Shown: positions 1-64,000 of the stretch, piece after piece
Layout of the letters: every line of letters begins with the position of its first letter
How positions within the stretch are numbered: position 1 is the first letter of the stretch
IMG/VR virus record: IMGVR_UViG_3300037042_006844
Span: 124,001 to 188,000 of that record
Length of the DNA stretch: 64,000 nt
Direction: 5' to 3' (one strand)
Program-made: the position numbers and the translations under genes
The notes under the pieces: model-generated
The model's database searches: none
What the model saw: only the letters and a program-made list of their open reading frames with translations
Told to the model about the DNA's origin: nothing

Positions 1-13
1 CCAGTTCGCTATC

Positions 14-544
14 ATGACCAAAGCTCGTCGTCTGGCGGAACTGCTCAAGGTTCCCACGATGGTCGAGATGATTGAGGATCTATTCGATGAAGGCATCAGC
101 CCCGTTTGTTTCGTAAACTACACCGAGACTGTGGATGCGATTCGAAGCAAGCTGGAAAAGAACAGCAAGCTGGCGAATCACCTCAACTTTATTGTTGGTG
201 GTCAGAGCGAAAAGGTGCGCAATGCTGGCATCGATGCTTTCCAGAACAATACTCGTCGGATCATGATTGCCAACCTTGCAGCTGGCAACGCGGGTGTGGA
301 TTTGCACGATTTGCTGGGCGGGCATGGTCGTCATTCGATCATCAGCCCGAGCTTTAGCGCGATTCATTTGATCCAGGCTCTGGGTCGTATTCACCGTGCA
401 GAGGGCAAAACCCCTTGCATCCAAACGATTCTGTTTGCTCTTGGCACGATTGAGGAAGTGGCATGTAAACGAGTTCAAGCCAAGATTAACAACACCGACA
501 TGTTGAATGACGGTGATTTGACTAGTGGTATCAAGATTATATAA
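14..544 (+). CDS. SF2 helicase, C-terminal domain (5'-truncated by window edge)
   Basis: Motif V-like AAGNAGVDL and motif VI QALGRIHR; frame open upstream of 14. Confidence 0.85.
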   Translation: MTKARRLAELLKVPTMVEMIEDLFDEGISPVCFVNYTETVDAIRSKLEKNSKLANHLNFIVGGQSEKVRNAGIDAFQNNTRRIMIANLAAGNAGVDLHDLLGGHGRHSIISPSFSAIHLIQALGRIHRAEGKTPCIQTILFALGTIEEVACKRVQAKINNTDMLNDGDLTSGIKII

Positions 545-551
545 GAAACAT

Positions 552-806
552 ATGGCAACGAAAATCGTAGCAGTTTGGTATCCATTGAATACTGTCCGGG
601 CAGGCCGCCGGGAGGTCATGACCGTCGAGAGCGATGCCGACATCAAAAAAGCGTTCGGTCTTTTATTGTTCGACAAAGCTGCCAACAATCTGTTGGTGAA
701 TTATGGTGGTAAACTGTATATCATCGAGGCAACCGACAGAATTAAACGCATTTACACCCGTCGAGTGACGGAGTATCATCCTTTGAGCGACATGGTCAAA
801 ATCTAG
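552..806 (+). CDS. hypothetical protein
   Basis: ATG 552 just after helicase stop; followed by hairpins. Confidence 0.6.
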   Translation: MATKIVAVWYPLNTVRAGRREVMTVESDADIKKAFGLLLFDKAANNLLVNYGGKLYIIEATDRIKRIYTRRVTEYHPLSDMVKI

Positions 807-877
807 GTCGCTCATCTTCAACGGGGTTAACCTCCCCGTTATCTACAAAAACAAAAGGTCATTTCATTGTGGTTTCT

Positions 878-912
878 CGCCCGTCTAACCTAAAAAGACG
901 GGCATTTCTTTT
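878..912 (+). terminator. rho-independent terminator
   Basis: gcccgtct-loop-agacgggc followed by atttctttt. Confidence 0.6.
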
Positions 913-937
913 GTCCACATGCATATGTATATGATAT

Positions 938-1165
938 ATGCCACCACAACCGCCGCCAACAGAATGGAAAACCGGAAGCATCGACATACGAGGCTTGCAA
1001 ACCAAATTGCAATCCTATGTGATCGTGCGTTCCAAATACAATGACCCGAGCTTGCCGTTGCTGCAAGACTTGATTAATGCTATAATCGCCAACCTTCAGA
1101 GCCTACAAACGCAGATAAATACTGGAGCAACCGTGGTGAATCTGCACACGTTCTGGGGATTGTAA
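938..1165 (+). CDS. hypothetical protein (putative late gene)
   Basis: TATGTAT at 924-930 upstream of ATG. Confidence 0.55.
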   Translation: MPPQPPPTEWKTGSIDIRGLQTKLQSYVIVRSKYNDPSLPLLQDLINAIIANLQSLQTQINTGATVVNLHTFWGL

Positions 1166-1194
1166 GCGCAATCCTGGCCAGGATTGTTATGCAA

Positions 1195-1230
1195 AAAGCC
1201 CCAACAGTGGAATAAATCCGTTGGGGCTTT
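1195..1230. terminator. bidirectional terminator between convergent genes
   Basis: aaagccccaac...gttggggcttt inverted repeat. Confidence 0.6.
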
Positions 1231-1292
1231 GTCTTTCTGTGTGTCTCACAAAATCAACGGGAATATGACAAACTCGTTGGTCATGAAAGAAT

Positions 1293-1625
1293 CTAGTTTT
1301 TATCCCACCGCTTGCGCCATTTTTCTTTTTCTGATACCTTTTTGCCAGCCTCGGTGATTTCATATATCGGCTGACCATCGTCATCGCTGCCAACCACTTC
1401 TACATATCCTTTGCTGCAAAGATACTCCATCTGAATAGCATGGATGAATTGCGTGGCAAGCTCTCGATCCATACCAGTAGTTTTCATTAAATCACATAAT
1501 GTGTTTTCGATTGTGACTTCTGTTTCCACAGCATCTGAATCTTTTGATAAACAATGTGCTAGAAACTCGTCGTTTGTGCCAGAGAAAAAATCAGGGAATA
1601 TAGTGCTATTGATCAATCTGTTCAT
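1293..1625 (-). CDS. hypothetical protein, possible winged helix
   Basis: LCSKGYVEV...YEITEAGK resembles a wHTH wing; overlaps upstream stop. Confidence 0.55.
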   Translation of the reverse strand: MNRLINSTIFPDFFSGTNDEFLAHCLSKDSDAVETEVTIENTLCDLMKTTGMDRELATQFIHAIQMEYLCSKGYVEVVGSDDDGQPIYEITEAGKKVSEKEKWRKRWDKN

Positions 1626-2122
1626 ATGATTGATGTTACCGCCGATTTTTCGGGTGTCAACTTGAAAAACTCCCGATACGCCGACCGAGGAATTTTCTGT
1701 TTCGGATATAAATTCCGCAATTCTTTTCCCGCAACAAATCGAACTTTTATTGTTGGAAACTCGGTGATGTCGGTGATTATGTATATCAATTCATCATAAA
1801 TCTTTCGGTCTGCCGGTGACGCATGAACAGGATCATGAATCTTTCGACCACTGCCCACCATAAAGCTTGGAGCGAAATTGCAGCCACCTTTGGTAAAACA
1901 TTTATGTTCAAAATATGTTTGATCCACTTTGTGCATGTGATCAAAGCCAGATCCATTGACATAATCCAAACAGTCGAACCATTTGGTCAATTGCAATTGA
2001 ATCAAAGGAGCACATGCCCGACCATCGCGAAACAATAGGTTGAGATCATCACGGGTCAGATCGCCCCAACTGCATTGTTCAATGGTGAACGTATAGATTT
2101 TATTGATATTAATTGTGGTCAT
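1622..2122 (-). CDS. putative PD-(D/E)xK nuclease-like protein
   Basis: GFD...FEHK spacing. Confidence 0.45.
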   Translation of the reverse strand: MTTININKIYTFTIEQCSWGDLTRDDLNLLFRDGRACAPLIQLQLTKWFDCLDYVNGSGFDHMHKVDQTYFEHKCFTKGGCNFAPSFMVGSGRKIHDPVHASPADRKIYDELIYIITDITEFPTIKVRFVAGKELRNLYPKQKIPRSAYREFFKLTPEKSAVTSII

Positions 2123-2274
2123 ATTATGATACATTTTTCGCACGATGTTGGGTCATTCTGTCAAGTCTCCGCAACAGACGGTCAATCCGGCAGCAAAGAC
2201 ACAACCGATCACCACAGCGGCACAGCTTTGCAGTTTGGCGCATTGCATCGATGCGGCCTGGATAACCGTCGCGG

Positions 2275-2499
2275 TCATATCGAATCAGTTTTGAGAGTGA
2301 CATCATTACATTTGATAAATAGTTTCAACACCCGACGTTCTGCCCGTTGAAGCCGCAGAAAAGCGGCACGAAGCTCACGCTTCGATACATTATGCTTTCG
2401 AGCCACCATCATGTCCATAGCCACTTGGCACATGAATTTGGCATGATCTTCATTGGCTGACCAACGCTCGACAACTGGGTCAATCTGTTTGGTTTTCAT
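2275..2499 (-). CDS. hypothetical protein
   Basis: ORF in minus-strand early cluster. Confidence 0.5.
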   Translation of the reverse strand: MKTKQIDPVVERWSANEDHAKFMCQVAMDMMVARKHNVSKRELRAAFLRLQRAERRVLKLFIKCNDVTLKTDSI

Positions 2500-2541
2500 T
2501 TCGGTATATGTTGTGTTATTTCTATATTCTTGGACACTACC

Positions 2542-2901
2542 TTAGTCATTCATCACAGTGGAAGGATGATTCGGCAACCACTCCTGCTTGACCGTGATCT
2601 GCTGCCACAGATACATGCGAATCTCGAACTGTTCCCATGATGGCGAATCGTCAAACCGAATCGTGGTGCCCGATTCACTAATCACTGCGTCATTCAACAT
2701 GCCTTCCGTGATGCTGACAGCATCATCATCATCCTCGTATTCACCGAGCCAAATCACCGTGCGGTGTGGGTGTTCGCCCTGAGGTTCAGAAAAGCAACTA
2801 ATCATTTCCTTGCCCTTGTAAACGTGGAAAAGCACGGTTGCATTGAGCATCTGGCGATACAGACTTTTGACTTTGATCATGTCCATTTTGGTCTCACTCA
2901 T
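2542..2901 (-). CDS. hypothetical early protein
   Basis: TTGACC(2936-2931)-N16-TATCTT(2914-2909) 7 nt before ATG. Confidence 0.65.
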   Translation of the reverse strand: MSETKMDMIKVKSLYRQMLNATVLFHVYKGKEMISCFSEPQGEHPHRTVIWLGEYEDDDDAVSITEGMLNDAVISESGTTIRFDDSPSWEQFEIRMYLWQQITVKQEWLPNHPSTVMND

Positions 2902-3058
2902 ATAATTAAAGATACCACGCTTTTGATAGAGGTCAATAGCTTTAATAACATTATAAATTCAAACCAGGAGTTATATGACGAGTTTTGAACATGTATGCAC
3001 TGTTATAGCAGAAAAAAGCTATAAATGACTGGACAATGATATGAGCTTGTTGGCCAAC

Positions 3059-3084
3059 AAAAAACCCAGCTTTTGGCTGGGTTG
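3059..3084 (-). terminator. rho-independent terminator
   Basis: minus strand aacccagccaaaagctgggtt + T-run; same hairpin inverted at 3519-3539. Confidence 0.7.
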
Positions 3085-3105
3085 CCGATTGCTGCAATGA
3101 CCTGA

Positions 3106-3438
3106 TCAGTCCTTGCGATCCTTGCGAATTTTATCGACTTGCATGGTGCCGAAATGGGGCATCATATCCTTTGGAAACCTCGGGTCCTGAGCACGAACCT
3201 TGACCTTGCCGTTGACGATGACGAGGTCTTTCATCGCGATGCGCCAACCAGCGGGAAGCTTGACCACATGGCCTGGGGCATTGTTCATGGACTGCGTCAC
3301 CGTCAACTCGGCTGGTTCGGCGACGGTTGCGTTTGCCCAACTGCAAAACTTGTTGGCGTTGGCGTTGGTGAGAACCTCGCCATACTTGGCGATCTGCGCG
3401 GCTTTGACTGCTTTGTCGACTTTCTGTTGTTTCGTCAT
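3106..3438 (-). CDS. hypothetical early protein (cassette)
   Basis: leaderless promoter 6 nt before ATG 3438, terminator downstream. Confidence 0.7.
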   Translation of the reverse strand: MTKQQKVDKAVKAAQIAKYGEVLTNANANKFCSWANATVAEPAELTVTQSMNNAPGHVVKLPAGWRIAMKDLVIVNGKVKVRAQDPRFPKDMMPHFGTMQVDKIRKDRKD

Positions 3439-3483
3439 GCCCACATAATACAGGAATCAGCAGCACAAGTCAACAGCTTTCGA
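3436..3483 (-). promoter_or_regulatory. sigma70-like early promoter, copy 1 of 48-bp repeat
   Basis: TTGACT-N17-TATTAT-gtgggc-ATG. Confidence 0.8.
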
Positions 3484-3560
3484 TAAAAAGGTCAACAAAT
3501 AAGTTCTGGCCGCGATTGACCCAGCCAAAAGCTGGGTTTGATGCGTAGGTATATGATCGA

Positions 3561-3839
3561 TTAATTATCGAGCGTCAACCACCCGGTCGCGGGATAATAG
3601 TTGTCGCCGAGGCGCAGAGTCCAAACGCCATGTTGCGGATGGAGCGGATGCTGACAGCGAATGACGTAGGTCTTGATCCTGGGGTCTCTGTAGTTGGGTA
3701 TTGTCCGCACGATCTCCACACGATAACCGATGGGGAGTTGAACTGCCGGACGCGTTCCAGAAAAAAGGTTCTCGGCAAAGGCGCAACACGCACAAGCCAC
3801 CGTGGCATTCGGCACGAACTGGTTTAGAGTCTCTCTCAT
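3561..3839 (-). CDS. hypothetical early protein (cassette)
   Basis: leaderless promoter 6 nt before ATG 3839. Confidence 0.65.
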   Translation of the reverse strand: MRETLNQFVPNATVACACCAFAENLFSGTRPAVQLPIGYRVEIVRTIPNYRDPRIKTYVIRCQHPLHPQHGVWTLRLGDNYYPATGWLTLDN

Positions 3840-3884
3840 GCCCAAATACTACAGGAATCAGCAGCACAAGTCAACAGCTTTCGA
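3837..3884 (-). promoter_or_regulatory. sigma70-like early promoter, copy 2 of 48-bp repeat
   Basis: TTGACT-N17-TAGTAT-ttgggc-ATG; 2 mismatches to copy 1. Confidence 0.8.
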
Positions 3885-4142
3885 CACAAAAAGATGAAAA
3901 TAATCCGGGGCTGGCCCGCGTGGCCGCAGTTTTTGTATCCTGTTGTTATTCAACGCTTTGCATACATATCGTTTTTGTGTTTGTTATCTTATTGTTGCGC
4001 AACACTTTATAGCAATATTCCTTGCGTTGTATCCTGTTGTGCTATAGTGTGTTATGGTGTCAGCATAGTAACTGTATGGCTCTTTATGTATGCTGTTGCA
4101 TGATAACAGGATGCAACTTTAATTTCTAGTGTGTTTGCTAAC

Positions 4143-5781
4143 GTGTTGACCGCGAACATGTTGCAGTGTTTGCAGGCATATACTGAGTCGTCTGTTTATT
4201 TTTTTGGATTATTGCTATAAACTCTTGATGATCAAACACTTGCGAATTTATATACTCCCCGGCATATTGAGTCTATATAAACGCCGCTTTGCGTTGCATT
4301 GCTGCAATCATAACCTGTTTGCTTATGTATTGAAAACATTGGGGTTTTTACACTTTTACCATATGTCTGACTCGATTTGCAATGCAGCAATCATAACCTG
4401 TTTACTTATGTATTGAAAATGCAGCCGCTAGAGTCTCGCTTGACCTTTTTATAAACGAGTGTAAAATGGGTTTATGTGGTGGTCAGTGAACATAGACCCA
4501 GTTTAATATAGCAATTCTCAGTCTATATCGGTTAGGCAAGCACCATATTGAGTGCATACTGGTTTCCAGCATAGCATATGAGCATCAATTCAGTCTATAT
4601 GCATAGTTCCTCGACATACTGAGTCTATAACGCTGCAACTCAACATAGACTCGATCATCAGATACACTCATTATAGCATGGCACTATAAGCGCAACTGAG
4701 CCTATCCATTGAAACAACAACGCCGCAACTCAATATGCATTGGAAATTCCGAAAAAAATTTTTTTGAACTCGACAAAAATCCAAAAAACAGTTTTGGTAA
4801 TAGACATACATAATAGACCAGCAGAATTTCTAATAGTTGTGGCGACCTCTTTACCATACACTGTGTGTAGTGTCAAGTTATAAGAATTTGTATAATAATT
4901 CGGTCAACTCCCTGAAAAATAAACAGCCCTGCTCCAGCACCTACCATATATACAGACACCACACAGCACCACATCATGAGCATATACCCACACACTGCAA
5001 AAATGCTCAGGAACACAGCAAAAATATGCAAAAAAGCCAATGAAATCAGGGGTTTGCGCTAAAAATGGACGTTATTCTTCATAGTTAGTCTACTTTTATT
5101 CATGTGCATTCTATACCCCCTAGTAGATATACAACCCTTCTTACCATCAATAATCTGCATATTATTATTGCTATTAATTCCAGTTTACTCCATATATACA
5201 ATTTCGTCACCCCTCTGTTGAGCTTTTTGCAAAATGACCCGGGGGCCTGTTTCAAATTATGAGGGGGGGGGGGTTCCTCTCATACGCAGGGGGGCCTGTT
5301 GAGCCTCTTTGCGGATGTTAAGCTCTCTCTAGGCTTATGATATGTTGAGCTTCCCATATATGTTGAGCCTCTTTGCGGATGTTGAGCTTAGGCATATATT
5401 GAGCTTAGGCTTAGGCATATATGTTGAGCCTTTTTGCGGATGTTGAGCTTAGGGGCTCTTATGATATGTTGAGTTGTTGGTGTTGGTGTTGCTGCAAGGG
5501 TCTGAGCTTTTTGCAAAATGACCCGGGGCCTGTTAAGCTCTCTCTCTCTTAGGCTTATATGATATGAGGGGGGGGGTCTGTTGTGGAGCCCCCACCTATG
5601 GGGAGGGGTTTGATGTCTGAGCTTGAAGCTACCTATACACTCTCTCTCTCTCCTAAGCTCTCTCTGTCTCTCTATCTCTTATGAGATGAGCCTATGTGTG
5701 TGAAACTGAAATGATGAGTGGCACAGGCAATGCTATACATATTGGTATTTTATATTTTGGTGATGTGTTGACCGCGAACAT
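4143..5781. repeat. gene-free repeat-rich region bounded by 17-bp direct repeat (candidate origin or genome terminus)
   Basis: gtgttgaccgcgaacat at 4143 and 5765; 33-bp duplicate at 4304/4387; TGTTGAGC iterations 5216-5538; G11, G9 and (CT)n tracts. Confidence 0.75.
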
Positions 5782-5829
5782 TCCTTGAATTGAATTCATA
5801 TGAACATTTTGATTCTCTACTTATATGGT

Positions 5830-6390
5830 ATGACCCACATGAAAAGACTGGTGCAGTTGTTTGCTGCTCTCACAATCGGCATTCTAATAATACTATTTTC
5901 TACAGGATGTGACGGCAAGAAAAAGTCCACCTATGAATTTCGTAGTCTGCCCAAAAATGAAGCACTGGATGTTCTGATGTATACCAATGCTATTCGTCCA
6001 TTGAAGTGCTTTCGTATGAGTGATAAAACATATGCCATACCCAGTGTTAAGTGGATACAAGAAGTATTTACCCCCGAATTCAAGAACTACCTATTCCGAA
6101 ACAACTTGAAAACTGTTCGGGACAGCATCAACGATTGTGACAAATATTGTTTACATGCCCGCAGTGTTGCCAGTGTATTGTATAGCAAAGAAACCAAACG
6201 CATCCCAGGTGCTGCACTGGCTATGGGTGAGTTCGTGTATTGGTATGGTTTGGATATGCATGATATTGTATTCTTTCTGGCATATGACGAAACATATGGC
6301 GATCTGGTTATGGTATTTTATGAACCCATGATTCAAAACATCATCATCTTTGAACCCAGGGATGCTGGTTGTGTGGATTGTATGATGTGA
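5830..6390 (+). CDS. lipoprotein with putative papain/transglutaminase-like Cys domain
   Basis: hydrophobic signal ending in STGC; DCDKY...H...FYEP pattern; TACTTAT upstream. Confidence 0.55.
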   Translation: MTHMKRLVQLFAALTIGILIILFSTGCDGKKKSTYEFRSLPKNEALDVLMYTNAIRPLKCFRMSDKTYAIPSVKWIQEVFTPEFKNYLFRNNLKTVRDSINDCDKYCLHARSVASVLYSKETKRIPGAALAMGEFVYWYGLDMHDIVFFLAYDETYGDLVMVFYEPMIQNIIIFEPRDAGCVDCMM

Positions 6391-6465
6391 CTTTTTTATA
6401 TAAAATATAACGCCTCCTTCTTTTTATAACTTGTTTTGTTGCAACTTCCATGATAACATCTAGTC

Positions 6466-6643
6466 ATGGATGATCGAATAATAGATTCAAAAACATCAAA
6501 CCGACGACGGTTTTTCTCCTAATTTGTTTCAGGGTATTGTTGCTGCTGGTATAGCTCCCAGCATCATTGCCACAACAACTGTTAAAAACTATACCACACC
6601 ACTACGATTCAGCATCAGGAGAATTGATATTAAATTAATATGA
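6466..6643 (+). pseudogene. frameshifted small ORF with Tat-like signal
   Basis: SNRRRFFS then, in +1 frame, NLFQGIVAAGIAPSIIA. Confidence 0.4.
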
Positions 6644-6930
6644 AAAATAGAAAAGGTTTTGGTAAAATCGACATCGACGGTAAGAAATTTCTGTTCAACT
6701 GGGCAAAAAACCTAGATGGAGATGGTCCTTTGCTTGTGATGTATGACGAGGATGATAATAAAGTAGAAATACCATATAGTATTTGGAACATATATCCAGA
6801 TAGTGATGAATATATGTCAGGACCGGGCACTTGGCATGGAAAACATAAACGTGGACCTGAATGGGGTGGTTGGGGGAAACGTCAAGCAAGAGAGATGTAT
6901 CGTAAATATCTAAAATTTATATCAATATGA
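6640..6930 (+). CDS. hypothetical protein
   Basis: ORF with overlapping start/stop coupling. Confidence 0.6.
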   Translation: MKNRKGFGKIDIDGKKFLFNWAKNLDGDGPLLVMYDEDDNKVEIPYSIWNIYPDSDEYMSGPGTWHGKHKRGPEWGGWGKRQAREMYRKYLKFISI

Positions 6931-7130
6931 ACTGTAAAAAAAGCAATGTGAAGAATAAAGAGTTTTATCAGGAAGCAGAAAATATGCAAACCGGATGGGG
7001 AAGACGATTGAAATCTATTGATGAGTTAAAAGATAAAATTAAAAACAAAAAAGACATTACCCTTAGTGATTTTGTATATACTCTTTATGGTGAGGGGCAT
7101 TTTAGATATTTATATTCTACATATGAATGA
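6927..7130 (+). CDS. hypothetical protein
   Basis: ATGA-coupled ORF. Confidence 0.55.
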   Translation: MNCKKSNVKNKEFYQEAENMQTGWGRRLKSIDELKDKIKNKKDITLSDFVYTLYGEGHFRYLYSTYE

Positions 7131-7386
7131 CTTATTGATGGGAATTGTGGGACAACTAACGGTTGGCAGCGTTGTGTGGTATGTCACCTACTGCGTGATG
7201 CGCAACAAACTCGAAAAATTGGATCGTGAACGCTGCCCATATGGCAAGAGTTGCATGACATATGATGTTGTTAAAAGCAAAGAGGCATTGGATCGAGTTG
7301 TGACCATGCTGGAAAAGAAAGTGGAGGGTTACAGTGAGAATAGACTTGAGACTCTCAAAATGCTACATGAGTTACGCAAGCTTTGA
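7123..7386 (+). CDS. small membrane protein
   Basis: N-terminal TM then C-x5-CM-x-YD motif. Confidence 0.6.
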   Translation: MNDLLMGIVGQLTVGSVVWYVTYCVMRNKLEKLDRERCPYGKSCMTYDVVKSKEALDRVVTMLEKKVEGYSENRLETLKMLHELRKL

Positions 7387-7498
7387 AAGTTTTTGATCGA
7401 CCATAGAGTTACAACATTTTTTGCGCAAACCCGCTGATATTTTTTAATAATATCGGCGGTTTTTGATTTTCGTGTAGTATATTTATGGGATATACACA

Positions 7499-7768
7499 AT
7501 GAACGCATTTCTTATCATCATCACTATTATTGTCATCACTGCTGCGATCAGCATATTTGCAACTCGCCATATCATGCAAAAAAGACAGGATCGGATCGCG
7601 CGTGAGGGCACCGATTGCATTTTTAACCGAGGCTGCATGGTGTATGATTGCGTGGGTGAGGCTCCTATAAAAACACAATTGACGAATTTATTGATTTATA
7701 AAATGAGCATGTGTCCCAACCAAAGCGGCGAAATTGTTGACATATTGAAAAAATTGCGTAGCAGTTGA
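7499..7768 (+). CDS. small membrane protein, paralog of 7123-7386
   Basis: N-terminal TM, CIFNRGCMVYD, C-terminal L..LR. Confidence 0.6.
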   Translation: MNAFLIIITIIVITAAISIFATRHIMQKRQDRIAREGTDCIFNRGCMVYDCVGEAPIKTQLTNLLIYKMSMCPNQSGEIVDILKKLRSS

Positions 7769-7822
7769 TTCCGGGTTGCTTTTGACAGAGTGCGTGTTAC
7801 ACTGGTGTTATCAACACTAAAA

Positions 7823-8362
7823 ATGACACACGATTTGGCTATAACATATCCCATTCAAAATAAAACTGAATGGAGTTTGATCGATTTCGACGAACCAGCT
7901 TTCTCCAATGCTGGACAGTATTTAACGCATTGGTATCCAAGAATTTTGTGTCCGGTGGGTGAGTGTCGAGAACTCTTGGATTCAGAGAGTGTTTTTTATG
8001 TTCGAGCATATGATCAAAATAGTGCTTTGCATAGCAAACTACTCGACCCTTGGAATAGACCATTCAAAGTTTATTCATGTAGGAGTCCAAAACCCTCCAA
8101 CAACCGCCGAGTTAACATCAACAATCATACAAAGTCGCACAATTGGCACAGTTTTTTAGCAACCATTCCGAAGGGAGTCTGTCCCAGTCGAGTGGTTGGT
8201 GAGGTCTTTATTACCTCAGTATGTTCTGTGCCAGTGGTATGTTTCAACATAGATAGGGCTGCATATTTACAAGTGGAGCACGATATTGTTTTAGAAGAAG
8301 GTAAATTATCGATGAATTATGGCATCAGATCGCCCGTTGTTAAATATCAAACTTTCAACTGA
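7823..8362 (+). CDS. hypothetical protein, YPI/LDPW family copy 1
   Basis: YPIQNKTEW, LDPWNRPF. Confidence 0.65.
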   Translation: MTHDLAITYPIQNKTEWSLIDFDEPAFSNAGQYLTHWYPRILCPVGECRELLDSESVFYVRAYDQNSALHSKLLDPWNRPFKVYSCRSPKPSNNRRVNINNHTKSHNWHSFLATIPKGVCPSRVVGEVFITSVCSVPVVCFNIDRAAYLQVEHDIVLEEGKLSMNYGIRSPVVKYQTFN

Positions 8363-8366
8363 CTCC

Positions 8367-8984
8367 ATGAACCCGAAAAATAATAATTTCAGTTACGTAA
8401 CAGAAACTATACTGCATAAATATCCCGTCACCAACAGCGAATGGATTGTTGTTGGAGTTCCTGGTAGTGTTGGCAATGGGTTAACGTTGTTTGAATATAT
8501 GATGCGGTATTATCCATACATTCTTATTCATGGGATGGACGATACCAACGTTGCGAATGTTCTGCTGGGGGGTATATACAGAAAACATGATGATACACCA
8601 CAAATTAGCTCACCATATTGGGGTGGTGTCGTTACGACGCCGGTTTCATTTCCATCTAACAATGAAAAGCTCTATTTTGTTCGAACACCAGAGCGACATC
8701 ATGCCAAATCTGAATATAAACAAGGTTCCGAATTGTTTCTTGATCCTTGGGACCGAGCTTTTATAGCAAGCCCTTGGTCCGCCGATGATAAAAGAATATC
8801 TGGCAAAGCGTATTCTAAAAATTGTTTATCGACGGGAGTTCCTTCTTTTAGAATGGATTGTCATGCATATTGGCATTTGATAAACGAGTATAACAAACAA
8901 ATATTGGGGAGTGTATTTTTTACCACAGTCGATGGAACAATTGCGATCTGTATTAATATTGCAATGGCGGCAACACTCAAATAG
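8367..8984 (+). CDS. hypothetical protein, YPI/LDPW family copy 2
   Basis: YPVTNSEW, LDPWDRAF. Confidence 0.65.
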   Translation: MNPKNNNFSYVTETILHKYPVTNSEWIVVGVPGSVGNGLTLFEYMMRYYPYILIHGMDDTNVANVLLGGIYRKHDDTPQISSPYWGGVVTTPVSFPSNNEKLYFVRTPERHHAKSEYKQGSELFLDPWDRAFIASPWSADDKRISGKAYSKNCLSTGVPSFRMDCHAYWHLINEYNKQILGSVFFTTVDGTIAICINIAMAATLK

Positions 8985-9036
8985 CTTGACCTGCCCCTAA
9001 ATAAAGACTATACTCTCTCTTGCACACACACATTAT

Positions 9037-9417
9037 ATGGCACGAAAAAAGACACAACCACCCAAAATAGACGCAAAGCACAAAAAGCTGATCGCTGATG
9101 CTATTACTCGCAGTTGCAACCGAACCAGCGCATTCCCCAGTCTCACAATGCGGGACATTCGACAGCTATGCAGCCAAATTCCATCTCACTACGACGATTG
9201 TATTGTGAGTTTTGGGTTTGTATTGAAGGATTTTGGAGAAGATCCCGTTGGAAGTGGTATGCATAATTTCGAAATGGCGTTGATACCCGTGAAAAACGTG
9301 TGCGTGCATCCAGATCAAACACATTTGGTTCTATGCGACGACGAATTGAGCGAGTATATGACAACCAAATGTAAACATACATCTCTTCAACAAAACGACG
9401 ATGTGGTCGAGGAGTGA
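9037..9417 (+). CDS. hypothetical protein
   Basis: TTGACC-N17-TATACT promoter upstream. Confidence 0.6.
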   Translation: MARKKTQPPKIDAKHKKLIADAITRSCNRTSAFPSLTMRDIRQLCSQIPSHYDDCIVSFGFVLKDFGEDPVGSGMHNFEMALIPVKNVCVHPDQTHLVLCDDELSEYMTTKCKHTSLQQNDDVVEE

Positions 9418-9962
9418 ATATGGTGCGCGATCTGTTTTCAATGAACGAAATTCACAATAATACGTTGCAACTTCTTGAAGTTCTTGAGCCTCAAGAATTT
9501 GCAACCAGACCAACGCTATCGCAAATCATTGCTGAGTATCCAATAACCAATGGTAACTGGGAAGCTGCGACACGAAAGGATTGTTATCACAACCACCGTG
9601 GTCCAGGTCGTGCCAAAACTTTAGAAGAAGCCTTGAAACGCGTGGTTAGTCATTGGGAGACCGATCCAATGCCGCCCCCAAATTGTCCGCCGTTTTCTAT
9701 AATAGAAGAATGGATAGTTCGTGGACCGATAATAAATGTCATTTTGCCGCAGTATTGTTGTTTGGACCCTTGGAACCGAAATTTTGAAAACAACCCCGTT
9801 CTTGCAGCAATGGGGCTGACCACACCAATCCGTATAACATATAATAAAAGATCCATTGCAACGATTCGATGGACCACTGTCAATAAACAAGCAGTGTGCT
9901 GCGTGGAGTTGGGATCGACTGTGATAGCCAGCCCTTGGTTGTTCGGAATTTCACATAAATAA
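9414..9962 (+). CDS. hypothetical protein, YPI/LDPW family copy 3
   Basis: YPITNGNW, LDPWNRNF. Confidence 0.6.
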   Translation: MNMVRDLFSMNEIHNNTLQLLEVLEPQEFATRPTLSQIIAEYPITNGNWEAATRKDCYHNHRGPGRAKTLEEALKRVVSHWETDPMPPPNCPPFSIIEEWIVRGPIINVILPQYCCLDPWNRNFENNPVLAAMGLTTPIRITYNKRSIATIRWTTVNKQAVCCVELGSTVIASPWLFGISHK

Positions 9963-10005
9963 CAAAAGCCGCAAATTTCGTCAAATTTTTTCTATTTATA
10001 TTCAT

Positions 10006-10428
10006 ATGAGTGAACTAACAAACAATACATTTAAGAAGCATCTTGGACTGCTTCACAATCGTCTCAACGAAATCGCAACACACGAAGGCAGAAGTGGCGA
10101 TGAGGCAATCGGACAAATGAACACCGATGCCGAGAAAAGCCCAGAAAGCGTTTTGGCGTATCTTCAAAACGTCACAGACAAAGCTGGCAACCCAGATTTC
10201 AGTGGCGACTGGGATCATTATAGGGGAACATATTATTTCCACGTAGATTATCCTGGTAGCAGAATGTCATCGGCAGAAATCCATGTCACTCCAAATAAAG
10301 GTGGCGGATCGCAATGGGAATTTCTAACAGTGCGCCCTCATCAAGTCAAAAGGGTGAATACACTTCAGGAAATTGGAGCTTTGGTCACTGACTGGCTGGA
10401 AAATCATGGTGCCGCCCCTGACGCTTGA
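10006..10428 (+). CDS. putative internal virion protein
   Basis: N-terminus TFKKHLGL..LNE shared with 26426-27004; TATTTAT upstream. Confidence 0.55.
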   Translation: MSELTNNTFKKHLGLLHNRLNEIATHEGRSGDEAIGQMNTDAEKSPESVLAYLQNVTDKAGNPDFSGDWDHYRGTYYFHVDYPGSRMSSAEIHVTPNKGGGSQWEFLTVRPHQVKRVNTLQEIGALVTDWLENHGAAPDA

Positions 10429-10481
10429 TAATATAGCGATTTTCTAAAAATCATTGATGTCGGAAAATTTCCCGACGGCAC

Positions 10482-10510
10482 ACCTCGATCAAAACAGATC
10501 GAGGTTTTTT
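10482..10510 (+). terminator. rho-independent terminator
   Basis: acctcgatc-aaaaca-gatcgaggt + T-run. Confidence 0.7.
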
Positions 10511-10547
10511 GTTGTGTGCCATGCATAACATATAGTTATTATAACAT

Positions 10548-11003
10548 ATGAAGTATCTAAAATCATTAGCATTGGCAACGTTGCTGGGTATATCGACCCT
10601 ATCAGCACAAACATTTACCAATGTAGTTGATCAGCGAGTTGAATCGCACGAAGAGTTCAATTACAACTACAAAAACCACTCCCAGACCATAACCAATCCG
10701 TTGACATTTTTTGTTACGTTTTCGGATGGTTCATCCACGAATATATACGGCAAATTGACTCACCAAGATAAAGAGCAAGTTGTGTTCTCTGGTATTGCCA
10801 GCACCAATCCGACGGTAATTATTCAACCAATCGATAATTTTTATGGAACCAAGCAAGGCAGTGAATGGAAATTCTATTTTCACACCAGTTCTCCACTAAC
10901 GGTTCACAGTTGGGGTGTATCAACGATCCCAGAGCCGTCTGTGTTGACAATCACTGGTCTTGCGATGATAGCATTTGCATTTTTCAGGAGGCACAGAGTA
11001 TGA
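10548..11003 (+). CDS. PEP-CTERM sorting domain protein
   Basis: Sec signal; C-terminal IPEPS + TM + RRHR. Confidence 0.85.
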   Translation: MKYLKSLALATLLGISTLSAQTFTNVVDQRVESHEEFNYNYKNHSQTITNPLTFFVTFSDGSSTNIYGKLTHQDKEQVVFSGIASTNPTVIIQPIDNFYGTKQGSEWKFYFHTSSPLTVHSWGVSTIPEPSVLTITGLAMIAFAFFRRHRV

Positions 11004-11158
11004 TGCGCCGATGCTGCGAAAAACATGTGATCAGCAAAAACGGGTTTTATCTTGGAAGTGAGAAGGTTCGCTTTCCAAACCTCAACACGCAGTTATGTAT
11101 GGTTTTCATTGTGCTTGTGAGCATAGGCATTGGCATTGCACTGGGCATGTATAAATAG
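11000..11158 (+). CDS. small membrane protein
   Basis: coupled start; C-terminal TM. Confidence 0.4.
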   Translation: MMRRCCEKHVISKNGFYLGSEKVRFPNLNTQLCMVFIVLVSIGIGIALGMYK

Positions 11159-11240
11159 CAACGCCAGTGCTATAGTAGTTTTATAAAAACGCAATAATAT
11201 TGGTGGCTGATAGTTATATCTAGTTGTTATAAACTTTAAT

Positions 11241-12302
11241 ATGACTGTTATCATCATACCATGTTTCACGTATTACTACGAGACTGAACCTCTCGAAAGA
11301 ATTCGGATATTGACATATGAATTCATTTTGAAAAACATCGACCGATATGCTGCCGATGTCGTTTGTTTTGTAGGACGAAACTGTGGATTTGAAACGCACA
11401 CCGAAATGCGTGGCAACAAAGAGCTTCGCTTCATTAACACTGCTGACTACGATCCCATGTATGGCGACGGTAGAATTGAGTTTAACACGTTTGCTGCGGT
11501 CAACACAATGTCTTCTGGAGACAAACTGATACTGGCTGATCTTGATCTCATCGTATACGATCCAGCGTATTTTACAGAAATCTTCAGTGACCTTGATAAA
11601 TACGACGTGGTGAGCACATTGGATACCCATGCAACGATGCCAACGTATCGCAAATTTAACGATAGACCCGCAAATGGTTGGATAAACGATGATCATCGTG
11701 ATCTGTCTTACCGATTAGAAATCATGAGACCCACTCCATATCGGGATGGAAAATCAAGATTTGCTCATTTTACGTTTGCATGTAGCTATGACTTTTTCAA
11801 GAGTGTTACCAACACACCCGCCACTATGGACGATTTCACACGCCTCGTCGCAACGAAATTTCCAAACGCACGAATCAAAGAGATCATATCCCACAGAAAC
11901 ACAGTGGGGATTCGTTCATCAAACCCCGATCCAGAAAGTTTGGATACGGGTGGATTTTCGTTACCAGGAGATGGAAATGACGATGTGCGCTGCACCGAAG
12001 AATCATTCGCCAAAATCAAAGCGTTCCACATCGGAGCGTTTTCCCACATACCAATATCAGTTTTACATTTGCTGGGTCTGCGCCAAAATTCTATCATGGA
12101 CAGCGGCGACATCATTTTGATGCCATTTTACATTTGCTGGGCAATCACCATGATGGACCGAGTTTATGATGATGCCACCAAAGCCAGATATTTGGCGTTG
12201 TTTGACACGGCACTGAAAAAATACAACATTGGACTTGACACTCCATATTTCAAACGATATCATCAACTATTCAAATCATACTACCGAACCCATTTGTTAT
12301 AA
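11241..12302 (+). CDS. putative GT-A glycosyltransferase
   Basis: N-terminal VIIIP strand and LILADLDL DxD motif. Confidence 0.5.
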   Translation: MTVIIIPCFTYYYETEPLERIRILTYEFILKNIDRYAADVVCFVGRNCGFETHTEMRGNKELRFINTADYDPMYGDGRIEFNTFAAVNTMSSGDKLILADLDLIVYDPAYFTEIFSDLDKYDVVSTLDTHATMPTYRKFNDRPANGWINDDHRDLSYRLEIMRPTPYRDGKSRFAHFTFACSYDFFKSVTNTPATMDDFTRLVATKFPNARIKEIISHRNTVGIRSSNPDPESLDTGGFSLPGDGNDDVRCTEESFAKIKAFHIGAFSHIPISVLHLLGLRQNSIMDSGDIILMPFYICWAITMMDRVYDDATKARYLALFDTALKKYNIGLDTPYFKRYHQLFKSYYRTHLL

Positions 12303-12306
12303 CCAT

Positions 12307-12900
12307 ATGAACGATGCTACTACCATTAAGAGAATCGCCGCTTTGCTGCAAACTCCTCGCTTGGAATTCAAATCCAAACAAAGCAACACCACAAAAGGAT
12401 TGTATGATTTGATCATCAAACACGTCCGCCCCACCCATACTGTTGTGGAGTTGGGCAGTTTCGCTGGAGTCAGCAGTGAGTTGTTTGCCATCCACTGCGA
12501 AACGTTGTATTGTATTGATCGTTGGGAACCGTATTGGGAAATCAAACAAACCGAACGTATGCAAACTGCCGAGCAACGTTTCGACAATATGACCAAAAAC
12601 TATACCAACATTGTCAAAATGAAAAGTGATAGTTTGGATGCCGTGAAGAATTTTGAGGACGAAAGCATTGATCTCATTTACATTGACAGTGATCATAGCA
12701 GTGCTCAAGTGGACAAAGAAATCAGAGCATGGATGCCCAAAGTCAAACCAACGGGATTGATAGCCGGGCACGATATCAATATGCCCACGGTATTCAAAGT
12801 GGTGATGCATTATTTTGATCCCACTTTGGTAGAGTTCTTCAATGACACGAGTTGGATCACTCAGAAAAATAACATGAACGTGTGGACAGCACCAGCTTAA
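12307..12900 (+). CDS. class I SAM methyltransferase (Methyltransf_24-like)
   Basis: VELGSFAGVS, IYIDSDH, PKVKPTGLIAGHD. Confidence 0.85.
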   Translation: MNDATTIKRIAALLQTPRLEFKSKQSNTTKGLYDLIIKHVRPTHTVVELGSFAGVSSELFAIHCETLYCIDRWEPYWEIKQTERMQTAEQRFDNMTKNYTNIVKMKSDSLDAVKNFEDESIDLIYIDSDHSSAQVDKEIRAWMPKVKPTGLIAGHDINMPTVFKVVMHYFDPTLVEFFNDTSWITQKNNMNVWTAPA

Positions 12901-12907
12901 AAAACAT

Positions 12908-13753
12908 ATGAGCATCAAAATTGATTGCGACATCATCACGGTTGCGCCAAGACATGTGGATTATCCAGCGTATCGTAAACGGCTCAAGGAGTTGGCACCC
13001 CATTTCAACAAAATCCATTATTTGTTCAACTACCACAGCGCAATACCTTACGCAGTTAATTACAGCGAAATGATTCGGCAAGACATCCCATTCTGTAATT
13101 TTATTGATGTGGATATGGTAAACACCAATGCTTCAGCACATTGGTATCATGCCACGTTAACAGAAGCCTTCAAACATTGCACCAGCAAATACATCCTAAT
13201 ACTTGAGCCAGATTTTATTTTTAATGTATCTGAAGTAATCGCCGCAATGTCAACGTTCGACCGAGATGTGTTGACATATTCTGTGCGTCCCACGCCGAGC
13301 GATTGTGAAGGGAACAAAAGCTTTTTTAGAATATCCCCATCATTTTTCATGGTTAGACGATCATTGGCATTGCAAACGGCACAAGATTTTAGCGAAGGAA
13401 TGACTGACAATTATACGGACCTTGATTTTCGAGAAGATGGAAGCACCGTATTGGTTAGATATCCACTAGAAAAGTTGAAATTGGTTGATTGTTTCAACAA
13501 ATTTACCAATGATTTGTGGAAGCTGACTACAGATATTTGTTTGTTGACCGATTTGGGAATAACCAACTATTTTCATTATGCGGGGATCACGCACAATTTC
13601 TCGTTGTGCAGCCACGGAAATTTCGGCGGGTTGCACAATACAGATAATTTTGTGCAGTATCTCAAAGACAATTTGGATGTGCCCGGAGTGGCTTATCATC
13701 CAGATTATATTAATAATACCCACACACATCTCGCAGCAATTGCCGCTCTATAA
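12908..13753 (+). CDS. putative GT-A glycosyltransferase-like protein
   Basis: YILILEPDF ExD motif; paralog of next gene. Confidence 0.55.
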   Translation: MSIKIDCDIITVAPRHVDYPAYRKRLKELAPHFNKIHYLFNYHSAIPYAVNYSEMIRQDIPFCNFIDVDMVNTNASAHWYHATLTEAFKHCTSKYILILEPDFIFNVSEVIAAMSTFDRDVLTYSVRPTPSDCEGNKSFFRISPSFFMVRRSLALQTAQDFSEGMTDNYTDLDFREDGSTVLVRYPLEKLKLVDCFNKFTNDLWKLTTDICLLTDLGITNYFHYAGITHNFSLCSHGNFGGLHNTDNFVQYLKDNLDVPGVAYHPDYINNTHTHLAAIAAL

Positions 13754-13778
13754 GGTTCTCAATTGATATTTATATCAT

Positions 13779-14630
13779 ATGAGCACTATTATCAATTGCG
13801 AAATTATCACTGTCGTCCCACGTTGTGTTGACTATCCCGCATTCAGAAAACGTCTCAAAGAGTTGGAACCATACGTCAACAAAATTCATTATGTTTTCAA
13901 CTATCATGCTGCCAGCCCGTCATCGTTCAACTACAGCGGTTTGATTCAACAAGACATGCCATTTTGTAATTTCATCAACATTGATGCGGCTACAATCCAT
14001 GACCATTGGTATAATGTGGGAATGAAAACCGCATTCGATCAATGCACCAGCGATTATGTTTTGTTTTTGGAGCCAGATTTTATATTCAAAACATCGGAAA
14101 TACTGAACGTGCTTTCAACATTTACCCGAGATATATTGACGCATGGTAATCGTCCCACGGTAAATTTTGGAGACGTTGACACATCGTATCCTTGTTTGTC
14201 CCCATCGTTTTTTATGGTGAAACGATCATTGGCATTGCAAACATCATTGGAATTCGGAGAAGGAACCATCGCTGATTACACCAATATTCAATTCAACATG
14301 GATGGAACCACTTCTTTGGTGGCACCAGCCGAAACCACTCGTCGGGTGGACTGTTTCAATAGATTCACAAACGATTTGTTCAAACTCACCACCGACATTT
14401 GTTTGTTGAGTGATCTTGGCATCACCAATTATTATCATTACAACGGCATCACTCATAATTTCACGTTGTGTCGCATGGGGGAGTATGCTACGTTGCACAA
14501 CGCAGAAGAGTTTGTGTGGTATCTTAATGAGAATTTGAATTTGGACGGGATTGCCTACGACCAAGCTTATATTGACGAGAGCAACACATATCTTGCTGCA
14601 ATCGGATCAAACAACAACAACAATAATTAA
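13779..14630 (+). CDS. putative GT-A glycosyltransferase-like protein (tandem paralog)
   Basis: YVLFLEPDF; colinear similarity to 12908-13753; TATTTAT upstream. Confidence 0.55.
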   Translation: MSTIINCEIITVVPRCVDYPAFRKRLKELEPYVNKIHYVFNYHAASPSSFNYSGLIQQDMPFCNFINIDAATIHDHWYNVGMKTAFDQCTSDYVLFLEPDFIFKTSEILNVLSTFTRDILTHGNRPTVNFGDVDTSYPCLSPSFFMVKRSLALQTSLEFGEGTIADYTNIQFNMDGTTSLVAPAETTRRVDCFNRFTNDLFKLTTDICLLSDLGITNYYHYNGITHNFTLCRMGEYATLHNAEEFVWYLNENLNLDGIAYDQAYIDESNTYLAAIGSNNNNNN

Positions 14631-14717
14631 AAAATAACACGATCATTGGGATGTGCATATGTATTATTGAAGGGAGTCATACAACTTGACTTCCGACACA
14701 CAAACACAAAAACACAT

Positions 14718-15131
14718 ATGACACAACCACAACACAGCAAAACTGGGAATGTTGACGGCAATCATCCCGATTTCCAACCATTCAAAACACATCCGAAGGA
14801 CAGCGACTTCTTAAACCCGGACGGCACCTTTAATCCTCGACATATTCGGGAACCACACGCCTATATGGCAGCTTATAACGAAGCGCATGGGTGTCCAGAA
14901 CAAAAACAGGCAGCATCGAGCGCAAAAACTCCCTACGAACTTCGTTGGGATATCCTCAAAGAAATGATTAGTGTCACTCAAAACGAGTGGTTCACCAAAA
15001 AAGAGATTGCGGAGCGCAACGCTGATAGAAGCGCAAGACCTGTGGAATACATTGGGGATTTTCCGCTAGACCGCGCAGTCGAACGTGCAGAGACAGTTTA
15101 CAGCAAATTCATTTGCAATAACAGAAAGTAA
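14718..15131 (+). CDS. hypothetical phage protein
   Basis: KTPYELRWDILK...AETVYSKFI; terminator at 15160-15192. Confidence 0.6.
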   Translation: MTQPQHSKTGNVDGNHPDFQPFKTHPKDSDFLNPDGTFNPRHIREPHAYMAAYNEAHGCPEQKQAASSAKTPYELRWDILKEMISVTQNEWFTKKEIAERNADRSARPVEYIGDFPLDRAVERAETVYSKFICNNRK

Positions 15132-15235
15132 AATCACCTAACTGTTTTATATAGATCGAAAATCCCGTCAACTTTCGCTGACGGGATTTTTGTTTTCCTT
15201 GACTTCATAAAAAGCGGGTGTATCTTGGTATCAAG

Positions 15236-15700
15236 ATGATAATTATAAAAGACAACTGCAACATTTTCGATGGTGGTGCTCAAGCCATCATTCATCAAGC
15301 CAACTGTTTCAACACGATGGGTAGTGGAATTGCCCGTCAGATTCGTGAACTCTATCCAGAGGCGTATGCTGCGGATTGCATGACAGACCGAGGAGATCGG
15401 CGCAAGCTGGGTCATTTTAGCTGGACAAAGACCGGCGATGGTAAGTTTCACATCTATAATTGCTATAGCCAATACGAATATGGCAGAGAACGTAGGCACA
15501 CCAATTACGAAGCAATTTACACGGGGCTTACTGACATCAAAGCACACGCTGAGTCGCATGGTCTGACCACGTTGAGTCTGCCGCATATGATGGGTTGTAT
15601 GTTGGGTGGCGGCAGTTGGAGAATTGTCGCTGCAATTATCGATGAGATTTTCTCCACCGATCCAGAAACGGCGTTGTATATCTGCAAATACAATCCTTAA
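15236..15700 (+). CDS. macro domain (ADP-ribose binding/hydrolase) protein
   Basis: IIHQANCFNTMGSGIA and GCMLGGGSW motifs; leaderless promoter. Confidence 0.9.
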   Translation: MIIIKDNCNIFDGGAQAIIHQANCFNTMGSGIARQIRELYPEAYAADCMTDRGDRRKLGHFSWTKTGDGKFHIYNCYSQYEYGRERRHTNYEAIYTGLTDIKAHAESHGLTTLSLPHMMGCMLGGGSWRIVAAIIDEIFSTDPETALYICKYNP

Positions 15701-15713
15701 AATAAAAAAACAT

Positions 15714-16064
15714 ATGAAAAATAGACCAGCAGTAGTTACGTTATTTGATAAAAACCGATGGGACAGCTATAAAGAGCGTTCTTATCAACCGTTTAATTGT
15801 GAAACATGGCAGAGTCTATTACGTTCTGACTTAGCAATTAGTGTGGATTACATCAACCAAACATTTACTGTGGTTAAAAATAGATATGGGTATTATGATA
15901 AAATCAAAAATGCTCCAATGAATTTGATGACCACGTTTATTTTCGATCCAGAATTGGATACGATGGAAAAACTTGGCAAATTTGGTCAGAAACCGTCAGA
16001 CGTTGGTATTACTAATAATAATAAACCTCAACAAACACTATTTGCATGGGAGGCACCGCATTGA
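15714..16064 (+). CDS. hypothetical protein
   Basis: ORF in operon. Confidence 0.55.
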   Translation: MKNRPAVVTLFDKNRWDSYKERSYQPFNCETWQSLLRSDLAISVDYINQTFTVVKNRYGYYDKIKNAPMNLMTTFIFDPELDTMEKLGKFGQKPSDVGITNNNKPQQTLFAWEAPH

Positions 16065-16804
16065 ACACCACATTGGAACTTGGCACTTTCGTAAACACGG
16101 TCGCCGTAAAAAATCATCCATTCAAAAAACTGGTGGCACATCACAAATGCGCCACTCCATTTGAATACATCATCGAAATTCTGCCAAAATGTAGTCCGAC
16201 AGGACCGTGGATTGCTGGTGGGGCATTGTTACGCACATACACTGGACAGCCTCTTGACAGCGATGTTGATGTGTTTTTTCAAAACAAAGAGCAGTGTGAT
16301 AGGTTCATCACCACCATTACAAGTGGTGCCTACGGTGGATCGATGGAAGATCGCAAGAAAAATCAATACACTGTGGAAACCCGGTTCAGCAACCAATGGC
16401 ACACCACAATCACCATGAACTACATGGGTCGGGACTGGAAGATTCAGTGCATTACATTCGTGTTTTTTAAGACCATTAATGAATTGTTTGAATCATTTGA
16501 TTTCGATGTGTGCATGATGGCATATGACGGTAATGAGTTGTATGTCAACAACACCACATTTGATGCAATCGAAAACAAAATGGTTAAGTTGATGAAAATC
16601 AACTATCCCAGTATTACACTAAAACGACTTGTCAAATACATGCGTCAGGGGTATAATGTTGATGACGCGGACGTTACAATGCTCGTCGCCAGTTTCCGAG
16701 GACCGAAGGAACCTGTTGGCATTATGGATGAAAGTGGTGAAAACGGAGGAAGGTGGGCAAAAATATCAAAAACCAACAATTGGTATATAAATTTGAGGCG
16801 ATGA
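16046..16804 (+). CDS. nucleotidyltransferase, CCA-adding/poly(A) polymerase head-like (start possibly TTG 16061)
   Basis: WIAGGALLR, DSDVDVF, FDFDVC, RLVKY..QGY. Confidence 0.75.
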   Translation: MGGTALNTTLELGTFVNTVAVKNHPFKKLVAHHKCATPFEYIIEILPKCSPTGPWIAGGALLRTYTGQPLDSDVDVFFQNKEQCDRFITTITSGAYGGSMEDRKKNQYTVETRFSNQWHTTITMNYMGRDWKIQCITFVFFKTINELFESFDFDVCMMAYDGNELYVNNTTFDAIENKMVKLMKINYPSITLKRLVKYMRQGYNVDDADVTMLVASFRGPKEPVGIMDESGENGGRWAKISKTNNWYINLRR

Positions 16805-16817
16805 TTTAAGAAAATTT

Positions 16818-17057
16818 ATGAGCAAATATAAAACAAAAACGGCAATGGAAATCCGAATTGAACACTCCGAGTCTGAAGGACAGTATCTAAAAGTCTGTCA
16901 GGCAGACAATTGTATTGGTCTATATGCTATGAACTCGAAACATGATGGTTTAGTTTTGGGTTGTCTTGAGATCGATCCTGGCATGGCACCTATGCTAATC
17001 AAGGCGATTCAAAGAGTGGCGGACTGCATTAATGATAATAATGATAATAAGGAATAA
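16818..17057 (+). CDS. hypothetical protein
   Basis: ORF in operon. Confidence 0.5.
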   Translation: MSKYKTKTAMEIRIEHSESEGQYLKVCQADNCIGLYAMNSKHDGLVLGCLEIDPGMAPMLIKAIQRVADCINDNNDNKE

Positions 17058-17122
17058 ATTATTATGAGTGTTGATTATACTAATAAAGTGGGGAGTATTG
17101 TGCTGGATATCTTAACAAACAT

Positions 17123-17365
17123 ATGACTGTAGGAAATTTAATTGAGTTATTGAAAGCGCAGGATCAGAACTTGCCTGTTATGGTTCGAGGATATGAGGCT
17201 GGCGTTGATGATGTAACTAGTATCCGTCGGATGAAAGTTGTATTAAATGCAAATACCACCGAATGGTATTATGGAGATCATGAGCCTTATGATTTGAAGC
17301 AATTAGACATACCGGAAAATGCCGTGACAGCTTTGTTCTTACAAGGAGGTTCGGAGATCGTATGA
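17123..17365 (+). CDS. hypothetical phage protein
   Basis: MTVGNLIELLK..DQNLPV...GYE N-terminus typical of small phage ORFs. Confidence 0.65.
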   Translation: MTVGNLIELLKAQDQNLPVMVRGYEAGVDDVTSIRRMKVVLNANTTEWYYGDHEPYDLKQLDIPENAVTALFLQGGSEIV

Positions 17366-17649
17366 GAATTGACGTTCTACCAATCACGATGGTCAAAGTA
17401 ACATGTCTGGATGCTGACTGTCCATACACAAAAAAATGTGCAAACCATGTATCTGCCGATTTTGGGCGCAATCAATGTGGATTTAGTCCACAGTTGTCGA
17501 AGCTTAAATGCGGCGGGGTTTTTTGTGATACCAAACGGAAAAAAGTGCAACGCACCGATGCTTTTGAGGGATTGCCAGAAAACTACGTCAGACTCGATCA
17601 TGGTGCTGTGCTATGGCACGCCCTAAGAAATTTAGTTATGGATTATTGA
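17362..17649 (+). CDS. Cys-rich hypothetical protein
   Basis: coupled ORF with several Cys. Confidence 0.5.
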   Translation: MRIDVLPITMVKVTCLDADCPYTKKCANHVSADFGRNQCGFSPQLSKLKCGGVFCDTKRKKVQRTDAFEGLPENYVRLDHGAVLWHALRNLVMDY

Positions 17650-17873
17650 TCTTTATCCCAGCGTAGAGTTGCCAATTAAGATTCGTATTGATGGGCATGA
17701 TGATGGAGCACTTGAAGCGCAAATTGGTGCGGATGAGATTGATGAATTTGTTGAAAGAATTTCGACATTTTGTGGGGGAGTTCATACACCATTGCTTAGG
17801 GATCATTTTGAATTCAAACGCACAGATTAACTTGACACGGGATAAAAAAAGTGATATAGGATATAGTATTTAT

Positions 17874-18095
17874 ATGAATTTAATAAGTTTAGTGAAAACA
17901 GAAAACATTGAAGATTTGCCAAACGCACTTAGAGCATTGGCAAACATCGCTGAAACCGATATTAAAAGAATGGGGAGTTCTGCCAATTCGATTGGTATTT
18001 TTGGGGAGATAGATGGCGTTGTGGGCGATTTTGATTATGAGGTAAATTGCTCTCATTTAAGTGGACTTTCAGACTATATTGAAAAAAATAATTAA
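17874..18095 (+). CDS. hypothetical protein
   Basis: promoter-like TTGACA at 17832 upstream. Confidence 0.45.
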   Translation: MNLISLVKTENIEDLPNALRALANIAETDIKRMGSSANSIGIFGEIDGVVGDFDYEVNCSHLSGLSDYIEKNN

Positions 18096-18096
18096 T

Positions 18097-18543
18097 ATGG
18101 AACAACTATTAGCACATATATTCGGGGACTACATCTTTCAGTCAGATTATCAGGCATTAAACAAAAGCAAGAGGTCGTTTCCATGTTTTCTGCATGTATT
18201 GATCTATACAAGTATGTTTTTGTTTCTCACCACCAGTTGGAAGGCATTGCTGGTAATCGGTGGGGTGCATTTTGTATTGGATAGGTGGCACTTCATTATT
18301 CGTAGGTTAATTTGGTGTAAGAATCATCTTGGACCTGGACTATCGTATGTTCCATTTGCCAAATGTAATGCGACTGGCTATTATGATAACCTTATGAATG
18401 AGGTCACAAATCATCCGTCAACAAATGAGGAGATCAATGGATACACTCCCCGCCTCAATTATATTACGATTTGGCTTTATATCATTACGGACAATGCCAT
18501 CCATTTGTTGACAAATTATTTGGCACTCAAATATCTAGCGTAA
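18097..18543 (+). CDS. DUF3307-like membrane protein
   Basis: LAHIFGDYIFQ, HFVLDR, DNAIH. Confidence 0.8.
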   Translation: MEQLLAHIFGDYIFQSDYQALNKSKRSFPCFLHVLIYTSMFLFLTTSWKALLVIGGVHFVLDRWHFIIRRLIWCKNHLGPGLSYVPFAKCNATGYYDNLMNEVTNHPSTNEEINGYTPRLNYITIWLYIITDNAIHLLTNYLALKYLA

Positions 18544-18559
18544 ATCCATATTTATTGAT

Positions 18560-18901
18560 ATGAAACGCATTCTTTTTTCTATGGCTCTGGTTGCAACCGC
18601 ATTGGTGGGGTGTGCCTCACATGAAACCACGGAGTCTCCCCAGCCCCCATCTACTGTGATTTACTATTATGATCCAATGCCCCCTTCGATGTGGATATAC
18701 GAGTCACGTTTTTATCGCCACACACCCAGACCGGGTGTTGTTGTAGCAAGACCTCCGCATCGTGAGCCGCCACATGGGCATGATGATCACAGAGTTGCAC
18801 CAACACCACCAATACCACCACCCGTCAAGGCACCTCCAGTGCATAACAACAACAAAATGCAGCCCCAGCCCGCAAATCGCATACATAATAGCGAGCGTTG
18901 A
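18560..18901 (+). CDS. Pro-rich lipoprotein
   Basis: lipobox LVGC; TATTTAT upstream. Confidence 0.65.
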   Translation: MKRILFSMALVATALVGCASHETTESPQPPSTVIYYYDPMPPSMWIYESRFYRHTPRPGVVVARPPHREPPHGHDDHRVAPTPPIPPPVKAPPVHNNNKMQPQPANRIHNSER

Positions 18902-18932
18902 CAAATTGAGGTGGTTGTGTTAAGATAGTTAA

Positions 18933-18988
18933 ATGGTCGGAATTCCTCCTCTTGGCTAAAGCCGAAGAGGTTTCCTTCCTCCAAAAAT
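18933..18988 (-). mobile_element. solo IS200/IS605 end hairpin remnant
   Basis: cctcttggctaaagccgaagaggtttcc hairpin, resembling ends at 24640-24670; related copy at 40168. Confidence 0.7.
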
Positions 18989-20122
18989 ATGAAAACCTGC
19001 ATTTACCCCGGAAGTTTTGACCCAGTTACATTCGGACATGTTGATATTATCAACCGTGCAGCCAGCACGTTTGACAAAGTTATTGTTGCGGTTGGGATCA
19101 ACAGCAGCAAAAAATATACATTCAAAACTGAACAACGCATACAGTTTCTTAAAAACAATATCAAGCAGAGTAATGTATGTGTAATGCCATTCGATGGATT
19201 GCTGGCGGATTTTGCATACGAAAACAATGCCAAGACCATTATCAAAGGTGTTCGCAACAACCAAGATTTTGATTATGAAAGATTGTTGCACGAAATCACC
19301 ATCACACAGCAAGCTGGAATTGACACACATATTCTGGTGGCAGATCAAAAGTTGAGCCACATCAGCAGCACTGCCGTAAAAGAACTGTGCAAATTTCAAG
19401 GGTTAATTCATGAATATGTTCCCTATGATGTCAAGGAAGCATTGGAGTGGGTGCTGAATGGGCAATTTATTGTGGGAGTCACTGGAGAAATTGGCATGGG
19501 CAAAAGCTATGTCAGTTCAAAGATCGTCGAAAAAACGGATGGCTGGCTTGGATATGTGCATCCAGTGACAAATGTGGATTTGGATAAAGTGGCGCACGAA
19601 TTGTATGAATCGGATGCTCCAGCCCATTTGGAATTGCGAGAAAATATCATTGAACGGTTTCAAATGAAAAGTGGCTTCAGCCGAAAAGAGTTGGGCGATG
19701 TTGTGTTCAATGACATCAATAAACTACAACAACTCAATACTTTGATTCGCACACCACTACTCACATTGCTGCGCAAGAAAATCAGAGAGCACAAGGGTTT
19801 GATTTTGTTGAATGGAGCATTGCTGGTTGAAGGCAACTACTTGTCGCTTTGCAACAACAATGTGGTGGTAGTAGAATCAACAGAGCAGCAACAATTGGAA
19901 AATCTGGAACGTCGTGGGTTGACCGAAAAACAAGTTGAACGTCGATGGGCAAGTCAACTGACCACAGATGGAAAAATCAGACAGATCAACAGAGAAATTG
20001 AAAAGCATGGTCATGGCAAGTGCATCAAATACCAAAATGTTTACGTTGATCCATATCAGGACCATATGAACACGTTTTTGATCAATCCATTGTATAACAT
20101 GATGAGCAATCTTGAGAAATAA
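18989..20122 (+). CDS. coaD-coaE: bifunctional phosphopantetheine adenylyltransferase / dephospho-CoA kinase
   Basis: YPGSFDPVTFGH, KGVR..DFDYE, ISSTAVKE then GVTGEIGMGKS, D.D..AH, R.ELG..VF. Confidence 0.85.
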   Translation: MKTCIYPGSFDPVTFGHVDIINRAASTFDKVIVAVGINSSKKYTFKTEQRIQFLKNNIKQSNVCVMPFDGLLADFAYENNAKTIIKGVRNNQDFDYERLLHEITITQQAGIDTHILVADQKLSHISSTAVKELCKFQGLIHEYVPYDVKEALEWVLNGQFIVGVTGEIGMGKSYVSSKIVEKTDGWLGYVHPVTNVDLDKVAHELYESDAPAHLELRENIIERFQMKSGFSRKELGDVVFNDINKLQQLNTLIRTPLLTLLRKKIREHKGLILLNGALLVEGNYLSLCNNNVVVVESTEQQQLENLERRGLTEKQVERRWASQLTTDGKIRQINREIEKHGHGKCIKYQNVYVDPYQDHMNTFLINPLYNMMSNLEK

Positions 20123-20135
20123 TAATTATAGTAAT

Positions 20136-20354
20136 ATGAGACCAGCACAAGCATATAAAGTAAACCGAAATTTAGGTATCCATGATTCATACGCTCCCCA
20201 CCCGCTTGCAAAAGATACGATTCTGTTTGAATGCACACGACATACTTATGGTTGCATTGGACATGGAGGTATTGCGGTCACGTTCGACTCAGATGGAGAC
20301 TATCCTTTTTTTGAAATAAATGAGGAGGATGTTGACCCTGTTGACAAAGTATAA
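20136..20354 (+). CDS. hypothetical protein
   Basis: HTYGCI...G.A...YPFFE motif. Confidence 0.5.
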   Translation: MRPAQAYKVNRNLGIHDSYAPHPLAKDTILFECTRHTYGCIGHGGIAVTFDSDGDYPFFEINEEDVDPVDKV

Positions 20355-20393
20355 AAACGTGCTAAGATATAAACAGTAAATAATACAAACAAT

Positions 20394-20933
20394 ATGATTC
20401 TTAAAACTAAATGCACTTGGTCTGATTGCGGACAAAATATTGAATTCGATGAGAGCCAGATAAACACAGAATGCTTGTGTCCATCTTGCAATCGTGAAAT
20501 TAAATTGGCGGTCAATAATAGCAGCACTCCAATGGGCATACCAATTGCGGTTAGATTGCATAGCAATAATAACAACGTTTCTATTGCTTGCAACTATACA
20601 AACGGTGATGCTCTTCAAAATTTAAGAGGCAATACGCACTACAAAACCACACGAATATTTATTGAAATCATCCGATATTTCTTCTATGTCAATGCTGCGT
20701 TTCTTGTTATTGGCTATTTAGCATCGTTTATTGCCTCAAGTGGAGACGTATCTCCTAATACAGCATTAACGATCATAAATTTTGTCAACTCTGGAGCGTT
20801 TCAATTCTTTATTGTTGCGTGGGGTGTGTTGATCTGTTTGTTTCTCGGTTCTCTGTGGAAGGAAACAGCATCTTTGTTGGTGGATATTGCCGACGTTCAA
20901 ATGTCAGTTTACAAGAATAATCGTAGGGATTGA
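20394..20933 (+). CDS. zinc-ribbon plus two-TM membrane protein
   Basis: CTWSDC/CPSC, two TMs, LVDIAD; promoter at 20341. Confidence 0.7.
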   Translation: MILKTKCTWSDCGQNIEFDESQINTECLCPSCNREIKLAVNNSSTPMGIPIAVRLHSNNNNVSIACNYTNGDALQNLRGNTHYKTTRIFIEIIRYFFYVNAAFLVIGYLASFIASSGDVSPNTALTIINFVNSGAFQFFIVAWGVLICLFLGSLWKETASLLVDIADVQMSVYKNNRRD

Positions 20934-20967
20934 CATTTCATAGTTCCATGCCATAATTATATTCAAG

Positions 20968-21315
20968 GTCAACAACCCCTAGGCTAAAGCCATAGGGGCT
21001 TGAAAGACACCGAGCTTTCTCAGTGATTTACATTCATTTGGCGAATTGACTGTCGCCTGCCCATCAAGTATGTTTCCATACGAGACGGGAAGTTTGGAAC
21101 GATTTCCTATGTTCCGTGCAGCATTTAAGTCTGCATCATACACAATCCCACTCTTCGCATAAAACCTACAACCTCTACGCACACCCTCTTTGATACCACT
21201 AAAACTATCAATTTGAGAAGTGTAAGCAGGGCTAACTAGAATAACATTTTTTCCAATGTTTTCTGCCTTGTAAGTTAATATTCTGCGAAGTTCAAATAAT
21301 GGAACTTGTGCTATA
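20968..21315 (-). mobile_element. tnpB: truncated IS200/IS605 element, tnpB 3' remnant
   Basis: LTYKA..G..V..V.PAYTSQ, DADLNAARNI; end gtcaacaacccctaggctaaagccataggggc. Confidence 0.85.
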
Positions 21316-21521
21316 TGAGCAGTAAATGGATTTCGCCTCCTGCAATTCACAAATCCAAAACATCCAGTTGGAAATATACAAGTTCTATCGAGCAGAGAGA
21401 CTCCTATTTGGAAAATAACGAGCAGGATTTGCTATTGCACAGCAAATTGAACGATCTGGGTTATTATACAAAAGACCAGCTTCCTACGAAAAACTTGGGT
21501 AACAGTGAAAATAAAAAATGA
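21315..21521 (+). CDS. hypothetical protein
   Basis: ORF immediately after IS remnant. Confidence 0.35.
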   Translation: MSSKWISPPAIHKSKTSSWKYTSSIEQRDSYLENNEQDLLLHSKLNDLGYYTKDQLPTKNLGNSENKK

Positions 21522-21671
21522 AAGTGCGTAGATCAGCTTGACTTCCAACCATTTCTCCGCTAAAGTTATTTACAGACAACATTGGATATAGGTTTCAGTG
21601 TTACGTCTAAAAAACAAAACAAAAGTATTCGGTTATAATTATCGGATATAAAAAAAGAAAGGTCAGTAGTA

Positions 21672-23282
21672 ATGAAAAAACTAGTAAAATGCCCGCCCCT
21701 GCCGAGAATGGCGAAATCGCTGCAAAATACAGATCATGATCCATACACAGCAACCGCCGATATTATTGATAACAGCATCGATGCTGATGCTACAACAATA
21801 AAACTGGATGTTTGCGTGGAAAATAAAGAATTTGTTGTTAGAATTATCGACGATGGATTTGGTATGGATGTGGACGGCTTGCTTGCGGCAATGACTTATG
21901 GCGATCATCGATCTGGAGATGGTGGTCATGGCAAGTTTGGTTTGGGGTTAAAAACTTCCGCAACCAGTATAGGTAATCGATTTGAAGTCCACACAAGAGA
22001 CGAAGACGGCAAAATTCTTCGAGGTAGTTTTGATGTGGACGAGCTTATCGCCGAAGAGGACCCTGACCATCAGTGGGAACATGAAATTAGCGATGAAATT
22101 GGCGACGAAGACGTTTTGTGGTTCAATGAATGTGTGGGGACTGGAACTGGAACAATAGTCACTATAACAAAAATCGACCGAACTAATGCGTCTCAATTTG
22201 CAACGCGTATGAAACAGCATTTGGGACAAGTTTACCGTAACTATTTGGCACCTTCAAAAGATGCAACTATTCCGGGTAAAATCAAAATGTATGTCAATAA
22301 TGCTCTGATTTATGCAGTAGACCCGCTGCTTCGGCATATACCATCCACAAAACCGTATGAAATTCCAATTGAGCTTGCTCCTGGAGAAGTGGTTCACGCA
22401 ACTATAGTCAAACTTGGTAAACTTGAAGCTGAATCAGATAAAGTCGTCGATGAAAATGATGATGACTACCAAAATAATCTCAACACAAATATTCGGAATC
22501 AAGGTGTATATGTCATGAGAAATGATCGGGAGATCATGTCGGCTGATAAAAAGGTGTTTGCGTTTACTTGGCCTGGAAAAGGACACAACAGTATGAATTA
22601 TATTCGAGTGGAATTAGCATATAGTTCAGAACTGGATAAACATTTTCAGCTAAACCATAATAAAACCGCTATTCAAATCCCAAGTCAGAGTATCCGAGAT
22701 AAAATCAAAAGTGCTTTAGTTAATCCGATTAAAGAAATTAAAAGGCAGATAGACGAAGAAAAAGCCGCCGTTCCAGATGGTAAAATGCAGGAAATATTTG
22801 ATGCCATCAATGCTACCCTAATTGAAAAACGGAGAACTCTTATTCTTCCAAAAGGAAAGAGCGAGACCCGTCAGCCGAGCGGCGGAACCAACAATTCTGG
22901 GTCTATACAACCGAAAAACAGTGGCAGGAAAAGAGGCGTGGGGAGCAATCCCAATTTGAATCGAAAAGAAATTGTTCCAACTATCGGTGTTGTTTCCAAC
23001 GGAAAGGGCGGCGCAATATTCGAATACGGACTCAATCTTGATGACGGCAAGCCCGATCAAATGTATGTTAATTGGAACACAGATCATCCATTTTATCAAA
23101 AATTTGTGATTAACCACGCCCCCGATCAACTGATTGCGACGACATATTTGATAATTGGATTAGCAGCCGCATTTCAAATGGAACAGGGCAATTGTTGTTC
23201 TGATGAAAACGACAAATTGGTCGATAATTTGATGGAGAGAATTTCTACCGCCATATCTCAAAATATGAGAACATTATCCTAA
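21672..23282 (+). CDS. MORC-like GHKL ATPase
   Basis: DIIDNSIDA, DDGFGM, GKFGLGLK, GTGT; S5-like QGVYVMRNDREI; NTDHPFY. Confidence 0.85.
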   Translation: MKKLVKCPPLPRMAKSLQNTDHDPYTATADIIDNSIDADATTIKLDVCVENKEFVVRIIDDGFGMDVDGLLAAMTYGDHRSGDGGHGKFGLGLKTSATSIGNRFEVHTRDEDGKILRGSFDVDELIAEEDPDHQWEHEISDEIGDEDVLWFNECVGTGTGTIVTITKIDRTNASQFATRMKQHLGQVYRNYLAPSKDATIPGKIKMYVNNALIYAVDPLLRHIPSTKPYEIPIELAPGEVVHATIVKLGKLEAESDKVVDENDDDYQNNLNTNIRNQGVYVMRNDREIMSADKKVFAFTWPGKGHNSMNYIRVELAYSSELDKHFQLNHNKTAIQIPSQSIRDKIKSALVNPIKEIKRQIDEEKAAVPDGKMQEIFDAINATLIEKRRTLILPKGKSETRQPSGGTNNSGSIQPKNSGRKRGVGSNPNLNRKEIVPTIGVVSNGKGGAIFEYGLNLDDGKPDQMYVNWNTDHPFYQKFVINHAPDQLIATTYLIIGLAAAFQMEQGNCCSDENDKLVDNLMERISTAISQNMRTLS

Positions 23283-23303
23283 ACAATTAGACTATAGAAC
23301 ACA

Positions 23304-23336
23304 AAGCCCAGAGGAAACATCTTCTGGGCTTTTTTA
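23304..23336 (+). terminator. rho-independent terminator
   Basis: aaagcccaga...tctgggcttt + T-run. Confidence 0.7.
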
Positions 23337-23408
23337 TGCCCATGTGTCGGCACGCTGAAAATTCGTCAGAGCAGTTGACATTTTATAGAACCGTGGTAAG
23401 ATATAAGT

Positions 23409-24685
23409 GTCAATTGACACACGACCCTAAAGGGTCGGTGCTTGCCAGAGAAGAACCTCTGACGATTGGTTGATTGACAGCAACCTGTCCATCGAGTGCG
23501 GAGCACGAGATGGAGTGTTCTTTGTCATATCTAAAAGTGATATTGTTCGCAGCATTTAGGTCTGCGTCCAATACGACTTTATCAAGTCCATAATACCTAC
23601 ATCCTTTACGGACTCCGTTATCAAGACCACGATGGTCTAATTGGGATGTCCAGTGCGGATTAACGATGACCACTTGTTTTCCAAGTGATGCTGCCTTGTA
23701 GGTCAATATGTTCCTGAGAAGGAAATATGGCATTTGTGAATTGCGATTATTAAATCTTCGTCCTTTGAACTTGGATTTAATCTTGGTCAAATCCTCAATC
23801 ACAATGGTATTTGCCTTTGTGGTGAGAAGATGATTTACAACATTGTGTATGTAGTTCTTTGAAAAATGGTGTTCACGTCTGCGGAGTTTGGTTTGCTTAA
23901 CTCTGGTAGAATGTGATTTGTGAGATTGGAGTTTTCTCTTGTTCCAACGTATCTTACGTTTGGTTCGGTTAAACTCATTGCCTTTGATGATAATGCCTTC
24001 ACTGGTAGAAGCAAGTCGTTTGAGTCCCAAATCAACTCCAATACATTTTTTGTTGTCTTGGAATGTTGTGGTATCGTCAAATACAATAGAGAGGAACACT
24101 CTATCGTCTCTTACAAAAAGAGAAGGGTCTTTGAGTTTGTATTTTGAAAATAATTCGTTGACCTTATTATACTTGAGAAGTTTGGCAGTGATACGACCAT
24201 TACAAGTTGTCAGTTTAATGGCGTCTTGACCAATCCAAGTATAGATGCGAGTGTCCAGTTGGATGTTTAGTCGGTTTGTCTCAACTGGTTCTGTGATTTT
24301 ATGGCAATTGGAACGAAGAGATTTGTATTTTGCAACCACGTCTTGTTCTGCCTTAATGACAAACTGACTTGGAAGCATTGGAAGTTGTTCTCGAACCATC
24401 TTATAACATCTTTGGTGAAGAGGCATAAGACCATTACAGGACTTCATTCCAAATCGGATTTTAGATATGATATTGAAAGCATCACGTTTCAACGATAGTG
24501 ATTTGATGAGAGATTGTTTATCCTCATCATTTTCAAAAATCAGTTGAACATTGTATGTTTTCATTATTACTGGATATACATATTGTGAAGAAACAGAAAA
24601 CAACAAACTATTTTGAGAAAGTGAGATATTTTCGTTGCTCCTCCCCTACCCTAAAGGGATAGGGGTTTCCGCAACGAGTGAGAAT
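23409..24685 (-). mobile_element. IS200/IS605-family tnpB-only element
   Basis: end hairpins gaccctaaagggtc and cccctaccctaaagggatagggg; lies between promoter 23375-23402 and RNA ligase ATG. Confidence 0.85.
23410..24564 (-). CDS. tnpB: TnpB RNA-guided nuclease lacking the CxxC Zn finger
   Basis: RuvC GVDLG, IEDL, DADLNAA. Confidence 0.9.
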   Translation of the reverse strand: MKTYNVQLIFENDEDKQSLIKSLSLKRDAFNIISKIRFGMKSCNGLMPLHQRCYKMVREQLPMLPSQFVIKAEQDVVAKYKSLRSNCHKITEPVETNRLNIQLDTRIYTWIGQDAIKLTTCNGRITAKLLKYNKVNELFSKYKLKDPSLFVRDDRVFLSIVFDDTTTFQDNKKCIGVDLGLKRLASTSEGIIIKGNEFNRTKRKIRWNKRKLQSHKSHSTRVKQTKLRRREHHFSKNYIHNVVNHLLTTKANTIVIEDLTKIKSKFKGRRFNNRNSQMPYFLLRNILTYKAASLGKQVVIVNPHWTSQLDHRGLDNGVRKGCRYYGLDKVVLDADLNAANNITFRYDKEHSISCSALDGQVAVNQPIVRGSSLASTDPLGSCVN

Positions 24686-25792
24686 ATGAAGATAGACATT
24701 TCAGCAATTGACCGCTCACAATTTATGGTGCATGAGCATGTTGTGAACGGCGAGGTCGTTTATTTGGTTCACCCAAAAAATATGGGAGTAAAATGGACTA
24801 ATGACAATATACATTTGAGATCGAGTATATGGGACAGCGATGGCAATTTGGTGAGTGCCAGCTTCAAAAAATTCACCAACTGGGGAGAGAATCCTGAGAA
24901 TTTTCCTGTTCCAGAGTCGTTGCGAAACGCATGTGTTGTGGAGAAGCTCGACGGAAGCACTTTAATTGTCAGTAAGTATAAGGGCAATTATATTCTTAGA
25001 ACCCGTGGAACCACAGATGCTGCCAAACTGGACAATGGTTATGAGTTGGAGCAGTTTAAGCAGACCATTTTGCCTAAACTGTTGGATGTTCATTTGGTTG
25101 CTGGAGATACGTGGAAGTATTCATTCTTGTTTGAGTGGGTCAGTCCCGTAAACAAAATTGTATTAAACTACGGAGATTCTCCAGACTGGTTTTTGATCGG
25201 TATCATTTATCATGGGGACTATTCTTTGATTGATCAACTTACGTTGGACAATTTAGCTTGGCAACATGGTTTGAAACGCCCAACTGTTTACAGCTTTCCA
25301 ACCATTGAGCAATTATTGAAGGATGTTGATGCTTGGAAGCTCAAGGAGGGCGTGGTCGTTTACAGCAATCGTGATCAAATGCTGCACAAAGTCAAGGGGG
25401 CGTGGTATCTTGCATTGCACCACATGAAGAGCGAGTTGGCGAGTGTTGAGAAAGTGATGGATGTTTGGTTGGATCAAAACATGCCTACATACAATGCTTT
25501 TTATGATTACATTGCGACCACGTTCGATTTTGAGTTGGCAGAGCAGTGCCGTGGAACCATCAGCAATCTTTGTGATGCTCGTAAAGAGGTTGATAAGATT
25601 GTTGCTGCGATGGCAGATTTCGTGGAGTCGAAAGTGCGTTGTCTGCCGTCACGCAAAGAGCAAGCACAGCTTGTATTGGGTTCTTATGGTAACACCAACC
25701 GTTCGGCGTATGTGTTCGCACTACTCGACGGCAAGACGCTAACTAAAGATCAATACAAGAAATTGATGTTCCAAGTAATAATGAAAAAGTGA
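24686..25792 (+). CDS. RNA ligase (T4 Rnl1-like)
   Basis: KFTNWGE, EKLDGS, FEWVSP.NKIV, EGVV, KVK. Confidence 0.85.
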   Translation: MKIDISAIDRSQFMVHEHVVNGEVVYLVHPKNMGVKWTNDNIHLRSSIWDSDGNLVSASFKKFTNWGENPENFPVPESLRNACVVEKLDGSTLIVSKYKGNYILRTRGTTDAAKLDNGYELEQFKQTILPKLLDVHLVAGDTWKYSFLFEWVSPVNKIVLNYGDSPDWFLIGIIYHGDYSLIDQLTLDNLAWQHGLKRPTVYSFPTIEQLLKDVDAWKLKEGVVVYSNRDQMLHKVKGAWYLALHHMKSELASVEKVMDVWLDQNMPTYNAFYDYIATTFDFELAEQCRGTISNLCDARKEVDKIVAAMADFVESKVRCLPSRKEQAQLVLGSYGNTNRSAYVFALLDGKTLTKDQYKKLMFQVIMKK

Positions 25793-25802
25793 ACACAAAA
25801 CA

Positions 25803-25835
25803 AAAGCCCCACCGAGAAATTGGTGGGGCTTTTTT
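25803..25835. terminator. bidirectional terminator
   Basis: aaagccccacc...ggtggggcttt. Confidence 0.75.
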
Positions 25836-25855
25836 GTAGAATGTTATATTGATTG

Positions 25856-26383
25856 TTAATAACGCTGGCGAATGTCTTTGACAATGCGCCGCTCATAGGC
25901 ACCCCCTTTGGTTTGAATCACGATTTCTTTGCCGTTCTTGCCATGATCCATGACTTGCACGACAGTTCCGCCTTGCAATGGATCGTTGTCTGCATCGCCA
26001 AAAACGATTCCTGGATTTTTGATTATAGGTTCGGCTTCTGAAATGCTGGTGACGTGTCTGGTAGAACGCGGACCAGCCGAGTTTTCTCCTTTCGTCACTG
26101 TGATTTCGAGATCGTTCGGACCCCCGGCACACTTGACGTTAACAAAAAATCCTAACGGAGATACTGAAAATACCCAAGCTTCCGTTCGAGTTCCATCATG
26201 ACCACCATCCAATTCTTGGTCATAATGTGCTCCTACTTTTTTATAACCATTTTTGCGCATTAATGCTTCGATTGCTTTTGCTGCTACGTTCGAAGGCTTG
26301 TTAGCATATTTTGGTTGGAGTGTTGGGTATTTGCTTTCAGCCAGCACTTCGCGGATGAGATTTTTGAGAGTTGATATTGTCAT
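25856..26383 (-). CDS. putative internal virion protein
   Basis: N-terminal LKNLIREVLAE; TATTTAT upstream. Confidence 0.6.
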   Translation of the reverse strand: MTISTLKNLIREVLAESKYPTLQPKYANKPSNVAAKAIEALMRKNGYKKVGAHYDQELDGGHDGTRTEAWVFSVSPLGFFVNVKCAGGPNDLEITVTKGENSAGPRSTRHVTSISEAEPIIKNPGIVFGDADNDPLQGGTVVQVMDHGKNGKEIVIQTKGGAYERRIVKDIRQRY

Positions 26384-26425
26384 ATGATAATAAATATATA
26401 GAGTTCAAAAAAAAAACAAATTTTT

Positions 26426-27004
26426 TTACAGATTTTCAGCATCATCGCCAAAATCCTCTGGGCTGGGCAATGGTCCTGGGAGTTCGTTTGCTGTTCTGAT
26501 TTTCTTTCTGGCTGCCAATCTTGCTGGAATATCGTTCGGCACATGCACAACTGCATAAATACAGTTTGCCAATGAGCTGCCGTGATGATTAAACTGTTTG
26601 TCGATCATGGCAACATCCTCCGGGGGCAAATCTTCTGAATGTCCGCCGCCACCAACTCGAACGTGTCTGATTCTGCCGTTTGAAAATACAACCGCAATTG
26701 GTTCAGGGACACCGTCTTCATATACTCCAGAAGGTATTTCGAAATCATATACACCAGAGTAGTTTTTGCCATATTCGACTTCAAACTGGGATTTAGTAAA
26801 CTCGCCATTCTCCACAGGTTGCCCATGAGCCATGACGGGACCATGCGCCCCTTTCAGCTTTTTGCTCAAACCTTTTACTGCTTGCATATCGGGATGATTT
26901 GCGGGTAAATTCGTTGAAGCTTCATTGAGTGAGCGAATTCTTGCTTGGAAAAGACCCAAATGCTTTTTGAATGTCTCGTTGAGAATGTTGTTGGTGTTGT
27001 CCAT
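26426..27004 (-). CDS. putative internal virion protein
   Basis: LNETFKKHLGL...LNE N-terminus; TATTTAT upstream. Confidence 0.6.
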   Translation of the reverse strand: MDNTNNILNETFKKHLGLFQARIRSLNEASTNLPANHPDMQAVKGLSKKLKGAHGPVMAHGQPVENGEFTKSQFEVEYGKNYSGVYDFEIPSGVYEDGVPEPIAVVFSNGRIRHVRVGGGGHSEDLPPEDVAMIDKQFNHHGSSLANCIYAVVHVPNDIPARLAARKKIRTANELPGPLPSPEDFGDDAENL

Positions 27005-27085
27005 ATATAATCTATAAATATATGTGAAAATGGAAAACCCCTCAATTTTGTCAAGGGGCGTTGATTATTTTGCAATTGCTATATG

Positions 27086-27466
27086 TTACTTCACTGGCAC
27101 AGCATTGGTGCCATGATCTCTTGGAGGCGGACCATCATGTGGTGGGCGTGGTCCCATTGGACCTTTGCCGTGTGGTCCCATTCCGTCTCTGCGAGGACCG
27201 CCCCCGGGACGACCTCCCATCGCATCACGCATTATTGCTTCACGCATTTTTTTGCGATCATCAGAGGAAATCTTCAGACGTTCTTCTCTGTCCAGCTTGC
27301 CATTTTTGTTGGTATCATATTTGGCAACCATTTCAGCTTGCACTTTCTTTTGTGCTTCGGTCATTGGAGGACGGGGTCCGGGAGGTGGTCCCTTTGGTCC
27401 TTCTTGAGCGTTAACAACATTGATTGTGAGTGCAGCCAGTAGTGCGAGCAGTGCGTATTTTTTCAT
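27086..27466 (-). CDS. secreted Pro/Gly-rich protein with EF-hand-like loop
   Basis: signal peptide; YDTNKNGKLDREE. Confidence 0.75.
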   Translation of the reverse strand: MKKYALLALLAALTINVVNAQEGPKGPPPGPRPPMTEAQKKVQAEMVAKYDTNKNGKLDREERLKISSDDRKKMREAIMRDAMGGRPGGGPRRDGMGPHGKGPMGPRPPHDGPPPRDHGTNAVPVK

Positions 27467-27637
27467 TTTTGTCCTTTTGGTTCAACACCACCTTGATAAA
27501 TGGTGCCGTCACATATAACTATACTCGGAACATACCACTTCGTCAATAGCTCACACCGTATTAACCCCATTTCATCTCACAAATTGGCAGGTTCGTCCCA
27601 AGCTTGACTTTTTTTAACTTCGTGCTATTATTATATT

Positions 27638-27871
27638 ATGAGCGAACAACATTTTTTTGGACCGTCGTGGAATCCAGCAATCAGAGATTTATTGAATCAC
27701 TTAAAAAATCTTCAAGACGTTGCTGATTATCGTGCTCGGTTGATCACCAACAACTTTTATGCTCACGAAACTGAGGAAGAACAAACGTTGCGTCAAGCAA
27801 AGGCTCAAGCCGCAGCAGATACATATGCGTATTGCATCAGCTGTATTATGGATTTGAATCGAAAAATCTGA
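27638..27871 (+). CDS. hypothetical early protein
   Basis: TTGACT-N16-TATTAT-N6-ATG. Confidence 0.6.
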   Translation: MSEQHFFGPSWNPAIRDLLNHLKNLQDVADYRARLITNNFYAHETEEEQTLRQAKAQAAADTYAYCISCIMDLNRKI

Positions 27872-27911
27872 CGGTTGACAATCAGCGAGTGTGTGCTATG
27901 ATATAACACAT

Positions 27912-28373
27912 ATGGCGACACTATTTTTAACAGTTGGCTTACCCGGAAGCGGCAAGAGCACATGGGCAAAGCGATTCATTGCGAATCACGCGGAGCCTAT
28001 CACCTATTTGAGCAGTGATGAACTCCGAGCCAGATTTGGAACGGGTGAAGAGGACCAAACAGTTACTCCGCAGGTTTTTTCACATATTCGTCAAGAAATT
28101 GGGAATTTATTGAAAAACGGCAAAAACGTGATGGTGGATGCGACCAACGTCAACCGCAAAGACCGCATAGATTCGATTCGCATCGCAAAAAAGTATGGTG
28201 CCAGAGTGACCGCATTTGTATTTGAAATGAATCGTGCGGGATTGATCAAGAGAAACGCCGACAGAGGCAAGCAGGGCGGTCGAGTTGTTCCAGACTGGGT
28301 CATCGACAAAATGCTTGCCAAGTATGAAGCTCCCTCCAATGCCGAGGGAATTGATGATATTGTTTATGTTTGA
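27912..28373 (+). CDS. polynucleotide kinase (AAA_33 / T4 Pnk kinase domain)
   Basis: GLPGSGKST, SSDELR, VDATN, RN..R. Confidence 0.9.
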   Translation: MATLFLTVGLPGSGKSTWAKRFIANHAEPITYLSSDELRARFGTGEEDQTVTPQVFSHIRQEIGNLLKNGKNVMVDATNVNRKDRIDSIRIAKKYGARVTAFVFEMNRAGLIKRNADRGKQGGRVVPDWVIDKMLAKYEAPSNAEGIDDIVYV

Positions 28374-29010
28374 AAGACCTTTGAAACTACGGCACGGTGC
28401 CGAGCAGAATGTGTTTTTCACATCTGATACGCATTTCAACCACAACAAGGAGTTTATTTACAAAAGTCGTGGATACATCGACCGGTATGAACACAACGAT
28501 GCATTGATCACCAAAATCAATGAGCGCGTTCATGCTCAGGACGTATTGTTTCATCTGGGCGATTTTTGTTTGAATATCACTCCTCCAGAATTCCAGACAA
28601 TTATCAGCCGTATCAACTGCCAGAATATTTACTATATCTGGGGCAACCACAACAGTTGTATTCGTAAGTATTATGAGGATGCCGTTCTCCAGAAGTTGAA
28701 CGCGGCAATTGAAATGTATCCATACACGGTGGGTAACATCACCTTTTTGGGCGACTACAAAGAAATCATTGTCAATGGGCAATTGATTGTGCTGCATCAT
28801 TATCCTCACGATATTTTCAACCAGCAGCAAAACGGTGCTTGGCAGCTTAGTGGACATAGCCATTACACCAACCAAAAAACTCAAATCGACTATTTGGAAA
28901 AGAAAAGCTTGGATGTGGGCTGGGATGGTCACGGCAAGCCTTTGAGCTTTGACGAAATTTATAGAATTATGAGCACGAAAACCAACGTGCGAACCGACGA
29001 TCATCACTAA
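28366..29010 (+). CDS. calcineurin-like metallophosphoesterase
   Basis: SDTH, HLGD, GNH, HYP, GHSH, DVGWD. Confidence 0.9.
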   Translation: MFERPLKLRHGAEQNVFFTSDTHFNHNKEFIYKSRGYIDRYEHNDALITKINERVHAQDVLFHLGDFCLNITPPEFQTIISRINCQNIYYIWGNHNSCIRKYYEDAVLQKLNAAIEMYPYTVGNITFLGDYKEIIVNGQLIVLHHYPHDIFNQQQNGAWQLSGHSHYTNQKTQIDYLEKKSLDVGWDGHGKPLSFDEIYRIMSTKTNVRTDDHH

Positions 29011-29018
29011 CATAGATT

Positions 29019-29216
29019 ATGAAAACAAAAACATATAAATGCCACGACGTATCATTCAATTTCAGCAAAATGGATGAGGACACACTGTTTCGGATGTGGA
29101 CCCACTATTGCGGCGGGTCTGCATCCGAATCGAAAACAATAAGTGCATTGATTGAAAATATAGCGCATCTGCGTGGATTCGATGTCACTAAATGGGAAGC
29201 AAGAGAATCGGATTGA
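29019..29216 (+). CDS. hypothetical protein
   Basis: ORF in operon. Confidence 0.5.
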   Translation: MKTKTYKCHDVSFNFSKMDEDTLFRMWTHYCGGSASESKTISALIENIAHLRGFDVTKWEARESD

Positions 29217-29246
29217 CAATTCGAGAGATCGTGCTATTTTGATATT

Positions 29247-29627
29247 ATGAAAATTGAACTAACACCACAGCAAGTCCACTCCGTAGTATTTAACTCTCCT
29301 TGGGAAACTCGAACCGCAGTTTTTGATCAGATAATGGTGCTCGCCGAAAAGGGTGCTCAAGAGCCACCTCTGCCAAAAGTGGTGCCGCCCGTGGAACCGG
29401 GTTGTGACAGTGGAGTAAATGCACTGTGTGATAATGAGTCTATTTCCGAATTACTGGCAACCGTCACTCAGTATGAAAATTCATACGGCGATAATATTAT
29501 CAAAACTCGAATCGGAATGTGGATGCGTGCTATACCAAACCTCTCAGCAGAAAACGCCCTAGAATTATGCAATCGTTTGCGAAACGCTCAGTTGTATTAT
29601 CAGATTAAGAATTTTGATACAATATGA
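29247..29627 (+). CDS. hypothetical protein
   Basis: leaderless promoter at 29213. Confidence 0.6.
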   Translation: MKIELTPQQVHSVVFNSPWETRTAVFDQIMVLAEKGAQEPPLPKVVPPVEPGCDSGVNALCDNESISELLATVTQYENSYGDNIIKTRIGMWMRAIPNLSAENALELCNRLRNAQLYYQIKNFDTI

Positions 29628-29842
29628 AAATATACATTGTTGAGTCCGTGGCATTTAACGAACATACCGAGATACTCCACGTTAACTCCGATTTGAATAA
29701 AACAATTGAATACGTGGATAAGTGTAAATCGCCGTATGATGAGGATGATAATTACGAAATTGGAGTCTTTGAATTCGTTTCAAAAGAAGGCAGCACCGAA
29801 TTTGTGTATAGTAAACAAGTATACGAGCGAATTTTCAAATAA
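29624..29842 (+). CDS. hypothetical protein
   Basis: ATGA-coupled; MKIYIV N-terminus. Confidence 0.55.
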   Translation: MKIYIVESVAFNEHTEILHVNSDLNKTIEYVDKCKSPYDEDDNYEIGVFEFVSKEGSTEFVYSKQVYERIFK

Positions 29843-29846
29843 ATTT

Positions 29847-30128
29847 ATGAACAGCAAAAACAACACTACGTTTAGTAGCAACCGCAACATCATCAAATAC
29901 ACCGCAAAGTATTTTGTGCTCAGTATTCTGGGCGTTTTAATCTGGGACTGTGCAGGAAAATTGAGCACAGAACGGGATACATTCGCAAATATTTTCGGAG
30001 CCGCACTTTTCACTGGACTTTTTTTAGGGTTCGTGTTAATCTTGAAAAGTGACATCGCCAAGTTGATAACGACTGACGATCAAACAACTGACAACAAAAC
30101 AGAAAACAAAACAAATGAGCAGCAGTAA
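29847..30128 (+). CDS. two-TM membrane protein upstream of SPFH gene
   Basis: two hydrophobic segments. Confidence 0.6.
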   Translation: MNSKNNTTFSSNRNIIKYTAKYFVLSILGVLIWDCAGKLSTERDTFANIFGAALFTGLFLGFVLILKSDIAKLITTDDQTTDNKTENKTNEQQ

Positions 30129-31044
30129 GACATTGGTGAAGATGGTTAGTATTGGGCTGGTCGCAAGTGCGCTGGCGTTAGCAACAACTGGTTGTAATCG
30201 GATTGAACCCGGATGGGTCGGAATCAAAGTCAACCAAGCTGGAAGCGCAAAAGGTGTGGAGGATTATCCTCTGCAAACTGGCTGGGTGCTGTATATGCCG
30301 GGTCTCACCAAAGTATATGAGTATCCCACATTTCAGCAGAACGTCATTTGGTGCGCGAGTCTAAACGAGGGACGAGCATTGGATGAAAGCATCAGCTTCA
30401 ACTGCAAGGGTGGTGCAGCCATCGTGGCAGATGTGAGCATGAGCGGCAAGTTCAAGATCGAGAAGGTGCCGTTTATTTTCGTCAAGTTCCGCACTGAACC
30501 GAGCCTAATCGTCCACGGATATTTACGCAACGAAGTCCGTGATGCACTGGGACGCATTGCATCCACATATGATCCGATGGATGTGATTGGCGACAAGCGT
30601 GGAGAGTTTCTGGATGCTCTCAAGAAGGAAGTGGATTCAAGGGTTGGTGATTGGTGGGTTGTTGACTATATCACATTCGCCAACAAGCTCCGTATGGACC
30701 CTCGCATTGAGCAAAGCATCAACACAATTATTGAGCAGAAACAACAGACGGCAGCAAGTGAATTGAAAGTCAAACAAACCAAGGCTGAAGCTGATCAGCA
30801 AGTCGCCAAGAGTGAGGGTGAAGCTCGCAGCAAGAAGGCTCTGGCAGAAGGTGAAGCTCAAGCCATTCTTGCCAAGGCAAAGGCTCAAGCAGAAGCAAAT
30901 ACACTGCTCACGCAAAGCATGACGCAGATGTTGCTACAGTATGATGCACTGCAAAAGTGGGATGGCAAGCTGCCCACGATTACTACTGGAAGTGGTGTAG
31001 TGCCTTTCATCAATGTTGGCGGTGTCGTATCCACCAACCGATAG
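30115..31044 (+). CDS. SPFH/band 7 domain lipoprotein
   Basis: TTGC lipobox, IEPGWVGIKV, AEA-rich coil, KWDGKLP. Confidence 0.9.
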   Translation: MSSSKTLVKMVSIGLVASALALATTGCNRIEPGWVGIKVNQAGSAKGVEDYPLQTGWVLYMPGLTKVYEYPTFQQNVIWCASLNEGRALDESISFNCKGGAAIVADVSMSGKFKIEKVPFIFVKFRTEPSLIVHGYLRNEVRDALGRIASTYDPMDVIGDKRGEFLDALKKEVDSRVGDWWVVDYITFANKLRMDPRIEQSINTIIEQKQQTAASELKVKQTKAEADQQVAKSEGEARSKKALAEGEAQAILAKAKAQAEANTLLTQSMTQMLLQYDALQKWDGKLPTITTGSGVVPFINVGGVVSTNR

Positions 31045-31122
31045 AAAAGCAACAGATAGGGGAACTCAAGGCTCCATTGACGAAAGTTGATGGAGCCTTG
31101 TTTATTGTGGGAAACTAAATTT

Positions 31123-31344
31123 ATGGCAAAGAAACTCGTAATCAAATGTGTGGTGTGTGACAAATCCGATAATTTTTCGGATTCCAAAGACGTTACCCAG
31201 GCAAGATGGAAAATTATTGGTTGGAATATCGGTCAAGACGAACCCATATGCACATGCAACAAATGTGATTATTTTGATCAACCAAAAAAGCAAGCAAAGT
31301 CGAGCGTTGACAAAACAAAAAAAGCTGCTAAGATAACACCATGA
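31123..31344 (+). CDS. small zinc-ribbon protein
   Basis: CVVC...CNKC. Confidence 0.55.
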   Translation: MAKKLVIKCVVCDKSDNFSDSKDVTQARWKIIGWNIGQDEPICTCNKCDYFDQPKKQAKSSVDKTKKAAKITP

Positions 31345-32495
31345 ACAAGACATACGACACAATTTATTCAAAAGATTCCCTTGGCAACATTCGCATTTGG
31401 TATATGAAACAGCAAGATGCGAAATATTGCACCATTTCGGGTCTCAAAGACGGAGAGAAAGTCACTAGCGAGTGGACCCTCGTCGAGGGAAAGAATACTG
31501 GCAAGAAAAACGCCACATCTGCCGAGCAGCAAGCCACTGCCGAGATCATCTCCCGCTATAAAAAGCAACTTAAAACGGGATATTTCAAAAATATAAAGGA
31601 TGCTGGTAAGATTTTGTATGTGGAACCCATGCTGGCTCAATCGTTGCACAAGCTCGCCGACAAGAATTTGCCAGACTACAACAAACAGCACTGGGCGATT
31701 CAATGTAAATTCAACGGTAACAGGTGCGTTGCCACCAAGAGTGGTCTGTTCACCCGCACGGGGGAACGCTATATGAGCGTTCCGCATATTGAAGCGGCTC
31801 TCAAGCCATTTTTCGATAAAAATCCAGACGCAGTTCTGGATGGTGAGCTATTTAACAACGATTTGCGACAAAAGTTGAACGAAATAAGCGAGCTATTGCG
31901 TAAAACTGTGAAAATAACCCCAGAAATTCTTGCCAAAAGCAAGAATATGGTGCGATATTATGTTTACGACGGCTACGGTTTCAACAGCGATACGTATGAC
32001 TTCGATGCGGCAACACCGTATCGCATCCGCAAAGAATATATTGATGGAAATATCGTCGGTGCCTATGATTACATTGAGCACGTTGAAACGACCACAATCA
32101 AAAACGAATCGCACATGATGGAAATTTTCCAGAAGTATTTGGCTGACCAGCAGGAGGGTGGTATTCTGCGAAACATGGCGGCTCCTTACGAACACAAGCG
32201 CAGCAAAAACCTTGTCAAGGTAAAAGTCGATGAAGATGATGAAGCTGTGATTGTTGATTTGACTGATGGAAATGGCAATTGGAGTGGTGCCGCAACCAAT
32301 GTCACACTCAAATGGAAAGATAAAACATTTGATGGTGTATTCAAAGGTGAATATGAACAACGGGTTGAAATCCTAAAAAATAAAAAGGATTGGATCGGCA
32401 AGACAGTCACGTTCTTTTTTATGGGTTTGACTGGTTTGGGAACCCCGAATTTCGCCAGAGTAAATCCAGATAATTGTTTCAAAACGGATCGATAA
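31341..32495 (+). CDS. lig: ATP-dependent DNA ligase
   Basis: PMLA, KFNGNR, LDGEL, YVYD, EGGILR, KRSKNLVKVK. Confidence 0.9.
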   Translation: MNKTYDTIYSKDSLGNIRIWYMKQQDAKYCTISGLKDGEKVTSEWTLVEGKNTGKKNATSAEQQATAEIISRYKKQLKTGYFKNIKDAGKILYVEPMLAQSLHKLADKNLPDYNKQHWAIQCKFNGNRCVATKSGLFTRTGERYMSVPHIEAALKPFFDKNPDAVLDGELFNNDLRQKLNEISELLRKTVKITPEILAKSKNMVRYYVYDGYGFNSDTYDFDAATPYRIRKEYIDGNIVGAYDYIEHVETTTIKNESHMMEIFQKYLADQQEGGILRNMAAPYEHKRSKNLVKVKVDEDDEAVIVDLTDGNGNWSGAATNVTLKWKDKTFDGVFKGEYEQRVEILKNKKDWIGKTVTFFFMGLTGLGTPNFARVNPDNCFKTDR

Positions 32496-32510
32496 AAAAA
32501 GAAGGCGCAT

Positions 32511-32834
32511 ATGATGATTCGAAACGTGCATCTGATTTATACAGTTACGACAGTGAAATTCCGCGCCGAAGTTCCCACAGACAACTGGTGCGATTCAAGA
32601 TGCTGGGGATACTATTTCGATTTGAAAACAGCCAAACGAATGGTATCGAAAAATTATGCTGCTTTTAATGAGGCTGGATATTGGCCCTGGATTGTGATTG
32701 AAGGAGTTAAACCAGGAATTGGGCATGTGGATCGCAATGAATATTGGTTCGTTTATGACAACGATACACAAAAATATGTTGCGGCGGAAAAACCAACGTA
32801 TGCATATTTTGCGGTGTGCTGGGGAATGGGGTAA
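32511..32834 (+). CDS. hypothetical phage protein
   Basis: RCWGYY...E..Y...VIE...GI motif. Confidence 0.6.
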   Translation: MMIRNVHLIYTVTTVKFRAEVPTDNWCDSRCWGYYFDLKTAKRMVSKNYAAFNEAGYWPWIVIEGVKPGIGHVDRNEYWFVYDNDTQKYVAAEKPTYAYFAVCWGMG

Positions 32835-32842
32835 TATAACGC

Positions 32843-33316
32843 ATGATATTCAAAATTATAGATAGAATCACAATTCGGAAATTTTCGGAACTGTGTGTGA
32901 TTGCCGCATTGATTATTTTTGCATTGGTTAATATCAACCAGCTTGCCCGACAGATATTTGTGAAAGGGCATGGTAAACGCATGGGCGTGGTCACAAAACT
33001 AACAGAGCGTGGTTGGTTCAACAAAAGTTGGGAAGGCGAACTGTTTGTTCCGAGTGAAGAAATCAATTACAGTAGTGGAGCATTGGACCCGGACATATGG
33101 AATTTCAGTGTAACCGACACAAACTTGGTGAGCAAAATTGAATCGTGTATTGGAAAAAATGTAATACTTATTTACAATCGCAGCTTTGATCCAAAACATC
33201 GAGAAACATTATTTGACGTAATTGAGATCACCACAAATAATGTGCAGCAAGTGTTCATTCAGATTCAAGACCCGATGGTTCCCTTTCCCAGATTTGTCGC
33301 CGTAACAAATCATTGA
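32843..33316 (+). CDS. membrane-anchored OB-fold-like protein
   Basis: TM then G.R.GVVTKL..RGW..KSWEGEL. Confidence 0.65.
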   Translation: MIFKIIDRITIRKFSELCVIAALIIFALVNINQLARQIFVKGHGKRMGVVTKLTERGWFNKSWEGELFVPSEEINYSSGALDPDIWNFSVTDTNLVSKIESCIGKNVILIYNRSFDPKHRETLFDVIEITTNNVQQVFIQIQDPMVPFPRFVAVTNH

Positions 33317-33366
33317 TAATATCAAAGCTTGACAAAGCACCAACCTTTTGATAAATTGGTAGCAGC

Positions 33367-33651
33367 ATGAAACCTACATCATCTGGAATTTATGAGTGGT
33401 TCGATCACACTGGCAAAAAGCGGTTGGTCGAAGTCGTGGACGTAAGCAGAGGCATGTTGCCGCCATATTTGCGGGTGTATTTTAATGGCAGTTACTACAA
33501 CATCCACGATGAGCATGACCCGGAATGCCCCCAATTCGATCATCTGACCAAAGCAGAATGGGCTGACAAATGGGGCAGTCGCATTGCCAATAATTTTGAA
33601 TTACCAGACGAGCAATTGTATCTGGCTCCCGACAAAAACACTGAAGTATAA
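33367..33651 (+). CDS. hypothetical protein
   Basis: promoter TTGACA 33329. Confidence 0.55.
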   Translation: MKPTSSGIYEWFDHTGKKRLVEVVDVSRGMLPPYLRVYFNGSYYNIHDEHDPECPQFDHLTKAEWADKWGSRIANNFELPDEQLYLAPDKNTEV

Positions 33652-33852
33652 CAAACGCACAGTCATAATGAAACTAAACAGATCCAAAGTATTCTCAGCG
33701 TATATAACTTTCTTTTTATTAAGCATCATTCCGATGCTATTTTTCGAAATGAACAGCCCTATCAGCCGCGAGCTTGTTATTTTTAATGCGAAACTCTCAT
33801 TAATTATACTGGCGATCTATCTTTGCACCACCGAATAACAACATAACAACAT

Positions 33853-34503
33853 ATGAACTATTTCATTGCCACAGATTGCGAAACCGGAGGAATCGGAGAC
33901 GACAAAAGTTTGCTCACAGCATACTTTGCTTTTCTCAGACAATATGACGACGGCAGCATCGTGAAGCTCGATGAGTTGGATTTGAAAATCAAGCCAAACG
34001 ACGATGTGTATCGTATTACAACCGAAAGTCTTGAGATCACTCACATCAATTTGATTCAGCACAACAAAGGTGCCATTTCCGAAAAACAAGCTGGAACCAA
34101 GCTGTATGATAAGCTGCGCATTTGGTATAGTGACAGCGGAAATACCAAGCTTATTCCAATTGGACATAATGTGGCGTTCGATATTCGTCGCATCACTAAT
34201 ACTTTGGTAAACCGGGGAAGCTGGGAACAATATGTTAGTTATCGTGTGTTGGACACATGCACTATCGCCCAATTTCTACGGTTAACTGGTAATTTGCCAA
34301 CAGATTTGTCGTGTGGTTTGGGCAACCTTAGAGATCATTTCAAAATCGAAATGCCCGAAGGTGCTGCACATGAAGCAAAATACGACACGCTTGTCACCGT
34401 AAAGGTGCTACAGCATTTAATGGAAATTGTCAGTAGCAGTAACAAGAAAACGACCCAACCTCCGTTGTGGGGGACCACGGTTACTACCGGAGACGGTTGG
34501 TAA
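33853..34503 (+). CDS. DEDDh 3'-5' exonuclease
   Basis: DCETGG, GHNVAFD, LDT, HEAKYD. Confidence 0.9.
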   Translation: MNYFIATDCETGGIGDDKSLLTAYFAFLRQYDDGSIVKLDELDLKIKPNDDVYRITTESLEITHINLIQHNKGAISEKQAGTKLYDKLRIWYSDSGNTKLIPIGHNVAFDIRRITNTLVNRGSWEQYVSYRVLDTCTIAQFLRLTGNLPTDLSCGLGNLRDHFKIEMPEGAAHEAKYDTLVTVKVLQHLMEIVSSSNKKTTQPPLWGTTVTTGDGW

Positions 34504-34579
34504 CATATTCAAACCCAAGTTTTGAAAAAAAGCGTTTGACTTCTTATCAAACGCTGCTAAGATGAGTTTATCGCTGAGA

Positions 34580-37012
34580 ATGAAAACTATCGCAACCAAT
34601 AACACAGTCACAAACAGTCCAAACCTTACTTCGACTGGATTTACCATCCGTCCGAAGAATTTGGGAAAAATCATCAATATCGTTGAGAACGACATCTATT
34701 CTGATAAAGTTCTCGCCGTTATCCGAGAATATTCCTGCAATGCCTACGATGCCAATATCGAAGCTGGCAAGCGGGAGACTCCCATCGTTGTTTCTCTACC
34801 ATCACGTTTGAGCAGTGAGTTCAAAGTTCGTGATTACGGCAATGGTTTGACCGAAGCTGAAATTCATGAGATTTATACCTCCTACGGTGAATCCACCAAA
34901 GAGGATTCCGATGATTATATCGGTCAGCTTGGAATTGGTAGCAAGAGCGGCTTTGCTTATGGTGAGAATTTCGTTGTGACCAGTTGGAAAAACGGAGTCA
35001 AAACCATTTACAACGCCGTAAAAGGCACCAATGAGCGTCAGATGGTGAAGCTGTTCAGCCTACCTTCCGATGAACCCAGTGGTATTGAAGTGACCATTCC
35101 TGTTAAAAACGGGGATGAGGTATCATTCAAAAACAAAAGCATTGAGTTTTTCAAGTATTGGAAAATCCAACCCAAGCTAATTGGTGCGAGCCAGCAAGAA
35201 ATCGACTCTTTCCAAACCCCAGTAATTCTTGAAGGCAAAGGTTGGCAAATTACCAAATCGTTCAACAGTAAATGGTCGGGTGTGTCTGCGATTGCCGTCA
35301 TGGGCAACATTTCATATCCTATTCAGTGGGGGTTGGTGCAAGATAAACTGCGCACCCATTTGGATTCGATGACCCAGGATAGAACGCTTTTCATGAAGTT
35401 TCTGCCGTTTATCACCAACAATCGGTTCGTGATTCGGTTCGGCATTGGGGACGTTCAGATGGCTCCCAGCCGAGAAGCATTGCAATACACTGACCGCACC
35501 GTTAATGGCATTGTCAAACGCCTTTTGGAAATCAGCAAAGAAATCGAAGCAGTGGTCCTCAATATTTTCAACAATTGCACAACGTTGTGGGAATACAAAG
35601 GTCATCTCAATAACATTTTTGGAAGAGCTTTGGGTGGTGGTTATTACTCTGCTCACGAGACTGTGTTCTATAGTATGTCAAACATTGAAGTGCTTTATGA
35701 TTTGGTTAAAAACAAATTGCATTTCAACGGAGCCAACGTGGTCAGCGCACATTACGAAAATGTTTCTTATTGGGATGTCAACAAAGGAAAAGTATCGATG
35801 GTGCTCCAACCAAAAGCATCTCCATCATTATCGCCAGGAGCAACTTTAAGTAGTAGTATGCAAGAGCCTGCCTACGAGTCAATCGTAACTAGCCATTACG
35901 TTAATAGCCGCGATAAATTGGTAACTGAGTCTCCGAGATTTGGAAACCAGTATTTCAAAATCATTGCCACTCCCCATGCACATTTTGTGATCATGGATAT
36001 TGATCGCAAAAGCAATGTCAAGCAGTGTCTCAAATGGTATATCAGTGAAGGCGCAAAAAATCCTAAATTGAATATTCAGCATCGTGCTCCGAAACTGGTT
36101 TATACACTACAATTTGGAAATGATGCGGTGCGTGCTGCATTTTTCAATGCGTTTAACATCAAAGGTGCTACAATTGTCAATTTCAGCCAAATATTTGAAC
36201 TGTATAAACCATTGATTCCAAAACGGCAGAGTTCTGCTACCAAGCTGGAAGATGATACTGTGTATTGCGGCATGATTAACCCTGGGAACCATTTCAGCTA
36301 CTATCGGTCCCGCAACACGCTCGACGCTCTGGCAGAGTGGAGAGCCAACGTTGATCTCAAAGCTGAAAAAGGGTTTTATGTTGATATGAGCAGTGCCAAC
36401 GGGAATGTTGTGATCAATGGTATGGTGATTACGCCTTGGACATTTTTCAGCAATATCAGTATGCTAAAAAATGCTGGTGTTGATTTTGGTCAAATTACTC
36501 GGGTTCAACTATTCGGTAGTCGCATTATGAATGGGAATAAATTTGATCGCAACAAACAAAATTGGACAAATTTTGTTACATACATGGAACAGTTTCTCCG
36601 GGGCTACGACAAAAGTCCGTTCGTGGCTTCGTCTGTTATACATAAAAGAGTTAATGATCCACATCGACCGTTTTATATTCACAAAGATGCATTGGCGCAG
36701 ATCGCGCAGTATTTTTCAAAAAATCATTTGTTGCACGAATTCCTCGGTGCGTTTCCTTGGATGCCGACCAACATTCAAGATCGGATTGGTATTTTGAATT
36801 CGTTGCACGTTGAGATTGTGCATGGAAAGGATGTTGCGGTTAAAGACACGATGGAACATTATTTTGACACGATCATCAAGAAATATCCCATGCTTAAAAC
36901 ACTGCTATTTGTCCCCAGTTATAAAGATGTGCAGGGTCAGGTCCCAGTGACGATTGTCCAAGAAATTGTTGATTATATTAAACTTGTTGACAGCCTTCAA
37001 AGTAACGGCTAA
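34580..37012 (+). CDS. rIIA: RIIA-like protein
   Basis: IYSDKVLAVIREYSCNAYDA, RDYGNGL, GQLGIGSKS, PSREALQY. Confidence 0.9.
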   Translation: MKTIATNNTVTNSPNLTSTGFTIRPKNLGKIINIVENDIYSDKVLAVIREYSCNAYDANIEAGKRETPIVVSLPSRLSSEFKVRDYGNGLTEAEIHEIYTSYGESTKEDSDDYIGQLGIGSKSGFAYGENFVVTSWKNGVKTIYNAVKGTNERQMVKLFSLPSDEPSGIEVTIPVKNGDEVSFKNKSIEFFKYWKIQPKLIGASQQEIDSFQTPVILEGKGWQITKSFNSKWSGVSAIAVMGNISYPIQWGLVQDKLRTHLDSMTQDRTLFMKFLPFITNNRFVIRFGIGDVQMAPSREALQYTDRTVNGIVKRLLEISKEIEAVVLNIFNNCTTLWEYKGHLNNIFGRALGGGYYSAHETVFYSMSNIEVLYDLVKNKLHFNGANVVSAHYENVSYWDVNKGKVSMVLQPKASPSLSPGATLSSSMQEPAYESIVTSHYVNSRDKLVTESPRFGNQYFKIIATPHAHFVIMDIDRKSNVKQCLKWYISEGAKNPKLNIQHRAPKLVYTLQFGNDAVRAAFFNAFNIKGATIVNFSQIFELYKPLIPKRQSSATKLEDDTVYCGMINPGNHFSYYRSRNTLDALAEWRANVDLKAEKGFYVDMSSANGNVVINGMVITPWTFFSNISMLKNAGVDFGQITRVQLFGSRIMNGNKFDRNKQNWTNFVTYMEQFLRGYDKSPFVASSVIHKRVNDPHRPFYIHKDALAQIAQYFSKNHLLHEFLGAFPWMPTNIQDRIGILNSLHVEIVHGKDVAVKDTMEHYFDTIIKKYPMLKTLLFVPSYKDVQGQVPVTIVQEIVDYIKLVDSLQSNG

Positions 37013-37105
37013 GATACTTATAGTGGATAGAACAAAAACGTCGGTCATAACAAATTAGAGAGTAATAAACAAAAAAGAATAGATAGCAATAATAATAATA
37101 AACAT

Positions 37106-38398
37106 ATGATTAGCATAAGCCAAAGCACCAATAGCGTCACGATCATCATCTCCGATCCAGTGACCTTTACATACGAAGGACATTATACAGTTAATCGGGA
37201 TCAAGCCCATTACGAAGCTGTAATGGAAGCGATTCGCAACAACGATGAGGCTGCGATCAAGAATCTGTGCAATGTTTCAAAAGCCATTACAACCTACACC
37301 GAGGGTAAGGTCCGAGTTGAAAACGGTCACGTTTACTACGGCAATGTTCTTGTGGAGGGCATCATTGTGGATCGTATTTTGGGATTCATCAAGGAAAAGC
37401 TGCCCATTCAGCCCGTTCTTCGTTTCATCAACAAGCTCATGGAAAATCCTTCCAGCCGTGCTGTGAATGAACTCTACAAGTTCCTTGAGCACCGCAACAT
37501 GCCCATCGGTCCTGACGGCACTTTCTTCGCATACAAGGGAGTTCAGAATGATTATTTCAGCAAAACTGCTGGCGACATCGAAGTCATTGAAGGCATCGTG
37601 GCAGATGGTAAAATTCTGAATGCTGTTGGTCAACGAATCGAAGTAAAGCGTAATCAAGTTTGCGACAACAAAGACATTGGTTGCAGCAAAGGGCTTCATG
37701 CTGGCAGTCTGAAGTATGCTTGCGAGTTTGGCTCTGATGGCAAAGTTGTGATCGTGGAGATCGATCCCAAGGACGTTGTGAGCATTCCCACAGATTGCGG
37801 TTGTCAAAAGCTTCGGACTTGCGCCTACAAAGTGGTTGGAGAGTTCGAAGGAGTTCCTTTGAGCGACAACTATTGCGATGCATATTCAGATGATGATGCG
37901 ACCTACGAAGATGAAACTGACGAGAACGAAAGCGATCATTGTTGCGGCGATCCCGCCGACGGTTGCCCATGTGGTTGCGGCAGCGATCCCGAAAAGTGCA
38001 TTGCTCGTCCTGCGGATGATGACGATGACGAAATCATCGAAGTCGCGGTTTCCGACACAAACAATACGTGTTCTTCAAATTGTGAATGTAAATACGATGA
38101 AACCGATACATGCACCCATTGCGGAGGTAATCTTAACAGCGAATGCTGCCAGCACAGTGACGATTCCGAGCCACAAACCGTTCTGGACGATGCTTTCGGC
38201 GAGGGATTTGATGATGGATACGATGACGGTGTAAACAGTTTGGGATATCAAGGCACGACTTTGGATATCACCGAAGATGTTGTTCGCAATGAGCACATTG
38301 TGACTGCCGCCCAATACAGCGAGGTCTGGAAAGAGGGATACCAGAAGGGATATGATGAAGGTGTGCGGGAACGTCCAGACAATAATGTTAACGTCTGA
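37106..38398 (+). CDS. rIIB: RIIB-like protein with Cys/acidic C-terminal extension
   Basis: ENPS, LYKFL, FAYKGV, CSKGLHAG, DVVSIP.D...KLRTC.Y. Confidence 0.9.
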   Translation: MISISQSTNSVTIIISDPVTFTYEGHYTVNRDQAHYEAVMEAIRNNDEAAIKNLCNVSKAITTYTEGKVRVENGHVYYGNVLVEGIIVDRILGFIKEKLPIQPVLRFINKLMENPSSRAVNELYKFLEHRNMPIGPDGTFFAYKGVQNDYFSKTAGDIEVIEGIVADGKILNAVGQRIEVKRNQVCDNKDIGCSKGLHAGSLKYACEFGSDGKVVIVEIDPKDVVSIPTDCGCQKLRTCAYKVVGEFEGVPLSDNYCDAYSDDDATYEDETDENESDHCCGDPADGCPCGCGSDPEKCIARPADDDDDEIIEVAVSDTNNTCSSNCECKYDETDTCTHCGGNLNSECCQHSDDSEPQTVLDDAFGEGFDDGYDDGVNSLGYQGTTLDITEDVVRNEHIVTAAQYSEVWKEGYQKGYDEGVRERPDNNVNV

Positions 38399-38428
38399 CC
38401 GCACATAGGATAGATTATAAATACCACC

Positions 38429-38460
38429 AGAGGGGCAGCGAAAGCTGCCCCTCTTTTTTG
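38429..38460 (+). terminator. rho-independent terminator
   Basis: agaggggcagc-gaaa-gctgcccctct + T-run. Confidence 0.85.
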
Positions 38461-38511
38461 TTGAAAATTATTTGAGTTGACGTTTTGCCAATTGGCGGTA
38501 TAGTTATGTAT

Positions 38512-38713
38512 GTAGCCGAGATGAGATTTATAAGTCGAAGCTGCGAAACAGCTGTTAACCCAACCCATCTCCCCAGAAGCCAACACCATTTCCATGGTTT
38601 CGGGTGGTATAGTTTCCGTCCGACCTCAGATGTCTCTGTAAGGGGCTGCATCTGGAGGTAGGGATCCGATCACCGACTCTGTTCAAATTCCAACAAAGAA
38701 AGACGTTTAAGAT
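38512..38713 (+). ncRNA. structured RNA / 5' leader of nadV
   Basis: promoter TTGACG-N16-TATAGT at 38477-38504; several stems, GAAA and GTAA loops. Confidence 0.5.
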
Positions 38714-40111
38714 ATGAATAAAAACATCTGTTTAACTACTGACAGCTACAAGCTAAACCATTGGAATCAATACCCTCGTAACACCGAGATTGTGTATAGT
38801 TATTTCGAGTGTCGCAAAGGAGCAACCTTCGCCGAAACCCCGTTCTTCGGGCTTCAATACATTATTAAAAGCCACCTTGAGGGCGCAGTCGTGACCAGGG
38901 AGAATATTGAGAAGGCAGCTAGGCTTTGCAAATTCCATTTTGGCGACGAGCGTTACTTCAACCGTGAGGGCTGGGAATACATCCTCAATAATTGGGGAGG
39001 TAAACTTCCAGTCGTTATCAAGGCTGTTGAGGAGGGAACTGTGGTTCCGGTCAACAACGTGTTGATGACCATTGAGAATGTGGGCGGTGCCATGACGGCT
39101 TGGCTCACCAATTTCCTTGAGACGATTTTGTCCCAAGTATGGTATCCCACAACCGTTGCAGCTTTGAGCCGTGAGGTCAAAAAGAATATCAAAGAATATC
39201 TTGATTTAACCAGTGAGGGCGGACTGCTCAATTTCGGACTGCATGATTTTGGGTTCCGGGGGGCATCGTCTTGGGAATCTGCTGGTATTGGTGGTGCGGC
39301 TCATCTAATCAACTTCCTTGGCACCGATACTTTGGTCGCGATGGAGGTCGCCATGAACTATTACAATGCAAACCTCGAAGGATTAGCATACAGTGTGGCA
39401 GCAACCGAGCACAGTGTGATGACTGCTTTGGGCAAGGACGGTGAGGAAACGGTCGTCGAGAATCTGCTCAATGAATATCCCACGGGTATTCTTTCTGTGG
39501 TCTCCGATAGCTACGACATCTACAATTTTGTTAACAACATCGTTGGACGCAAATTTAAGGATTGGATTCTTGAGCGTGATGGTGTGTTCGTGGTTAGACC
39601 AGATTCCATTACTCCGAGCCATCCAACTCCTGAGCAGGAAATGGTTTGGATTATGTGGAGTCTTTGGGACAATTTTGGTGGCATTATAAACAGCAAGGGA
39701 TTTAATGTTATCAATCCCAAGGTTCGTGTTCTTTGGGGCGATGGAATCGATTTGGAAGGTATCAAAAAGATTCTGTGTGCTGTTGCCGATGCTGGATTTG
39801 CAACCGAAAATATCGCATGTTTCGGAATGGGTGGCGGACTCTTACAGAAAGTCAATCGTGATACACAGCGTTGTGCATTCAAATCGTCTGCACAGTATCG
39901 CAACGGTCAGTGGTTTGATATTTTCAAGAGTCCCAAGGATATTTCCAAGGCTTCCAAAAAGGGCAAGCTCAAGCTCACCAAGATTGACGGCAAGTTCGTT
40001 ACTGTTGGTGAAAACGATCCCGGTGAGGATTATTTGAAGGTTGTGTTTACGAATGGTGTGCTGGTCAAGGAAATTGACTTTGCAACCGTTCGCAAGAACG
40101 CTGCTCTATGA
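38714..40111 (+). CDS. nadV: nicotinamide phosphoribosyltransferase
   Basis: TDSYK, LHDFGFRG, ATEHS, SVVSDSYD, RPDS, GDGI, FGMGG.L. Confidence 0.95.
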   Translation: MNKNICLTTDSYKLNHWNQYPRNTEIVYSYFECRKGATFAETPFFGLQYIIKSHLEGAVVTRENIEKAARLCKFHFGDERYFNREGWEYILNNWGGKLPVVIKAVEEGTVVPVNNVLMTIENVGGAMTAWLTNFLETILSQVWYPTTVAALSREVKKNIKEYLDLTSEGGLLNFGLHDFGFRGASSWESAGIGGAAHLINFLGTDTLVAMEVAMNYYNANLEGLAYSVAATEHSVMTALGKDGEETVVENLLNEYPTGILSVVSDSYDIYNFVNNIVGRKFKDWILERDGVFVVRPDSITPSHPTPEQEMVWIMWSLWDNFGGIINSKGFNVINPKVRVLWGDGIDLEGIKKILCAVADAGFATENIACFGMGGGLLQKVNRDTQRCAFKSSAQYRNGQWFDIFKSPKDISKASKKGKLKLTKIDGKFVTVGENDPGEDYLKVVFTNGVLVKEIDFATVRKNAAL

Positions 40112-40155
40112 ACTACCCACCCGCTAAAGCAGGCGGGTTTTCTGCTCCCACAAAG
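40108..40155 (-). mobile_element. 48-bp internally deleted mini-IS (both ends of the 59406-60706 family fused)
   Basis: atgaactacccacc.gctaaagcagg.gggtt matches 59406; ttctgctccc.caaag matches 60691-60706. Confidence 0.85.
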
Positions 40156-40167
40156 ATAAAATTGTGA

Positions 40168-40213
40168 AAATGGTCGGAATTCCTCCCCTTAGGGGTTTCC
40201 TTCCTCCAAAACT
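40168..40213 (-). mobile_element. solo IS end remnant with shortened hairpin
   Basis: aatggtcggaattcctcc...ggtttccttcctccaaaa shared with 18933. Confidence 0.7.
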
Positions 40214-40266
40214 ATGAAATGGATTAATCCCCTTGACTTCTATAAAATCTGTGGTATACTTTAGAT

Positions 40267-40401
40267 ATGAGTGAATATAAAATAAAAACTGTCGTTAATA
40301 TAGAGTTGGAAAAGGATCATGTTACTGTTGTGGTGTGTGAAAAAGCAGGGTATTTAGTTCATTATTTCTCATTCGACAATTCGATGGTCATTACTTGGTG
40401 A
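40267..40401 (+). CDS. 44-aa hypothetical protein (not in ORF track)
   Basis: TTGACT-N16-TATACT-N6-ATG; MSEYKIKTVV...VITW. Confidence 0.5.
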   Translation: MSEYKIKTVVNIELEKDHVTVVVCEKAGYLVHYFSFDNSMVITW

Positions 40402-40413
40402 AAACATAAACGT

Positions 40414-40962
40414 ATGATAAAACTCAAATTACAACAGTGTTTGTGGATCAATCTGGCGTTTCCAGAATCATCCAAACTGCAACAGCGTGGTATTGCCGAC
40501 AAGATTGAATCCGACTGCGTTGACATTATCAAAGCAAATTTCACCAATGTAAAAGCTGCTCGCAGTCGCAGAAGCATTGAAGATGTCACGGTGGAAGGTT
40601 GTTATGTTGACATCAAAACCAGCGATGAAGTTTTAATGTTCAAAATGCCCAACTTGATCAGCATTGATCGGCTTCACAAGTTGGATAAACCACTGTTCTA
40701 TGTGTTTGTTACCTATAACAGCATCAACAAAGTTATTCTCGACATTAAAGTGATGAACGTCTATGAATTGAACTGGAGCCAATTGCATATCCAAAATTTG
40801 GGTGTGGGACAGCTTCAAATCAAAAACATGTCGAGATTCATGAAAGCTGGTCCCAGCGCGATGAATGAGCAAACGTGGAAAAACACATTGAAACAACAAG
40901 CGGTTCTTTTCTACGACAAGCTGATCAAAAAAACAGAAATTCGTAAAAATAAATGGTCGTAA
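40414..40962 (+). CDS. putative PD-(D/E)xK restriction-endonuclease-like protein
   Basis: IED...VDIKT, MPNLISI.RL. Confidence 0.55.
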   Translation: MIKLKLQQCLWINLAFPESSKLQQRGIADKIESDCVDIIKANFTNVKAARSRRSIEDVTVEGCYVDIKTSDEVLMFKMPNLISIDRLHKLDKPLFYVFVTYNSINKVILDIKVMNVYELNWSQLHIQNLGVGQLQIKNMSRFMKAGPSAMNEQTWKNTLKQQAVLFYDKLIKKTEIRKNKWS

Positions 40963-40977
40963 TAATATAAAATCACT

Positions 40978-41958
40978 ATGAACGTGAACACTCTAAAGTT
41001 ATTTGCGGGAACCAGCAACGTTCCACTTGCTGAACGTATAGCTTCCAATTTTTTGAACTCCAAACTCGGCGATATTTTTCACCACAAATTTCCCAGCGGA
41101 GAAACATATTGCCAATTTCGTGAGAATATTCGTGGGTGTGATGTGTTTTTGATTCAAAGCATCACTGCTCCCGCCAACGAAAATTTGATGGAATTGTTGG
41201 TGATGGCGGATGCTGCTAGACGCGCCAGTGCAGACCGCATTACTGCAATCATTCCCTATTTTGGCTATGCCAGACAAGATAGAAAAGAGAAAAGCAGGGT
41301 GCCGATCACTGCCAAGCTCGTTTTGGACTTGATCGAAGCGAGCGGAATTGACCGTGTGGTAACTATGGATTTGCACAGTCCACAGGTCAGTGGCTTCACC
41401 AACCTTCCGTTCGACCATCTGACCTTTGAACCCGTATTGAACAATTGGATTAGAAACAAATACCATAGTTTGGCTTTGCGAGACAGTGTTATTTTGATGG
41501 CACCCGATGTTGGAGCCGTCAAACGTGTGGAAAAATACGCAACCACGCTTGGCACTGACTTTGGATTCATCAGCAAAAAGCGTGTGGGTGATGATACGGT
41601 TGAATTGCAAAGCATTGTTGGTGACGTGGCTGACAAGCACGTTGTTATCATCGATGATCTGACCGAGAGTTGCGGAACCATGATTCAAGCTGCCAAGGCT
41701 TGCAAACACAATGGAGCCAAAAATGTGACATGTGCGGTGACTCATGGAGCTTTCACGAATATTGGTGTGGAACGTTTGTGTGAAACATCCAGCATCGATC
41801 ATTTGGTTCACAGCAACACAGTGAATCATGCATGGGACACAAACATGGATATGTGCAAAGACCCTCGCAGCATCACACAGCTTGATGTCAGCATGTTGTT
41901 TGCCAAAGCAATCAGCAGCATTCACAACAACGAAAGCATCAGTGAATTATTTGTATGA
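40978..41958 (+). CDS. prs: ribose-phosphate pyrophosphokinase
   Basis: FPSGE, PYFGYARQDRK, DLHS, APDVG, IIDD..SCGT, THG. Confidence 0.95.
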   Translation: MNVNTLKLFAGTSNVPLAERIASNFLNSKLGDIFHHKFPSGETYCQFRENIRGCDVFLIQSITAPANENLMELLVMADAARRASADRITAIIPYFGYARQDRKEKSRVPITAKLVLDLIEASGIDRVVTMDLHSPQVSGFTNLPFDHLTFEPVLNNWIRNKYHSLALRDSVILMAPDVGAVKRVEKYATTLGTDFGFISKKRVGDDTVELQSIVGDVADKHVVIIDDLTESCGTMIQAAKACKHNGAKNVTCAVTHGAFTNIGVERLCETSSIDHLVHSNTVNHAWDTNMDMCKDPRSITQLDVSMLFAKAISSIHNNESISELFV

Positions 41959-42045
41959 TAGCAACATTTACTGATATATATTACCAGATACGCACATAAA
42001 AAGAAAGTGCTTGCAGTTTGATGGAACGGTGTTAAGATAGAAGTG

Positions 42046-42139
42046 TTGATGGTTCTTTGCATGGTGAGGGGAGCAGCCCTTCCAGAACATCTTTGAATGG
42101 CGGAGTCGCCTCGACCTAAAAATCGAATGCGACCATCGA
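42046..42139 (+). ncRNA. putative ~95-nt hairpin sRNA
   Basis: promoter TTGCAG-N16-TAAGAT at 42011-42038; nested pairings. Confidence 0.45.
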
Positions 42140-42148
42140 AAAGAACAG

Positions 42149-42177
42149 TTGACAGACAGAGCAAAGTCTGCTAAGAT
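42149..42177 (+). promoter_or_regulatory. tRNA array promoter
   Basis: TTGACA-N17-TAAGAT with TG extension. Confidence 0.75.
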
Positions 42178-42212
42178 AGATGAAGTTAGCAGTTGATTTT
42201 TGAAATTAGAAT

Positions 42213-42287
42213 GGGGTCTAAGCTTTAATGGTGAAGCAAGCGGCTTTTAACCGCTAGAAGACGGATCGTTACCGTCAGGCCCTACCA
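42213..42287 (+). tRNA. tRNA-Lys(TTT)
   Basis: cloverleaf, anticodon loop ct-ttt-aa, encoded CCA; atypical T-loop ATCGTTA. Confidence 0.85.
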
Positions 42288-42303
42288 AATTTACAGTTAA
42301 AAT

Positions 42304-42379
42304 GGGGTTATCGTCTAATGGCTAGGACGGGAGACTTTCAATCTCCAAATCGTGGGTTCAATTCCCCGTAGCCCTACCA
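42304..42379 (+). tRNA. tRNA-Glu(TTC)
   Basis: ggaga-ct-ttc-aa-tctcc, GTTCAATT, CCA. Confidence 0.9.
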
Positions 42380-42387
42380 TTTTCACT

Positions 42388-42610
42388 GTCAGGTCAATAA
42401 TGACAGACCGTTAGCAATAAGCGGTGTCAATGTGCAAAAAAATTCAAGTGGTATAGCACATCTGACGTTATAGATTCCACTTGATGGTGGAGGGGCGCGG
42501 AATAGCCCCCTAGACAAACAGATTGACGGATTGATATAATCGAAGGATATTATATCTAATGCAACAGATAAATCCGATATAATGGTTTGTCGAGAGTTTG
42601 ACATAACTCT
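42388..42610 (+). ncRNA. unknown multi-stem pseudoknotted RNA
   Basis: at least 8 helices including 8-bp loop pairing tcaagtgg/ccacttga. Confidence 0.6.
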
Positions 42611-42623
42611 ACAACAACATATG

Positions 42624-42699
42624 TCTGGTTGCGGGGATGAGCCAATGGTGTCTCGGTTATCCGATTGGATCGAGATTCAATAACCCTACAATCGGACCA
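42624..42699 (+). ncRNA. tRNA-sized CCA-ended non-cloverleaf RNA
   Basis: ctggttg/caatcgg stem + ACCA; no T-arm. Confidence 0.5.
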
Positions 42700-42709
42700 A
42701 TTTTATAAT

Positions 42710-42786
42710 TGCGGAATAGAGTTCTGGTGAACTCCGGTGTCTCATAAGCACTCGCTAGAAAAGTTCGATTCTTTTTTCCGCTACCA
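42710..42786 (+). tRNA. tRNA-Met(CAT), partly initiator-like
   Basis: ct-cat-aa loop; 1:72 mismatch; lacks 3 G-C anticodon-stem pairs. Confidence 0.8.
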
Positions 42787-42791
42787 ATTTC

Positions 42792-42885
42792 GGTTCTGTA
42801 GTTTAACTGGTAAAACCCCATACTTATAATATGGTAATCGCTAGATGTGCGTGACTTCTCGGTTCGAATCCGAGCAGAACCACCA
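42792..42885 (+). tRNA. tRNA-Ile(TAT) with long variable arm
   Basis: ccata-ct-tat-aa-tatgg, ~23-nt V region, GGTTCGAATCC, ACCA. Confidence 0.8.
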
Positions 42886-42949
42886 AATTTATGACGAACG
42901 TGTCATAAAAAAACAAAGTTACATTGAATTAATACTAATATAATAGAAT

Positions 42950-43276
42950 ATGAAAAAGATACTTCTAACAGTTGCAACCCTCTCTCTTCTTTTGACCGCT
43001 AGTGCGGTTGATACCAAGGAACTCTACGATTCACAATGCTCCAAGTGTCATGGAACAAATGGCAATGGTGTGACCAAGATGGGTCAAAAGCTCAATGCGA
43101 AGGATTGGACCGATGTCAAGATTCAAGCCGCAATGACCGAGACCAACATGGTCAAGGCAATTAAGGTGGGCATTAAAGATGCCGAGGACAAGACTCGCAT
43201 GAAGGCATATTCAGATATGACTGATGCCGATGTGACGAATTTGGTTACGTATATCAAAACCTTCAAAAAGCAATAA
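42950..43276 (+). CDS. class I c-type cytochrome, exported
   Basis: signal peptide, CSKCH, distal RMKAY Met. Confidence 0.9.
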   Translation: MKKILLTVATLSLLLTASAVDTKELYDSQCSKCHGTNGNGVTKMGQKLNAKDWTDVKIQAAMTETNMVKAIKVGIKDAEDKTRMKAYSDMTDADVTNLVTYIKTFKKQ

Positions 43277-43294
43277 CATCGTATATAACATCGT

Positions 43295-43624
43295 ATGAAG
43301 AAATCATTGATGCTCGGGGTTTTGATTCTCAGCGGAATGTTGTGTCAAGCACAAAACGCTGGAACCAACGAATTGTATAACAGCAAGTGCAGCAAGTGCC
43401 ATGCAAAAGATGGCTCGGGCAACACACTGATGGGCAAAAAGTATAGTGCGAAAAACTATACAGATGCAGCCGTCCAAAACAAGCTTACTGATGAAGCTTT
43501 TGATAAGTCCCTCAAAGAGGGTTACACCGATGCCGAAGGCAAGAAAGTAATGCAGGCTTTTCCAGAGCTTACGGCACTGGAGCGCAAGGAACTCATCAAA
43601 ACGATGCGGTCCTTCAAGAAATAA
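43295..43624 (+). CDS. class I c-type cytochrome, exported (paralog)
   Basis: signal peptide, CSKCH, distal VMQAF Met. Confidence 0.9.
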   Translation: MKKSLMLGVLILSGMLCQAQNAGTNELYNSKCSKCHAKDGSGNTLMGKKYSAKNYTDAAVQNKLTDEAFDKSLKEGYTDAEGKKVMQAFPELTALERKELIKTMRSFKK

Positions 43625-43643
43625 GATTGACATATCAATTTAT

Positions 43644-43716
43644 GCGGAATTAGTGTCATGAGGAGCACGGCTATCGACCAGATAGCAAGGTTGGTGCAAG
43701 TCCAAATTCCGCTCCA
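43644..43716 (+). tRNA. atypical tRNA-Gly-like (ACC)
   Basis: gcggaat/attccgc + T + CCA; loop cg-acc-ag; T-loop TGCAAGT. Confidence 0.65.
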
Positions 43717-43724
43717 CTTTTTCA

Positions 43725-43800
43725 GGGCTCTTAGCTTAATTGGTTAAGCAGCAAACTCATAATTTGTTGAGTGGGGGTTCGAGTCCCTCAGGGCCCACCA
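43725..43800 (+). tRNA. tRNA(CAT), probably Ile2
   Basis: gggctct acceptor, ct-cat-aa, GTTCGAGT, ACCA. Confidence 0.85.
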
Positions 43801-43803
43801 TTT

Positions 43804-46134
43804 CTATCCTCTTCCAACAGTTGTTATTGGGTATGACGTAATTCTCGCCCAGTCTATATCGAATTGTCGAACAGTAACAATGGTCGGCCAAATTTGGATA
43901 CCAAATTGATATCCCGTGGTTGCTGGCATGATATATGAACTGGTTCCGTATTGAATGCCATCGATCAAATAATGCATTTTGTTTGTAACGTTGTTTCTGA
44001 CCAATTGGAATTTATGCCAGCCATCATCACCAGCCGATCCACTTCCGTATTTCACAGACGTTGGGAATGATTGATTGATGCTGGCACTTCGCGCAGCATA
44101 TCTCCAAGAACCAGTGATGGACCCCACCGATCCAGTTCTTTCAAAATAAAATCCTCTGACTACCCCTGTTGCCAATATATCACTAAACAATCCGACTCGC
44201 ATTATATGATCTGGGGCTGTTTGAACATTTCTCATAATGGTTTCAAATGATCTAAAATCGCCCCATGCAATATGCATCGGTTGGGTTGGTGCCGCTATAA
44301 GCCCTGGTGTAAACGCACTCGGTGTAGTTGTGGAAGTGCTGCTTTGCCTTCTCAACACACCAGGATGCCCCAGCGTTGAACTTAGCGTGGGAAGCATTGT
44401 TCCGTTATATATATTCCAACCATCATAGACTTGGTCTGCCGACTGGTGCGCCGATAAAAATTCCCAAGATATATCTACAAGTCTGCTGGTATCTCTATAC
44501 CCCAACAAATAGCTAGCTGACGTGGCATTTGTGGCGGTTGTTGTGCTTGTTGCACTGGCAGCTTTCACTGCCCAACTGCTTGTGATTGGATACGTAGAAG
44601 CAGAAAGCAATCCTTTTTGATAATACGATCCGTGCTGACCATCGAGTTTATCAGAATCACTGGAATAGCTGCTGAAGCTTGCGGACGTTACATGTTGCGC
44701 CCAACTGCTTGTTATTGGATACGTTGAGGCTGTGTGCAGCGTTGTTCCACCTCCTGGTGCCCAACTTGCACTACGGGCATTTTCAGCCCAGCTTGAGGTA
44801 AACGGATATGTCGAACCAGTATGCAGTGTCGTGCCGCCTCCACTTGATGGTGCCCAACTTGCACTACGTGCTTGATTTGCATAGCTGGCAGTTCCAGCAA
44901 ATAATGATGCAGTAATTACTGAACAACTTATATGCCCCGCAACGTCCAGTGTATTTACTGGGTTGCTGACTCCTATACCAACTTTTCCGTTTGGTTGTGG
45001 TTGCCCAGTAGTCCCAGGAGTATTTGCGAATATAACATTGGCAATGTTTGTTTGATCTGGCGCAGTGTTTATGGCTCCTCGACCAATTGCAATGCTGTTA
45101 CCATACCCTCCTGTCGATGTATAATCTCCGATCAAAATTGAAGAGGAATTTCCCGCCGAGTTATTAACCGTGTCAGTCTGACCCGCTGCATAACCTATGA
45201 AAATGCTGTTATTTGCTGTAGTAGCCCCCGATCCAGCCCACGTTCCGATGAAATTGCTATTCAAAGCTCCAGTCGCCGAATCCCCTGCCGAATATCCAAT
45301 GAAATTGCTGTTGTATGCATTTGAAGCATTAGCACCAGCAAAGTATCCAATGAAATTGCTTTCATATGCGTTTATTGCATTAACACCCGCTCTGTCACCG
45401 ATGAAATTACTACGTGCGGCATGATCAGCACTAGAGCCAGCAAAGTATCCAATGAAATTACTGTCGCCCGCATCGGTTGAGAATTTTCCCGCTTTATATC
45501 CAATGAAATTGCTGGCTCTGACACTACCAGATGCGCCATATCCCGTTTGATATCCTATAAAATTGCACTCCATGGCATCGGGGGCATTATATCCAGAACC
45601 ACTTCCAATAAAATTGCTTTTGACGGGAGCACTTCCTGTATTGCTGACGATGTGCCCAATTAATATCAGATTTCCAGCAATACTGGCTCCCGTATTAATT
45701 TGAAGACCGTTGTTTGGAGAAATCGATGCGGATGCACTTCCACTTATGATTTTGGATGGATCGCCGCCGCCAGGTGCCCAACTTGCACTGTGGGCATGGC
45801 TTGAACTATGAGCATGGCTTGCACTGTGGGCATGGCTTGCACTACGAGCATAACTAGATGATGTCGCATTATCGGCTTTCAAAGCATGGCTTGCACTGTG
45901 TGCGTGGCTTGAGCTTCTTGCCCAGCTTGCACTGTGTGCATGGCTTGAGCTTCTAGCATAGCTCGCCGACACAGCGTTTCTTGCCCAACTGCTTGTGATC
46001 GGGTATGATGAACCAGTGCGAATTCCTGGTAGATTTACCGAATTGCCGAGTCCGTCATAATAGCTAGCCGATGCTATTTGCACCAACCGTCCATATGTGG
46101 TTGATATTTGCTTTCCTAGTAAAGAATAGTTCAT
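43804..46134 (-). CDS. fibre-like virion protein with SASWA and SNFIG repeats
   Basis: YPITSSWA/SASHA repeats, 17-aa SNFIGxxAG repeats, GKVGIGVSNP..LDV.G. Confidence 0.7.
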   Translation of the reverse strand: MNYSLLGKQISTTYGRLVQIASASYYDGLGNSVNLPGIRTGSSYPITSSWARNAVSASYARSSSHAHSASWARSSSHAHSASHALKADNATSSSYARSASHAHSASHAHSSSHAHSASWAPGGGDPSKIISGSASASISPNNGLQINTGASIAGNLILIGHIVSNTGSAPVKSNFIGSGSGYNAPDAMECNFIGYQTGYGASGSVRASNFIGYKAGKFSTDAGDSNFIGYFAGSSADHAARSNFIGDRAGVNAINAYESNFIGYFAGANASNAYNSNFIGYSAGDSATGALNSNFIGTWAGSGATTANNSIFIGYAAGQTDTVNNSAGNSSSILIGDYTSTGGYGNSIAIGRGAINTAPDQTNIANVIFANTPGTTGQPQPNGKVGIGVSNPVNTLDVAGHISCSVITASLFAGTASYANQARSASWAPSSGGGTTLHTGSTYPFTSSWAENARSASWAPGGGTTLHTASTYPITSSWAQHVTSASFSSYSSDSDKLDGQHGSYYQKGLLSASTYPITSSWAVKAASATSTTTATNATSASYLLGYRDTSRLVDISWEFLSAHQSADQVYDGWNIYNGTMLPTLSSTLGHPGVLRRQSSTSTTTPSAFTPGLIAAPTQPMHIAWGDFRSFETIMRNVQTAPDHIMRVGLFSDILATGVVRGFYFERTGSVGSITGSWRYAARSASINQSFPTSVKYGSGSAGDDGWHKFQLVRNNVTNKMHYLIDGIQYGTSSYIMPATTGYQFGIQIWPTIVTVRQFDIDWARITSYPITTVGRG

Positions 46135-46162
46135 ATTTAGAGTCAGTGTGTATATATAATTA

Positions 46163-48727
46163 TCAATAATATCTTCCGTCCACAAACGAATTTCCTGCGG
46201 TGCTACCTGGGAAATAACTTGCCCCAGCACCACCACTGTTTATAATTGCAAACGAGTTGGCATTGTATCGTTGTCCAGATGCGGTTCCAACCCATGTAAT
46301 TCCTGGAGCATACACAACGCCAAAAGTATCGGCTGCGCAAAACCATGCTGTGAACGCAAGAGACCCAACTAAAGTAACTGTCCAACCACCATCAGCACTG
46401 ACTGTGGCACTGTTTGAAGCATACCAGTGTCCCAACCCTCCAGCAACAATACTATAACTTCCCCCAAGTCTCACATTTGCTCCGAACAGTGATGCTATAT
46501 GCAAACTTCCAGCGGGAACCGTTCCAAACCGAATGCCCGCCCCAGTCGCAACTGTTGTATATGGTCCTGATGCATAAATACAATGTTGTGTGGTGGATCT
46601 TAATTCCATATTTTGGAACACGAATTTTCCGAACACGTTTGCCGCATATATCGAATTTTTGCCAGCAGCAGGAGAACCAGAGAGAATGACATTTGCGGGA
46701 GTTCCAGAATTTCCATTAAATATTACTCGCCCCGATCCAACAACGTTTGACAGATTTACAGTCTGCGCATATGTTCCATCTGCCAATTGAACCGTTACGT
46801 CGTATATTCCAGTATCAATTGACGAAACTACATCCATTGCTTTCTGCAAAGTTGCAAATGGAGCACCGACTGTCAATCCATTGTTTGAATCGTTGCCAGT
46901 TGTGCTAACATAATATGTTCTTTCCGCCAGCAACACTGTGCGAGTCGTTGCCGATGTTGGTGCTGGAGCATATGATGCTGATACGGCATTTCTAGCCCAA
47001 CTGCTTGTTATTGGATATGTGCTGCCAGTGCGAAGTGTTGATCCTCCACCCCCACCACTGCTTGGTGCCCAACTTGCACTACGAGCTTGTTTTGCATAAC
47101 TTGCTGTGCCAGCAAACAATGATGCGGACACAACCGTCGCCGATATGTTTCCGGCCACATCCAATGCATTAACTGGGTTGCTGACTCCTATACCAACTCT
47201 ACCGTTGGATTGAACAGAGCCAGTTGTTGTGGTGCCAGTATAAATACCCGTTGCGAACAACACATTTCCAATGCTCACTTGTTCTGGTAGAGTATTTTGA
47301 ACTCCCTGACCAATCGCAATGCTGTTGCTGTTACCACCAGTTGACGTAAAATCACCAATCAGTATTGAAGATTTTCCTATCACTGAGTTATCAACGATAT
47401 CAGCGTAACCTGCACTATAACCTATGAAAATACTGTTGTTGGCTTTGGGTGCGTTAACACCACACCAACGACCAATGAAATTGCTGTATGATGCGCTTAC
47501 TGAGTTCTGTCCAGCAGCAAATCCTATGAAATTGCTGTTATTGGCTTCGGTTGCTTCAGAGCCAGCACTGACACCTATAAAATTGCTTTCATATGCATTT
47601 ACAGCCCAGTTGCCCGAACCCATTCCAATAAAATTGCTGCTGTGGGCATTGGTGGCTTGTGATCCAGCACCCGCTCCAAAAAAATTACTGTTTGTGGCAC
47701 TGACGGCGTTGATGCCAGCACTATTTCCCATGAAGTTGGAAAACGAGGCTTCAGCAGCATTGATACCAGCCCAAATTCCAATAAAATTGCTGTTTTCAGC
47801 ATTTGTTGCTGCTTCGCCAGCTTGTGTTCCAATGAAATTGCTGTTGTTGGCGTTTGCTGCTTGATTTCCAGCACCGGCACCAACAAAATTGCTATATACC
47901 GCATATACTGCTTGATTTCCAGCACCATCTCCAACAAAATTGCTATGGTGGGCATATGATGCGCTGAGTCCAGCTTCATAGCCCAACAAATTGGTATTGG
48001 CTGGAGGAGTTTTTGTGTTGACGATATAACCAGTTATCAATACATCCCCTTCAAAACTTGCAGATGTGTTGACTTGCAAGCCCCCAGCTGGCGAAATCGA
48101 GGCTGATACGCTGCCATTGATAATTCTGGTTGGTTCACCGCTACCACCCGGTGCCCAGCTTGCACTTCGAGCGTGGTTTGCATAACTGGATGATGATGCG
48201 TTTGAACTGATATTGATCAGCATTTTTCCAGCCGTTGTGTGTTGGTATAAACAATATCCAACCACAGTTGGCACTGCGTTTCCATCTGGGGGAGTCAATG
48301 AGTATCTACCAGGAGTTGTTCCGCTCAAATACAATAATGACCCAGCCGAATAGCCCGATGTATTGACATCATTGACTTGACCTTGGGCTGTAACGTATCC
48401 TTTGCTTGCACTGAGAATATTTTGAGCAGCTACACCAGCAACGTTGTATTTCTTCGTAACACCATCACTGATTGCTTTGAAACCGATTGGGTATGTTAGC
48501 AAAGACCCCGACAGTGTTATAGCATCACCCGCAGAAATATTTTCGCCAGCATAAATTTGCCCAAGGGTCTCTTGACCAATTTTCAACGTCAATCCAGATT
48601 GATCGTTGTATACGGCGTATGTGTGGTTATCTTTGTCCCAAAACAGCAACCCTTCTTGCCATGCAGGTTTTGTTGCATTGGTAGCCGCTTGGATATACGA
48701 ATTCTGATCTATTTGAAAAATGTGCAT
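46163..48727 (-). CDS. fibre-like virion protein with beta-helix-like C-terminus
   Basis: same repeats; YYVSTTGNDSNNG..PFATLQKA..LADGTY; TATTTAT upstream. Confidence 0.75.
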   Translation of the reverse strand: MHIFQIDQNSYIQAATNATKPAWQEGLLFWDKDNHTYAVYNDQSGLTLKIGQETLGQIYAGENISAGDAITLSGSLLTYPIGFKAISDGVTKKYNVAGVAAQNILSASKGYVTAQGQVNDVNTSGYSAGSLLYLSGTTPGRYSLTPPDGNAVPTVVGYCLYQHTTAGKMLINISSNASSSSYANHARSASWAPGGSGEPTRIINGSVSASISPAGGLQVNTSASFEGDVLITGYIVNTKTPPANTNLLGYEAGLSASYAHHSNFVGDGAGNQAVYAVYSNFVGAGAGNQAANANNSNFIGTQAGEAATNAENSNFIGIWAGINAAEASFSNFMGNSAGINAVSATNSNFFGAGAGSQATNAHSSNFIGMGSGNWAVNAYESNFIGVSAGSEATEANNSNFIGFAAGQNSVSASYSNFIGRWCGVNAPKANNSIFIGYSAGYADIVDNSVIGKSSILIGDFTSTGGNSNSIAIGQGVQNTLPEQVSIGNVLFATGIYTGTTTTGSVQSNGRVGIGVSNPVNALDVAGNISATVVSASLFAGTASYAKQARSASWAPSSGGGGGSTLRTGSTYPITSSWARNAVSASYAPAPTSATTRTVLLAERTYYVSTTGNDSNNGLTVGAPFATLQKAMDVVSSIDTGIYDVTVQLADGTYAQTVNLSNVVGSGRVIFNGNSGTPANVILSGSPAAGKNSIYAANVFGKFVFQNMELRSTTQHCIYASGPYTTVATGAGIRFGTVPAGSLHIASLFGANVRLGGSYSIVAGGLGHWYASNSATVSADGGWTVTLVGSLAFTAWFCAADTFGVVYAPGITWVGTASGQRYNANSFAIINSGGAGASYFPGSTAGNSFVDGRYY

Positions 48728-48824
48728 ACGTTATTTCGTATATAAATAGATGTTGGTTGCGGTGTTGACAACAAATATTTTCGTGGTAAACTGTTGGTAG
48801 TCGTAGATACAACAAAAACAAAAT

Positions 48825-49076
48825 ATGTCACAATTTATTAAATTAACTCGCGTTCTCAGGGGTTCGGACCCAGAGGTTTCTTTTCCCCAATTGTATAATA
48901 TAGATACAATTATAACAATTTTGCCAGAGGACGGAGGGGGATCGAGGGATCAGTGCATTATTGTTACAATTGGGTTTTCTGACGGAGATTTAGTCAAAGA
49001 ATCCTTCAAAACTGTGTGTGACTTGATTGCAATTGTCTCGCCAATGCCCCAACGAAAGTCCCTTGTTAAGGGATAA
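48825..49076 (+). CDS. hypothetical protein (FlbD-like pattern)
   Basis: FIKLT...YNIDTI...VKES...I. Confidence 0.55.
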   Translation: MSQFIKLTRVLRGSDPEVSFPQLYNIDTIITILPEDGGGSRDQCIIVTIGFSDGDLVKESFKTVCDLIAIVSPMPQRKSLVKG

Positions 49077-49099
49077 CGCAAATAGACCAATATTATATT

Positions 49100-49645
49100 A
49101 TGAATGTCCACGATCACCTAAAGCCGTTAACGGTAACGGAGATCAAAACTTATTATCAGTCAAACACGATACCAGCAGCATCAGCCATGATGCACGTAAC
49201 TGGGGATTTCAATCTGTCCACGTTGATTCGTAACAGCAACTTTTTTGGTTATGAGAAGGTATACTATGTGGGCGGTAGCAAGCAGTATGATCGTCGTGGC
49301 ACCGTTGGAACACACAATTACGTCGATGTTAACTTCATCAAGACCGAAGAGGAGTTCGTCAAGGTTATGCGTGAGGATGGTTATAAGATAATTGCAATTG
49401 AAAACAACATAGAGCATCCATCCGACAGTTTTTTTAAGTTTTTCGATGCAATCCAAAACGTTGCTGAATTTGGCAAGCCCATCTTCATTTTTGGCGAAGA
49501 ACAGCGCGGTCTCAGTGATTATATGCTGTATAACAGTGACCACATTTTGTTTATACCAGGTAATGGGACCGTGCGCAGTCTGAACGTGGGGACTGCCAGT
49601 GGCATAGTTTTGTCATATTATTACGCCCGTTATTTTATGAAATAG
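49100..49645 (+). CDS. SpoU/TrmH-family RNA 2'-O-methyltransferase
   Basis: NLSTLIR, FGEEQRGL, IPG.G.VRSLNV. Confidence 0.9.
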   Translation: MNVHDHLKPLTVTEIKTYYQSNTIPAASAMMHVTGDFNLSTLIRNSNFFGYEKVYYVGGSKQYDRRGTVGTHNYVDVNFIKTEEEFVKVMREDGYKIIAIENNIEHPSDSFFKFFDAIQNVAEFGKPIFIFGEEQRGLSDYMLYNSDHILFIPGNGTVRSLNVGTASGIVLSYYYARYFMK

Positions 49646-49707
49646 CTCAGGGGGTGGTGTTGATTTTTATAGTTGACACCCGCCCATCTATGATCTATGA
49701 TCCATTT

Positions 49708-50601
49708 ATGCAGAACACAAACAAAAAATTTGACAAAGACCCGATTGGTTCCAGAATGAAATCTTCTTACGAGGATCGGACTAGATATTGTCTGCCTCGT
49801 AGAACATACACCATTTTGCGTCTCGATGGCAAATCGTTTCATTTTTACACCCAAGACCTCGACAAACCTTTTGATGCGGGTTTTATCGAAGACATGAATC
49901 GAGCCGTTGTCAACACGATTCATGAAATTTCACAAGGTGTTGCTTTTGCCTACGCACAGTCTGACGAAATTTCAATTCTGCTCACCGATTTTGAGAATGA
50001 TCAAACAGATGCTTGGTTTGGTGGCAATATTCAAAAAATGAGTAGTGTTGCTGCCAGCATTATGACTGCTCAATTCAACCGTTTCAGACATATTAGACAT
50101 TACAACCAAGTTCTTGGGACTTTGAATTTGGCAGACCCAACAATTGCTGCGGATGTGAATGCAAAAAATCGACTGTCGCCAATTTGGCTGCCGTATTTTG
50201 ATTGCCGAGCGTTTACCATTCCCGACAGAACCGAAGTTATGAATTATTTTCGGTGGAGGCAGCAGGATTGCATTCGCAACAGTTTGAGCATGGTCGCACA
50301 AAGCATGTTCAGTCACGGCGAATTACAGAATAAAAGCCAAATTGACATGCACGAAATGTTGCACCAAAAAGGTGTGAACTGGGCAACCGATTATACCGCT
50401 GCCCAGAAGAACGGTAGAATTTTTGTGAAAGAAACCAAACCGACTGAACATATGAGCAATGTGATAAGTTGGGAGGCTGATATGGCGAACTACAAAGTGG
50501 TTCCGGTTCCAACGCACATCGTAAAATGGCAAGCCAATGAAGCTTGGGTCTTTAGCAAAGACGAAGGCAAACTGCTTGACATGATTCCTAAATATGCATA
50601 A
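49708..50601 (+). CDS. thg1: tRNA(His) guanylyltransferase Thg1-like
   Basis: RLDGKSFH, YAQSDEIS, FDCR, WRQQDC.RNS. Confidence 0.92.
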   Translation: MQNTNKKFDKDPIGSRMKSSYEDRTRYCLPRRTYTILRLDGKSFHFYTQDLDKPFDAGFIEDMNRAVVNTIHEISQGVAFAYAQSDEISILLTDFENDQTDAWFGGNIQKMSSVAASIMTAQFNRFRHIRHYNQVLGTLNLADPTIAADVNAKNRLSPIWLPYFDCRAFTIPDRTEVMNYFRWRQQDCIRNSLSMVAQSMFSHGELQNKSQIDMHEMLHQKGVNWATDYTAAQKNGRIFVKETKPTEHMSNVISWEADMANYKVVPVPTHIVKWQANEAWVFSKDEGKLLDMIPKYA

Positions 50602-51001
50602 CAGTGACCATCACAAAATCAACAGACGGACGATCACAAAATGCCGAGTCTACGACGAAAAATATCGTTGTTGGGACACATCTCCATTGATGATTTATCC
50701 GGGGGAGCCAATCGTCAAACAAGGAAGAATCATTCAATGGTGGACGGGATTGATTGATATTAACAAGAAGGAGATTTACGAAGGCGACATCGTTCGTAAA
50801 TTGATGTCGCGGTCGCTGTGGGATGTTCCAGAATATGATCGCGGAGTGATTACGTGGGTAAGGGAATCATTTTGCATTAACCAGAAAAACATTGGCAGCA
50901 CAAACATATCGGAATACGTTTCCTGTGATTGTTGCTCTACTGATTTGAATGTGATCGGAAACATTTTCGATAACCCAGAACTACTATTGGACACCGTATG
51001 A
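50594..51001 (+). CDS. YopX family protein
   Basis: QWWTGLID..KKEIYEGDIV, VIGNIFDNPELL. Confidence 0.85.
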   Translation: MHNSDHHKINRRTITKCRVYDEKYRCWDTSPLMIYPGEPIVKQGRIIQWWTGLIDINKKEIYEGDIVRKLMSRSLWDVPEYDRGVITWVRESFCINQKNIGSTNISEYVSCDCCSTDLNVIGNIFDNPELLLDTV

Positions 51002-51198
51002 ACGATAAAAAGCGAACACATCATTATTTGAAATTGGAACTCTCCAAAGAGTTGAGTGAGAACGATATCGATTACATCCAACATATGTTGGAGCGAGTAT
51101 TGCATGATTCATTCATCGACCGCACGGAACACCAACTCGGAAAAAAGTTTGAAATTAAACTAACAAAAATAACATATACATCCAGCACGGGAATCTAA
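50998..51198 (+). CDS. hypothetical protein
   Basis: ATGA-coupled ORF. Confidence 0.5.
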   Translation: MNDKKRTHHYLKLELSKELSENDIDYIQHMLERVLHDSFIDRTEHQLGKKFEIKLTKITYTSSTGI

Positions 51199-51203
51199 AA
51201 AAT

Positions 51204-51767
51204 ATGGCTATACAAATACCATCACCAAAAGACCGCAATCTGATGTTCGCCGCGAACGTCAATAATACCAGCATTGCTGAACTAACCAAAGCATTGATAG
51301 ATATCAGCAACGACGACATTTATATCGGAAAGCTCTATGCCCTTCATGGACTGGCATACACACCACAACCCATCAAAATTCACATCGATAGTTATGGCGG
51401 TCAAGTATATCAATGCCTTGGACTATTGAGCATAATGAAAAATTGCGCAACGCCGATTCACACAATCGTTACTGGCTGCGCCATGAGTTGTGGATTTATG
51501 ATCAGTATCAGTGGCCACAAACGGTTTGGACACAAACACTCCACGTTTATGTATCATCAAATCAGCAGTCTCCAAGGCGGCAAACTCAAAGATTTGGAGG
51601 AAGATATTATTGAGGCAAAACGGTTGCAGCACATCATTGAACAGCACACGATGGAGCAAACCAAAATTTCTCAGATCAGACTGACCGAGAGCTATGAAAA
51701 GAAAGAAGATTGGTATATGAATGCCAAACAAGCACTCAAATTGGGAGTGATTGACGACATTCTATGA
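51204..51767 (+). CDS. clpP: ClpP-like protease subunit
   Basis: IDSYGG, G.AMSCG, MYHQ, DWYM.A.QA..LG.ID. Confidence 0.88.
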   Translation: MAIQIPSPKDRNLMFAANVNNTSIAELTKALIDISNDDIYIGKLYALHGLAYTPQPIKIHIDSYGGQVYQCLGLLSIMKNCATPIHTIVTGCAMSCGFMISISGHKRFGHKHSTFMYHQISSLQGGKLKDLEEDIIEAKRLQHIIEQHTMEQTKISQIRLTESYEKKEDWYMNAKQALKLGVIDDIL

Positions 51768-51929
51768 GACGGGAGCTACGCAAAGATATGTTTAATTGGT
51801 TGACATTGGAGTTTGGTCTTGAAAGAATACTATTAATAGTGATTACATCTTGCTTCGTTTTCGTTCCTTTGGGGATTTGGAAAATGATAGAGATCATAAT
51901 CTGGCTATGGCACCACCACAACATTCACC

Positions 51930-52175
51930 TCACCGTCGGCTAAACACAGATGACCAAGCATTATTGCTACCTACATAATACTTACCATTAATTTTGTTCA
52001 CTATTTTGTATATTCCGCTTATTTTCCCAGTATCGTCGCATGGATTTTTCGTTAAGCAGTTGTTTGTGTTTTTGATAATATCGTTTGCCTCTGTTGCGTT
52101 GTTGTTCAAGCAACTCTTCTCTGGTTCTATTGAGTTTTTTTCTTCCCATAATATTTTTTCGTTTGTTGTTGACAT
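51930..52175 (-). pseudogene. truncated GIY-YIG homing endonuclease
   Basis: SGIYKIVNKINGKYYVGS followed by early stop. Confidence 0.7.
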
Positions 52176-52235
52176 AGTGTGATGTAGCCTCTATACTATA
52201 AGTAGAATGTTGGAGAATAAAACGTCAAAGAATTT

Positions 52236-52481
52236 ATGTCTTGGTTTGTATATTTAGTGATAACTTCAAAAAACACATTGTATTGCGGTTATACTATCAA
52301 CATTGAGAAACGTGTTGCCACGCACAATGCTGGTCGTGGTGCTAAATACACACAAAAGCGATTGCCTGTGAAACTGGTTTATTCAGAAGAATTCGCAACT
52401 AAAACCGAAGCGATGCAACGTGAATATGCCATTAAACAGATGAGTCGCAGTGAAAAATTGAAATTGATAAAAAACACATGA
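52236..52481 (+). CDS. GIY-YIG nuclease (UPF0213-like)
   Basis: FVY..LYCGYT..R...HN.G.GAKYT, A..RE..IK. Confidence 0.9.
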   Translation: MSWFVYLVITSKNTLYCGYTINIEKRVATHNAGRGAKYTQKRLPVKLVYSEEFATKTEAMQREYAIKQMSRSEKLKLIKNT

Positions 52482-52837
52482 ACCGATTTTTGTGCAGATG
52501 TAAAAATCTGGCAACGTGGCAATATATGCCATCTTCGAGCAATCCAGATTACGACTATTTTTGCGAGCTTTGCGTTCCCCGTGGATGCAGTTGCAACAAC
52601 CATCACATTGAGGATGGTGATAACATTGCCGAGGGAGATGTTTTTGAGCATCCAGAAGAAGATGGAAGCTGGAAATGGCTGATCGAAAATGTTGAATGGT
52701 GCTACATAGATTCACAAGGTAGAGAACTGCCTTGCATCGAATTCTGGCATGAACCGGAAGGGTTCGATGCCAATGAAGAAACCATCGAACATTACAAAAA
52801 GCACAATATCAAATACTTCACAACAGACGAAGAATAA
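52478..52837 (+). CDS. Cys-rich hypothetical phage protein
   Basis: C.C...A.W.YMP, FC..CVPRGCSCN, D..GR..PC. Confidence 0.65.
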   Translation: MNRFLCRCKNLATWQYMPSSSNPDYDYFCELCVPRGCSCNNHHIEDGDNIAEGDVFEHPEEDGSWKWLIENVEWCYIDSQGRELPCIEFWHEPEGFDANEETIEHYKKHNIKYFTTDEE

Positions 52838-52843
52838 TAATCT

Positions 52844-53449
52844 ATGCATACATCAACACAAAAATTGATTAGATGGAGTGAGGAATTGGGAGTTGATCAA
52901 CTAGCCAAAGTTGTGCTGGAATCTCCCAGATTCGACATTTGGAGTGGTAGCAGCAAACCAACGCAGCATCACTATGGCAAACATGGTTTGACCATTCATA
53001 CACACGAAGTGGTCAACCTTTGTATGGAAATTCCACATACATTATGCGTTCAAGTCAACACAATCGAACTGTTTTTGTCTGCGGTGTTTCACGATTGCGG
53101 TAAAATGTTTGATTATAAACCAGCACGGGGAGATTTTGCTGGATCTATTGATTACAATAATTGGGTCGGAACTGATCACAAACGGCTGATTCATCATGTT
53201 AGTCGATCAGCATTGATTTGGCAGACTGCATGGGACAATGCTGTATCAAACAACATTTGTGACCGAGACCCAGAATTGGTGGATCGTGTATTGCACAACA
53301 TATTGTCGCATCATGGTCAGCGTCAGTGGGGTAGTCCAGTGATGCCAAAAACCAAAGAAGCATGGCTTTTGCATTTGTGTGACGGCATCAGTGCTCGTAT
53401 GAACGATGCCGATAAATGGGATTTTGTTGCAGATACACCGAAACTATAG
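52844..53449 (+). CDS. HD-domain hydrolase (YhaM-like)
   Basis: HH..GL..HT, HDCGK, H, SHHG...WGSP..P, H..D. Confidence 0.88.
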   Translation: MHTSTQKLIRWSEELGVDQLAKVVLESPRFDIWSGSSKPTQHHYGKHGLTIHTHEVVNLCMEIPHTLCVQVNTIELFLSAVFHDCGKMFDYKPARGDFAGSIDYNNWVGTDHKRLIHHVSRSALIWQTAWDNAVSNNICDRDPELVDRVLHNILSHHGQRQWGSPVMPKTKEAWLLHLCDGISARMNDADKWDFVADTPKL

Positions 53450-53472
53450 AATGTTTTGCCATATTTATAATC

Positions 53473-54639
53473 ATGGCAAATACAAACTATACTGATTTAC
53501 TCTTCAAAGACAATTTTATTTCTTGGATCAACGCTATCGCTTCAAACGATAGCGATGCAACCATTAAAACGGCTGCAAAAGAAATTTCCACCAACGTATC
53601 CACAGACACAGCGGTTGCTCCAAAACCATACTACAATGCGCTGTATAACAAATATCAATTCAAAATTCTATCGACCAAAATAAATGGGGCGATTGGATCA
53701 GCACTGTATTCGTTCGTTGGGCAAAAACAAAAGCTGATCGGCACAATTCAAAAAAATCCCGTTGTCAAAACGGTGACTCCTCCAACCCCAGTTCCTCCCG
53801 CACCCACTCCCACACCAGAAACAGTCTATACGTTTGGTGTGTTAGGCGACAGTGGTATGAGCGGGTTGTTGGAATACACAGAAGCAGTGGCTACACAAAT
53901 TCAAAGCTACAATCCACAATGGGTTGTTCATGTTGGGGATTGCAATTACAGCAGCCCGGGATTGTTGTGGAACAATTTTTTGCAATATTGGCAACACGAT
54001 TCTTTCTACGCCAGACACATGTATATAGCGTTTGGTAATCACGATCTGGATGTCGATTACGGAGGGGCGATATTGACTGCTTTAGAATACACCACTGCTG
54101 CCGCGATTGGTCCTGAGAAACAAGATACGCATCTTCTGTGCTATGATTTTGTGCGTGGACCCGTTCATTTTTTCGTATTTAACACAGGCAACACAGCTTC
54201 TGGCGATCAAATGGATGAAGAAATTGACCCAAACATTCAACTGCAAGCTCAGATTGATGAACTTGAGCCATTGATGTTGGCATCCACATCTCCTTGGAAA
54301 GTGGTTGTGTGTCATAAACCTCCCTATACAAGTGAACAGGTGCATAGAGAGGGCGCAGCACCCATGCGCCTCGACTATGCTGCACTGGGAATTGATATAG
54401 TTCTCAGCGGTCACAGCCACGACTACGAGGTATACACCAACGGAGGCATTCAATATTTTGTTCAAGGTTTGGGCGGAGCATCAAGACGTTGCGTGACCGA
54501 ACCATTGGTTGAAGGTTATGTTACGGATTTCTGCCAAAATTGGGGTTATTCAATCTGTAATGTTACTTCAAAACACTTCACAATTGCCACGTTCGACATT
54601 GCTGGATACACCATCGACGTTCGCTCGTTCAGCAAATAA
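53473..54639 (+). CDS. purple-acid-phosphatase-like metallophosphoesterase with N-terminal extension
   Basis: GDSG, GDCNY, GNHD, HKPPY, GHSHDY; Pro linker; TATTTAT upstream. Confidence 0.85.
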   Translation: MANTNYTDLLFKDNFISWINAIASNDSDATIKTAAKEISTNVSTDTAVAPKPYYNALYNKYQFKILSTKINGAIGSALYSFVGQKQKLIGTIQKNPVVKTVTPPTPVPPAPTPTPETVYTFGVLGDSGMSGLLEYTEAVATQIQSYNPQWVVHVGDCNYSSPGLLWNNFLQYWQHDSFYARHMYIAFGNHDLDVDYGGAILTALEYTTAAAIGPEKQDTHLLCYDFVRGPVHFFVFNTGNTASGDQMDEEIDPNIQLQAQIDELEPLMLASTSPWKVVVCHKPPYTSEQVHREGAAPMRLDYAALGIDIVLSGHSHDYEVYTNGGIQYFVQGLGGASRRCVTEPLVEGYVTDFCQNWGYSICNVTSKHFTIATFDIAGYTIDVRSFSK

Positions 54640-54656
54640 CACCAATATAACAAACG

Positions 54657-54692
54657 AAAAACCGTCAGACGTATATGCACATCTGACGGTTT
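54657..54692. terminator. bidirectional terminator
   Basis: aaaaccgtcaga...tctgacggtttt. Confidence 0.7.
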
Positions 54693-54715
54693 TGTTTTTT
54701 TAGGGTTTGTGTTCT

Positions 54716-54931
54716 CTACTTAAACGGAACAGTCCATTTAGGTTTGTTGTTGGCATCTTTGTTTGCGTCTGCCACTTTGTTGATAAACTGATCAACTTTT
54801 TGTTGACGCTGCGTTGCACGCCGATCCGCAATCTTTTTTGCTTCTTCGGCTTGCGCAACTGTCATACTTGGATTATTGGTGATGAGACCGCCAATTGGTT
54901 TGAGACTTACGATTCCTCCTGCTACGAACAT
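54716..54931 (-). CDS. hypothetical protein
   Basis: TATTTAT and AAGGA upstream. Confidence 0.5.
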   Translation of the reverse strand: MFVAGGIVSLKPIGGLITNNPSMTVAQAEEAKKIADRRATQRQQKVDQFINKVADANKDANNKPKWTVPFK

Positions 54932-54969
54932 AATAGTGTATTCCTTTCGTTATATACTAATAAATAGTC

Positions 54970-55185
54970 TTATGGAATGTTTGCCAGTGCATTTTTTGCA
55001 ATATTGTGGTTTGCATCCATTTGCTGTTCAATTTTAGAATACAGCCGGTCCCTATAATATCCGCTACGATAGTGTTCCAAATTGAAAACCCGCATATCTT
55101 CATCACACATACATCGCATGTGAATATAGCTATATGTTATTTTGGTGGGCGTATTACAGCACACACATCGAATGTCATTGTTCAT
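54970..55185 (-). CDS. hypothetical Cys-rich protein
   Basis: CVCC...CMC. Confidence 0.45.
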   Translation of the reverse strand: MNNDIRCVCCNTPTKITYSYIHMRCMCDEDMRVFNLEHYRSGYYRDRLYSKIEQQMDANHNIAKNALANIP

Positions 55186-55274
55186 GTATATCTAAAATAT
55201 CACACACTTATCAAAAAACAAGGGTTGTCACAATAATGTAACAACCCTTGTTGCGATAATTTGTATGGATATTC

Positions 55275-56012
55275 CTATTTAATATCACCAATCCAATGAA
55301 CCGTTACCATGTCGGTTGCATCATCATGGATACCATAATAATTGCAATGACTTACATCCAAGCAAAGGTTTTGTGTATAGCTTTTGGCAGTGGGCCTGCC
55401 ATTATACAACCATACTGGTTTTCTTTGCGGCGTATGCCCAAAAACTTGGTTAATTCCCATAATTGGTCTGAACTCGCTAGAATCGCACCAAATGATTCCA
55501 CCGAAAGGATGGTCGCCACCACGGCTATATCCAGCACACAGAATTTCCTCTCGCACACCACCTCCAAATGCTACTTTCAATGCTTTGTCGCAAGTTGATC
55601 GTAACTGCTCTTTAAGGTCGAATTCCCGACGATAGAAATGCTCATGGAATCCAGCATGAGTGCAAAGCCAACTGCCAACCCAAGTATGCAATGGTAGCTT
55701 TTCCCAATCGTTTTCAGTCATGATGGCATTAATAGCAAACTCTTTTGCTTGTTCATAGCCACTGCATTTGTATGCACGGTGTGGCACGGCATAATGAATG
55801 TCGTGGTTGCCCATCAGATGAATTCGATTTGGTTGCTTCAGAGAATTCACCAACCAATCTGCGGTTTCGGCAGCATCGGCGGGGGTATCACCGAAGTCAT
55901 CAAAATAGTCACCGAGAAAGACAACTGCATCAGCAGCCTCATGCTTGATTATTTTGTCAGCTTTTTCCCATTTCAAGTGAATATCTGGGATAATTAATGT
56001 TCGTTTACTCAT
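55275..56012 (-). CDS. calcineurin-like metallophosphoesterase (in-frame extension to 56171)
   Basis: PDIH, LGDYFD, GNHD, THAG, GHTP. Confidence 0.88.
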   Translation of the reverse strand: MSKRTLIIPDIHLKWEKADKIIKHEAADAVVFLGDYFDDFGDTPADAAETADWLVNSLKQPNRIHLMGNHDIHYAVPHRAYKCSGYEQAKEFAINAIMTENDWEKLPLHTWVGSWLCTHAGFHEHFYRREFDLKEQLRSTCDKALKVAFGGGVREEILCAGYSRGGDHPFGGIIWCDSSEFRPIMGINQVFGHTPQRKPVWLYNGRPTAKSYTQNLCLDVSHCNYYGIHDDATDMVTVHWIGDIK

Positions 56013-56109
56013 CTTATAATGATAACACGGAACTTCCACGATGTCAACATCTGGCTCAGTATTTTTTGGCTTTTTTGGGCGACCCCAATCAATGCCGTCG
56101 TAGTTTTTG

Positions 56110-56505
56110 TTATACTGACTTTTCTTCACTGGACGGGGTTTGTCCCCCTTGCCCGCTTGTTTGTTGCTCATAAAGTTGCTGGTATCCGTCTTCAATGGCT
56201 GTAAAAAACTGTCCTTTGCGATACATTTCAAAAGCTATTGCCGTATCGCTTTTGAGAAATTTCGGGTCGTTCGGAGGCCTGATCCAGAATCCTCCGTCAG
56301 CTTCCTTTTCATATACCACAAAAATGACATTGAATAGTCGTTCTTCCAATGCATCATATAGTTCTTTGATAGGATTGTCAATATAGAAAATGTCTTTTTC
56401 GCTCCAGTGTCCATCTATGCGAGGACACACGCACATTCTATACTCACCTTCGATCAATACTTTGAATACAAAGGCATTCGGTTTTTTATTATTATTTTCG
56501 CTCAT
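56110..56505 (-). CDS. hypothetical protein
   Basis: ORF in operon. Confidence 0.55.
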   Translation of the reverse strand: MSENNNKKPNAFVFKVLIEGEYRMCVCPRIDGHWSEKDIFYIDNPIKELYDALEERLFNVIFVVYEKEADGGFWIRPPNDPKFLKSDTAIAFEMYRKGQFFTAIEDGYQQLYEQQTSGQGGQTPSSEEKSV

Positions 56506-56514
56506 ATATTGTTA

Positions 56515-59157
56515 TCAATCTTCATCCCAAATTTTGATTTTGCTCCAGCTAGAGTCCTTGAAATAAATATCGGGTTCACCAAAATGATCCAGTGCTGCTT
56601 GCACAACATTACCACTGCCCCAATAGTTTCCAGTTATGAATCCTTCTGGACGAATTTTTGGCAGCCATTGGGCAAGCAAACGCCAGTTATACTGATAGCT
56701 TTTGTATTCATTGAGATAAATCAGATCGATACTCCCTGGTTCAAACCGATCAGCAGCTTCCATTGCATCAACATCTTCAATGACTTTGACGCACGGATAT
56801 GATGCTGTGCGCAGATTAAAATTGTGCCGCACATCATCCAACGCAATGCTTTTTGGCCAGCTATCATCAATTTTATCAAATTGATCTACGACCCACAGTT
56901 CTTCTGGTTGTAGATACTTTGCGAGCAACGATGTGGCTTCGCCTTGATAACAGTTGATTTCGACGATGCGTTTGATTTTGAAATTGCGCTCGGTTTGATT
57001 TTTGTTGACGTAATTACAGAAATCGATGAACCCTGTGAGATATATTTTGGCTGGGTTATCCAACATGCTCAAAAATTTGATATCACTATCGGTGGCAAAA
57101 AACTGCTCTTGAACACCTATGCCAATGCGGCTGTTTTGAATCATGCGCAATTTGTTTTTATTGCTTTGCATTCGCTTTTTGTTGATCCGCTTGACCCAAC
57201 TACCATCTTCAAAATGGGCATCGATATTGCTCACCGTATCGGTGATAGTTTTGACCACACTGTCGCTACCCCATTCTCCGCCACCAATCACGCCGCCATC
57301 GCGTAATTTGGGCAGATACAAATCCAACAACTGCTTGATCATGCTGGCTGAGTTATTGGTTCCGATGTAAATGAAATCCAAACTGCCGTCCGCAAACTGT
57401 TTTGCCGCACCCACGATATCTGTGTCGTAGTGTCTAATACATGGATACTGCTTGGAACGCAGAAAAAAGTTGTGCTTTACATCATCCCATTTATGTTTGA
57501 AAATAGTTTCGTCGTCGTTAACAACGTCACCGCTGATGCGGCTTTCAAACGACTCGACTGCATGTAAACTCGTTGGATTGAATTTATGCGCAAAAATAGT
57601 GGTCAATTCTCCTTGGAAACTATTGAGTTCCAATATATTTTTGACTGGGGTTTTGCTGCTAACATAGTCGCACAAATCCAAGGCACCTTGAAGCGGGGCA
57701 GGCACAAAATATGGTGTGTCGAGAATGAAATCAATGCTTTGCTGGCTTACATAAAATTGGTTGCTCACGCCTTGATCTGTTGCGGGAACTCCCAGACGAA
57801 ACTTTTTAACTGACGTAATCAGTGGTATTGTTGCCATATGTTTTGTATAATAATCTGTATTATTAGATTCTGTTGGTTCTGTTAATTTTGTTGATCTTAT
57901 TCTGGCTGAGTGAGTGATCCAAGTTGAATCTGAAAAGAAAACATCGGGTTCTCCAATAGTCTCTAAACATGCATTGACCACCTCACCATTACCCCAACCA
58001 ATCCCGGCAATAATGCCATTCTTTTTAAGTTTTGGTAATGCCCGTGCGATAAGCGATTTCAAATAATCTTTATTGCTGTGCTCGTTGATGTAAACCAAAT
58101 CAATACTATCATCCGCAAACAGGTCTGTCAACACAGTTTCGGGACTAAATTTGAGGGGCTTGACGCACGGATACGGTTTGATTCTGAATTTGAAATTCGA
58201 TTCGACCTTTTGCATGTCCAAAGCCGACTGGGAAATTTTCGGCTGTTTGTCGAACTTTTCAACGGCATACAAACTGGTTGGAGCTAGATATTTTGCAAAC
58301 AGTTCAGTGGTCTCACCTTGATAGCAATTGATCTCCACAACGGTGTCCAGTTTTTGACCTTTTAGATGGTCAAAAAAACTTAAAATTGCTTTGGTTTGAT
58401 CGGTCTGGTCGTTTTCCAACAACCAAGCAATATCATCGTCGCAAGCAGTAAACGACTTGGATATGCTTACTCCCAATCGGGTATTTGGAAGAACATACAG
58501 ACCCGCATTGCGTTTGATACGAGGCGTTACTTTTACCAACCAACTACTATCATCAAAATGTATATCGACATCGCCAAACGCTTCAATGATGGCTTTGGTC
58601 ACTCCACCCTTGCCGAGATCGTGACCGCCCATGTAACCACCCAATTTAATTTTTGGTAGATATGTGTTGATGTCTCGTATCACGCCTTCATAAGTATGAT
58701 CTCCGTCAATATACACAAAATCCAAACTGTTGTCCGCAAACATATCAACAGTGTCATAGCTGAATTTTTTGATATGTCTGACACATTCAAACGGCTCGGT
58801 TCGTAATTTGAAATTGTAGCTGACATCGTCAAAATTTGCAAATGAGCTATCATCGTTCGCATCATATCCATTCACAAACGGATCGATGGCATACAAATCT
58901 TTTGGATTGAACTGCATTGCGAATAAACTGGTGCTTTCACCTTGATAGCTTCCGATCTCCACCATTCGTTCAACGGTAGTATCATTTTTTACATGATCAA
59001 TACATGCAAGAAGTCCACGCAGCCAGTTATTTTGAAATAACTCGTCGTGATTCAAGATATACTCAATGTTTTCCTTGGTGGCAAAAAATTGCCTACCACC
59101 GAGACCGGTGCCCAATCGCATACAAGGCAATGTTGTGCGTAACAATGAGTTATCCAT
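56515..59157 (-). CDS. four-domain Methyltransf_24-like protein
   Basis: four repeats of E(I/L)xxxQGE...D(F/L)(V/I)Y...LPK...G...F.D.SW. Confidence 0.85.
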   Translation of the reverse strand: MDNSLLRTTLPCMRLGTGLGGRQFFATKENIEYILNHDELFQNNWLRGLLACIDHVKNDTTVERMVEIGSYQGESTSLFAMQFNPKDLYAIDPFVNGYDANDDSSFANFDDVSYNFKLRTEPFECVRHIKKFSYDTVDMFADNSLDFVYIDGDHTYEGVIRDINTYLPKIKLGGYMGGHDLGKGGVTKAIIEAFGDVDIHFDDSSWLVKVTPRIKRNAGLYVLPNTRLGVSISKSFTACDDDIAWLLENDQTDQTKAILSFFDHLKGQKLDTVVEINCYQGETTELFAKYLAPTSLYAVEKFDKQPKISQSALDMQKVESNFKFRIKPYPCVKPLKFSPETVLTDLFADDSIDLVYINEHSNKDYLKSLIARALPKLKKNGIIAGIGWGNGEVVNACLETIGEPDVFFSDSTWITHSARIRSTKLTEPTESNNTDYYTKHMATIPLITSVKKFRLGVPATDQGVSNQFYVSQQSIDFILDTPYFVPAPLQGALDLCDYVSSKTPVKNILELNSFQGELTTIFAHKFNPTSLHAVESFESRISGDVVNDDETIFKHKWDDVKHNFFLRSKQYPCIRHYDTDIVGAAKQFADGSLDFIYIGTNNSASMIKQLLDLYLPKLRDGGVIGGGEWGSDSVVKTITDTVSNIDAHFEDGSWVKRINKKRMQSNKNKLRMIQNSRIGIGVQEQFFATDSDIKFLSMLDNPAKIYLTGFIDFCNYVNKNQTERNFKIKRIVEINCYQGEATSLLAKYLQPEELWVVDQFDKIDDSWPKSIALDDVRHNFNLRTASYPCVKVIEDVDAMEAADRFEPGSIDLIYLNEYKSYQYNWRLLAQWLPKIRPEGFITGNYWGSGNVVQAALDHFGEPDIYFKDSSWSKIKIWDED

Positions 59158-59168
59158 AACGTATTTTT

Positions 59169-59381
59169 TTAGTCTTTCAAGTATTGCAAATTTTTGGTGA
59201 AACACTGAAAGCATAATTGCCCAGCACCTTCCACATAATGGTTGCGAAACTCAATGTGCAATGCTTTTGGAACACTCGTTTTTTTATTGCATAGAATGCA
59301 ACGTTCAAACTGAGAGTCTTTTTCAGACTCGACGGGAACATTGCCAGCAATGATGGCTTTCTGTGGAACATTATTATTCAT
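59169..59381 (-). CDS. small zinc-finger phage protein
   Basis: CILC...R..YVEGAGQLC..C. Confidence 0.7.
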   Translation of the reverse strand: MNNNVPQKAIIAGNVPVESEKDSQFERCILCNKKTSVPKALHIEFRNHYVEGAGQLCFQCFTKNLQYLKD

Positions 59382-59405
59382 GTATTTGACCTATAACTAT
59401 TTGCT

Positions 59406-60706
59406 ATGAACTACCCACCTGCTAAAGCAGGTGGGTTTCCACCGCAATAGTTATGAGTTTCTATCGGGTAGTTCCTACCCGTATTAAACGTTGTCTTTGG
59501 AAATGAGAAGTCCAAGATATTCTTGGCAGCATTCACATCTCTATCGTGTTTCTCATTACAATCTGGGCAAGTCCATTCTCTATCATTTAATGTAAGAGAA
59601 TGATTAACATATCCACAATGAGAACACGTCTTACTGGATGGTTCAAATCTACCTATTTTTAGGAAGTTCTTACCATACCAGTCGCTTTTATATTGGAGCA
59701 TATTTACAAATTTTCCCCAAGCATAATCTCCTATGAGTTTATTAGTTGGTGAATAGTTGTTCTTCTGCATCCCCCGAATGGTTAAATCCTCAATACAGAT
59801 ATTACCAATTTGGTTATCATTGGTTAGTTTGTATGAGAGTTTATCCAAGAAATCTTTGCGTTGTCTTGTTATTTTAGAATGGAGTTTGGTTATCTGCTCT
59901 TGCTTGGAGATATGAGCAGTAGAACCTTTAGTGAGTTGCTCCAAATCCTGTTGGTGTTTAGTAAGTTTATCAGCAGATTGTTTCAATACCTTCGGGTTCT
60001 CAATCTTTGTTCCATCATTCAGAGTAAGAAATGTTTTTACTCCAAAATCTATTCCTATTGCTTTATCCTTTTTTGGTGTTGGTTTCTTTGATAGTTCTTT
60101 TTCAACCTCTACAAGAATGGAAACATAGTATCGTTTATCTCTGTCTTGGGATACGATTGCTTGTTTAATCGTTCCTTCTGCTTGTCGGTCAAAGATACAT
60201 TTAATGCCTCCACGAAACTTTGGAATGACTAATCGCTTTCCATCATAGTTCAACTTAATGTTGTTATTAGTCATTGGGACAACGAACGATTTACGAGCAT
60301 ACTTCTTCGACTTAAACTTTGGAAATCCAGCATTGGAACGAAAGAAGGAAGTATATGCTCTATCCAAGTTGAGGATGGATTGCTGTAGCGATTGAGAACC
60401 TATCTCACTCAACCATTCATTTGTCTTTTTCAACTTTGGAAGTTCAGTTGCCATATCCTGCCAGTTCAATGTTTTCTTGGTTTCTTTGTAATGCTTAATC
60501 TTTACTTCAAGGAAATGGTTGTATATCCATCGGCAGTGTCCAAAATGCTTGGACAAAAGAACCTCTTGTTCCTTGGTAGGATATATTCTGTATTTGTAAG
60601 CAACGTTATACATTCTACAACATACATATCATTCACTTTCTAAAAACGATTAATTATTTTTCAATGGGTCGCATTCATCCCATATGGGGTTTCTGCTCCC
60701 TCAAAG
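59406..60706 (-). mobile_element. IS200/IS605-family tnpB-only element
   Basis: right-end hairpin acccacctgctaaagcaggtgggt; shortened left-end hairpin at 60665-60706. Confidence 0.88.
59411..60613 (-). CDS. tnpB: TnpB RNA-guided nuclease
   Basis: AYKYRIYP HTH, GIDFG, IEDL, CSHC/CPDC, DRDVNAA. Confidence 0.95.
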   Translation of the reverse strand: MYNVAYKYRIYPTKEQEVLLSKHFGHCRWIYNHFLEVKIKHYKETKKTLNWQDMATELPKLKKTNEWLSEIGSQSLQQSILNLDRAYTSFFRSNAGFPKFKSKKYARKSFVVPMTNNNIKLNYDGKRLVIPKFRGGIKCIFDRQAEGTIKQAIVSQDRDKRYYVSILVEVEKELSKKPTPKKDKAIGIDFGVKTFLTLNDGTKIENPKVLKQSADKLTKHQQDLEQLTKGSTAHISKQEQITKLHSKITRQRKDFLDKLSYKLTNDNQIGNICIEDLTIRGMQKNNYSPTNKLIGDYAWGKFVNMLQYKSDWYGKNFLKIGRFEPSSKTCSHCGYVNHSLTLNDREWTCPDCNEKHDRDVNAAKNILDFSFPKTTFNTGRNYPIETHNYCGGNPPALAGG

Positions 60707-60719
60707 ATAAATATAGTGG

Positions 60720-61058
60720 TTACTTCCAAACTACTTGCAACACCACTATTAGAACACTAAGTCCAATCAATGTCAAGGTTTTTGGAGTAAGCTGCTCGTT
60801 AAAATAAAACGTGGTTAGTATAGTAAACATTAACATTCCAATACTGAACGTAAATATCCTATTAGGCCAGATTTTGCCGTCGAAATGCTCGCTGATCAGT
60901 TTAACGCTGTAAATTGATAATAATGTATTGGGCATCGACAATAACAACATTGGATACTGGTATCGTTTGAATGCTTCGTGCAAAAACTGCCCATATAGTT
61001 GGTGCCAGCCAACTACATATACGATTACCAATAAACATAGTCCGTAAAACAGTTTCAT
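60720..61058 (-). CDS. four-TM membrane protein (DMT/SMR-like topology)
   Basis: four hydrophobic segments. Confidence 0.6.
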   Translation of the reverse strand: MKLFYGLCLLVIVYVVGWHQLYGQFLHEAFKRYQYPMLLLSMPNTLLSIYSVKLISEHFDGKIWPNRIFTFSIGMLMFTILTTFYFNEQLTPKTLTLIGLSVLIVVLQVVWK

Positions 61059-61315
61059 CGGTTGGAGTTCATTGTTACAATGAACCCGGGGGTATTGAGT
61101 CCAACCCAAGCATCTTGTTGGTTATAATGGTGGAATTCCATAGCCTCATTCTCGGTCATGCCATCGTCCATAAGCTTTTGCAGCACTTTGTCGGTATCAT
61201 ATACAACATATTCGCCGCTACCACTACGGGATCCAATACCAGCGATACAGTCGTCGTATCCATCCATTGTGATGAGTTCGTTCGTTTCAATATACTCCTG
61301 TAAACTTGTTTTCAT
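61055..61315 (-). CDS. conserved hypothetical phage protein
   Basis: DGYDDCIAG...VVYD...DGM...EA.E...YN...AWVG..TP. Confidence 0.7.
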   Translation of the reverse strand: MKTSLQEYIETNELITMDGYDDCIAGIGSRSGSGEYVVYDTDKVLQKLMDDGMTENEAMEFHHYNQQDAWVGLNTPGFIVTMNSNR

Positions 61316-61860
61316 TTGGGGCTTAGATATCCGTGCTTAATGTAGTGAATAATGTTTTCTCGTCCAACCGGGTCCATGCTGTGAACCAAAAACGATGGAT
61401 GTGCTACGCCCTCTTTTCTGCATTCTTCGCACAAAAATCTGGCGCAGTCATAACCAGTTTTTTCGTCAGTGATCGGACCATCATAATGATGATCATTCTC
61501 CTCCAGAATGTGGTCGTAACAAACGAACTCAGGAATTCCTTTGCTGCGAATAACATCGCAAAATGCATCGTAGTTTCTCACAATTGTCCATTCAGTTGGA
61601 ATGGTTGGGAGTGTAACCCAATAAACCCAATCAGGCATTCGGATATCGTCAAGAAAAAGATAGTATGGTTGCATAGAGTTTTCTTCCAGATGTAGAGTAT
61701 ACATCACTTCTCCATCGTTGTAAAGACAATCGTTGGTTCTCTCGACCTTTTTGACCACGATCCCATTTCTGCCATAATGGGCAATAATTTCGTCCAACTG
61801 TTCGGCAGTTTTGACTTTATGTAGCTGAATTGAATTGTTGTTGATAATATCTCGCATCAT
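61312..61860 (-). CDS. cyclic-phosphate-processing receiver-domain protein with N-terminal extension
   Basis: LFLDDIR, VRNY, YDH.L, TGYDCA..L, HSM.P.GR.NI. Confidence 0.75.
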   Translation of the reverse strand: MMRDIINNNSIQLHKVKTAEQLDEIIAHYGRNGIVVKKVERTNDCLYNDGEVMYTLHLEENSMQPYYLFLDDIRMPDWVYWVTLPTIPTEWTIVRNYDAFCDVIRSKGIPEFVCYDHILEENDHHYDGPITDEKTGYDCARFLCEECRKEGVAHPSFLVHSMDPVGRENIIHYIKHGYLSPK

Positions 61861-61897
61861 TTAGATACTTATATGTAGTTGAGTTGCGTTATAAATA

Positions 61898-62593
61898 ATG
61901 AAAATCGGAATAATAACAATGGCAGCGGGAAGAGTTTACAGAGAATATGCTCAACGACTTTTGGATTCTCTGCATTTATTTCTACCAATTCACGAACGAA
62001 CAGTTATCATTCTTGGCGACGATACCACCAATCATTCCAGTCTGGCAATACGAACGCTGTATATTCCACCGTTGCCAAAACCACTGAACACTTTACTGCG
62101 ATTTCATTATATAAAACAATGCGATCTGTCGGAGTTTGATTTGATTTATTATATAGATGCCGACTGTGAAGTGGTCGTTCCAATAGGAGACGAAATTTTT
62201 CCAGATAAACAGGGGCAATTGTGTGTGGTAAAACACCCTTGGGCAGATAAATGTGGTTACGGTTTGGGACCGGATGATTTTTACGAAAGAAATCCTCTAT
62301 CGCAAGCCGCAACGTCCGATCCTCGTAACGGTATTTACTACCAAGGGTGTTTTTTTGGCGGGTATCGTGATGATTTTCTGACTATGGTAGAATTGTTGGA
62401 TAAAAATGTCAAGCTGGATTTGAACAACCGAATCATTGCCAAATGGCATGACGAGTCCCACATGAACAAATATTTCATCGACAATCCACCAAAAGAATTG
62501 TCGCCATCATATGCTTATCCTGGGTGCGATTCGTATCGTGGTATATTTCCAGCCTACATCAAACACTGGAACAATGCTTGGGACGATAAATAG
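61898..62593 (+). CDS. glycosyltransferase family 6
   Basis: YIDAD, YERNP.S.A, YYQG.FFGG, WHDESHMNKYF. Confidence 0.88.
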   Translation: MKIGIITMAAGRVYREYAQRLLDSLHLFLPIHERTVIILGDDTTNHSSLAIRTLYIPPLPKPLNTLLRFHYIKQCDLSEFDLIYYIDADCEVVVPIGDEIFPDKQGQLCVVKHPWADKCGYGLGPDDFYERNPLSQAATSDPRNGIYYQGCFFGGYRDDFLTMVELLDKNVKLDLNNRIIAKWHDESHMNKYFIDNPPKELSPSYAYPGCDSYRGIFPAYIKHWNNAWDDK

Positions 62594-62596
62594 CAG

Positions 62597-63721
62597 TTAT
62601 ACAGCAACGTCCATTTTGATTGTTGGATGCGAACCATAATCGATCAGTTTTATGTCGTCATACTTGAAATCAAACAAAGATTTGATTTCGGGATTCAGCC
62701 GCAATTCTGGCAGCTTCATTGGCTCACGTAGCAGTTGCTCCTTAACACCATCCATATGGTTAACATAGATATGCAAATCTCCATATGTGTGAGTGAACAC
62801 ACCTGGCACCATGTTGACAACGTGGGCAACCATAGCGGTCAGTAAACAATATGATGTTATGTTAAAAGGAACTCCGAGTCCCAAATCACAGCTGCGTTGG
62901 TAGAGCAAACAATTCAAACGGCGGTTTGGAATATCCATTACATCAAACAATTCAATCATTTTGGTCTCGGGTTCAGCAATCAAATCGCCACCCTTAGCCA
63001 AATATAATTGAAAACGTTCATCGTAGGTCAATTCTTCTGTATGAAACTGAAACAAACAATGACATGGCGGGAGAGCGCAATGATCAACCCAATAGGGATG
63101 CCATGACGACACAATCATTCTTCTGTCGTCGGGGTTAGTTTTGAGTTTGTCCACGACCTTTTTGAGTTGGTCAACTATCCCTTCCATTGGATGATAAAAC
63201 TTTTGCTCGCCACCGTTTGGGTTTGGGACTTCCCGCTCATAGAAATAGGGAAATGCTCTCCACATTCCTCCATAAGTTCCTTCACCAAGTTCGCCAAACT
63301 GTTTTGCGAAATTCACATCTTCTTTTATCTTTTGAACAAACTCGTCTTGAGTATACGGATTTGCACTACGACATCCAGATAGTCTGGTTCCATAAATACT
63401 TATCCTGCCGCCTGCGGTCTCAAACCACTTTTTGTATTTTGCATACGCCCATTCATCCCAGATTCGAACGTCGTTGTCCACAAAGTATTTGATGTTGGTG
63501 TTGCCGCTGATAAACCAAAGCAATTCGTGGACGATTGCCCGAAAATAAACCTTTTTTGTAGTTAAAATCGGAAATGCCTCCAAATTCACATCAAACTTGG
63601 CTTGAGCACCGAAGACCCCAAGGGTATCAATGCCAGTGCGATTTTTTTTGAGCCGCCCATTTGTTAATACGTTATTCAGCAGCTTAAAATATTCGGCATC
63701 TACGTTATTAATGTTGTTCAT
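62597..63721 (-). CDS. thyA: thymidylate synthase
   Basis: RTG, PILTTK, ELLWF, IWDEW, LPPCH, YQRSCD..LGVPFN, HIY.NH. Confidence 0.97.
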   Translation of the reverse strand: MNNINNVDAEYFKLLNNVLTNGRLKKNRTGIDTLGVFGAQAKFDVNLEAFPILTTKKVYFRAIVHELLWFISGNTNIKYFVDNDVRIWDEWAYAKYKKWFETAGGRISIYGTRLSGCRSANPYTQDEFVQKIKEDVNFAKQFGELGEGTYGGMWRAFPYFYEREVPNPNGGEQKFYHPMEGIVDQLKKVVDKLKTNPDDRRMIVSSWHPYWVDHCALPPCHCLFQFHTEELTYDERFQLYLAKGGDLIAEPETKMIELFDVMDIPNRRLNCLLYQRSCDLGLGVPFNITSYCLLTAMVAHVVNMVPGVFTHTYGDLHIYVNHMDGVKEQLLREPMKLPELRLNPEIKSLFDFKYDDIKLIDYGSHPTIKMDVAV

Positions 63722-63732
63722 AGTTACCATTT

Positions 63733-63999
63733 TTATTGTTTTTTATGACAATTGGTTTTTTGAACACTAGGAACTATAAATTCCTTGCTTGCAACATTCC
63801 AATAGAAACCATTTCTATTTCGTTGCTGCAATCGTTCTTGCTTCGTTATCGGCACAAGATTGAAAGACAAATTCAAAGAAGCATTCAAATCTGCGTCAAG
63901 TTCACATTGACATTTCCCACATTTGAATCTCTTACTTTTACGGTTATCCTTCCGAGTCCAACCACATGACGAACATCTTTGACTTGTATATGTTGGATT
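63733..63999 (-). CDS. tnpB: TnpB C-terminus (partial; not in ORF track)
   Basis: manual translation NPTYTSQRCSSCG...FKCGKC...DADLNASLNL. Confidence 0.85.
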   Translation of the reverse strand, partial: NPTYTSQRCSSCGWTRKDNRKSKRFKCGKCQCELDADLNASLNLSFNLVPITKQERLQQRNRNGFYWNVASKEFIVPSVQKTNCHKKQ

Positions 64000-64000
64000 T

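What the first reader, a model, noticed from the sequence alone, without database searches (positions are those of the whole stretch)
38714..41958. nadV + prs NAD module that fits neither described NARP layout cleanly
Known: NARP1 is a Prs-like Adps plus a Nampt-like Namat; NARP2 is Nampt plus Nmnat; both counter NAD-depleting defences. Seen: Nampt-like and Prs-like genes about 0.9 kb apart, both resembling canonical enzymes. The Prs ribose-phosphate loop is divergent (DDLTESCGT) and no Nmnat is in the window. Inference: either NARP1-like or a PRPP-boosted salvage variant.
Basis: partly seen in the sequence, partly recalled or inferred. Interest (0 to 1): 0.6.

Follow-up and report, generated by a model that had tools for sequence, protein, structure and literature searches.

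The report
Phage nicotinamide salvage with own PRPP supply
A freshwater jumbo phage carries an ordinary nicotinamide phosphoribosyltransferase next to an ordinary PRPP synthase, a known NAD-rebuilding pathway (NARP2) that brings its own PRPP supply, and this strain has lost the enzyme for the last step.

Summary
Both genes are real and lie at the stated coordinates. Neither is a NARP1 enzyme.

- **Nampt.** The 465-aa protein is a canonical Nampt. It scores 521 bits on NF006629 (cut-off 405) and carries GMGGGLLQKVNRD where Namat has its aromatic clamp. It is separated from four Namat references at 100/100 support.
- **Prs.** The 326-aa protein is a canonical class I PRPP synthase. It passes NF002320 and TIGR01251 and aligns over its full length with E. 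coli Prs, including the C-terminal module that Adps lacks. It falls on the cellular side of the Prs/Adps split.
- **The "divergent" loop.** DDLTESCGT is within bacterial range (DDLTETAGT, DDMTESGGT). Only the Cys is unusual.
- **Conservation.** nadV-then-prs is conserved in 15 of 17 related viral contigs, which also carry a NatV/NadM-like Nmnat-Nudix gene upstream of nadV. The ancestral layout is therefore NARP2 plus Prs.
- **Loss of natV.** A sister strain about 99% identical has rIIB–TnpB–natV–orf207–nadV. This genome has 140 bp where that 3.1-kb segment lies, and no natV anywhere in 303 kb.
- **The gene between them.** It is an EcoRV/SwaI-like nuclease, not an NAD enzyme.

Verdict: a new variant of a known kind, of moderate interest.

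The parts
38429..38454 (+). terminator-like hairpin (11-bp stem, T run) closing the rIIA-rIIB unit
   Evidence: consensus scan only
38477..38504 (+). sigma-70-like promoter match (TTGACG-16-TATAGT) upstream of nadV
   Evidence: consensus scan only
38551..38690 (.). 140-bp segment at the place where the ~99% identical sister strain has 3,119 bp holding TnpB, the natV-like Nmnat-Nudix gene and orf207
   Evidence: A Logan contig of the probable source sample spans it with 0 differences at depth 41.5
38714..40111 (+). nadV: canonical nicotinamide phosphoribosyltransferase (Nampt), NARP2 type
   Evidence: (NF006629, 521 bits against cut-off 405)
40113..40337 (.). 225-bp segment replacing 897 bp (four small ORFs) of the sister strain. 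It holds a recurrent terminator-like hairpin (40119-40138), a ~60-bp repeat found beside TnpB copies elsewhere in the genome (40168-40219), and a promoter-like match (40233-40260)
40414..40962 (+). orf182: PD-(D/E)XK nuclease with an EcoRV/HincII/SwaI-like fold. It is not an NAD enzyme. It lies 15 bp upstream of prs
   Evidence: pLDDT 93.5; TM 0.73 to R.SwaI 5tgq
40978..41958 (+). prs: canonical class I ribose-phosphate diphosphokinase (PRPP synthase)
   Evidence: (NF002320, 350.6 bits against cut-off 297; TIGR01251, 330.6 against 113)

Best explanation
The two genes are a canonical Nampt (NadV) and a canonical class I PRPP synthase (Prs). The proposed route is this. [quoted passage not shown] Nampt joins PRPP to nicotinamide, the product of NAD-cleaving defences, to give NMN. 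In the phage clade that shares this cassette, a NatV/NadM-like Nmnat-Nudix gene sits just upstream of nadV and would finish the job (NMN + ATP -> NAD+). The ancestral module is therefore NARP2 with its own PRPP supply. That offsets the PRPP drain the NARP2 authors named as the pathway's cost. In this particular genome the natV segment is missing, so NMN must be adenylylated by a host enzyme or by an unrecognised phage enzyme. Shown here: gene identities, family placement, conserved linkage, and the natV indel. Inferred: enzyme activities, flux coupling, and the counter-defence role.
For: Identity:
- Both proteins score above the NCBIfam cut-offs.
- Prs aligns over its full length with E. coli Prs at 243 bits. 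Nampt aligns with human NAMPT at 389-398 bits, against 248 bits for SPbetaL1 Namat 9W5W/9W5X.
- Nampt catalytic motifs HDFGFRG, GTDT, EHS and RPDS are conserved.
- The Prs motifs are conserved across the clade: RQDR, DLH, KKR, DD..GT and the C-terminal ESISELF.

Trees:
- Adps references split from all others at SH-aLRT 100. The window Prs sits in a 99-supported clade on the canonical side.
- Namat references split at 100/100. The window NadV sits with KVP40-like, S-B3, DSS3P8 and RsoM2USA Nampts.

Linkage:
- nadV lies upstream of prs on the same strand in 15 of 17 related loci, 54 bp to 4.3 kb apart.

natV:
- It lies upstream of nadV in 7 loci. It is present in 4 of 5 further records, in L194, and in sister strains L203-L205.
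- It aligns over its full length with annotated NadM/Nmnat of S-B3 and DSS3P8.

Published background:
- NARP2 consumes PRPP, and this is proposed as its cost (bioRxiv 10.1101/2024.02.11.579819).
Against: - No activity was measured.
- This genome has no Nmnat homologue, so as encoded the pathway stops at NMN.
- nadV and orf182-prs may be separate transcription units here, because a terminator-like hairpin and a promoter-like match lie between them.
- In relatives prs also sits beside nucleotide-metabolism genes (nucleoside deoxyribosyltransferase-like, phosphoesterase), so PRPP may serve nucleotide synthesis as well.
- The record is linear and estimated 89% complete.
Confidence: 0.72

Rival explanations
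1. NARP1-like pair: the Prs-like protein is an Adps that pyrophosphorylates ADP-ribose, and the Nampt-like protein is a Namat that makes NAD+ directly from ADPR-PP.
For: A Prs-family gene and a Nampt-family gene lie within two genes of each other, as in NARP1 operons. The PP-loop variant PDVGA is shared with the Adps references.
Against: - The Adps clade is separated at SH-aLRT 100.
- The C-terminal module is kept, whereas Adps lacks it. The window has DLH and DD..ESCGT, not DPHS and DDIC/SDGG (PMC13586617).
- The Namat signature GSX.X.X.TRD with aromatic residues is absent, and the beta1-beta2 loop is short (PMC12774641).
- Gene order and sizes are reversed. NARP1 has adps of ~285 aa, then namat of 536-593 aa.
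- Identity to Adps-clade phage proteins is only 25-32% and partial.
Confidence: 0.03
2. The two genes are general metabolic helpers, not a counter-defence unit. Prs feeds nucleotide synthesis for a 300-kb genome, and Nampt without Nmnat is a decaying remnant with little effect on NAD+.
For: natV is lost in this strain. Nucleotide-metabolism genes neighbour prs in relatives. MaAM05 has a canonical Prs without Nampt. Huge phage LR756502 has both genes, but 418 kb apart.
Against: nadV and prs are more conserved than the few neighbouring genes that have any match (85% and 74% identity, against 23-62% for those), and most neighbours have none. They stay linked in 15 of 17 loci despite variable inserts. 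nadV is intact at 99.4% DNA identity to the sister strain.
Confidence: 0.17
3. The last step is done by the phage's own 264-aa HIGH-motif nucleotidyltransferase (G000:C1 about 300980-301774), acting as a non-orthologous Nmnat.
For: It has GGFKPPHxGH and SISASxLR motifs. The AF2 model has pLDDT 83, and its top fold match is NadM 2qjo, with NMNAT, NadD and PPAT following. It is the only other PF01467-like hit in the record.
Against: The fold does not separate NMNAT from PPAT. The family is widespread (539 stretches in IMG/VR). Nine records carrying it, one of them 100% complete, have no nadV. It was not found in five nadV-prs records, though these are fragments. It lies away from the NAD genes.
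Confidence: 0.08
4. The absence of natV is an artefact of assembly or of the incomplete record.
For: The record is linear and 89% complete. The natV-less junction was seen only in the probable source sample.
Against: An independent Logan assembly of that sample gives a 22.7-kb contig across 37500-41500 with 0 differences at depth 41.5. In relatives natV lies within about 2 kb upstream of nadV (within 1 kb in the sister strain), and that position is fully covered here. No remnant was found, even at E=100 in the junction region.
Confidence: 0.06

Closest known systems
NARP2 (KVP40 NadV Nampt + NatV Nmnat/Nudix; Osterman et al., bioRxiv 10.1101/2024.02.11.579819)
   Same: The Nampt is of the same clade and motif type. 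Relatives and the sister strain carry a NatV/NadM-like gene directly upstream of nadV, as in S-B3 and DSS3P8.
   Different: A canonical Prs is linked downstream. It is absent from four complete NARP2-type phages: nt-1, S-B3, DSS3P8 and RsoM2USA. This genome itself lacks the Nmnat.
NARP1 (Adps + Namat)
   Same: The same two protein superfamilies lie side by side.
   Different: Both proteins are of the canonical, not the repurposed, subfamily. Gene order and lengths differ. The substrates are predicted to be R5P and PRPP, not ADPR and ADPR-PP.
Engineered NMN production by co-expressing Nampt with PRPP synthetase (PMC6095924, listed; only its title was seen here, and the design is recalled from my own knowledge)
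   Same: The same two-enzyme logic applies: PRPP supply limits Nampt flux, so a Prs is added.
   Different: That is a laboratory design in E. coli. Here the pair is a natural, conserved phage cassette.
NARP3 (PnuC + NadR-like; PMC13464706)
   Same: It is another phage route that rebuilds NAD+ from a precursor.
   Different: No PnuC is present, and no NadR-like protein was found: the only clear cytidylyltransferase-like hit is CoaD-CoaE, and the only other hit is the weak 264-aa HIGH NTase.

Membership tests
Adps (NARP1 step 1) | Falls in the phage Adps clade, separate from cellular Prs | tested here: not met
   four Adps references split off at SH-aLRT 100. The window Prs is on the other side with 38 bacterial Prs.
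Adps (NARP1 step 1) | Loss of the C-terminal alpha11-alpha12 module (PMC13586617) | tested here: not met
   the C-terminus ...AISSIHNNESISELF aligns to the end of E. coli Prs. The Adps references end before it.
Adps (NARP1 step 1) | Remodelled loop after the DD pair (ICP1: D212 D213 I C D x A A S) | tested here: not met
   the window has DDLTESCGT, as in bacterial DDLTETAGT and DDMTESGGT. The Adps references have DDICDGG.. or DDISDGG...
Adps (NARP1 step 1) | Pyrophosphorylates ADPR, not R5P | not testable with these tools
   Needs an enzyme assay.
Namat (NARP1 step 2) | Selectivity-clamp helix motif GSX.X.X.TRD with aromatic X (PMC12774641) | tested here: not met
   the window has GMGGGLLQKVNRD (human GSGGGLLQKLTRD). 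The Namat references have G[VI]GS[YF]TYQ..TRD.
Namat (NARP1 step 2) | Extended beta1-beta2 clamp loop and Namat clade membership | tested here: not met
   the loop is short, as in Nampts; the Namat clade is separated at 100/100.
NARP2 | KVP40-type Nampt | tested here: met
NARP2 | Nmnat (NatV/NadM-like) encoded in the same genome | tested here: not met
   none in the 303,564 bp held (89% complete). It is met in the sister strain and relatives.
NARP2 | Restores NAD+ and overcomes NAD-depleting defence | not testable with these tools
   Needs infection or co-expression assays.
Class I ribose-phosphate diphosphokinase (TIGR01251 / NF002320) | Score above curated cut-offs, with full-length architecture | tested here: met
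   330.6 bits against cut-off 113, and 350.6 against 297; three Pfam domains; residues 6-325 align to 5-314 of E. coli Prs.
Class I ribose-phosphate diphosphokinase (TIGR01251 / NF002320) | Catalytic and substrate-binding motifs (RQDR, DLH, K-x-R loop, DD....GT) | tested here: met
   R99, D101, R102, H133, K200, R202, D226, D227, G233 and T234 are invariant across the clade alignment.
Nampt (NF006629) | Equivalog score above cut-off, and active-site residues | tested here: met
   521.3 bits against cut-off 405. HDFGFRG, GTDT, EHS, RPDS and GDG align with human NAMPT.
NARP3 | PnuC transporter plus NadR-like bifunctional enzyme | tested here: not met
   no PnuC; the strong PF01467 hit is CoaD-CoaE, with NadR models at only 22-24 bits; the other hit is the weak HIGH NTase.

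The most novel reading that the evidence does not exclude
A clade of freshwater jumbo phages runs a self-supplied three-enzyme NAD+ reconstitution route (Prs -> Nampt -> NatV). It starts from ribose-5-phosphate rather than from the host's PRPP pool, which removes the metabolic cost attributed to NARP2. The natV-less strain seen here would show that Prs+Nampt alone is retained and useful, with NMN handed to a host adenylyltransferase.
Probability: 0.35. Interest if true: 0.6.

Novelty: new variant of a known kind. Interest (0 to 1): 0.45.

Why it matters
The authors of NARP2 pointed to PRPP consumption as the likely reason the pathway is rarer than NARP1. A phage lineage that keeps a housekeeping-type PRPP synthase linked to its Nampt suggests that phages have met that cost by bringing the supply enzyme with them.

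The pair of ~99% identical strains, one with natV and one without, is a ready-made natural comparison. It can test which steps a phage must encode itself.

There is also a practical caution for annotation. "Prs next to Nampt" in a phage is not enough to call NARP1. The C-terminal module, the loop after the DD pair, and the clamp motif separate the two cases quickly.

Tried and rejected
- **Riboswitch or structured leader upstream of nadV.** Rfam at E<=1 over 38300-44000 gave only tRNAs and sub-threshold noise. The 216-nt leader folds no better than shuffles, z = 0.17.
- **natV remnants.** tblastn at E=100 on the junction region and E=10 on the genome, and an HMM of natV/NadM proteins against all six-frame ORFs, found nothing beyond the shared HxGH motif.
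- **CoaD-CoaE fusion as the missing Nmnat.** Rejected. It passes the PPAT and DPCK equivalogs, and the NMNAT models score far below cut-off.
- **264-aa HIGH nucleotidyltransferase as Nmnat.** The fold is compatible, but it does not co-occur with nadV. It is kept only as a weak rival.
- **orf182 as an NAD enzyme.** Rejected; it has a nuclease fold.
- **Other NAD-related genes in the genome.** No PnuC, NAD synthase, NAD-dependent ligase or Nudix.
- **Literature.** Searches for a described Nampt + canonical Prs + Nmnat phage module found none. The jumbo-phage NAD paper PMC11662467 does not mention PRPP or Prs. Subscription journals are not covered.
- **Bacterial donor of prs.** None is evident. 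The best bacterial identities are 40-46%, across many phyla.
Full report
**Setting.** The window is bases 124001-188000 of a 303,564-bp linear viral record, estimated 89% complete. It is a jumbo phage. rIIA (34562-37012) and rIIB (37106-38398) lie just upstream of the finding. A tRNA cluster and two cytochrome c ORFs lie downstream. No isolated phage is close at the DNA level. Public runs that hold the stretch are lake-water and freshwater-sediment metagenomes.

**The observation.** ORFs at 38714-40111 (465 aa) and 40978-41958 (326 aa) are on the + strand, 866 bp apart. Pfam gives NAMPT_N + NAPRTase for the first. It gives Pribosyltran_N + Pribosyltran + Pribosyl_synth for the second. The gap holds a 182-aa ORF (40414-40962).

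**Is the Prs-like protein an Adps?** No.
- It passes NF002320 (350.6 bits against cut-off 297) and TIGR01251 (330.6 against 113).
- It aligns from residue 6 to 325 with E. coli Prs residues 5-314 at 243 bits.
- The 2026 Adps structure paper gives three family marks: loss of the C-terminal alpha11-alpha12 module, a remodelled loop after the DD pair, and degenerate regulatory sites (PMC13586617). The last of these was not examined here.
- In my alignment with four Adps references (Felix O1, KIT04, MrDarsey, PAK_P2), the window protein keeps ...IHNNESISELF, DLHSPQ and the K-K-R loop. The Adps references are truncated and read DPHS.
Among 75 bacterial Prs, DDLTETAGT and DDMTESGGT occur, position 5 is E in 26, and position 6 is S in 10. 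Only Cys232 is particular to the phage clade.
- In a 57-row tree the Adps references split off at SH-aLRT 100. The window protein and ten metagenomic homologues form a 99-supported clade on the side of 38 bacterial Prs. The Adps branches are long, so their internal order is unreliable, but the split itself is clear.
- By tblastn, 860 phage records hold a homologue, and only 33 cover at least 80% of the query. The Adps-type records match at 25-32% over part of the length.

**Is the Nampt-like protein a Namat?** No.
- It scores 521 bits on NF006629 (cut-off 405).
- It scores 389-398 bits against human NAMPT and 346 against Xanthomonas Nampt. It scores only 248 against SPbetaL1 Namat (9W5W/9W5X).
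- The Namat paper defines an adenine clamp: a longer beta1-beta2 loop and the motif GSX.X.X.TRD with aromatic X (PMC12774641). The window protein has GMGGGLLQKVNRD, identical to roseophage DSS3P8 NadV and close to human GSGGGLLQKLTRD, and its loop is short. The four Namat references read G[VI]GS[YF]TYQ..TRD and have the longer loop.
- HDFGFRG, GTDT, EHS and RPDS align with the human active site.
- In the tree the Namat references are separated at 100/100. The window protein groups with NARP2-type Nampts.

**Is the pairing meaningful?** Yes.
- The Prs has many relatives at 67-99% identity on contigs of up to 336 kb.
- In 17 related viral loci, nadV lies upstream of prs on the same strand in 15. 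The distance ranges from 54 bp to 4.3 kb, and the inserts vary: Pth2, a GIY-YIG endonuclease, small ORFs.
- Of the two exceptions, one is cut by the contig end.
- nadV (85%) and prs (74%) are more conserved than the few neighbouring genes that match this genome at all (23-62%); most neighbours have no match.

**The missing third gene.**
- In seven of these loci a 318-aa gene sits directly upstream of nadV. It has a C-terminal NUDIX domain.
- Both halves hit the NadM-type bifunctional Nmnat/Nudix models, though far below their cut-offs.
- It aligns over its full length with the annotated Nmnat/NadM of S-B3 and DSS3P8, at E 1e-14 and 4e-11.
- It is also present in 4 of 5 further records of the clade and in a 248-kb contig.
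- The clade's layout is therefore natV-nadV-...-prs, which is NARP2 plus Prs.
- Four complete NARP2-type phages (nt-1, S-B3, DSS3P8, RsoM2USA) have no Prs. MaAM05 has Prs but no Nampt. Huge phage LR756502 has both, 418 kb apart.
- I found no paper describing this three-gene set.

**This genome lacks natV.**
- A PF01467 search finds only two hits. One is a CoaD-CoaE fusion at window 18989-20122, which passes the PPAT and DPCK equivalogs. The other is a weak hit in a 264-aa protein near the record's end.
- Nothing is added by a direct protein search, tblastn, a NUDIX search or a natV/NadM HMM against all six-frame ORFs.
- The reason is visible in a sister strain. Contig L203 (164 kb) is about 99% identical in DNA. 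It reads rIIA-rIIB-TnpB(-)-natV(322 aa)-orf207(-)-nadV-four small ORFs-orf182-prs-cytochromes.
- Its natV is 72% identical to those of the clade.
- The window has 140 bp (38551-38690) in place of that 3,119-bp segment. It has 225 bp (40113-40337) in place of an 897-bp segment.
- The same TnpB (97% aa) sits elsewhere in this genome, with several paralogues. A ~60-bp repeat found beside those copies also lies at 40168-40219. IS605-type activity near nadV is therefore a plausible cause, but this is inferred, not shown.
- An independent Logan assembly of the probable source sample spans 37500-41500 without a difference at depth 41.5. Lake-water runs from another study carry the sister form at both indels.
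- Only contigs were available, so the proportions of the two forms are unknown.

**Candidates for the last step.** The 264-aa protein has HxGH and ISxSxxR-type motifs. Its confident model (pLDDT 83) matches NadM first, then PPAT, NadD and archaeal NMNAT. The family is widespread. It occurs in nine records without nadV, one of them complete. I rate it a weak candidate; a host enzyme is more likely. The genome has no PnuC, NAD synthase or NAD-dependent ligase.

**The gene in the gap.** orf182 has 281 homologues, all unnamed. Its model (pLDDT 93.5) matches R.SwaI, HincII and EcoRV, and E56, D57, D66 and K68 are invariant. It is a PD-(D/E)XK nuclease, not part of NAD chemistry. It lies next to prs in another relative, but on the other side.

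**Expression signals.** These are consensus scans only. A strong hairpin follows rIIB, and a promoter-like site precedes nadV. A recurrent hairpin follows nadV, and a promoter-like site precedes orf182-prs. No riboswitch was found.

**Verdict.** The NARP1 reading is rejected, and the "PRPP-boosted salvage" reading is supported and sharpened. The ancestral unit is NARP2 with a linked canonical PRPP synthase, and this strain is a natV-less derivative. All functions are inferred from sequence. The assays listed under next steps would decide.

Noticed in passing
window 18989-20122 (+): A 377-aa fusion of phosphopantetheine adenylyltransferase (CoaD; TIGR01510, 162 bits) and dephospho-CoA kinase (CoaE; TIGR00152, 82 bits). 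These are the last two steps of coenzyme A synthesis, encoded by a phage.
   Followed up: partly
window 42950-43276 and 43295-43624 (+): Two tandem small cytochrome c ORFs set among tRNA genes. They are conserved in the sister strain.
   Followed up: no
window 23410-24606 (-); G000:C1:267231-268319, 270754-271854, 237591-238667, 144982-145314: Several TnpB/IS605-OrfB paralogues in one phage genome. A ~60-bp repeat lies beside them and recurs at window 40168-40219. One copy occupies a different site in the ~99% identical sister strain, which suggests recent mobility.
   Followed up: partly
window 40414-40962 (+): A conserved 182-aa protein family (281 homologues, all unnamed) folds like the type II restriction enzymes SwaI, HincII and EcoRV.
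   Followed up: yes
G000:C1 about 300980-301774 (-) = L002:841-1635: A 264-aa HIGH-motif nucleotidyltransferase of unknown substrate. The family is large (539 stretches in IMG/VR), and its fold lies between NMNAT and PPAT.
   Followed up: partly
window 40119-40138 (+): A terminator-like hairpin after nadV recurs at six or more other places in the genome. It gathers extra contigs in the read layout, so it looks like a repeated intergenic element.
   Followed up: no
window 38542-38695: This 154-bp stretch includes the 140 bp that replace the natV segment. In two lake-water runs it lies inside a different 15-kb contig at about twice the phage's depth, so the replacement sequence may have come from elsewhere by recombination.
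   Followed up: no
window 43804-48727 (-): Two overlapping large ORFs (810 and 854 aa) stand where the sister strain has one 1,298-aa ORF. The region is internally repetitive and is the most diverged part of the comparison.
   Followed up: no
L004:1400-2767: One related contig has a diverged nadV (48% identity) whose clamp region reads GCGSYLVRKLNRD, partly like Namat.
   Followed up: no
window 42792-42885 (+): ARAGORN calls a 94-nt tRNA-Ile (anticodon TAT), which is unusually long for that type. Rfam confirms a tRNA there.
   Followed up: no
G001:C1:14388-15302 (record of L003): The natV-like gene of another relative has one in-frame TAA inside the match. It may be a second case of natV decay.
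   Followed up: no

What the first reader, a model, noticed from the sequence alone, without database searches (positions are those of the whole stretch)
42388..42610. Unrecognised ~220-nt pseudoknotted RNA directly after tRNA-Glu
Seen: gtcag(42388)/ctgac(42462) closes a junction containing gtca/tgac, accgtta-GCAA-taagcggt and atgtgc/gcacat. The loop of the last stem, tcaagtgg(42444), pairs perfectly with ccacttga(42477). Further stems follow: ggggc/gcccc, gacaaac/gtttgtc, cggatt/aatccg, gatataat/attatatc, agagtt/aactct. It matches no tmRNA, RNase P, hammerhead or group I core that I recognise. Known: phage tRNA arrays host ribozymes and large ncRNAs (theta ribozymes, GOLLD).
Basis: partly seen in the sequence, partly recalled or inferred. 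Interest (0 to 1): 0.74.

Follow-up and report, generated by a model that had tools for sequence, protein, structure and literature searches.

The report
Pseudoknotted phage RNA beside tRNA-Glu
The stretch after tRNA-Glu is a real, transcribed, roughly 308-base RNA built from several pseudoknots; it is a distant, enlarged relative of the orphan wcaG RNA of cyanophages joined to a refolded tRNA remnant, and what it does is still unknown.

Summary
The feature is real but larger than reported: metatranscriptome contigs from two runs cover only 42392/3-42689, so the RNA probably runs from about 42392 to about 42699.

The 3' half (42582-42710) belongs to a family of more than 100 freshwater phage and metagenome sequences. 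In 58 of 67 members it follows tRNA-Glu(UUC). Two H-type pseudoknots flank an invariant UGGUUGCGGGG: 94.8% of cells are paired and 17 of 24 pairs show compensatory changes.

In relatives, the 5' half is collinear with the wcaG RNA (RF01761), but scores 30-33 bits against a cut-off of 42. The window's own copy does not hit that model.

The 3' domain is similar in sequence to a neighbouring CAU tRNA (z = 8.5) but covaries as a pseudoknot.

There is no support for a ribozyme, tmRNA or coding sequence. I rate it a new variant of a known orphan class. Its function is inferred, not shown.

The parts
42149..42177 (+). Sigma-70-like promoter (TTGACA-17-TAAGAT) ahead of the tRNA-Lys, tRNA-Glu, RNA, tRNA-Met-like, tRNA-Ile unit
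   Evidence: Consensus scan, 10 of 12 matches. Relatives carry the same TTGACA/TAAGAT pair before tRNA-Lys (L062). This is a consensus match only.
42304..42379 (+). tRNA-Glu(UUC), the upstream neighbour, with an encoded CCA at 42377-42379
   Evidence: ARAGORN; Rfam tRNA 51.1 bits. It is the upstream neighbour in 58 of 67 family members.
42392..42699 (+). The whole RNA, about 308 nt. The 5' end is observed. The 3' end is inferred at the CCA that follows the last helix.
   Evidence: Metatranscriptome contigs cover 42392-42689 (X18, with adapter abutting 42392) and 42393-42610 (X20). RNA depth is zero on the flanking ORFs. Fold z = -4.44.
42393..42425 (+). Two small 5' hairpins, GUCA/UGAC and ACCGUU/AGCGGU. 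They are specific to this lineage.
   Evidence: Read from the sequence and predicted by MFE folding. No homologue, so no covariation.
42426..42484 (+). Pseudoknot A. Helix b is UCAAGUGG 42444-51 / CCACUUGA 42477-84. Helix a is (GUCA)AUGUGC 42426-35 / GCACAU-C-UGAC 42456-66.
   Evidence: Perfect 8-bp plus 6-bp (10 with one bulge) complementarity. Helix b ends directly before UGGUGGA, as the P1-type hairpin does in 33 of 34 relatives. Several relatives add a pairing between the 5' flank and the loop. Support comes from position, not from covariation.
42485..42491 (+). Linker 1, UGGUGGA, the counterpart of UGGUGCGGA in wcaG
   Evidence: Invariant UGGUG..GG in alignment A5. Aligned to the wcaG linker by Rfam and by model R2 in relatives.
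42492..42509 (+). Hairpin H1, GGGGC/GCCCC, the counterpart of P2 in wcaG
   Evidence: Family H1 is 95.2% paired, with 2 of 4 pairs showing compensatory changes. Aligned with L062.
42513..42591 (+). Optional long hairpin H2 (GACAAAC/GUUUGUC, CGGAUU/AAUCCG, GAUAUAAU/AUUAUAUC), an insertion
   Evidence: Shared only with L062 (78.7% over 89 nt). Against L062 there are one compensatory change, five wobble changes and one mismatch. Absent from most family members.
42593..42625 (+). Pseudoknot B. S1 is AGAG 42593-96 / CUCU 42607-10. S2 is GACAU 42600-04 / AUGUC 42621-25. Counterpart of PK2/P3 in wcaG.
   Evidence: Alignment to model R1. In the family, S1 is 97.9% and S2 94.7% paired, with 5 of 6 S2 pairs compensatory.
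42626..42636 (+). Invariant 11-mer UGGUUGCGGGG
   Evidence: Identical in every family member. Relaxing three of its positions found no further member in IMG/VR. It is the exact complement of the E. coli tRNA-fMet 3' end CCCCGCAACCA (PMC8887418).
42637..42699 (+). tRNA-derived 3' domain: a variable loop, then AUGGU; pseudoknot C with S3 UCUCG 42651-55 / CGAGA 42671-75 and S4 UCCGAUUG 42660-67 / CAAUCGGA 42689-96; a T-loop-like UUCAAUA at 42676-82; and CCA at 42697-99
   Evidence: R1 gives 72.5 bits, E 1.5e-17. All 4 core pairs of S3 and 6 of 8 pairs of S4 have compensatory changes, and S4 is 96.3% paired. A relative's core aligned to its neighbouring CAU tRNA gives z = 8.5.
42710..42786 (+). 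tRNA-Met-like (CAU) gene, the downstream neighbour. Its 5' processing would define the RNA's 3' trailer.
   Evidence: ARAGORN. Rfam gives only tRNA-Sec at 30.9 bits. A CAU tRNA lies downstream in 41 of 62 members.

Best explanation
It is a stable non-coding RNA of about 308 nt (42392 to about 42699, + strand). It is co-transcribed with tRNA-Lys and tRNA-Glu in a jumbo-phage tRNA operon and then cut out of the precursor.

It has two domains. The 5' domain is a diverged, enlarged version of the wcaG RNA fold: pseudoknot A, then UGGUGGA, then the GGGGC/GCCCC hairpin, then an inserted long hairpin, then pseudoknot B. The 3' domain starts at the invariant UGGUUGCGGGG. It is a remnant of a CAU-type tRNA that has been refolded into an H-type pseudoknot. 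In that fold an acceptor-like 8-bp helix ends in N-CCA and is expected to stack on a 6-bp helix that carries the old T-loop sequence.

Inferred mechanism, in three steps:
1. tRNA-processing nucleases define the ends. One cut lies 13 nt into the tRNA-Glu trailer. The 3' side is trimmed back from the next tRNA to the pseudoknot and its CCA.
2. The tRNA-like pseudoknot does the job that an intrinsic terminator does for cyanophage wcaG RNAs. It sets and protects the 3' end.
3. The wcaG-like domain is the working part and acts in trans by binding a still unknown protein or small ligand.

Shown: the structure, family membership, genomic position and presence in RNA libraries. Inferred: the processing enzymes, the exact 3' end, the strand (from context and adapter orientation) and the function.
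For: - RNA-library contigs from two runs cover only this RNA. Both stop at 42392/3, one against an adapter, and RNA depth is zero on the neighbouring ORFs.
- The conserved core has strong covariation: 94.8% of cells paired, 17 of 24 pairs with compensatory change and 110 such cells, against slid controls of 52.7% or less. The same result holds on a plain MAFFT alignment.
- The window's copy scores 72.5 bits, E 1.5e-17, and is the only copy in the 303-kb genome.
- Position is constant: after tRNA-Glu(UUC) in 58 of 67 members and before a CAU tRNA in 41 of 62.
- The 5' domain of relatives is collinear with wcaG. RF01761 gives 29.9-33.0 bits at the same place in four loci. My own model of canonical wcaG hits 11 loci at E 3e-4 to 0.07 in the same register.
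- Canonical wcaG has the same pseudoknot modules. It also lies in tRNA regions, sometimes 30 nt before a tRNA, and is usually followed by a terminator.
- The 3' domain resembles a neighbouring CAU tRNA: z = 8.5, with 0 of 2000 shuffles scoring as high. R1 also hits that tRNA.
- No member was found in representatives of 185,579 prokaryote species.
Against: - The window's own copy does not score with RF01761 or with my wcaG model. Its link to wcaG rests on transitivity through relatives and on shared architecture.
- The wcaG matches of those relatives are all below the curated cut-off.
- Contigs carry no strand, and DNA carry-over into RNA libraries cannot be fully excluded. The DNA run of the same sample had a depth of about 2 nearby.
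- The 3' end is inferred. The contig stops at 42689.
- Most family members encode CAA rather than CCA after the last helix.
- Nothing tested here shows trans action or any binding partner.
- wcaG itself was proposed to be a cis-regulatory riboswitch (PMC2864571).
Confidence: 0.55

Rival explanations
1. It is a cis-acting riboswitch or attenuator. The wcaG-like domain senses a ligand, and pseudoknot C together with the following U-run controls transcription into the downstream tRNA-Met-like and tRNA-Ile(UAU) genes.
For: wcaG was proposed as a riboswitch candidate (PMC2864571). Canonical copies are followed by a terminator hairpin and a U-tract. In this family the last helix is followed by N-CAA/CCA and a run of U. 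There is no promoter match in the 10-nt gap (42700-42709) before the next tRNA.
Against: The two helices of pseudoknot C are compatible with each other, not mutually exclusive, and both covary. The U-run sits 3-4 nt after the helix and is only 4 U long in the window. The RNA accumulates as a discrete species in RNA libraries. No ligand is known for the class.
Confidence: 0.2
2. It is a tRNA mimic or a tRNA-end binder. One version: the acceptor-like pseudoknot with its CCA end decoys a host enzyme or defence nuclease that acts on tRNA. Another version: the UGGU linkers, above all the invariant UGGUUGCGGGG, pair with tRNA 3' ends such as that of the initiator tRNA, as the T-box bulge does.
For: The 11-mer is invariant while the neighbouring helices vary freely. 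It is the exact complement of CCCCGCAACCA. Every linker begins UGG(U/C), which is complementary to (A/G)CCA. The 3' domain keeps the tRNA sequence landmarks GCGGGG, AUGGU and UUCAAUA. The RNA always sits inside a tRNA operon.
Against: The complementarity follows trivially if the 11-mer is the retained 5' acceptor strand of a tRNA remnant. Pairing would require opening a 7-bp acceptor stem. There is no Rfam T-box hit. No covariation with any tRNA discriminator base was tested.
Confidence: 0.12
3. It is a self-cleaving ribozyme (theta/HDV-like or another class) that trims the tRNA-Glu trailer and creates its own 5' end at 42392.
For: The RNA 5' end lies 13 nt after the tRNA CCA. Theta ribozymes sit next to phage tRNAs (PMC10879173). 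A sub-threshold HDV-like hit occurs in one relative's contig (L183 812-882).
Against: There is no ribozyme hit at E<=10 in the window. The region next to the 5' end is not conserved between lineages. The conserved pseudoknots lack P3/P1.1/P4 and a defined J4/2 cytosine. Theta cleavage sites lie within 5 nt of the tRNA. The L183 hit is about 830 nt away from the element.
Confidence: 0.04
4. It is a decaying tRNA pseudogene and spacer with no function of its own, or a small protein gene on the minus strand (ORF 42389-42604, 71 aa).
For: The 3' domain shows sequence similarity to a tRNA. The ORF exists.
Against: Compensatory changes maintain a non-cloverleaf fold across more than 40 distinct sequences. 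An 11-mer is invariant. The ORF region is absent or different in relatives.
Confidence: 0.04

Closest known systems
wcaG RNA motif (Rfam RF01761; Weinberg et al. 2010, PMC2864571), an orphan riboswitch candidate of marine metagenomes and T4-like cyanophages
   Same: The order of elements is the same: a hairpin or pseudoknot, then a UGGUG..GGA linker, then a GGG/CCC hairpin, then an H-type pseudoknot with an A-rich third loop, then a UGG-rich 3' tail. Both are encoded by phages. Canonical copies also lie in tRNA gene regions, some directly before a tRNA.
   Different: Relatives score 30-33 bits against a cut-off of 42, and the window's copy does not score at all. The linker sequences differ: UGGUGGA versus UGGUGCGGA, and UGGUUGCGGGG versus GUGGCGAGCCUG. 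This copy has an enlarged first pseudoknot and a 79-nt inserted hairpin. A tRNA-derived pseudoknot stands in place of the terminator. It lies after tRNA-Glu, not before sugar or high-light genes, and comes from freshwater jumbo phages.
tRNA-like structures whose acceptor arm is a pseudoknot (turnip yellow mosaic virus 3' end) and the tRNA-like domain of tmRNA. This comparison comes from my own knowledge and was not tested here.
   Same: The 3' strand that precedes N-CCA pairs with the loop of an upstream hairpin, and this would give a stacked helix of about acceptor-plus-T-arm length. T-loop-like and D-loop-like sequences are retained.
   Different: There is no evidence of aminoacylation or of RNase P or CCA-enzyme recognition. 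Most members encode CAA, not CCA. The phage has a separate ordinary tmRNA. The 5' acceptor-strand remnant is left unpaired.
Theta (minimal HDV-like) ribozymes next to phage tRNAs (PMC10879173)
   Same: A structured, pseudoknotted RNA directly downstream of a phage tRNA.
   Different: The topology is H-type, not a nested double pseudoknot. There is no Rfam HDV-family hit. The 5' end is 13 nt from the tRNA rather than within 5 nt.
Stable 'species 1' and 'species 2' RNAs encoded in the phage T4 tRNA gene cluster. This comes from my own knowledge; the literature search found no accessible text.
   Same: Non-tRNA stable RNAs that are co-transcribed and processed with phage tRNAs and have no known function.

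Membership tests
wcaG RNA (RF01761) | Score at or above Rfam's gathering cut-off of 42 bits | tested here: not met
   Window: no hit at E<=10. Whole genome: best 13.1 bits, elsewhere. Relatives: 29.9-33.0 bits at the homologous place.
wcaG RNA (RF01761) | P1 hairpin ending at a UGGUG..GGA linker, followed by a GGG/CCC hairpin (P2) | tested here: met
   Window: UCAAGUGG/CCACUUGA, then UGGUGGA, then GGGGC/GCCCC. A hairpin stands before UGGUG in 33 of 34 relatives. H1 is 95.2% paired and covaries. The linker lacks the CG of UGGUGCGGA.
wcaG RNA (RF01761) | H-type pseudoknot formed by P3 and the strand upstream of it, with an A-rich third loop | tested here: met
   Canonical: helix 5 is 96.6% and helix 6 is 100% paired, and both covary. 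This family: S1 97.9% and S2 94.7% paired. Window: AGAG/CUCU with GACAU/AUGUC.
wcaG RNA (RF01761) | Conserved 3' tail GUGGCG(A/U)GC(C/A)UG | tested here: inconclusive
   Here the tail is the invariant UGGUUGCGGGG. Both models align it to the tail, but only UGG and GCG are shared.
wcaG RNA (RF01761) | Location in the 5' UTR of exopolysaccharide or high-light genes, usually with a terminator | tested here: not met
   It lies between tRNA-Glu and a CAU tRNA, and no terminator-like site was found on the + strand. A minority of canonical copies also precede tRNAs.
HDV-like / theta ribozymes | Nested double pseudoknot (P1, P1.1, P2, P3, P4) with a catalytic C at the start of J4/2 | tested here: not met
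   No HDV-family hit at E<=10. The covarying helices form simple H-type knots, with only GAU where P3 would stand. I had no descriptor-based search tool, so a non-conserved lineage-specific core is not strictly excluded.
HDV-like / theta ribozymes | Cleavage site within about 5 nt of the tRNA | tested here: not met
   The RNA 5' end is at 42392/3, which is 13-14 nt after the CCA at 42379.
HDV-like / theta ribozymes | Self-cleavage in vitro | not testable with these tools
   This needs a bench assay.
tRNA | Cloverleaf detected by ARAGORN or the Rfam tRNA model | tested here: not met
   No call on 42380-42709. Covariation supports S3/S4, which are incompatible with T and acceptor stems.
tRNA | Sequence landmarks: 5' acceptor strand, D-loop GG, T-loop UUCRANY, 3' NCCA | tested here: met
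   UGCGGGG, AUGGU, UUCAAUA and CCA occur in order. For a relative's copy (L192), alignment to the neighbouring CAU tRNA gives z = 8.5. This indicates descent from a tRNA, not membership.
tmRNA | tRNA-like ends plus a tag reading frame | tested here: not met
   ARAGORN finds none here. The genome's tmRNA is at C1:72191-72571.
T-box leader | Rfam T-box model; stem I specifier and an antiterminator bulge UGGN | tested here: not met
   No hit at E<=10. Only the UGGN-like linkers resemble it.
GOLLD / ROOL / other large phage ncRNAs; type III antitoxin RNAs | Rfam models; tandem identical repeats for antitoxins | tested here: not met
   No hits. The modules are not sequence repeats.

The most novel reading that the evidence does not exclude
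The wcaG class as a whole, including this RNA, may not be a cis riboswitch. It may instead be a set of stable RNAs from tRNA operons whose invariant UGG(U/C) linkers dock the NCCA ends of tRNAs. Here that would be an 11-nt perfect match to the initiator tRNA 3' end. The tRNA-derived pseudoknot would present a mimic of the acceptor arm. The phage would then sense, hold or shield tRNAs, or decoy a tRNA-targeting host defence, during infection.
Probability: 0.1. Interest if true: 0.85.

Novelty: new variant of a known kind. Interest (0 to 1): 0.62.

Why it matters
wcaG has been an orphan riboswitch candidate since 2010, with no ligand and no experiment in the library I searched. This finding adds more than 100 distant relatives from a different habitat and phage type. 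They always sit inside a tRNA operon, they are joined to a refolded tRNA remnant, and they appear as a discrete RNA in metatranscriptomes.

That shifts the likely reading of the class from an mRNA leader towards a stable, processed RNA. It also gives a set of natural variants, invariant linkers against freely covarying helices, that tells an experimenter which nucleotides to mutate. Finally, it documents a tRNA sequence that evolved into a pseudoknot while keeping an acceptor-like end.

Tried and rejected
- Rfam at gathering thresholds and at E<=10 over the window region found only tRNAs.
- blastn of the element and of 4 kb around it against 50,697 phage records found only tRNA matches.
- Seventeen loci related through the upstream PRPP synthetase carry no tRNAs nearby. 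The array lies elsewhere in those contigs.
- A minus-strand reading was rejected. It would give a tRNA-like 3' end CCCCGCAACCA, but there is no matching 5' strand, ARAGORN is silent on both strands, the operon runs on the + strand and the adapter orientation agrees.
- HDV-like threading of both pseudoknots by hand failed because there is no P3/P1.1.
- I looked for a partner for GCGGGG inside the RNA. The H1 loop AACCAA and the CCCC strand are not conserved.
- Relaxing the 11-mer (TGGTNNNGGGG) gave 53 new loci, none of them a family member.
- The genome-contig scan gave 16 chance matches and no family member.
- The first-module pseudoknot across the family is present in some lineages only, and no single case is significant on its own.
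- MAFFT aligned the first hairpin poorly (60% paired), so I make no claim from it.
- A literature search for the T4 species 1 RNA found nothing usable.
- I did not run a structure or complex prediction, judging that its output would not discriminate between the hypotheses.

Full report
**Setting.** The window is part of a 303,564-bp IMG/VR virus record (window = C1:124001-188000). The genome encodes 37 tRNAs and a tmRNA. On the + strand, ARAGORN finds tRNA-Lys 42213-42287, tRNA-Glu(UUC) 42304-42379, a 330-nt gap, a tRNA-Met-like gene 42710-42786 and a tRNA-Ile(UAU) 42792-42885. A TTGACA-17-TAAGAT promoter match lies at 42149-42177. NAMPT and PRPP synthetase genes lie upstream, and two cytochrome c ORFs lie downstream.

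**Observation check.** The gap folds far better than shuffles: z = -4.08 for 42380-42709 and z = -4.44 for 42392-42699. The 308-nt stretch has four perfect 8-bp complements within 60 nt, against 0.27 expected (p = 0.002). Rfam finds only tRNAs, both at curated thresholds and at E<=10.

**Transcript evidence.** Two metatranscriptome runs hold a short part of the region. When laid on 41900-43900, their contigs cover 42392-42689 (X18, 320 nt, 7 differences, with 24 nt of Illumina adapter abutting 42392) and 42393-42610 (X20). RNA depth is zero over the flanking ORFs and the other tRNAs. So a discrete RNA starts at 42392/3, 13-14 nt after the CCA of tRNA-Glu, and extends at least to 42689. Random-primed libraries lose the last bases, so a 3' end near the CCA at 42697-99 is plausible but inferred. 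GUCA 42426-29 / UGAC 42463-66 can extend atgtgc/gcacat instead, as the MFE fold predicts. Contigs carry no strand. The + strand is inferred from the operon and from the adapter orientation.

**Relatives.** Public phage genomes have nothing similar. Two related IMG/VR contigs carry the same array, and comparing them exposed a conserved TGGTTGCGGGG. A pattern built on it found 31 IMG/VR contigs and more than 70 metagenome contigs that are true members. It found none among representatives of 185,579 prokaryote species. In 58 of 67 members with enough flank, the nearest upstream tRNA is tRNA-Glu(UUC), with a median of 94 nt to the 11-mer. In 41 of 62 a CAU tRNA follows.

**Conserved core.** The core has two H-type pseudoknots.
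- Pseudoknot B is S1 AGAG/CUCU plus S2 GGAAGU/ACUUCU. In the window S2 is GACAU/AUGUC.
- The invariant UGGUUGCGGGG follows, then a variable loop and AUGGU.
- Pseudoknot C is S3 UACUCU/AGAGUA plus S4 GUUGGGUG/CACCCAAC. In the window these are UCUCG/CGAGA and UCCGAUUG/CAAUCGGA.
- The core ends with N-CAA or N-CCA and a U-run.

On a plain MAFFT alignment of 46 distinct sequences, 93.5% of cells pair and 15 of 24 pairs show compensatory change. On the covariance-model alignment these figures are 94.8% and 17 of 24, with 110 cells, against 37-53% for slid controls. The model scores the window at 72.5 bits (E 1.5e-17, 42582-42710). This is the most divergent member and the only copy in the genome. 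Relaxing three positions of the 11-mer recovered no further member.

**The 5' half and wcaG.** In most relatives the stretch between tRNA-Glu and the 11-mer holds four elements in order: a hairpin, UGGUGGA, a GGG/CCC hairpin (95.2% paired, 2 of 4 pairs compensatory) and pseudoknot B.
- Rfam's wcaG model matches exactly this stretch at 29.9-33.0 bits in four loci, below its cut-off of 42.
- I fetched canonical wcaG RNAs (96 cyanophage records). Their architecture is a P1 hairpin whose loop pairs with its 5' flank, then UGGUGCGGA, then P2 GGG/CCC, then the pseudoknot CCUGG/CCAG with P3, then GUGGCGAGCCUG. On this alignment 91.9% of cells pair and 17 of 23 pairs are compensatory.
- A model built from the canonical copies hits 11 loci of the new family in the same register (E 3e-4 to 0.07).
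- The core model hits the first module of canonical copies (E 1.6e-5 to 1e-2). This reflects the repeated "pseudoknot then UGGUGCGG" module.
- Neither wcaG model hits the window itself. The reasons are its enlarged first module and the 79-nt hairpin H2 inserted between H1 and pseudoknot B. H2 is shared only with L062, with one compensatory and five wobble changes.

It is therefore the P1 equivalent, and atgtgc/gcacat is the pairing between loop and flank. Several relatives have such a first-module pseudoknot (CUGG/CCAG, UGAGUU/AACUCA, AUAUGU/ACAUAU), but not all do. Canonical wcaG copies also lie in tRNA regions. Twelve of 106 lie within 300 nt upstream of a tRNA. The copy in phage S-CAM1 is 30 nt before tRNA-Gly, and the copy in S-SM2 is at the end of a tRNA array.

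**The 3' domain.** The core model weakly hits a genuine CAU tRNA in two relatives. A global alignment of one member's 3' domain with that tRNA scores 18.5, against 3.4 +/- 1.8 for shuffles (z = 8.5, 0 of 2000). The shared landmarks are UGCGGGG, a D-loop GG, UAGAGUGUUCAAU and the 3' tail. The cloverleaf is not maintained. The old T-stem 5' strand pairs backwards (S3), and the 3' strand pairs with an internal segment (S4). Both helices covary. If the two helices stack as in a classical H-type knot, this would give an acceptor-like helix with an N-CCA tail stacked on a T-stem-like helix next to the T-loop sequence. That is an inference from the topology. The 11-mer equals the complement of the E. 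coli tRNA-fMet 3' end. This is expected if it is the retained 5' acceptor strand, so on its own it proves nothing.

**What it is not.** No ribozyme, T-box, tmRNA, GOLLD or ROOL model matches. The tmRNA is elsewhere in the genome. The minus-strand ORF of 71 aa has no support. The region next to the 5' end is not conserved, which argues against a shared self-cleaving core.

**Mechanism.** My preferred reading is given in the Best explanation section, with confidence 0.55 for the whole statement. The structural and family claims taken alone are much firmer, and I rate them at about 0.85. The rivals are a cis attenuator of the downstream tRNAs (0.2), a tRNA mimic or tRNA-end binder (0.12), a ribozyme (0.04), and a functionless spacer or ORF (0.04).

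**Novelty.** The RNA is not in Rfam. I found no description of it in the literature library: searches for wcaG found only the 2010 paper and annotation mentions, and a search for the 11-mer found only tRNA-fMet primers and unrelated hits. It is best filed as a new, composite variant of the orphan wcaG kind.

Noticed in passing
window 42792-42885: tRNA-Ile(UAU) is 94 nt long, with a variable arm of about 21 nt like a class II tRNA. Relatives carry the same odd gene at 92-94 nt. Which amino acid it accepts is unclear.
   Followed up: no
window 42710-42786: The 'tRNA-Met' called by ARAGORN fails the Rfam tRNA model and scores only 30.9 bits as tRNA-Sec. Relatives hold several unusual CAU tRNA-like genes of 79-87 nt.
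   Followed up: partly
window 42950-43276 and 43295-43624: Two small cytochrome c ORFs (PF00034, PF13442) sit between the tRNA genes of a phage.
   Followed up: no
window 38714-40111 and 40978-41958: Nicotinamide phosphoribosyltransferase and PRPP synthetase genes, an NAD salvage pair, lie just upstream of the tRNA unit.
   Followed up: no
window 42533-42583: GAUAUAAU occurs twice (42533 and 42576), and AUUAUAUC 42549-56 can pair perfectly with either copy, so the inserted hairpin H2 has two alternative folds. A strong sigma-70 consensus match (TAGACA-18-TATAAT, 11 of 12) lies at 42511-42540 inside the RNA.
   Followed up: no
L023, L049, L076, L099, L116 (about 20 nt after the element, roughly 150 nt long): Some relatives carry a second, related structured element. 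It starts GUUGGUGGAAAAUAGAGU and ends AACCAACACAAUUU, the same kind of tail.
   Followed up: no
L144 1810-2002; L183 812-882; L099 172-397; L070 6641-6730: Related tRNA arrays also hold a group I intron (74.8 bits), a sub-threshold HDV-F-prausnitzii-like match (40.4 bits against a cut-off of 44) and weak manA RNA matches (22 and 20.9 bits).
   Followed up: no
L336, L346, L357, L358, L372, L375, L396: Some canonical wcaG RNAs carry an extra pseudoknot module between P3 and the GUGGCG tail (UGGUGG..., then GGUUGA/UCAAC with a hairpin). Three-module versions therefore exist in the cyanophage group too.
   Followed up: partly
G000:C1:72191-72571 (outside the window): The phage encodes its own tmRNA, with tag AKENVVSYDFSYENVAAVAA, and 37 tRNAs.
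   Followed up: no

What the first reader, a model, noticed from the sequence alone, without database searches (positions are those of the whole stretch)
42624..42699. tRNA-length RNA with acceptor-like stem and CCA but no cloverleaf
Seen: ctggttgcgggg pairs with ccctacaatcgg, followed by ACCA and the same att(t) trailer as neighbouring tRNAs. The interior has tctcg/cgaga and atcc/ggat stems and no T-loop. Inference: a tRNA mimic or decoy (e.g. for anticodon nucleases), or the 3' domain of the upstream RNA.
Basis: partly seen in the sequence, partly recalled or inferred. Interest (0 to 1): 0.6.

Follow-up and report, generated by a model that had tools for sequence, protein, structure and literature searches.

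The report
Pseudoknotted RNA in phage tRNA operon
The flagged 76 bases are not a tRNA or an obvious tRNA decoy but the 3' half of a conserved, doubly pseudoknotted non-coding RNA that T4-like giant phages carry between their tRNA-Glu and tRNA-Met genes; it weakly resembles the little-understood wcaG RNA of cyanophages and its function is unknown.

Summary
But ARAGORN and Rfam see no tRNA, and the 76-nt fold is no more stable than shuffled sequence (z -0.96).

I found homologues in 22 uncultivated T4-like jumbo-phage contigs. They always lie in the order tRNA-Lys, tRNA-Glu, element, tRNA-Met, tRNA-Ile(UAU).

Across 15 distinct sequences the conserved fold is two H-type pseudoknots. They flank a single-stranded block, UGGUUGCGGGG, that was identical in the three lineages found without using it as a search term.
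- 97% of pair cells are paired, 12 pairs change on both sides, and 0 of 500 shuffles reach this.
- 27 G-U against 3 A-C cells place the RNA on the tRNA strand.

Its 3' strand instead pairs with the loop of the tctcg/cgaga hairpin. The CCA is absent from most sequences, including the largest clade. The CAAUUU trailer is shared with the neighbouring tRNAs.

A frame-shifting indel rules out the overlapping 33-codon ORF.

The upstream hairpins plus the first pseudoknot match Rfam wcaG below threshold (32-33 bits against 42). Canonical wcaG also sits beside tRNA genes in cyanophages.

Function is unknown. I rate it a new variant of a known kind.

The parts
42444..42484 (+). Hairpin H0 (UCAAGUGG ... 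CCACUUGA). It matches the position of the first hairpin of the wcaG-like 5' module.
   Evidence: Read from the sequence. Relatives have a hairpin of different sequence at the same place just before UGGUGGAGGG. It aligns to hairpin 1 of Rfam wcaG in L094. It is absent in L097 and L106.
42485..42514 (+). UGGUGGAGGGGC-loop-GCCCCCUAGA: conserved linker UGGUG plus hairpin H1 (GGGGC 42492-96 with GCCCC 42505-09).
   Evidence: Conserved in L065 and the family. RNAalifold predicts this helix, and 2 of its pairs change on both sides. It aligns to the UGGUGCGGA linker and hairpin 2 of wcaG.
42511..42540 (+). Promoter-like site TAGACA-N18-TATAAT (11 of 12 matches, with a TG extension). It lies in an insertion of about 80 nt (42515-42590) found only in the window lineage.
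   Evidence: Relatives lack the insertion. This is a consensus match only, not shown to be active.
42593..42625 (+). Pseudoknot PK-A. S1a is AGAGU 42593-97 with ACUCU 42606-10. S2a is GACAU 42600-04 with AUGUC 42621-25. The A-rich third loop is 42611-20.
   Evidence: S2a has four different complementary versions in the family: GGAAGU/ACUUCU, GGAAAU/AUUUCU, GACAU/AUGUC and ACAACG/CGUUGU. RNAalifold finds S2a independently. S1a never varies within the family, so covariation cannot test it. Canonical wcaG has CUGG/CCAG at the same place.
42626..42636 (+). Block UGGUUGCGGGG between the two pseudoknots.
   Evidence: Identical in the three lineages found without using it as a search term: the window, L065 through a neighbouring protein, and L085 through the tRNA-Ile pattern. 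It is the exact reverse complement of CCCCGCAACCA, the last 11 nt of the phage initiator-type tRNA-Met in L090. It aligns to the conserved 3' tail GUGGCGAGCC of wcaG.
42637..42649 (+). Variable 5-8 nt followed by conserved AUGGU (42645-49). This resembles a tRNA D-loop.
   Evidence: AUGGU was present in the three independently found lineages.
42651..42696 (+). Pseudoknot PK-B. S1b is UCUCGGUU 42651-58 with GAUCGAGA 42668-75. S2b is UCCGAUUG 42660-67 with CAAUCGGA 42689-96. The third loop is 42676-88 and contains UUCAAUAA.
   Evidence: At least 6 different complementary versions exist for each stem. S2b is paired in 100% of cells and 5 of its pairs change on both sides. S1b is paired in 93% and 4 of its pairs change on both sides. 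S2b duplexes are -8 to -13.6 kcal/mol in every lineage. RNAalifold finds S2b independently.
42697..42704 (+). 3' tail CCA plus trailer AUUUU, the probable processing site shared with the tRNAs.
   Evidence: CAAUUU follows the element in the three independently found lineages. 59 of 79 distinct tRNAs in related loci have CCA+A0-3UUU. CCA itself is present in only some lineages. That it is a processing site is an inference.
42625..42636 (+). It is an alternative pairing specific to this lineage.
   Evidence: In the window this duplex (-14.7 kcal/mol) competes with S2b (-11.9). In all other lineages it is only -3 to -6 kcal/mol.

Best explanation
Window 42593-42704 (+ strand) is a non-coding RNA module of about 112 nt, and the flagged 76 nt are its 3' two-thirds. 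It is not a tRNA.

It folds into two H-type pseudoknots, PK-A and PK-B, which hold an 11-nt segment, UGGUUGCGGGG, between them.

Together with two upstream hairpins (42444-42514) it forms a wcaG-like RNA that carries an extra 3' pseudoknot domain. This RNA lies inside the tRNA operon of T4-like jumbo phages, always after tRNA-Glu(UUC) and before tRNA-Met(CAU).

Inferred, not shown:
- It is transcribed with the tRNAs. In this phage it may also have its own promoter at 42511-40.
- It is cut out at the same A/U-rich CAAUUU trailers as the tRNAs, giving a compact, nuclease-resistant stable RNA.
- It acts in trans by presenting the conserved single-stranded block, together with the other two UGGU motifs, to a partner.
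- The most concrete candidate partner is the 3' end of an initiator-type tRNA-Met, whose last 11 nt are the exact complement. A protein partner is equally open.

The confidence of 0.6 covers the whole statement. My own rough split is: about 0.9 that this is a conserved structured RNA with two pseudoknots, about 0.55 that it is related to wcaG, and about 0.25 or less for the trans-acting mechanism.
For: - Homologues occur in 22 phage contigs with fixed gene order.
- The search pattern gave 20 hits in IMG/VR. In 596 Gb of genomes it gave only 7 hits, all unrelated by model score (<=16 bits against 76-141).
- Double pseudoknot: 97% of 369 cells paired, 12 pairs with changes on both sides, 0 of 500 shuffles as good, slid controls 34-55%.
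- RNAalifold recovers S2a and S2b on its own.
- 27 G-U against 3 A-C cells place the RNA on the tRNA strand.
- A 1-nt indel (CCAAUGG against CCAUGG) between conserved blocks shifts the frame of the 33-codon ORF.
- wcaG (RF01761) matches at 33 and 32 bits, covering H0, H1, the PK-A hairpin and the block.
- Canonical wcaG lies 48 nt before tRNA-Met in cyanophage S-CREM1 and 19 nt before tRNA-Gly in S-CAM1.
- The phage is T4-like: rIIA, rIIB, Rnl1, DNA ligase, td.
- The trailer is shared with the tRNAs.
- The block is complementary to the 3' end of tRNA-fMet.
Against: - There are no expression or end-mapping data, so the transcript boundaries are inferred.
- 20 of the 22 homologues were retrieved with a pattern that fixes 22 positions. 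Invariance of the block, of AUGGU and of CAAUUU therefore rests on only three independently found lineages.
- The wcaG match is below Rfam's threshold and was seen in only 2 lineages. The window itself gives no wcaG hit.
- The model of the 3' part finds nothing in canonical wcaG loci.
- Complementarity to the tRNA-fMet 3' end is partly expected if the block derives from the 5' strand of that tRNA's acceptor stem.
- The block does not change where the phage tRNA has U72 instead of A72.
- No such tRNA lies within the 64-kb window.
Confidence: 0.6

Rival explanations
1. A tRNA mimic or decoy: a 76-nt RNA with a 7-12-bp acceptor-like stem and a 3' ACCA. It would be cut by RNase P, perhaps charged or CCA-repaired, and would act as bait for tRNA-targeting nucleases.
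For: - In the window the closing stem is the lowest-energy fold and is stronger than S2b (-14.7 against -11.9 kcal/mol).
- The outer 7 pairs are possible in 86.7% of cells, with one change on both sides, U-A to C-G.
- An NCCA tail is present in the window, L090, L095, L102 and L107. L065 has a CCA but no unpaired base before it.
- The element is weakly similar to tRNA-fMet.
Against: - No tRNA-like family match.
- The inner 5 pairs are specific to the window.
- In all other lineages the stem is worth -3 to -6 kcal/mol against -8 to -13.6 for the competing S2b, which covaries.
- No conserved 7-nt anticodon-type loop: the loop is 9-14 nt and variable.
- CCA is absent in the largest clade and in L085.
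Confidence: 0.1
2. A cis-acting switch or attenuator for the downstream tRNA-Met. The 3' strand toggles between S2b (pseudoknot plus U-run, acting like a terminator) and the 5' block, perhaps in response to a ligand or to uncharged tRNA. wcaG has been listed as a riboswitch candidate.
For: - The element is upstream of tRNA-Met in 19 of 22 loci.
- Two mutually exclusive pairings exist for the same 3' strand.
- A U-run follows S2b.
- wcaG is listed as a riboswitch candidate (PMC2864571).
Against: - The U-run starts 4-5 nt after the stem. The same trailer follows most tRNAs, which evidently do not terminate the operon.
- The distance to tRNA-Met varies from 7 to about 950 nt. In two of the loci without a called tRNA-Met (L103, L106) the next called tRNA is Ile.
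- The alternative pairing is weak outside the window lineage.
Confidence: 0.15
3. A decaying, functionless pseudogene of tRNA-Met.
For: - Best alignment is to the phages' initiator-type tRNA-Met (z 2.9-4.9).
- It lies next to tRNA-Met genes.
- A T-loop-like UUCAAUAA and a D-loop-like AUGGU are present.
Against: - Compensatory changes maintain three helices (S2a, S1b, S2b) that do not exist in a tRNA.
- The 11-nt block is identical in lineages whose real tRNA-Lys and tRNA-Glu have diverged considerably.
Confidence: 0.04
4. A 33-codon protein gene (42584-42685), or a DNA-level promoter (TTGACA 42598-603, N16, TATGTC 42620-25) rather than an RNA.
For: - An open frame is present in the window.
- TTGACA-N16/17-TATGNN is present in the window and in L085.
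Against: - A frame-shifting indel lies between conserved blocks, and the TAA of UCAAUAA falls in different frames.
- Most lineages have TTGGAA and no -10 box.
- G-U pairs and covariation point to an RNA.
Confidence: 0.03

Closest known systems
wcaG RNA motif (Rfam RF01761; Weinberg et al. 2010, PMC2864571)
   Same: - Found in T4-like phages.
- Three consecutive hairpins joined by UGGUG-type linkers and followed by a conserved UGG(C/U)G... tail.
- Full-length model alignment at 32-33 bits.
- A possible pseudoknot between the linker before hairpin 3 and that hairpin's loop: CUGG/CCAG there, AGAG/CUCU here.
- Located next to tRNA genes in cyanophages.
- Function unknown in both.
   Different: - Score is below the gathering threshold of 42 bits, and the window copy is not detected at all.
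- The family here has an additional 3' domain of about 70 nt (block, AUGGU, PK-B) that is absent from the four canonical wcaG loci searched, from cyanophages S-CREM1, S-PM2, syn9 and S-CAM1.
- The hosts of these phages are unknown, and the phages are uncultivated jumbo phages rather than marine cyanophages.
Phage T4 stable RNAs species 1 and 2 (rnaC, rnaD)
   Same: - Small RNAs of 119-139 nt with unknown function, encoded in the tRNA cluster of a T4-type phage directly after a tRNA.
- rnaD ends in CACCA followed by AAUU.
- Presumably released by the tRNA-processing machinery (general knowledge, not tested here).
   Different: No sequence or structure match: the model scores 12 bits or less on the T4 locus, and no match falls on rnaC or rnaD. 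rnaC keeps a canonical T arm, which the element here lacks.
tRNA-like structures at the 3' ends of plant RNA viruses (such as TYMV), and tmRNA
   Same: An H-type pseudoknot in which the strand just before a 3' (N)CCA pairs with the loop of an upstream hairpin, as in the pseudoknotted acceptor arm of TYMV (textbook knowledge). tmRNA combines tRNA-like parts with pseudoknots.
   Different: - No Rfam match to Tymo_tRNA-like or tmRNA at the element.
- The two stems stack to 16 bp rather than 12.
- CCA is not conserved.
- There is no T arm, no tag reading frame, and no evidence of aminoacylation.
T-box riboswitch discriminator (UGGN pairing with the tRNA NCCA end)
   Same: Single-stranded UGGU motifs lie directly next to helix ends, and there are three per RNA. 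The phage tRNAs mostly end in ACCA.
   Different: No Stem I or specifier loop, no antiterminator/terminator architecture and no downstream coding gene. The resemblance is recalled from knowledge and was not tested.

Membership tests
tRNA | Cloverleaf detected by ARAGORN or the Rfam tRNA model (RF00005, 29 bits). | tested here: not met
   No call at 42624-42699 by ARAGORN or by Rfam at E<=10. The five flanking tRNAs are all called by ARAGORN, and four of them by Rfam's tRNA model.
tRNA | A conserved 7-bp acceptor stem formed by the 5' and 3' ends. | tested here: inconclusive
   The outer 7 pairs are possible in 86.7% of cells, but the 5' strand is invariant (one exception at its first base), so covariation cannot test them. 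They are weak (-3 to -6 kcal/mol) outside the window lineage, and the same 3' strand forms the covarying S2b.
tRNA | Anticodon arm with a 7-nt loop, and a T arm. | tested here: not met
   The only hairpin has an 8-bp stem and a variable 9-14-nt loop. There is no T stem, only a UUCAAUAA sequence.
tRNA-like 3' end | An encoded (N)CCA at the 3' end in all members. | tested here: not met
   CCA is present in the window, L065, L090, L095, L102 and L107. The largest clade has ACAAUUU and L085 has AUCAAUUU.
tmRNA | tRNA-like domain with a T arm, plus a tag reading frame, detected by ARAGORN or RF00023. | tested here: not met
   No tmRNA call. The same tools do find a real tmRNA in relative L095. No reading frame is conserved.
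wcaG RNA (RF01761) | Rfam gathering score of 42 bits. | tested here: not met
   33.0 bits in L094 (E 1.2e-4 in 331 nt) and 32.0 bits in L091. There is no hit in the window. Canonical S-CREM1 scores 92.7 bits.
wcaG RNA (RF01761) | Three hairpins in order, with conserved linkers (UGGUGCGGA, CCUGGUUUC) and the tail GUGGCGAGCC. | tested here: inconclusive
   All three hairpins and UGGUG-type linkers align over the full model, positions 1-98. The linker and loop sequences differ: UGGUGGA, CCUAGAGUU and UGGUUGCGGGG.
wcaG RNA (RF01761) | Occurrence in T4-like phages. | tested here: met
   The window encodes rIIA, rIIB, Rnl1, DNA ligase and td. Canonical wcaG occurs in 70 cyanophage records.
H-type pseudoknot | Two helices in which a hairpin loop pairs with a downstream strand, supported by covariation. 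| tested here: met
   For PK-A and PK-B together, 97% of cells are paired, 12 pairs change on both sides, and 0 of 500 shuffles do as well. The 4-bp S1a of PK-A never varies, so PK-A rests on the covarying S2a.

The most novel reading that the evidence does not exclude
The RNA could be a phage-encoded sensor or sponge for tRNA 3' ends. Its three helix-flanked UGGU motifs would pair with the ACCA tails of uncharged tRNAs, as in a T-box. The block UGGUUGCGGGG, held open between two pseudoknots, would capture the last 11 nt (CCCCGCAACCA) of initiator tRNA-fMet. That would let the phage titrate, protect or monitor initiator tRNA during infection. If so, it would also suggest a ligand class for the orphan wcaG riboswitch candidate.
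Probability: 0.1. Interest if true: 0.85.

Novelty: new variant of a known kind. Interest (0 to 1): 0.6.

Why it matters
Phage tRNA islands keep turning up ornate RNAs of unknown function: T4 rnaC and rnaD, and GOLLD, manA and wcaG.

This case adds a covariation-supported double-pseudoknot RNA with a strikingly conserved single-stranded 11-mer. It ties that RNA, tentatively, to the orphan wcaG motif.

It also shows that canonical wcaG itself sits next to tRNA genes. That shifts wcaG from a presumed 5'-UTR regulator of polysaccharide genes towards an RNA connected with tRNA biology.

The exact complementarity of the 11-mer to the 3' end of initiator tRNA gives a concrete hypothesis that can be tested at the bench.

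For annotation, it is a warning that a tRNA-sized, CCA-ended stretch in a tRNA array need not be a tRNA or a tRNA mimic.

Tried and rejected
- **First exact-pattern scan of IMG/VR.** It found nothing. Later I saw that a storage boundary at window 42628/9 split the pattern in the window's own contig, so that blank was uninformative for the self-match.
- **blastn of the region against cultured phages.** Only tRNA hits came back. No isolate carries the element at a level blastn can detect.
- **Relatives found through PRPP synthetase in IMG/VR.** They have no tRNAs nearby and no similarity to the region. Closer relatives came from the large protein collection.
- **Loci found through the downstream 810-aa protein and the tRNA-Met anticodon arm.** These gave unrelated phages.
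- **Metagenome scan.** It returned L071 plus chance hits. L073 and L077 share a 21-nt pattern but score nothing with the model and look like unrelated intergenic DNA.
- **The 17-mer hit L069.** A chance match in GC-rich coding DNA.
- **Seven genome-contig hits.** All are chance matches.
- **Small ORF, promoter-only and minus-strand readings.** Rejected on the indel, the lack of conservation, and the 27 G-U against 3 A-C cells.
- **T4 rnaC and rnaD.** No homology.
- **Catalogue of candidate structured RNAs in IMG/VR (PMC10690425).** I could not check whether it contains this motif, because no supplements are held.
- **Mixed alignment of family and canonical wcaG sequences.** It gave no consensus structure.

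Full report
**1. Setting**

The window is part of IMGVR_UViG_3300037042_006844, a 303.6-kb uncultivated phage. It encodes rIIA, rIIB, an Rnl1-type RNA ligase, DNA ligase and thymidylate synthase, so it is a T4-like jumbo phage. NAMPT and PRPP synthetase lie just upstream of the finding, and two cytochrome c genes lie just downstream.

ARAGORN finds these tRNAs:

| tRNA | Coordinates |
|---|---|
| Lys(UUU) | 42213-87 |
| Glu(UUC) | 42304-79 |
| Met(CAU) | 42710-86 |
| Ile(UAU) | 42792-885 |
| Met(CAU) | 43725-800 |

The finding lies in the 330-nt gap between tRNA-Glu and the first tRNA-Met.

**2. The observation**

The stretch 42625-36 can pair with 42684-95 (8 Watson-Crick, 3 G-U, 1 mismatch), followed by ACCA and AUUUU.

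However:
- Neither ARAGORN nor Rfam, even at E<=10, reports a tRNA, tmRNA or tRNA-like element there.
- The fold of the 76 nt is unremarkable: z -0.96, and 29 of 200 shuffles fold as well.

Taken alone, the window sequence gives no more than chance would.

**3. Homologues**

- Near-identical strains (L063, L064) carry an identical copy.
- A relative with 84%-identical PRPP synthetase (L065, also seen as L066, L067 and L071) has the same tRNA order and a diverged copy.
- A third lineage (L085) came from a pattern in the unusual long-armed tRNA-Ile(UAU).
- These three share TGGTTGCGGGG, ATGGT and CAATTT. A pattern built from those blocks found 20 IMG/VR contigs, one of them L085 again.
- The same pattern found only 7 stretches in 596 Gb of bacterial and archaeal genomes. 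None of them scores with the family model: <=16 bits against 76-141 bits for family members.
- In every phage locus the element follows tRNA-Glu(UUC). In 19 of 22 loci a tRNA-Met(CAU) follows it, and tRNA-Ile(UAU) comes next wherever the fetched stretch reaches that far.

Caveat: 20 of the 22 homologues were selected with the three blocks fixed. Their invariance is therefore shown only by the three independently found lineages.

**4. Structure**

On a MAFFT alignment of 15 distinct sequences (A4) the conserved fold is two H-type pseudoknots.

In window coordinates:

| Helix | 5' strand | 3' strand |
|---|---|---|
| PK-A S1a | 42593-97 | 42606-10 |
| PK-A S2a | 42600-04 | 42621-25 |
| PK-B S1b | 42651-58 | 42668-75 |
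| PK-B S2b | 42660-67 | 42689-96 |

Support:
- 97.0% of 369 cells are paired, against 86.3% in shuffles (0 of 500 reach the observed value).
- 12 pairs change on both sides.
- Slid controls give 34-55%.
- S2b and S1b each occur in at least six different complementary versions, and S2a in four.
- S1a (4 bp) never varies, so covariation neither supports nor contradicts it.
- RNAalifold, which knows nothing of my model, recovers S2a and S2b.
- 27 G-U cells against 3 A-C cells show that the RNA is made from the + strand, like the tRNAs.

Between the pseudoknots lie the block UGGUUGCGGGG (42626-36), a variable 5-8 nt, and AUGGU. The third loop of PK-B carries UUCAAUAA.

**5.

Its 5' strand is the conserved block. 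Its 3' strand is the S2b strand plus part of the third loop, and that region varies freely.
- Over the family the 12 pairs are formed in 61.7% of cells, and the inner five almost only in the window.
- The outer seven are possible in 86.7% of cells (slid controls 25-51%). That cannot be separated from chance by covariation, because the G/U-only 5' strand barely changes.
- Energetically the closing duplex rivals S2b only in the window: -14.7 against -11.9 kcal/mol. Elsewhere it is -3 to -6 against -8 to -13.6.

So the acceptor-like stem is at best an alternative conformer specific to this lineage.

CCA is encoded in the window, L065, L090, L095, L102 and L107. The largest clade has ACAAUUU and L085 has AUCA. 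The CAAUUU trailer, in contrast, is shared with the tRNAs: 59 of 79 distinct tRNA genes have CCA+A0-3UUU. I read it as a common processing signal. That is an inference from what is known of RNase E-type cleavage in A/U-rich tRNA trailers.

**6. Not a protein, not a promoter**

The 33-codon ORF (42584-42685) is broken by a 1-nt indel between conserved blocks. The TAA inside UCAAUAA falls in different frames in different lineages.

A TTGACA-N16/17-TATGNN promoter look-alike exists only in the window and L085.

**7. What lies upstream**

In most relatives PK-A is directly preceded by two features:
- a variable hairpin (H0);
- UGGUGGAGGG-hairpin-CCCCUAGAG (H1).

The window has both at 42444-42514. 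They are separated from PK-A by an insertion of about 80 nt, specific to this lineage, that contains a strong promoter look-alike. L097 and L106 lack H0 and H1, so the core is PK-A, block and PK-B.

Rfam's wcaG model (RF01761) aligns end to end to H0, the UGGUG linker, H1, the PK-A hairpin and the block. It scores 33.0 bits in L094 and 32.0 bits in L091, below the 42-bit threshold.

wcaG is a riboswitch candidate of unknown function from marine metagenomes and T4-like cyanophages (PMC2864571). In cyanophage S-CREM1 the canonical wcaG RNA (92.7 bits) lies in the tRNA cluster 48 nt before a tRNA-Met. In S-CAM1 it lies 19 nt before tRNA-Gly. In syn9 and S-PM2 it precedes protein genes.

Canonical wcaG can form CUGG/CCAG where this family forms AGAG/CUCU. 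The 3' domain (block to tail) has no counterpart in the canonical loci.

I therefore call the RNA wcaG-like with an added 3' pseudoknot domain, not a wcaG member.

**8. tRNA ancestry and the 11-mer**

The 3' domain aligns better with the phages' initiator-type tRNA-Met than with other tRNAs: z 2.9-4.9 against about 0-3. An example is L090 4775-4851, UGCGGGGUGGAGCAGCCUGGUA...GGUUCAAAUCC...CCCCGCAACCA.

The block is the exact reverse complement of that tRNA's last 11 nt. Other lineages have 10 of 11.
- Seven of the eleven are expected if the block descends from the 5' strand of the acceptor stem.
- The extra UGGU, opposite ACCA, is not expected on that basis, and UGGU recurs three times in the RNA next to helix ends.
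- On the other hand, the block also aligns to the conserved tail of wcaG.

Ancestry and partner therefore both remain open.

**9. Function**

Nothing here shows function. My best reading is a stable, processed, trans-acting RNA of the tRNA island that displays a conserved single strand between two pseudoknots.

The most testable partner is the 3' end of initiator tRNA. A protein partner, or a cis-acting switch on tRNA-Met transcription, are alternatives. The variable distance to tRNA-Met, from 7 to about 950 nt, speaks against simple attenuation.

No match exists in cultured phages or to T4 rnaC and rnaD. I found no paper describing the element.

**10. Verdict**

- The tRNA-decoy interpretation is not supported.
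- The reading as the 3' domain of the upstream RNA is supported.
- The element is a real, conserved structured RNA and a new variant of a known kind: wcaG-type RNAs of phage tRNA islands.

Noticed in passing
window 42792-42885: tRNA-Ile(UAU) is 94 nt long, with a 21-nt variable arm. Its sequence UAAUCGCUAGAU is conserved in 8 IMG/VR contigs. A long-armed Ile tRNA is unusual.
   Followed up: partly
window 42044-42150: A further conserved structured element lies between two promoter-like TTGxxx-N17-TAAGAT boxes (42012-40 and 42149-77). It is conserved in L065 6900-7005, with a compensatory change in its closing stem (GAUGGU/ACCAUC against UCGGU/ACCGA). It carries UGGUGAGGGG and UGGCGGAG motifs like the wcaG linkers. 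Rfam has no hit for it.
   Followed up: partly
window 42710-42786: This tRNA-Met(CAU) is called only by ARAGORN. Rfam's tRNA model is silent and tRNA-Sec gives 30.9 bits. It has a U1/U72 mismatch and an A/U-rich T stem.
   Followed up: no
L071 7635-7710: A relative's tRNA island carries a tRNA with anticodon CUA, which ARAGORN labels Pyl. It is a possible amber suppressor.
   Followed up: no
L107 8285-8748; L095 1678-2077: The tRNA islands of related phages also hold a GOLLD RNA (203 bits), just upstream of the tRNA-Glu that precedes the element, and a tmRNA (142 bits).
   Followed up: no
L116 2246-2343 (S-CREM1); L119 1201-1303 (S-CAM1): Canonical wcaG RNAs lie directly upstream of tRNA genes: 48 nt before tRNA-Met and 19 nt before tRNA-Gly. 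They can also form a CUGG/CCAG pseudoknot that the Rfam structure does not show. This sits awkwardly with their annotation as 5'-UTR regulators.
   Followed up: partly
window 42950-43276 and 43295-43624: Two small cytochrome c genes with hydrophobic, signal-peptide-like N-termini (judged by eye from the DNA) sit inside the phage tRNA island, next to the NAD-salvage genes NAMPT (38714-40111) and PRPP synthetase (40978-41958). Only the window's own contig was found with this cytochrome in IMG/VR.
   Followed up: no
window 23410-24606 (-) and 59411-60613 (-): Two transposase ORFs of family phrog_506 lie in the phage genome.
   Followed up: no
L027 7093-7531: By eye this unrelated phage locus has a tmRNA-like gene (GGGGGCGUUACGGAAUCGAC ... 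GGUUCGAAUCCUCGCCGCCUCCACCA), along with several CCA-ended tRNA-like stretches that ARAGORN did not list.
   Followed up: no
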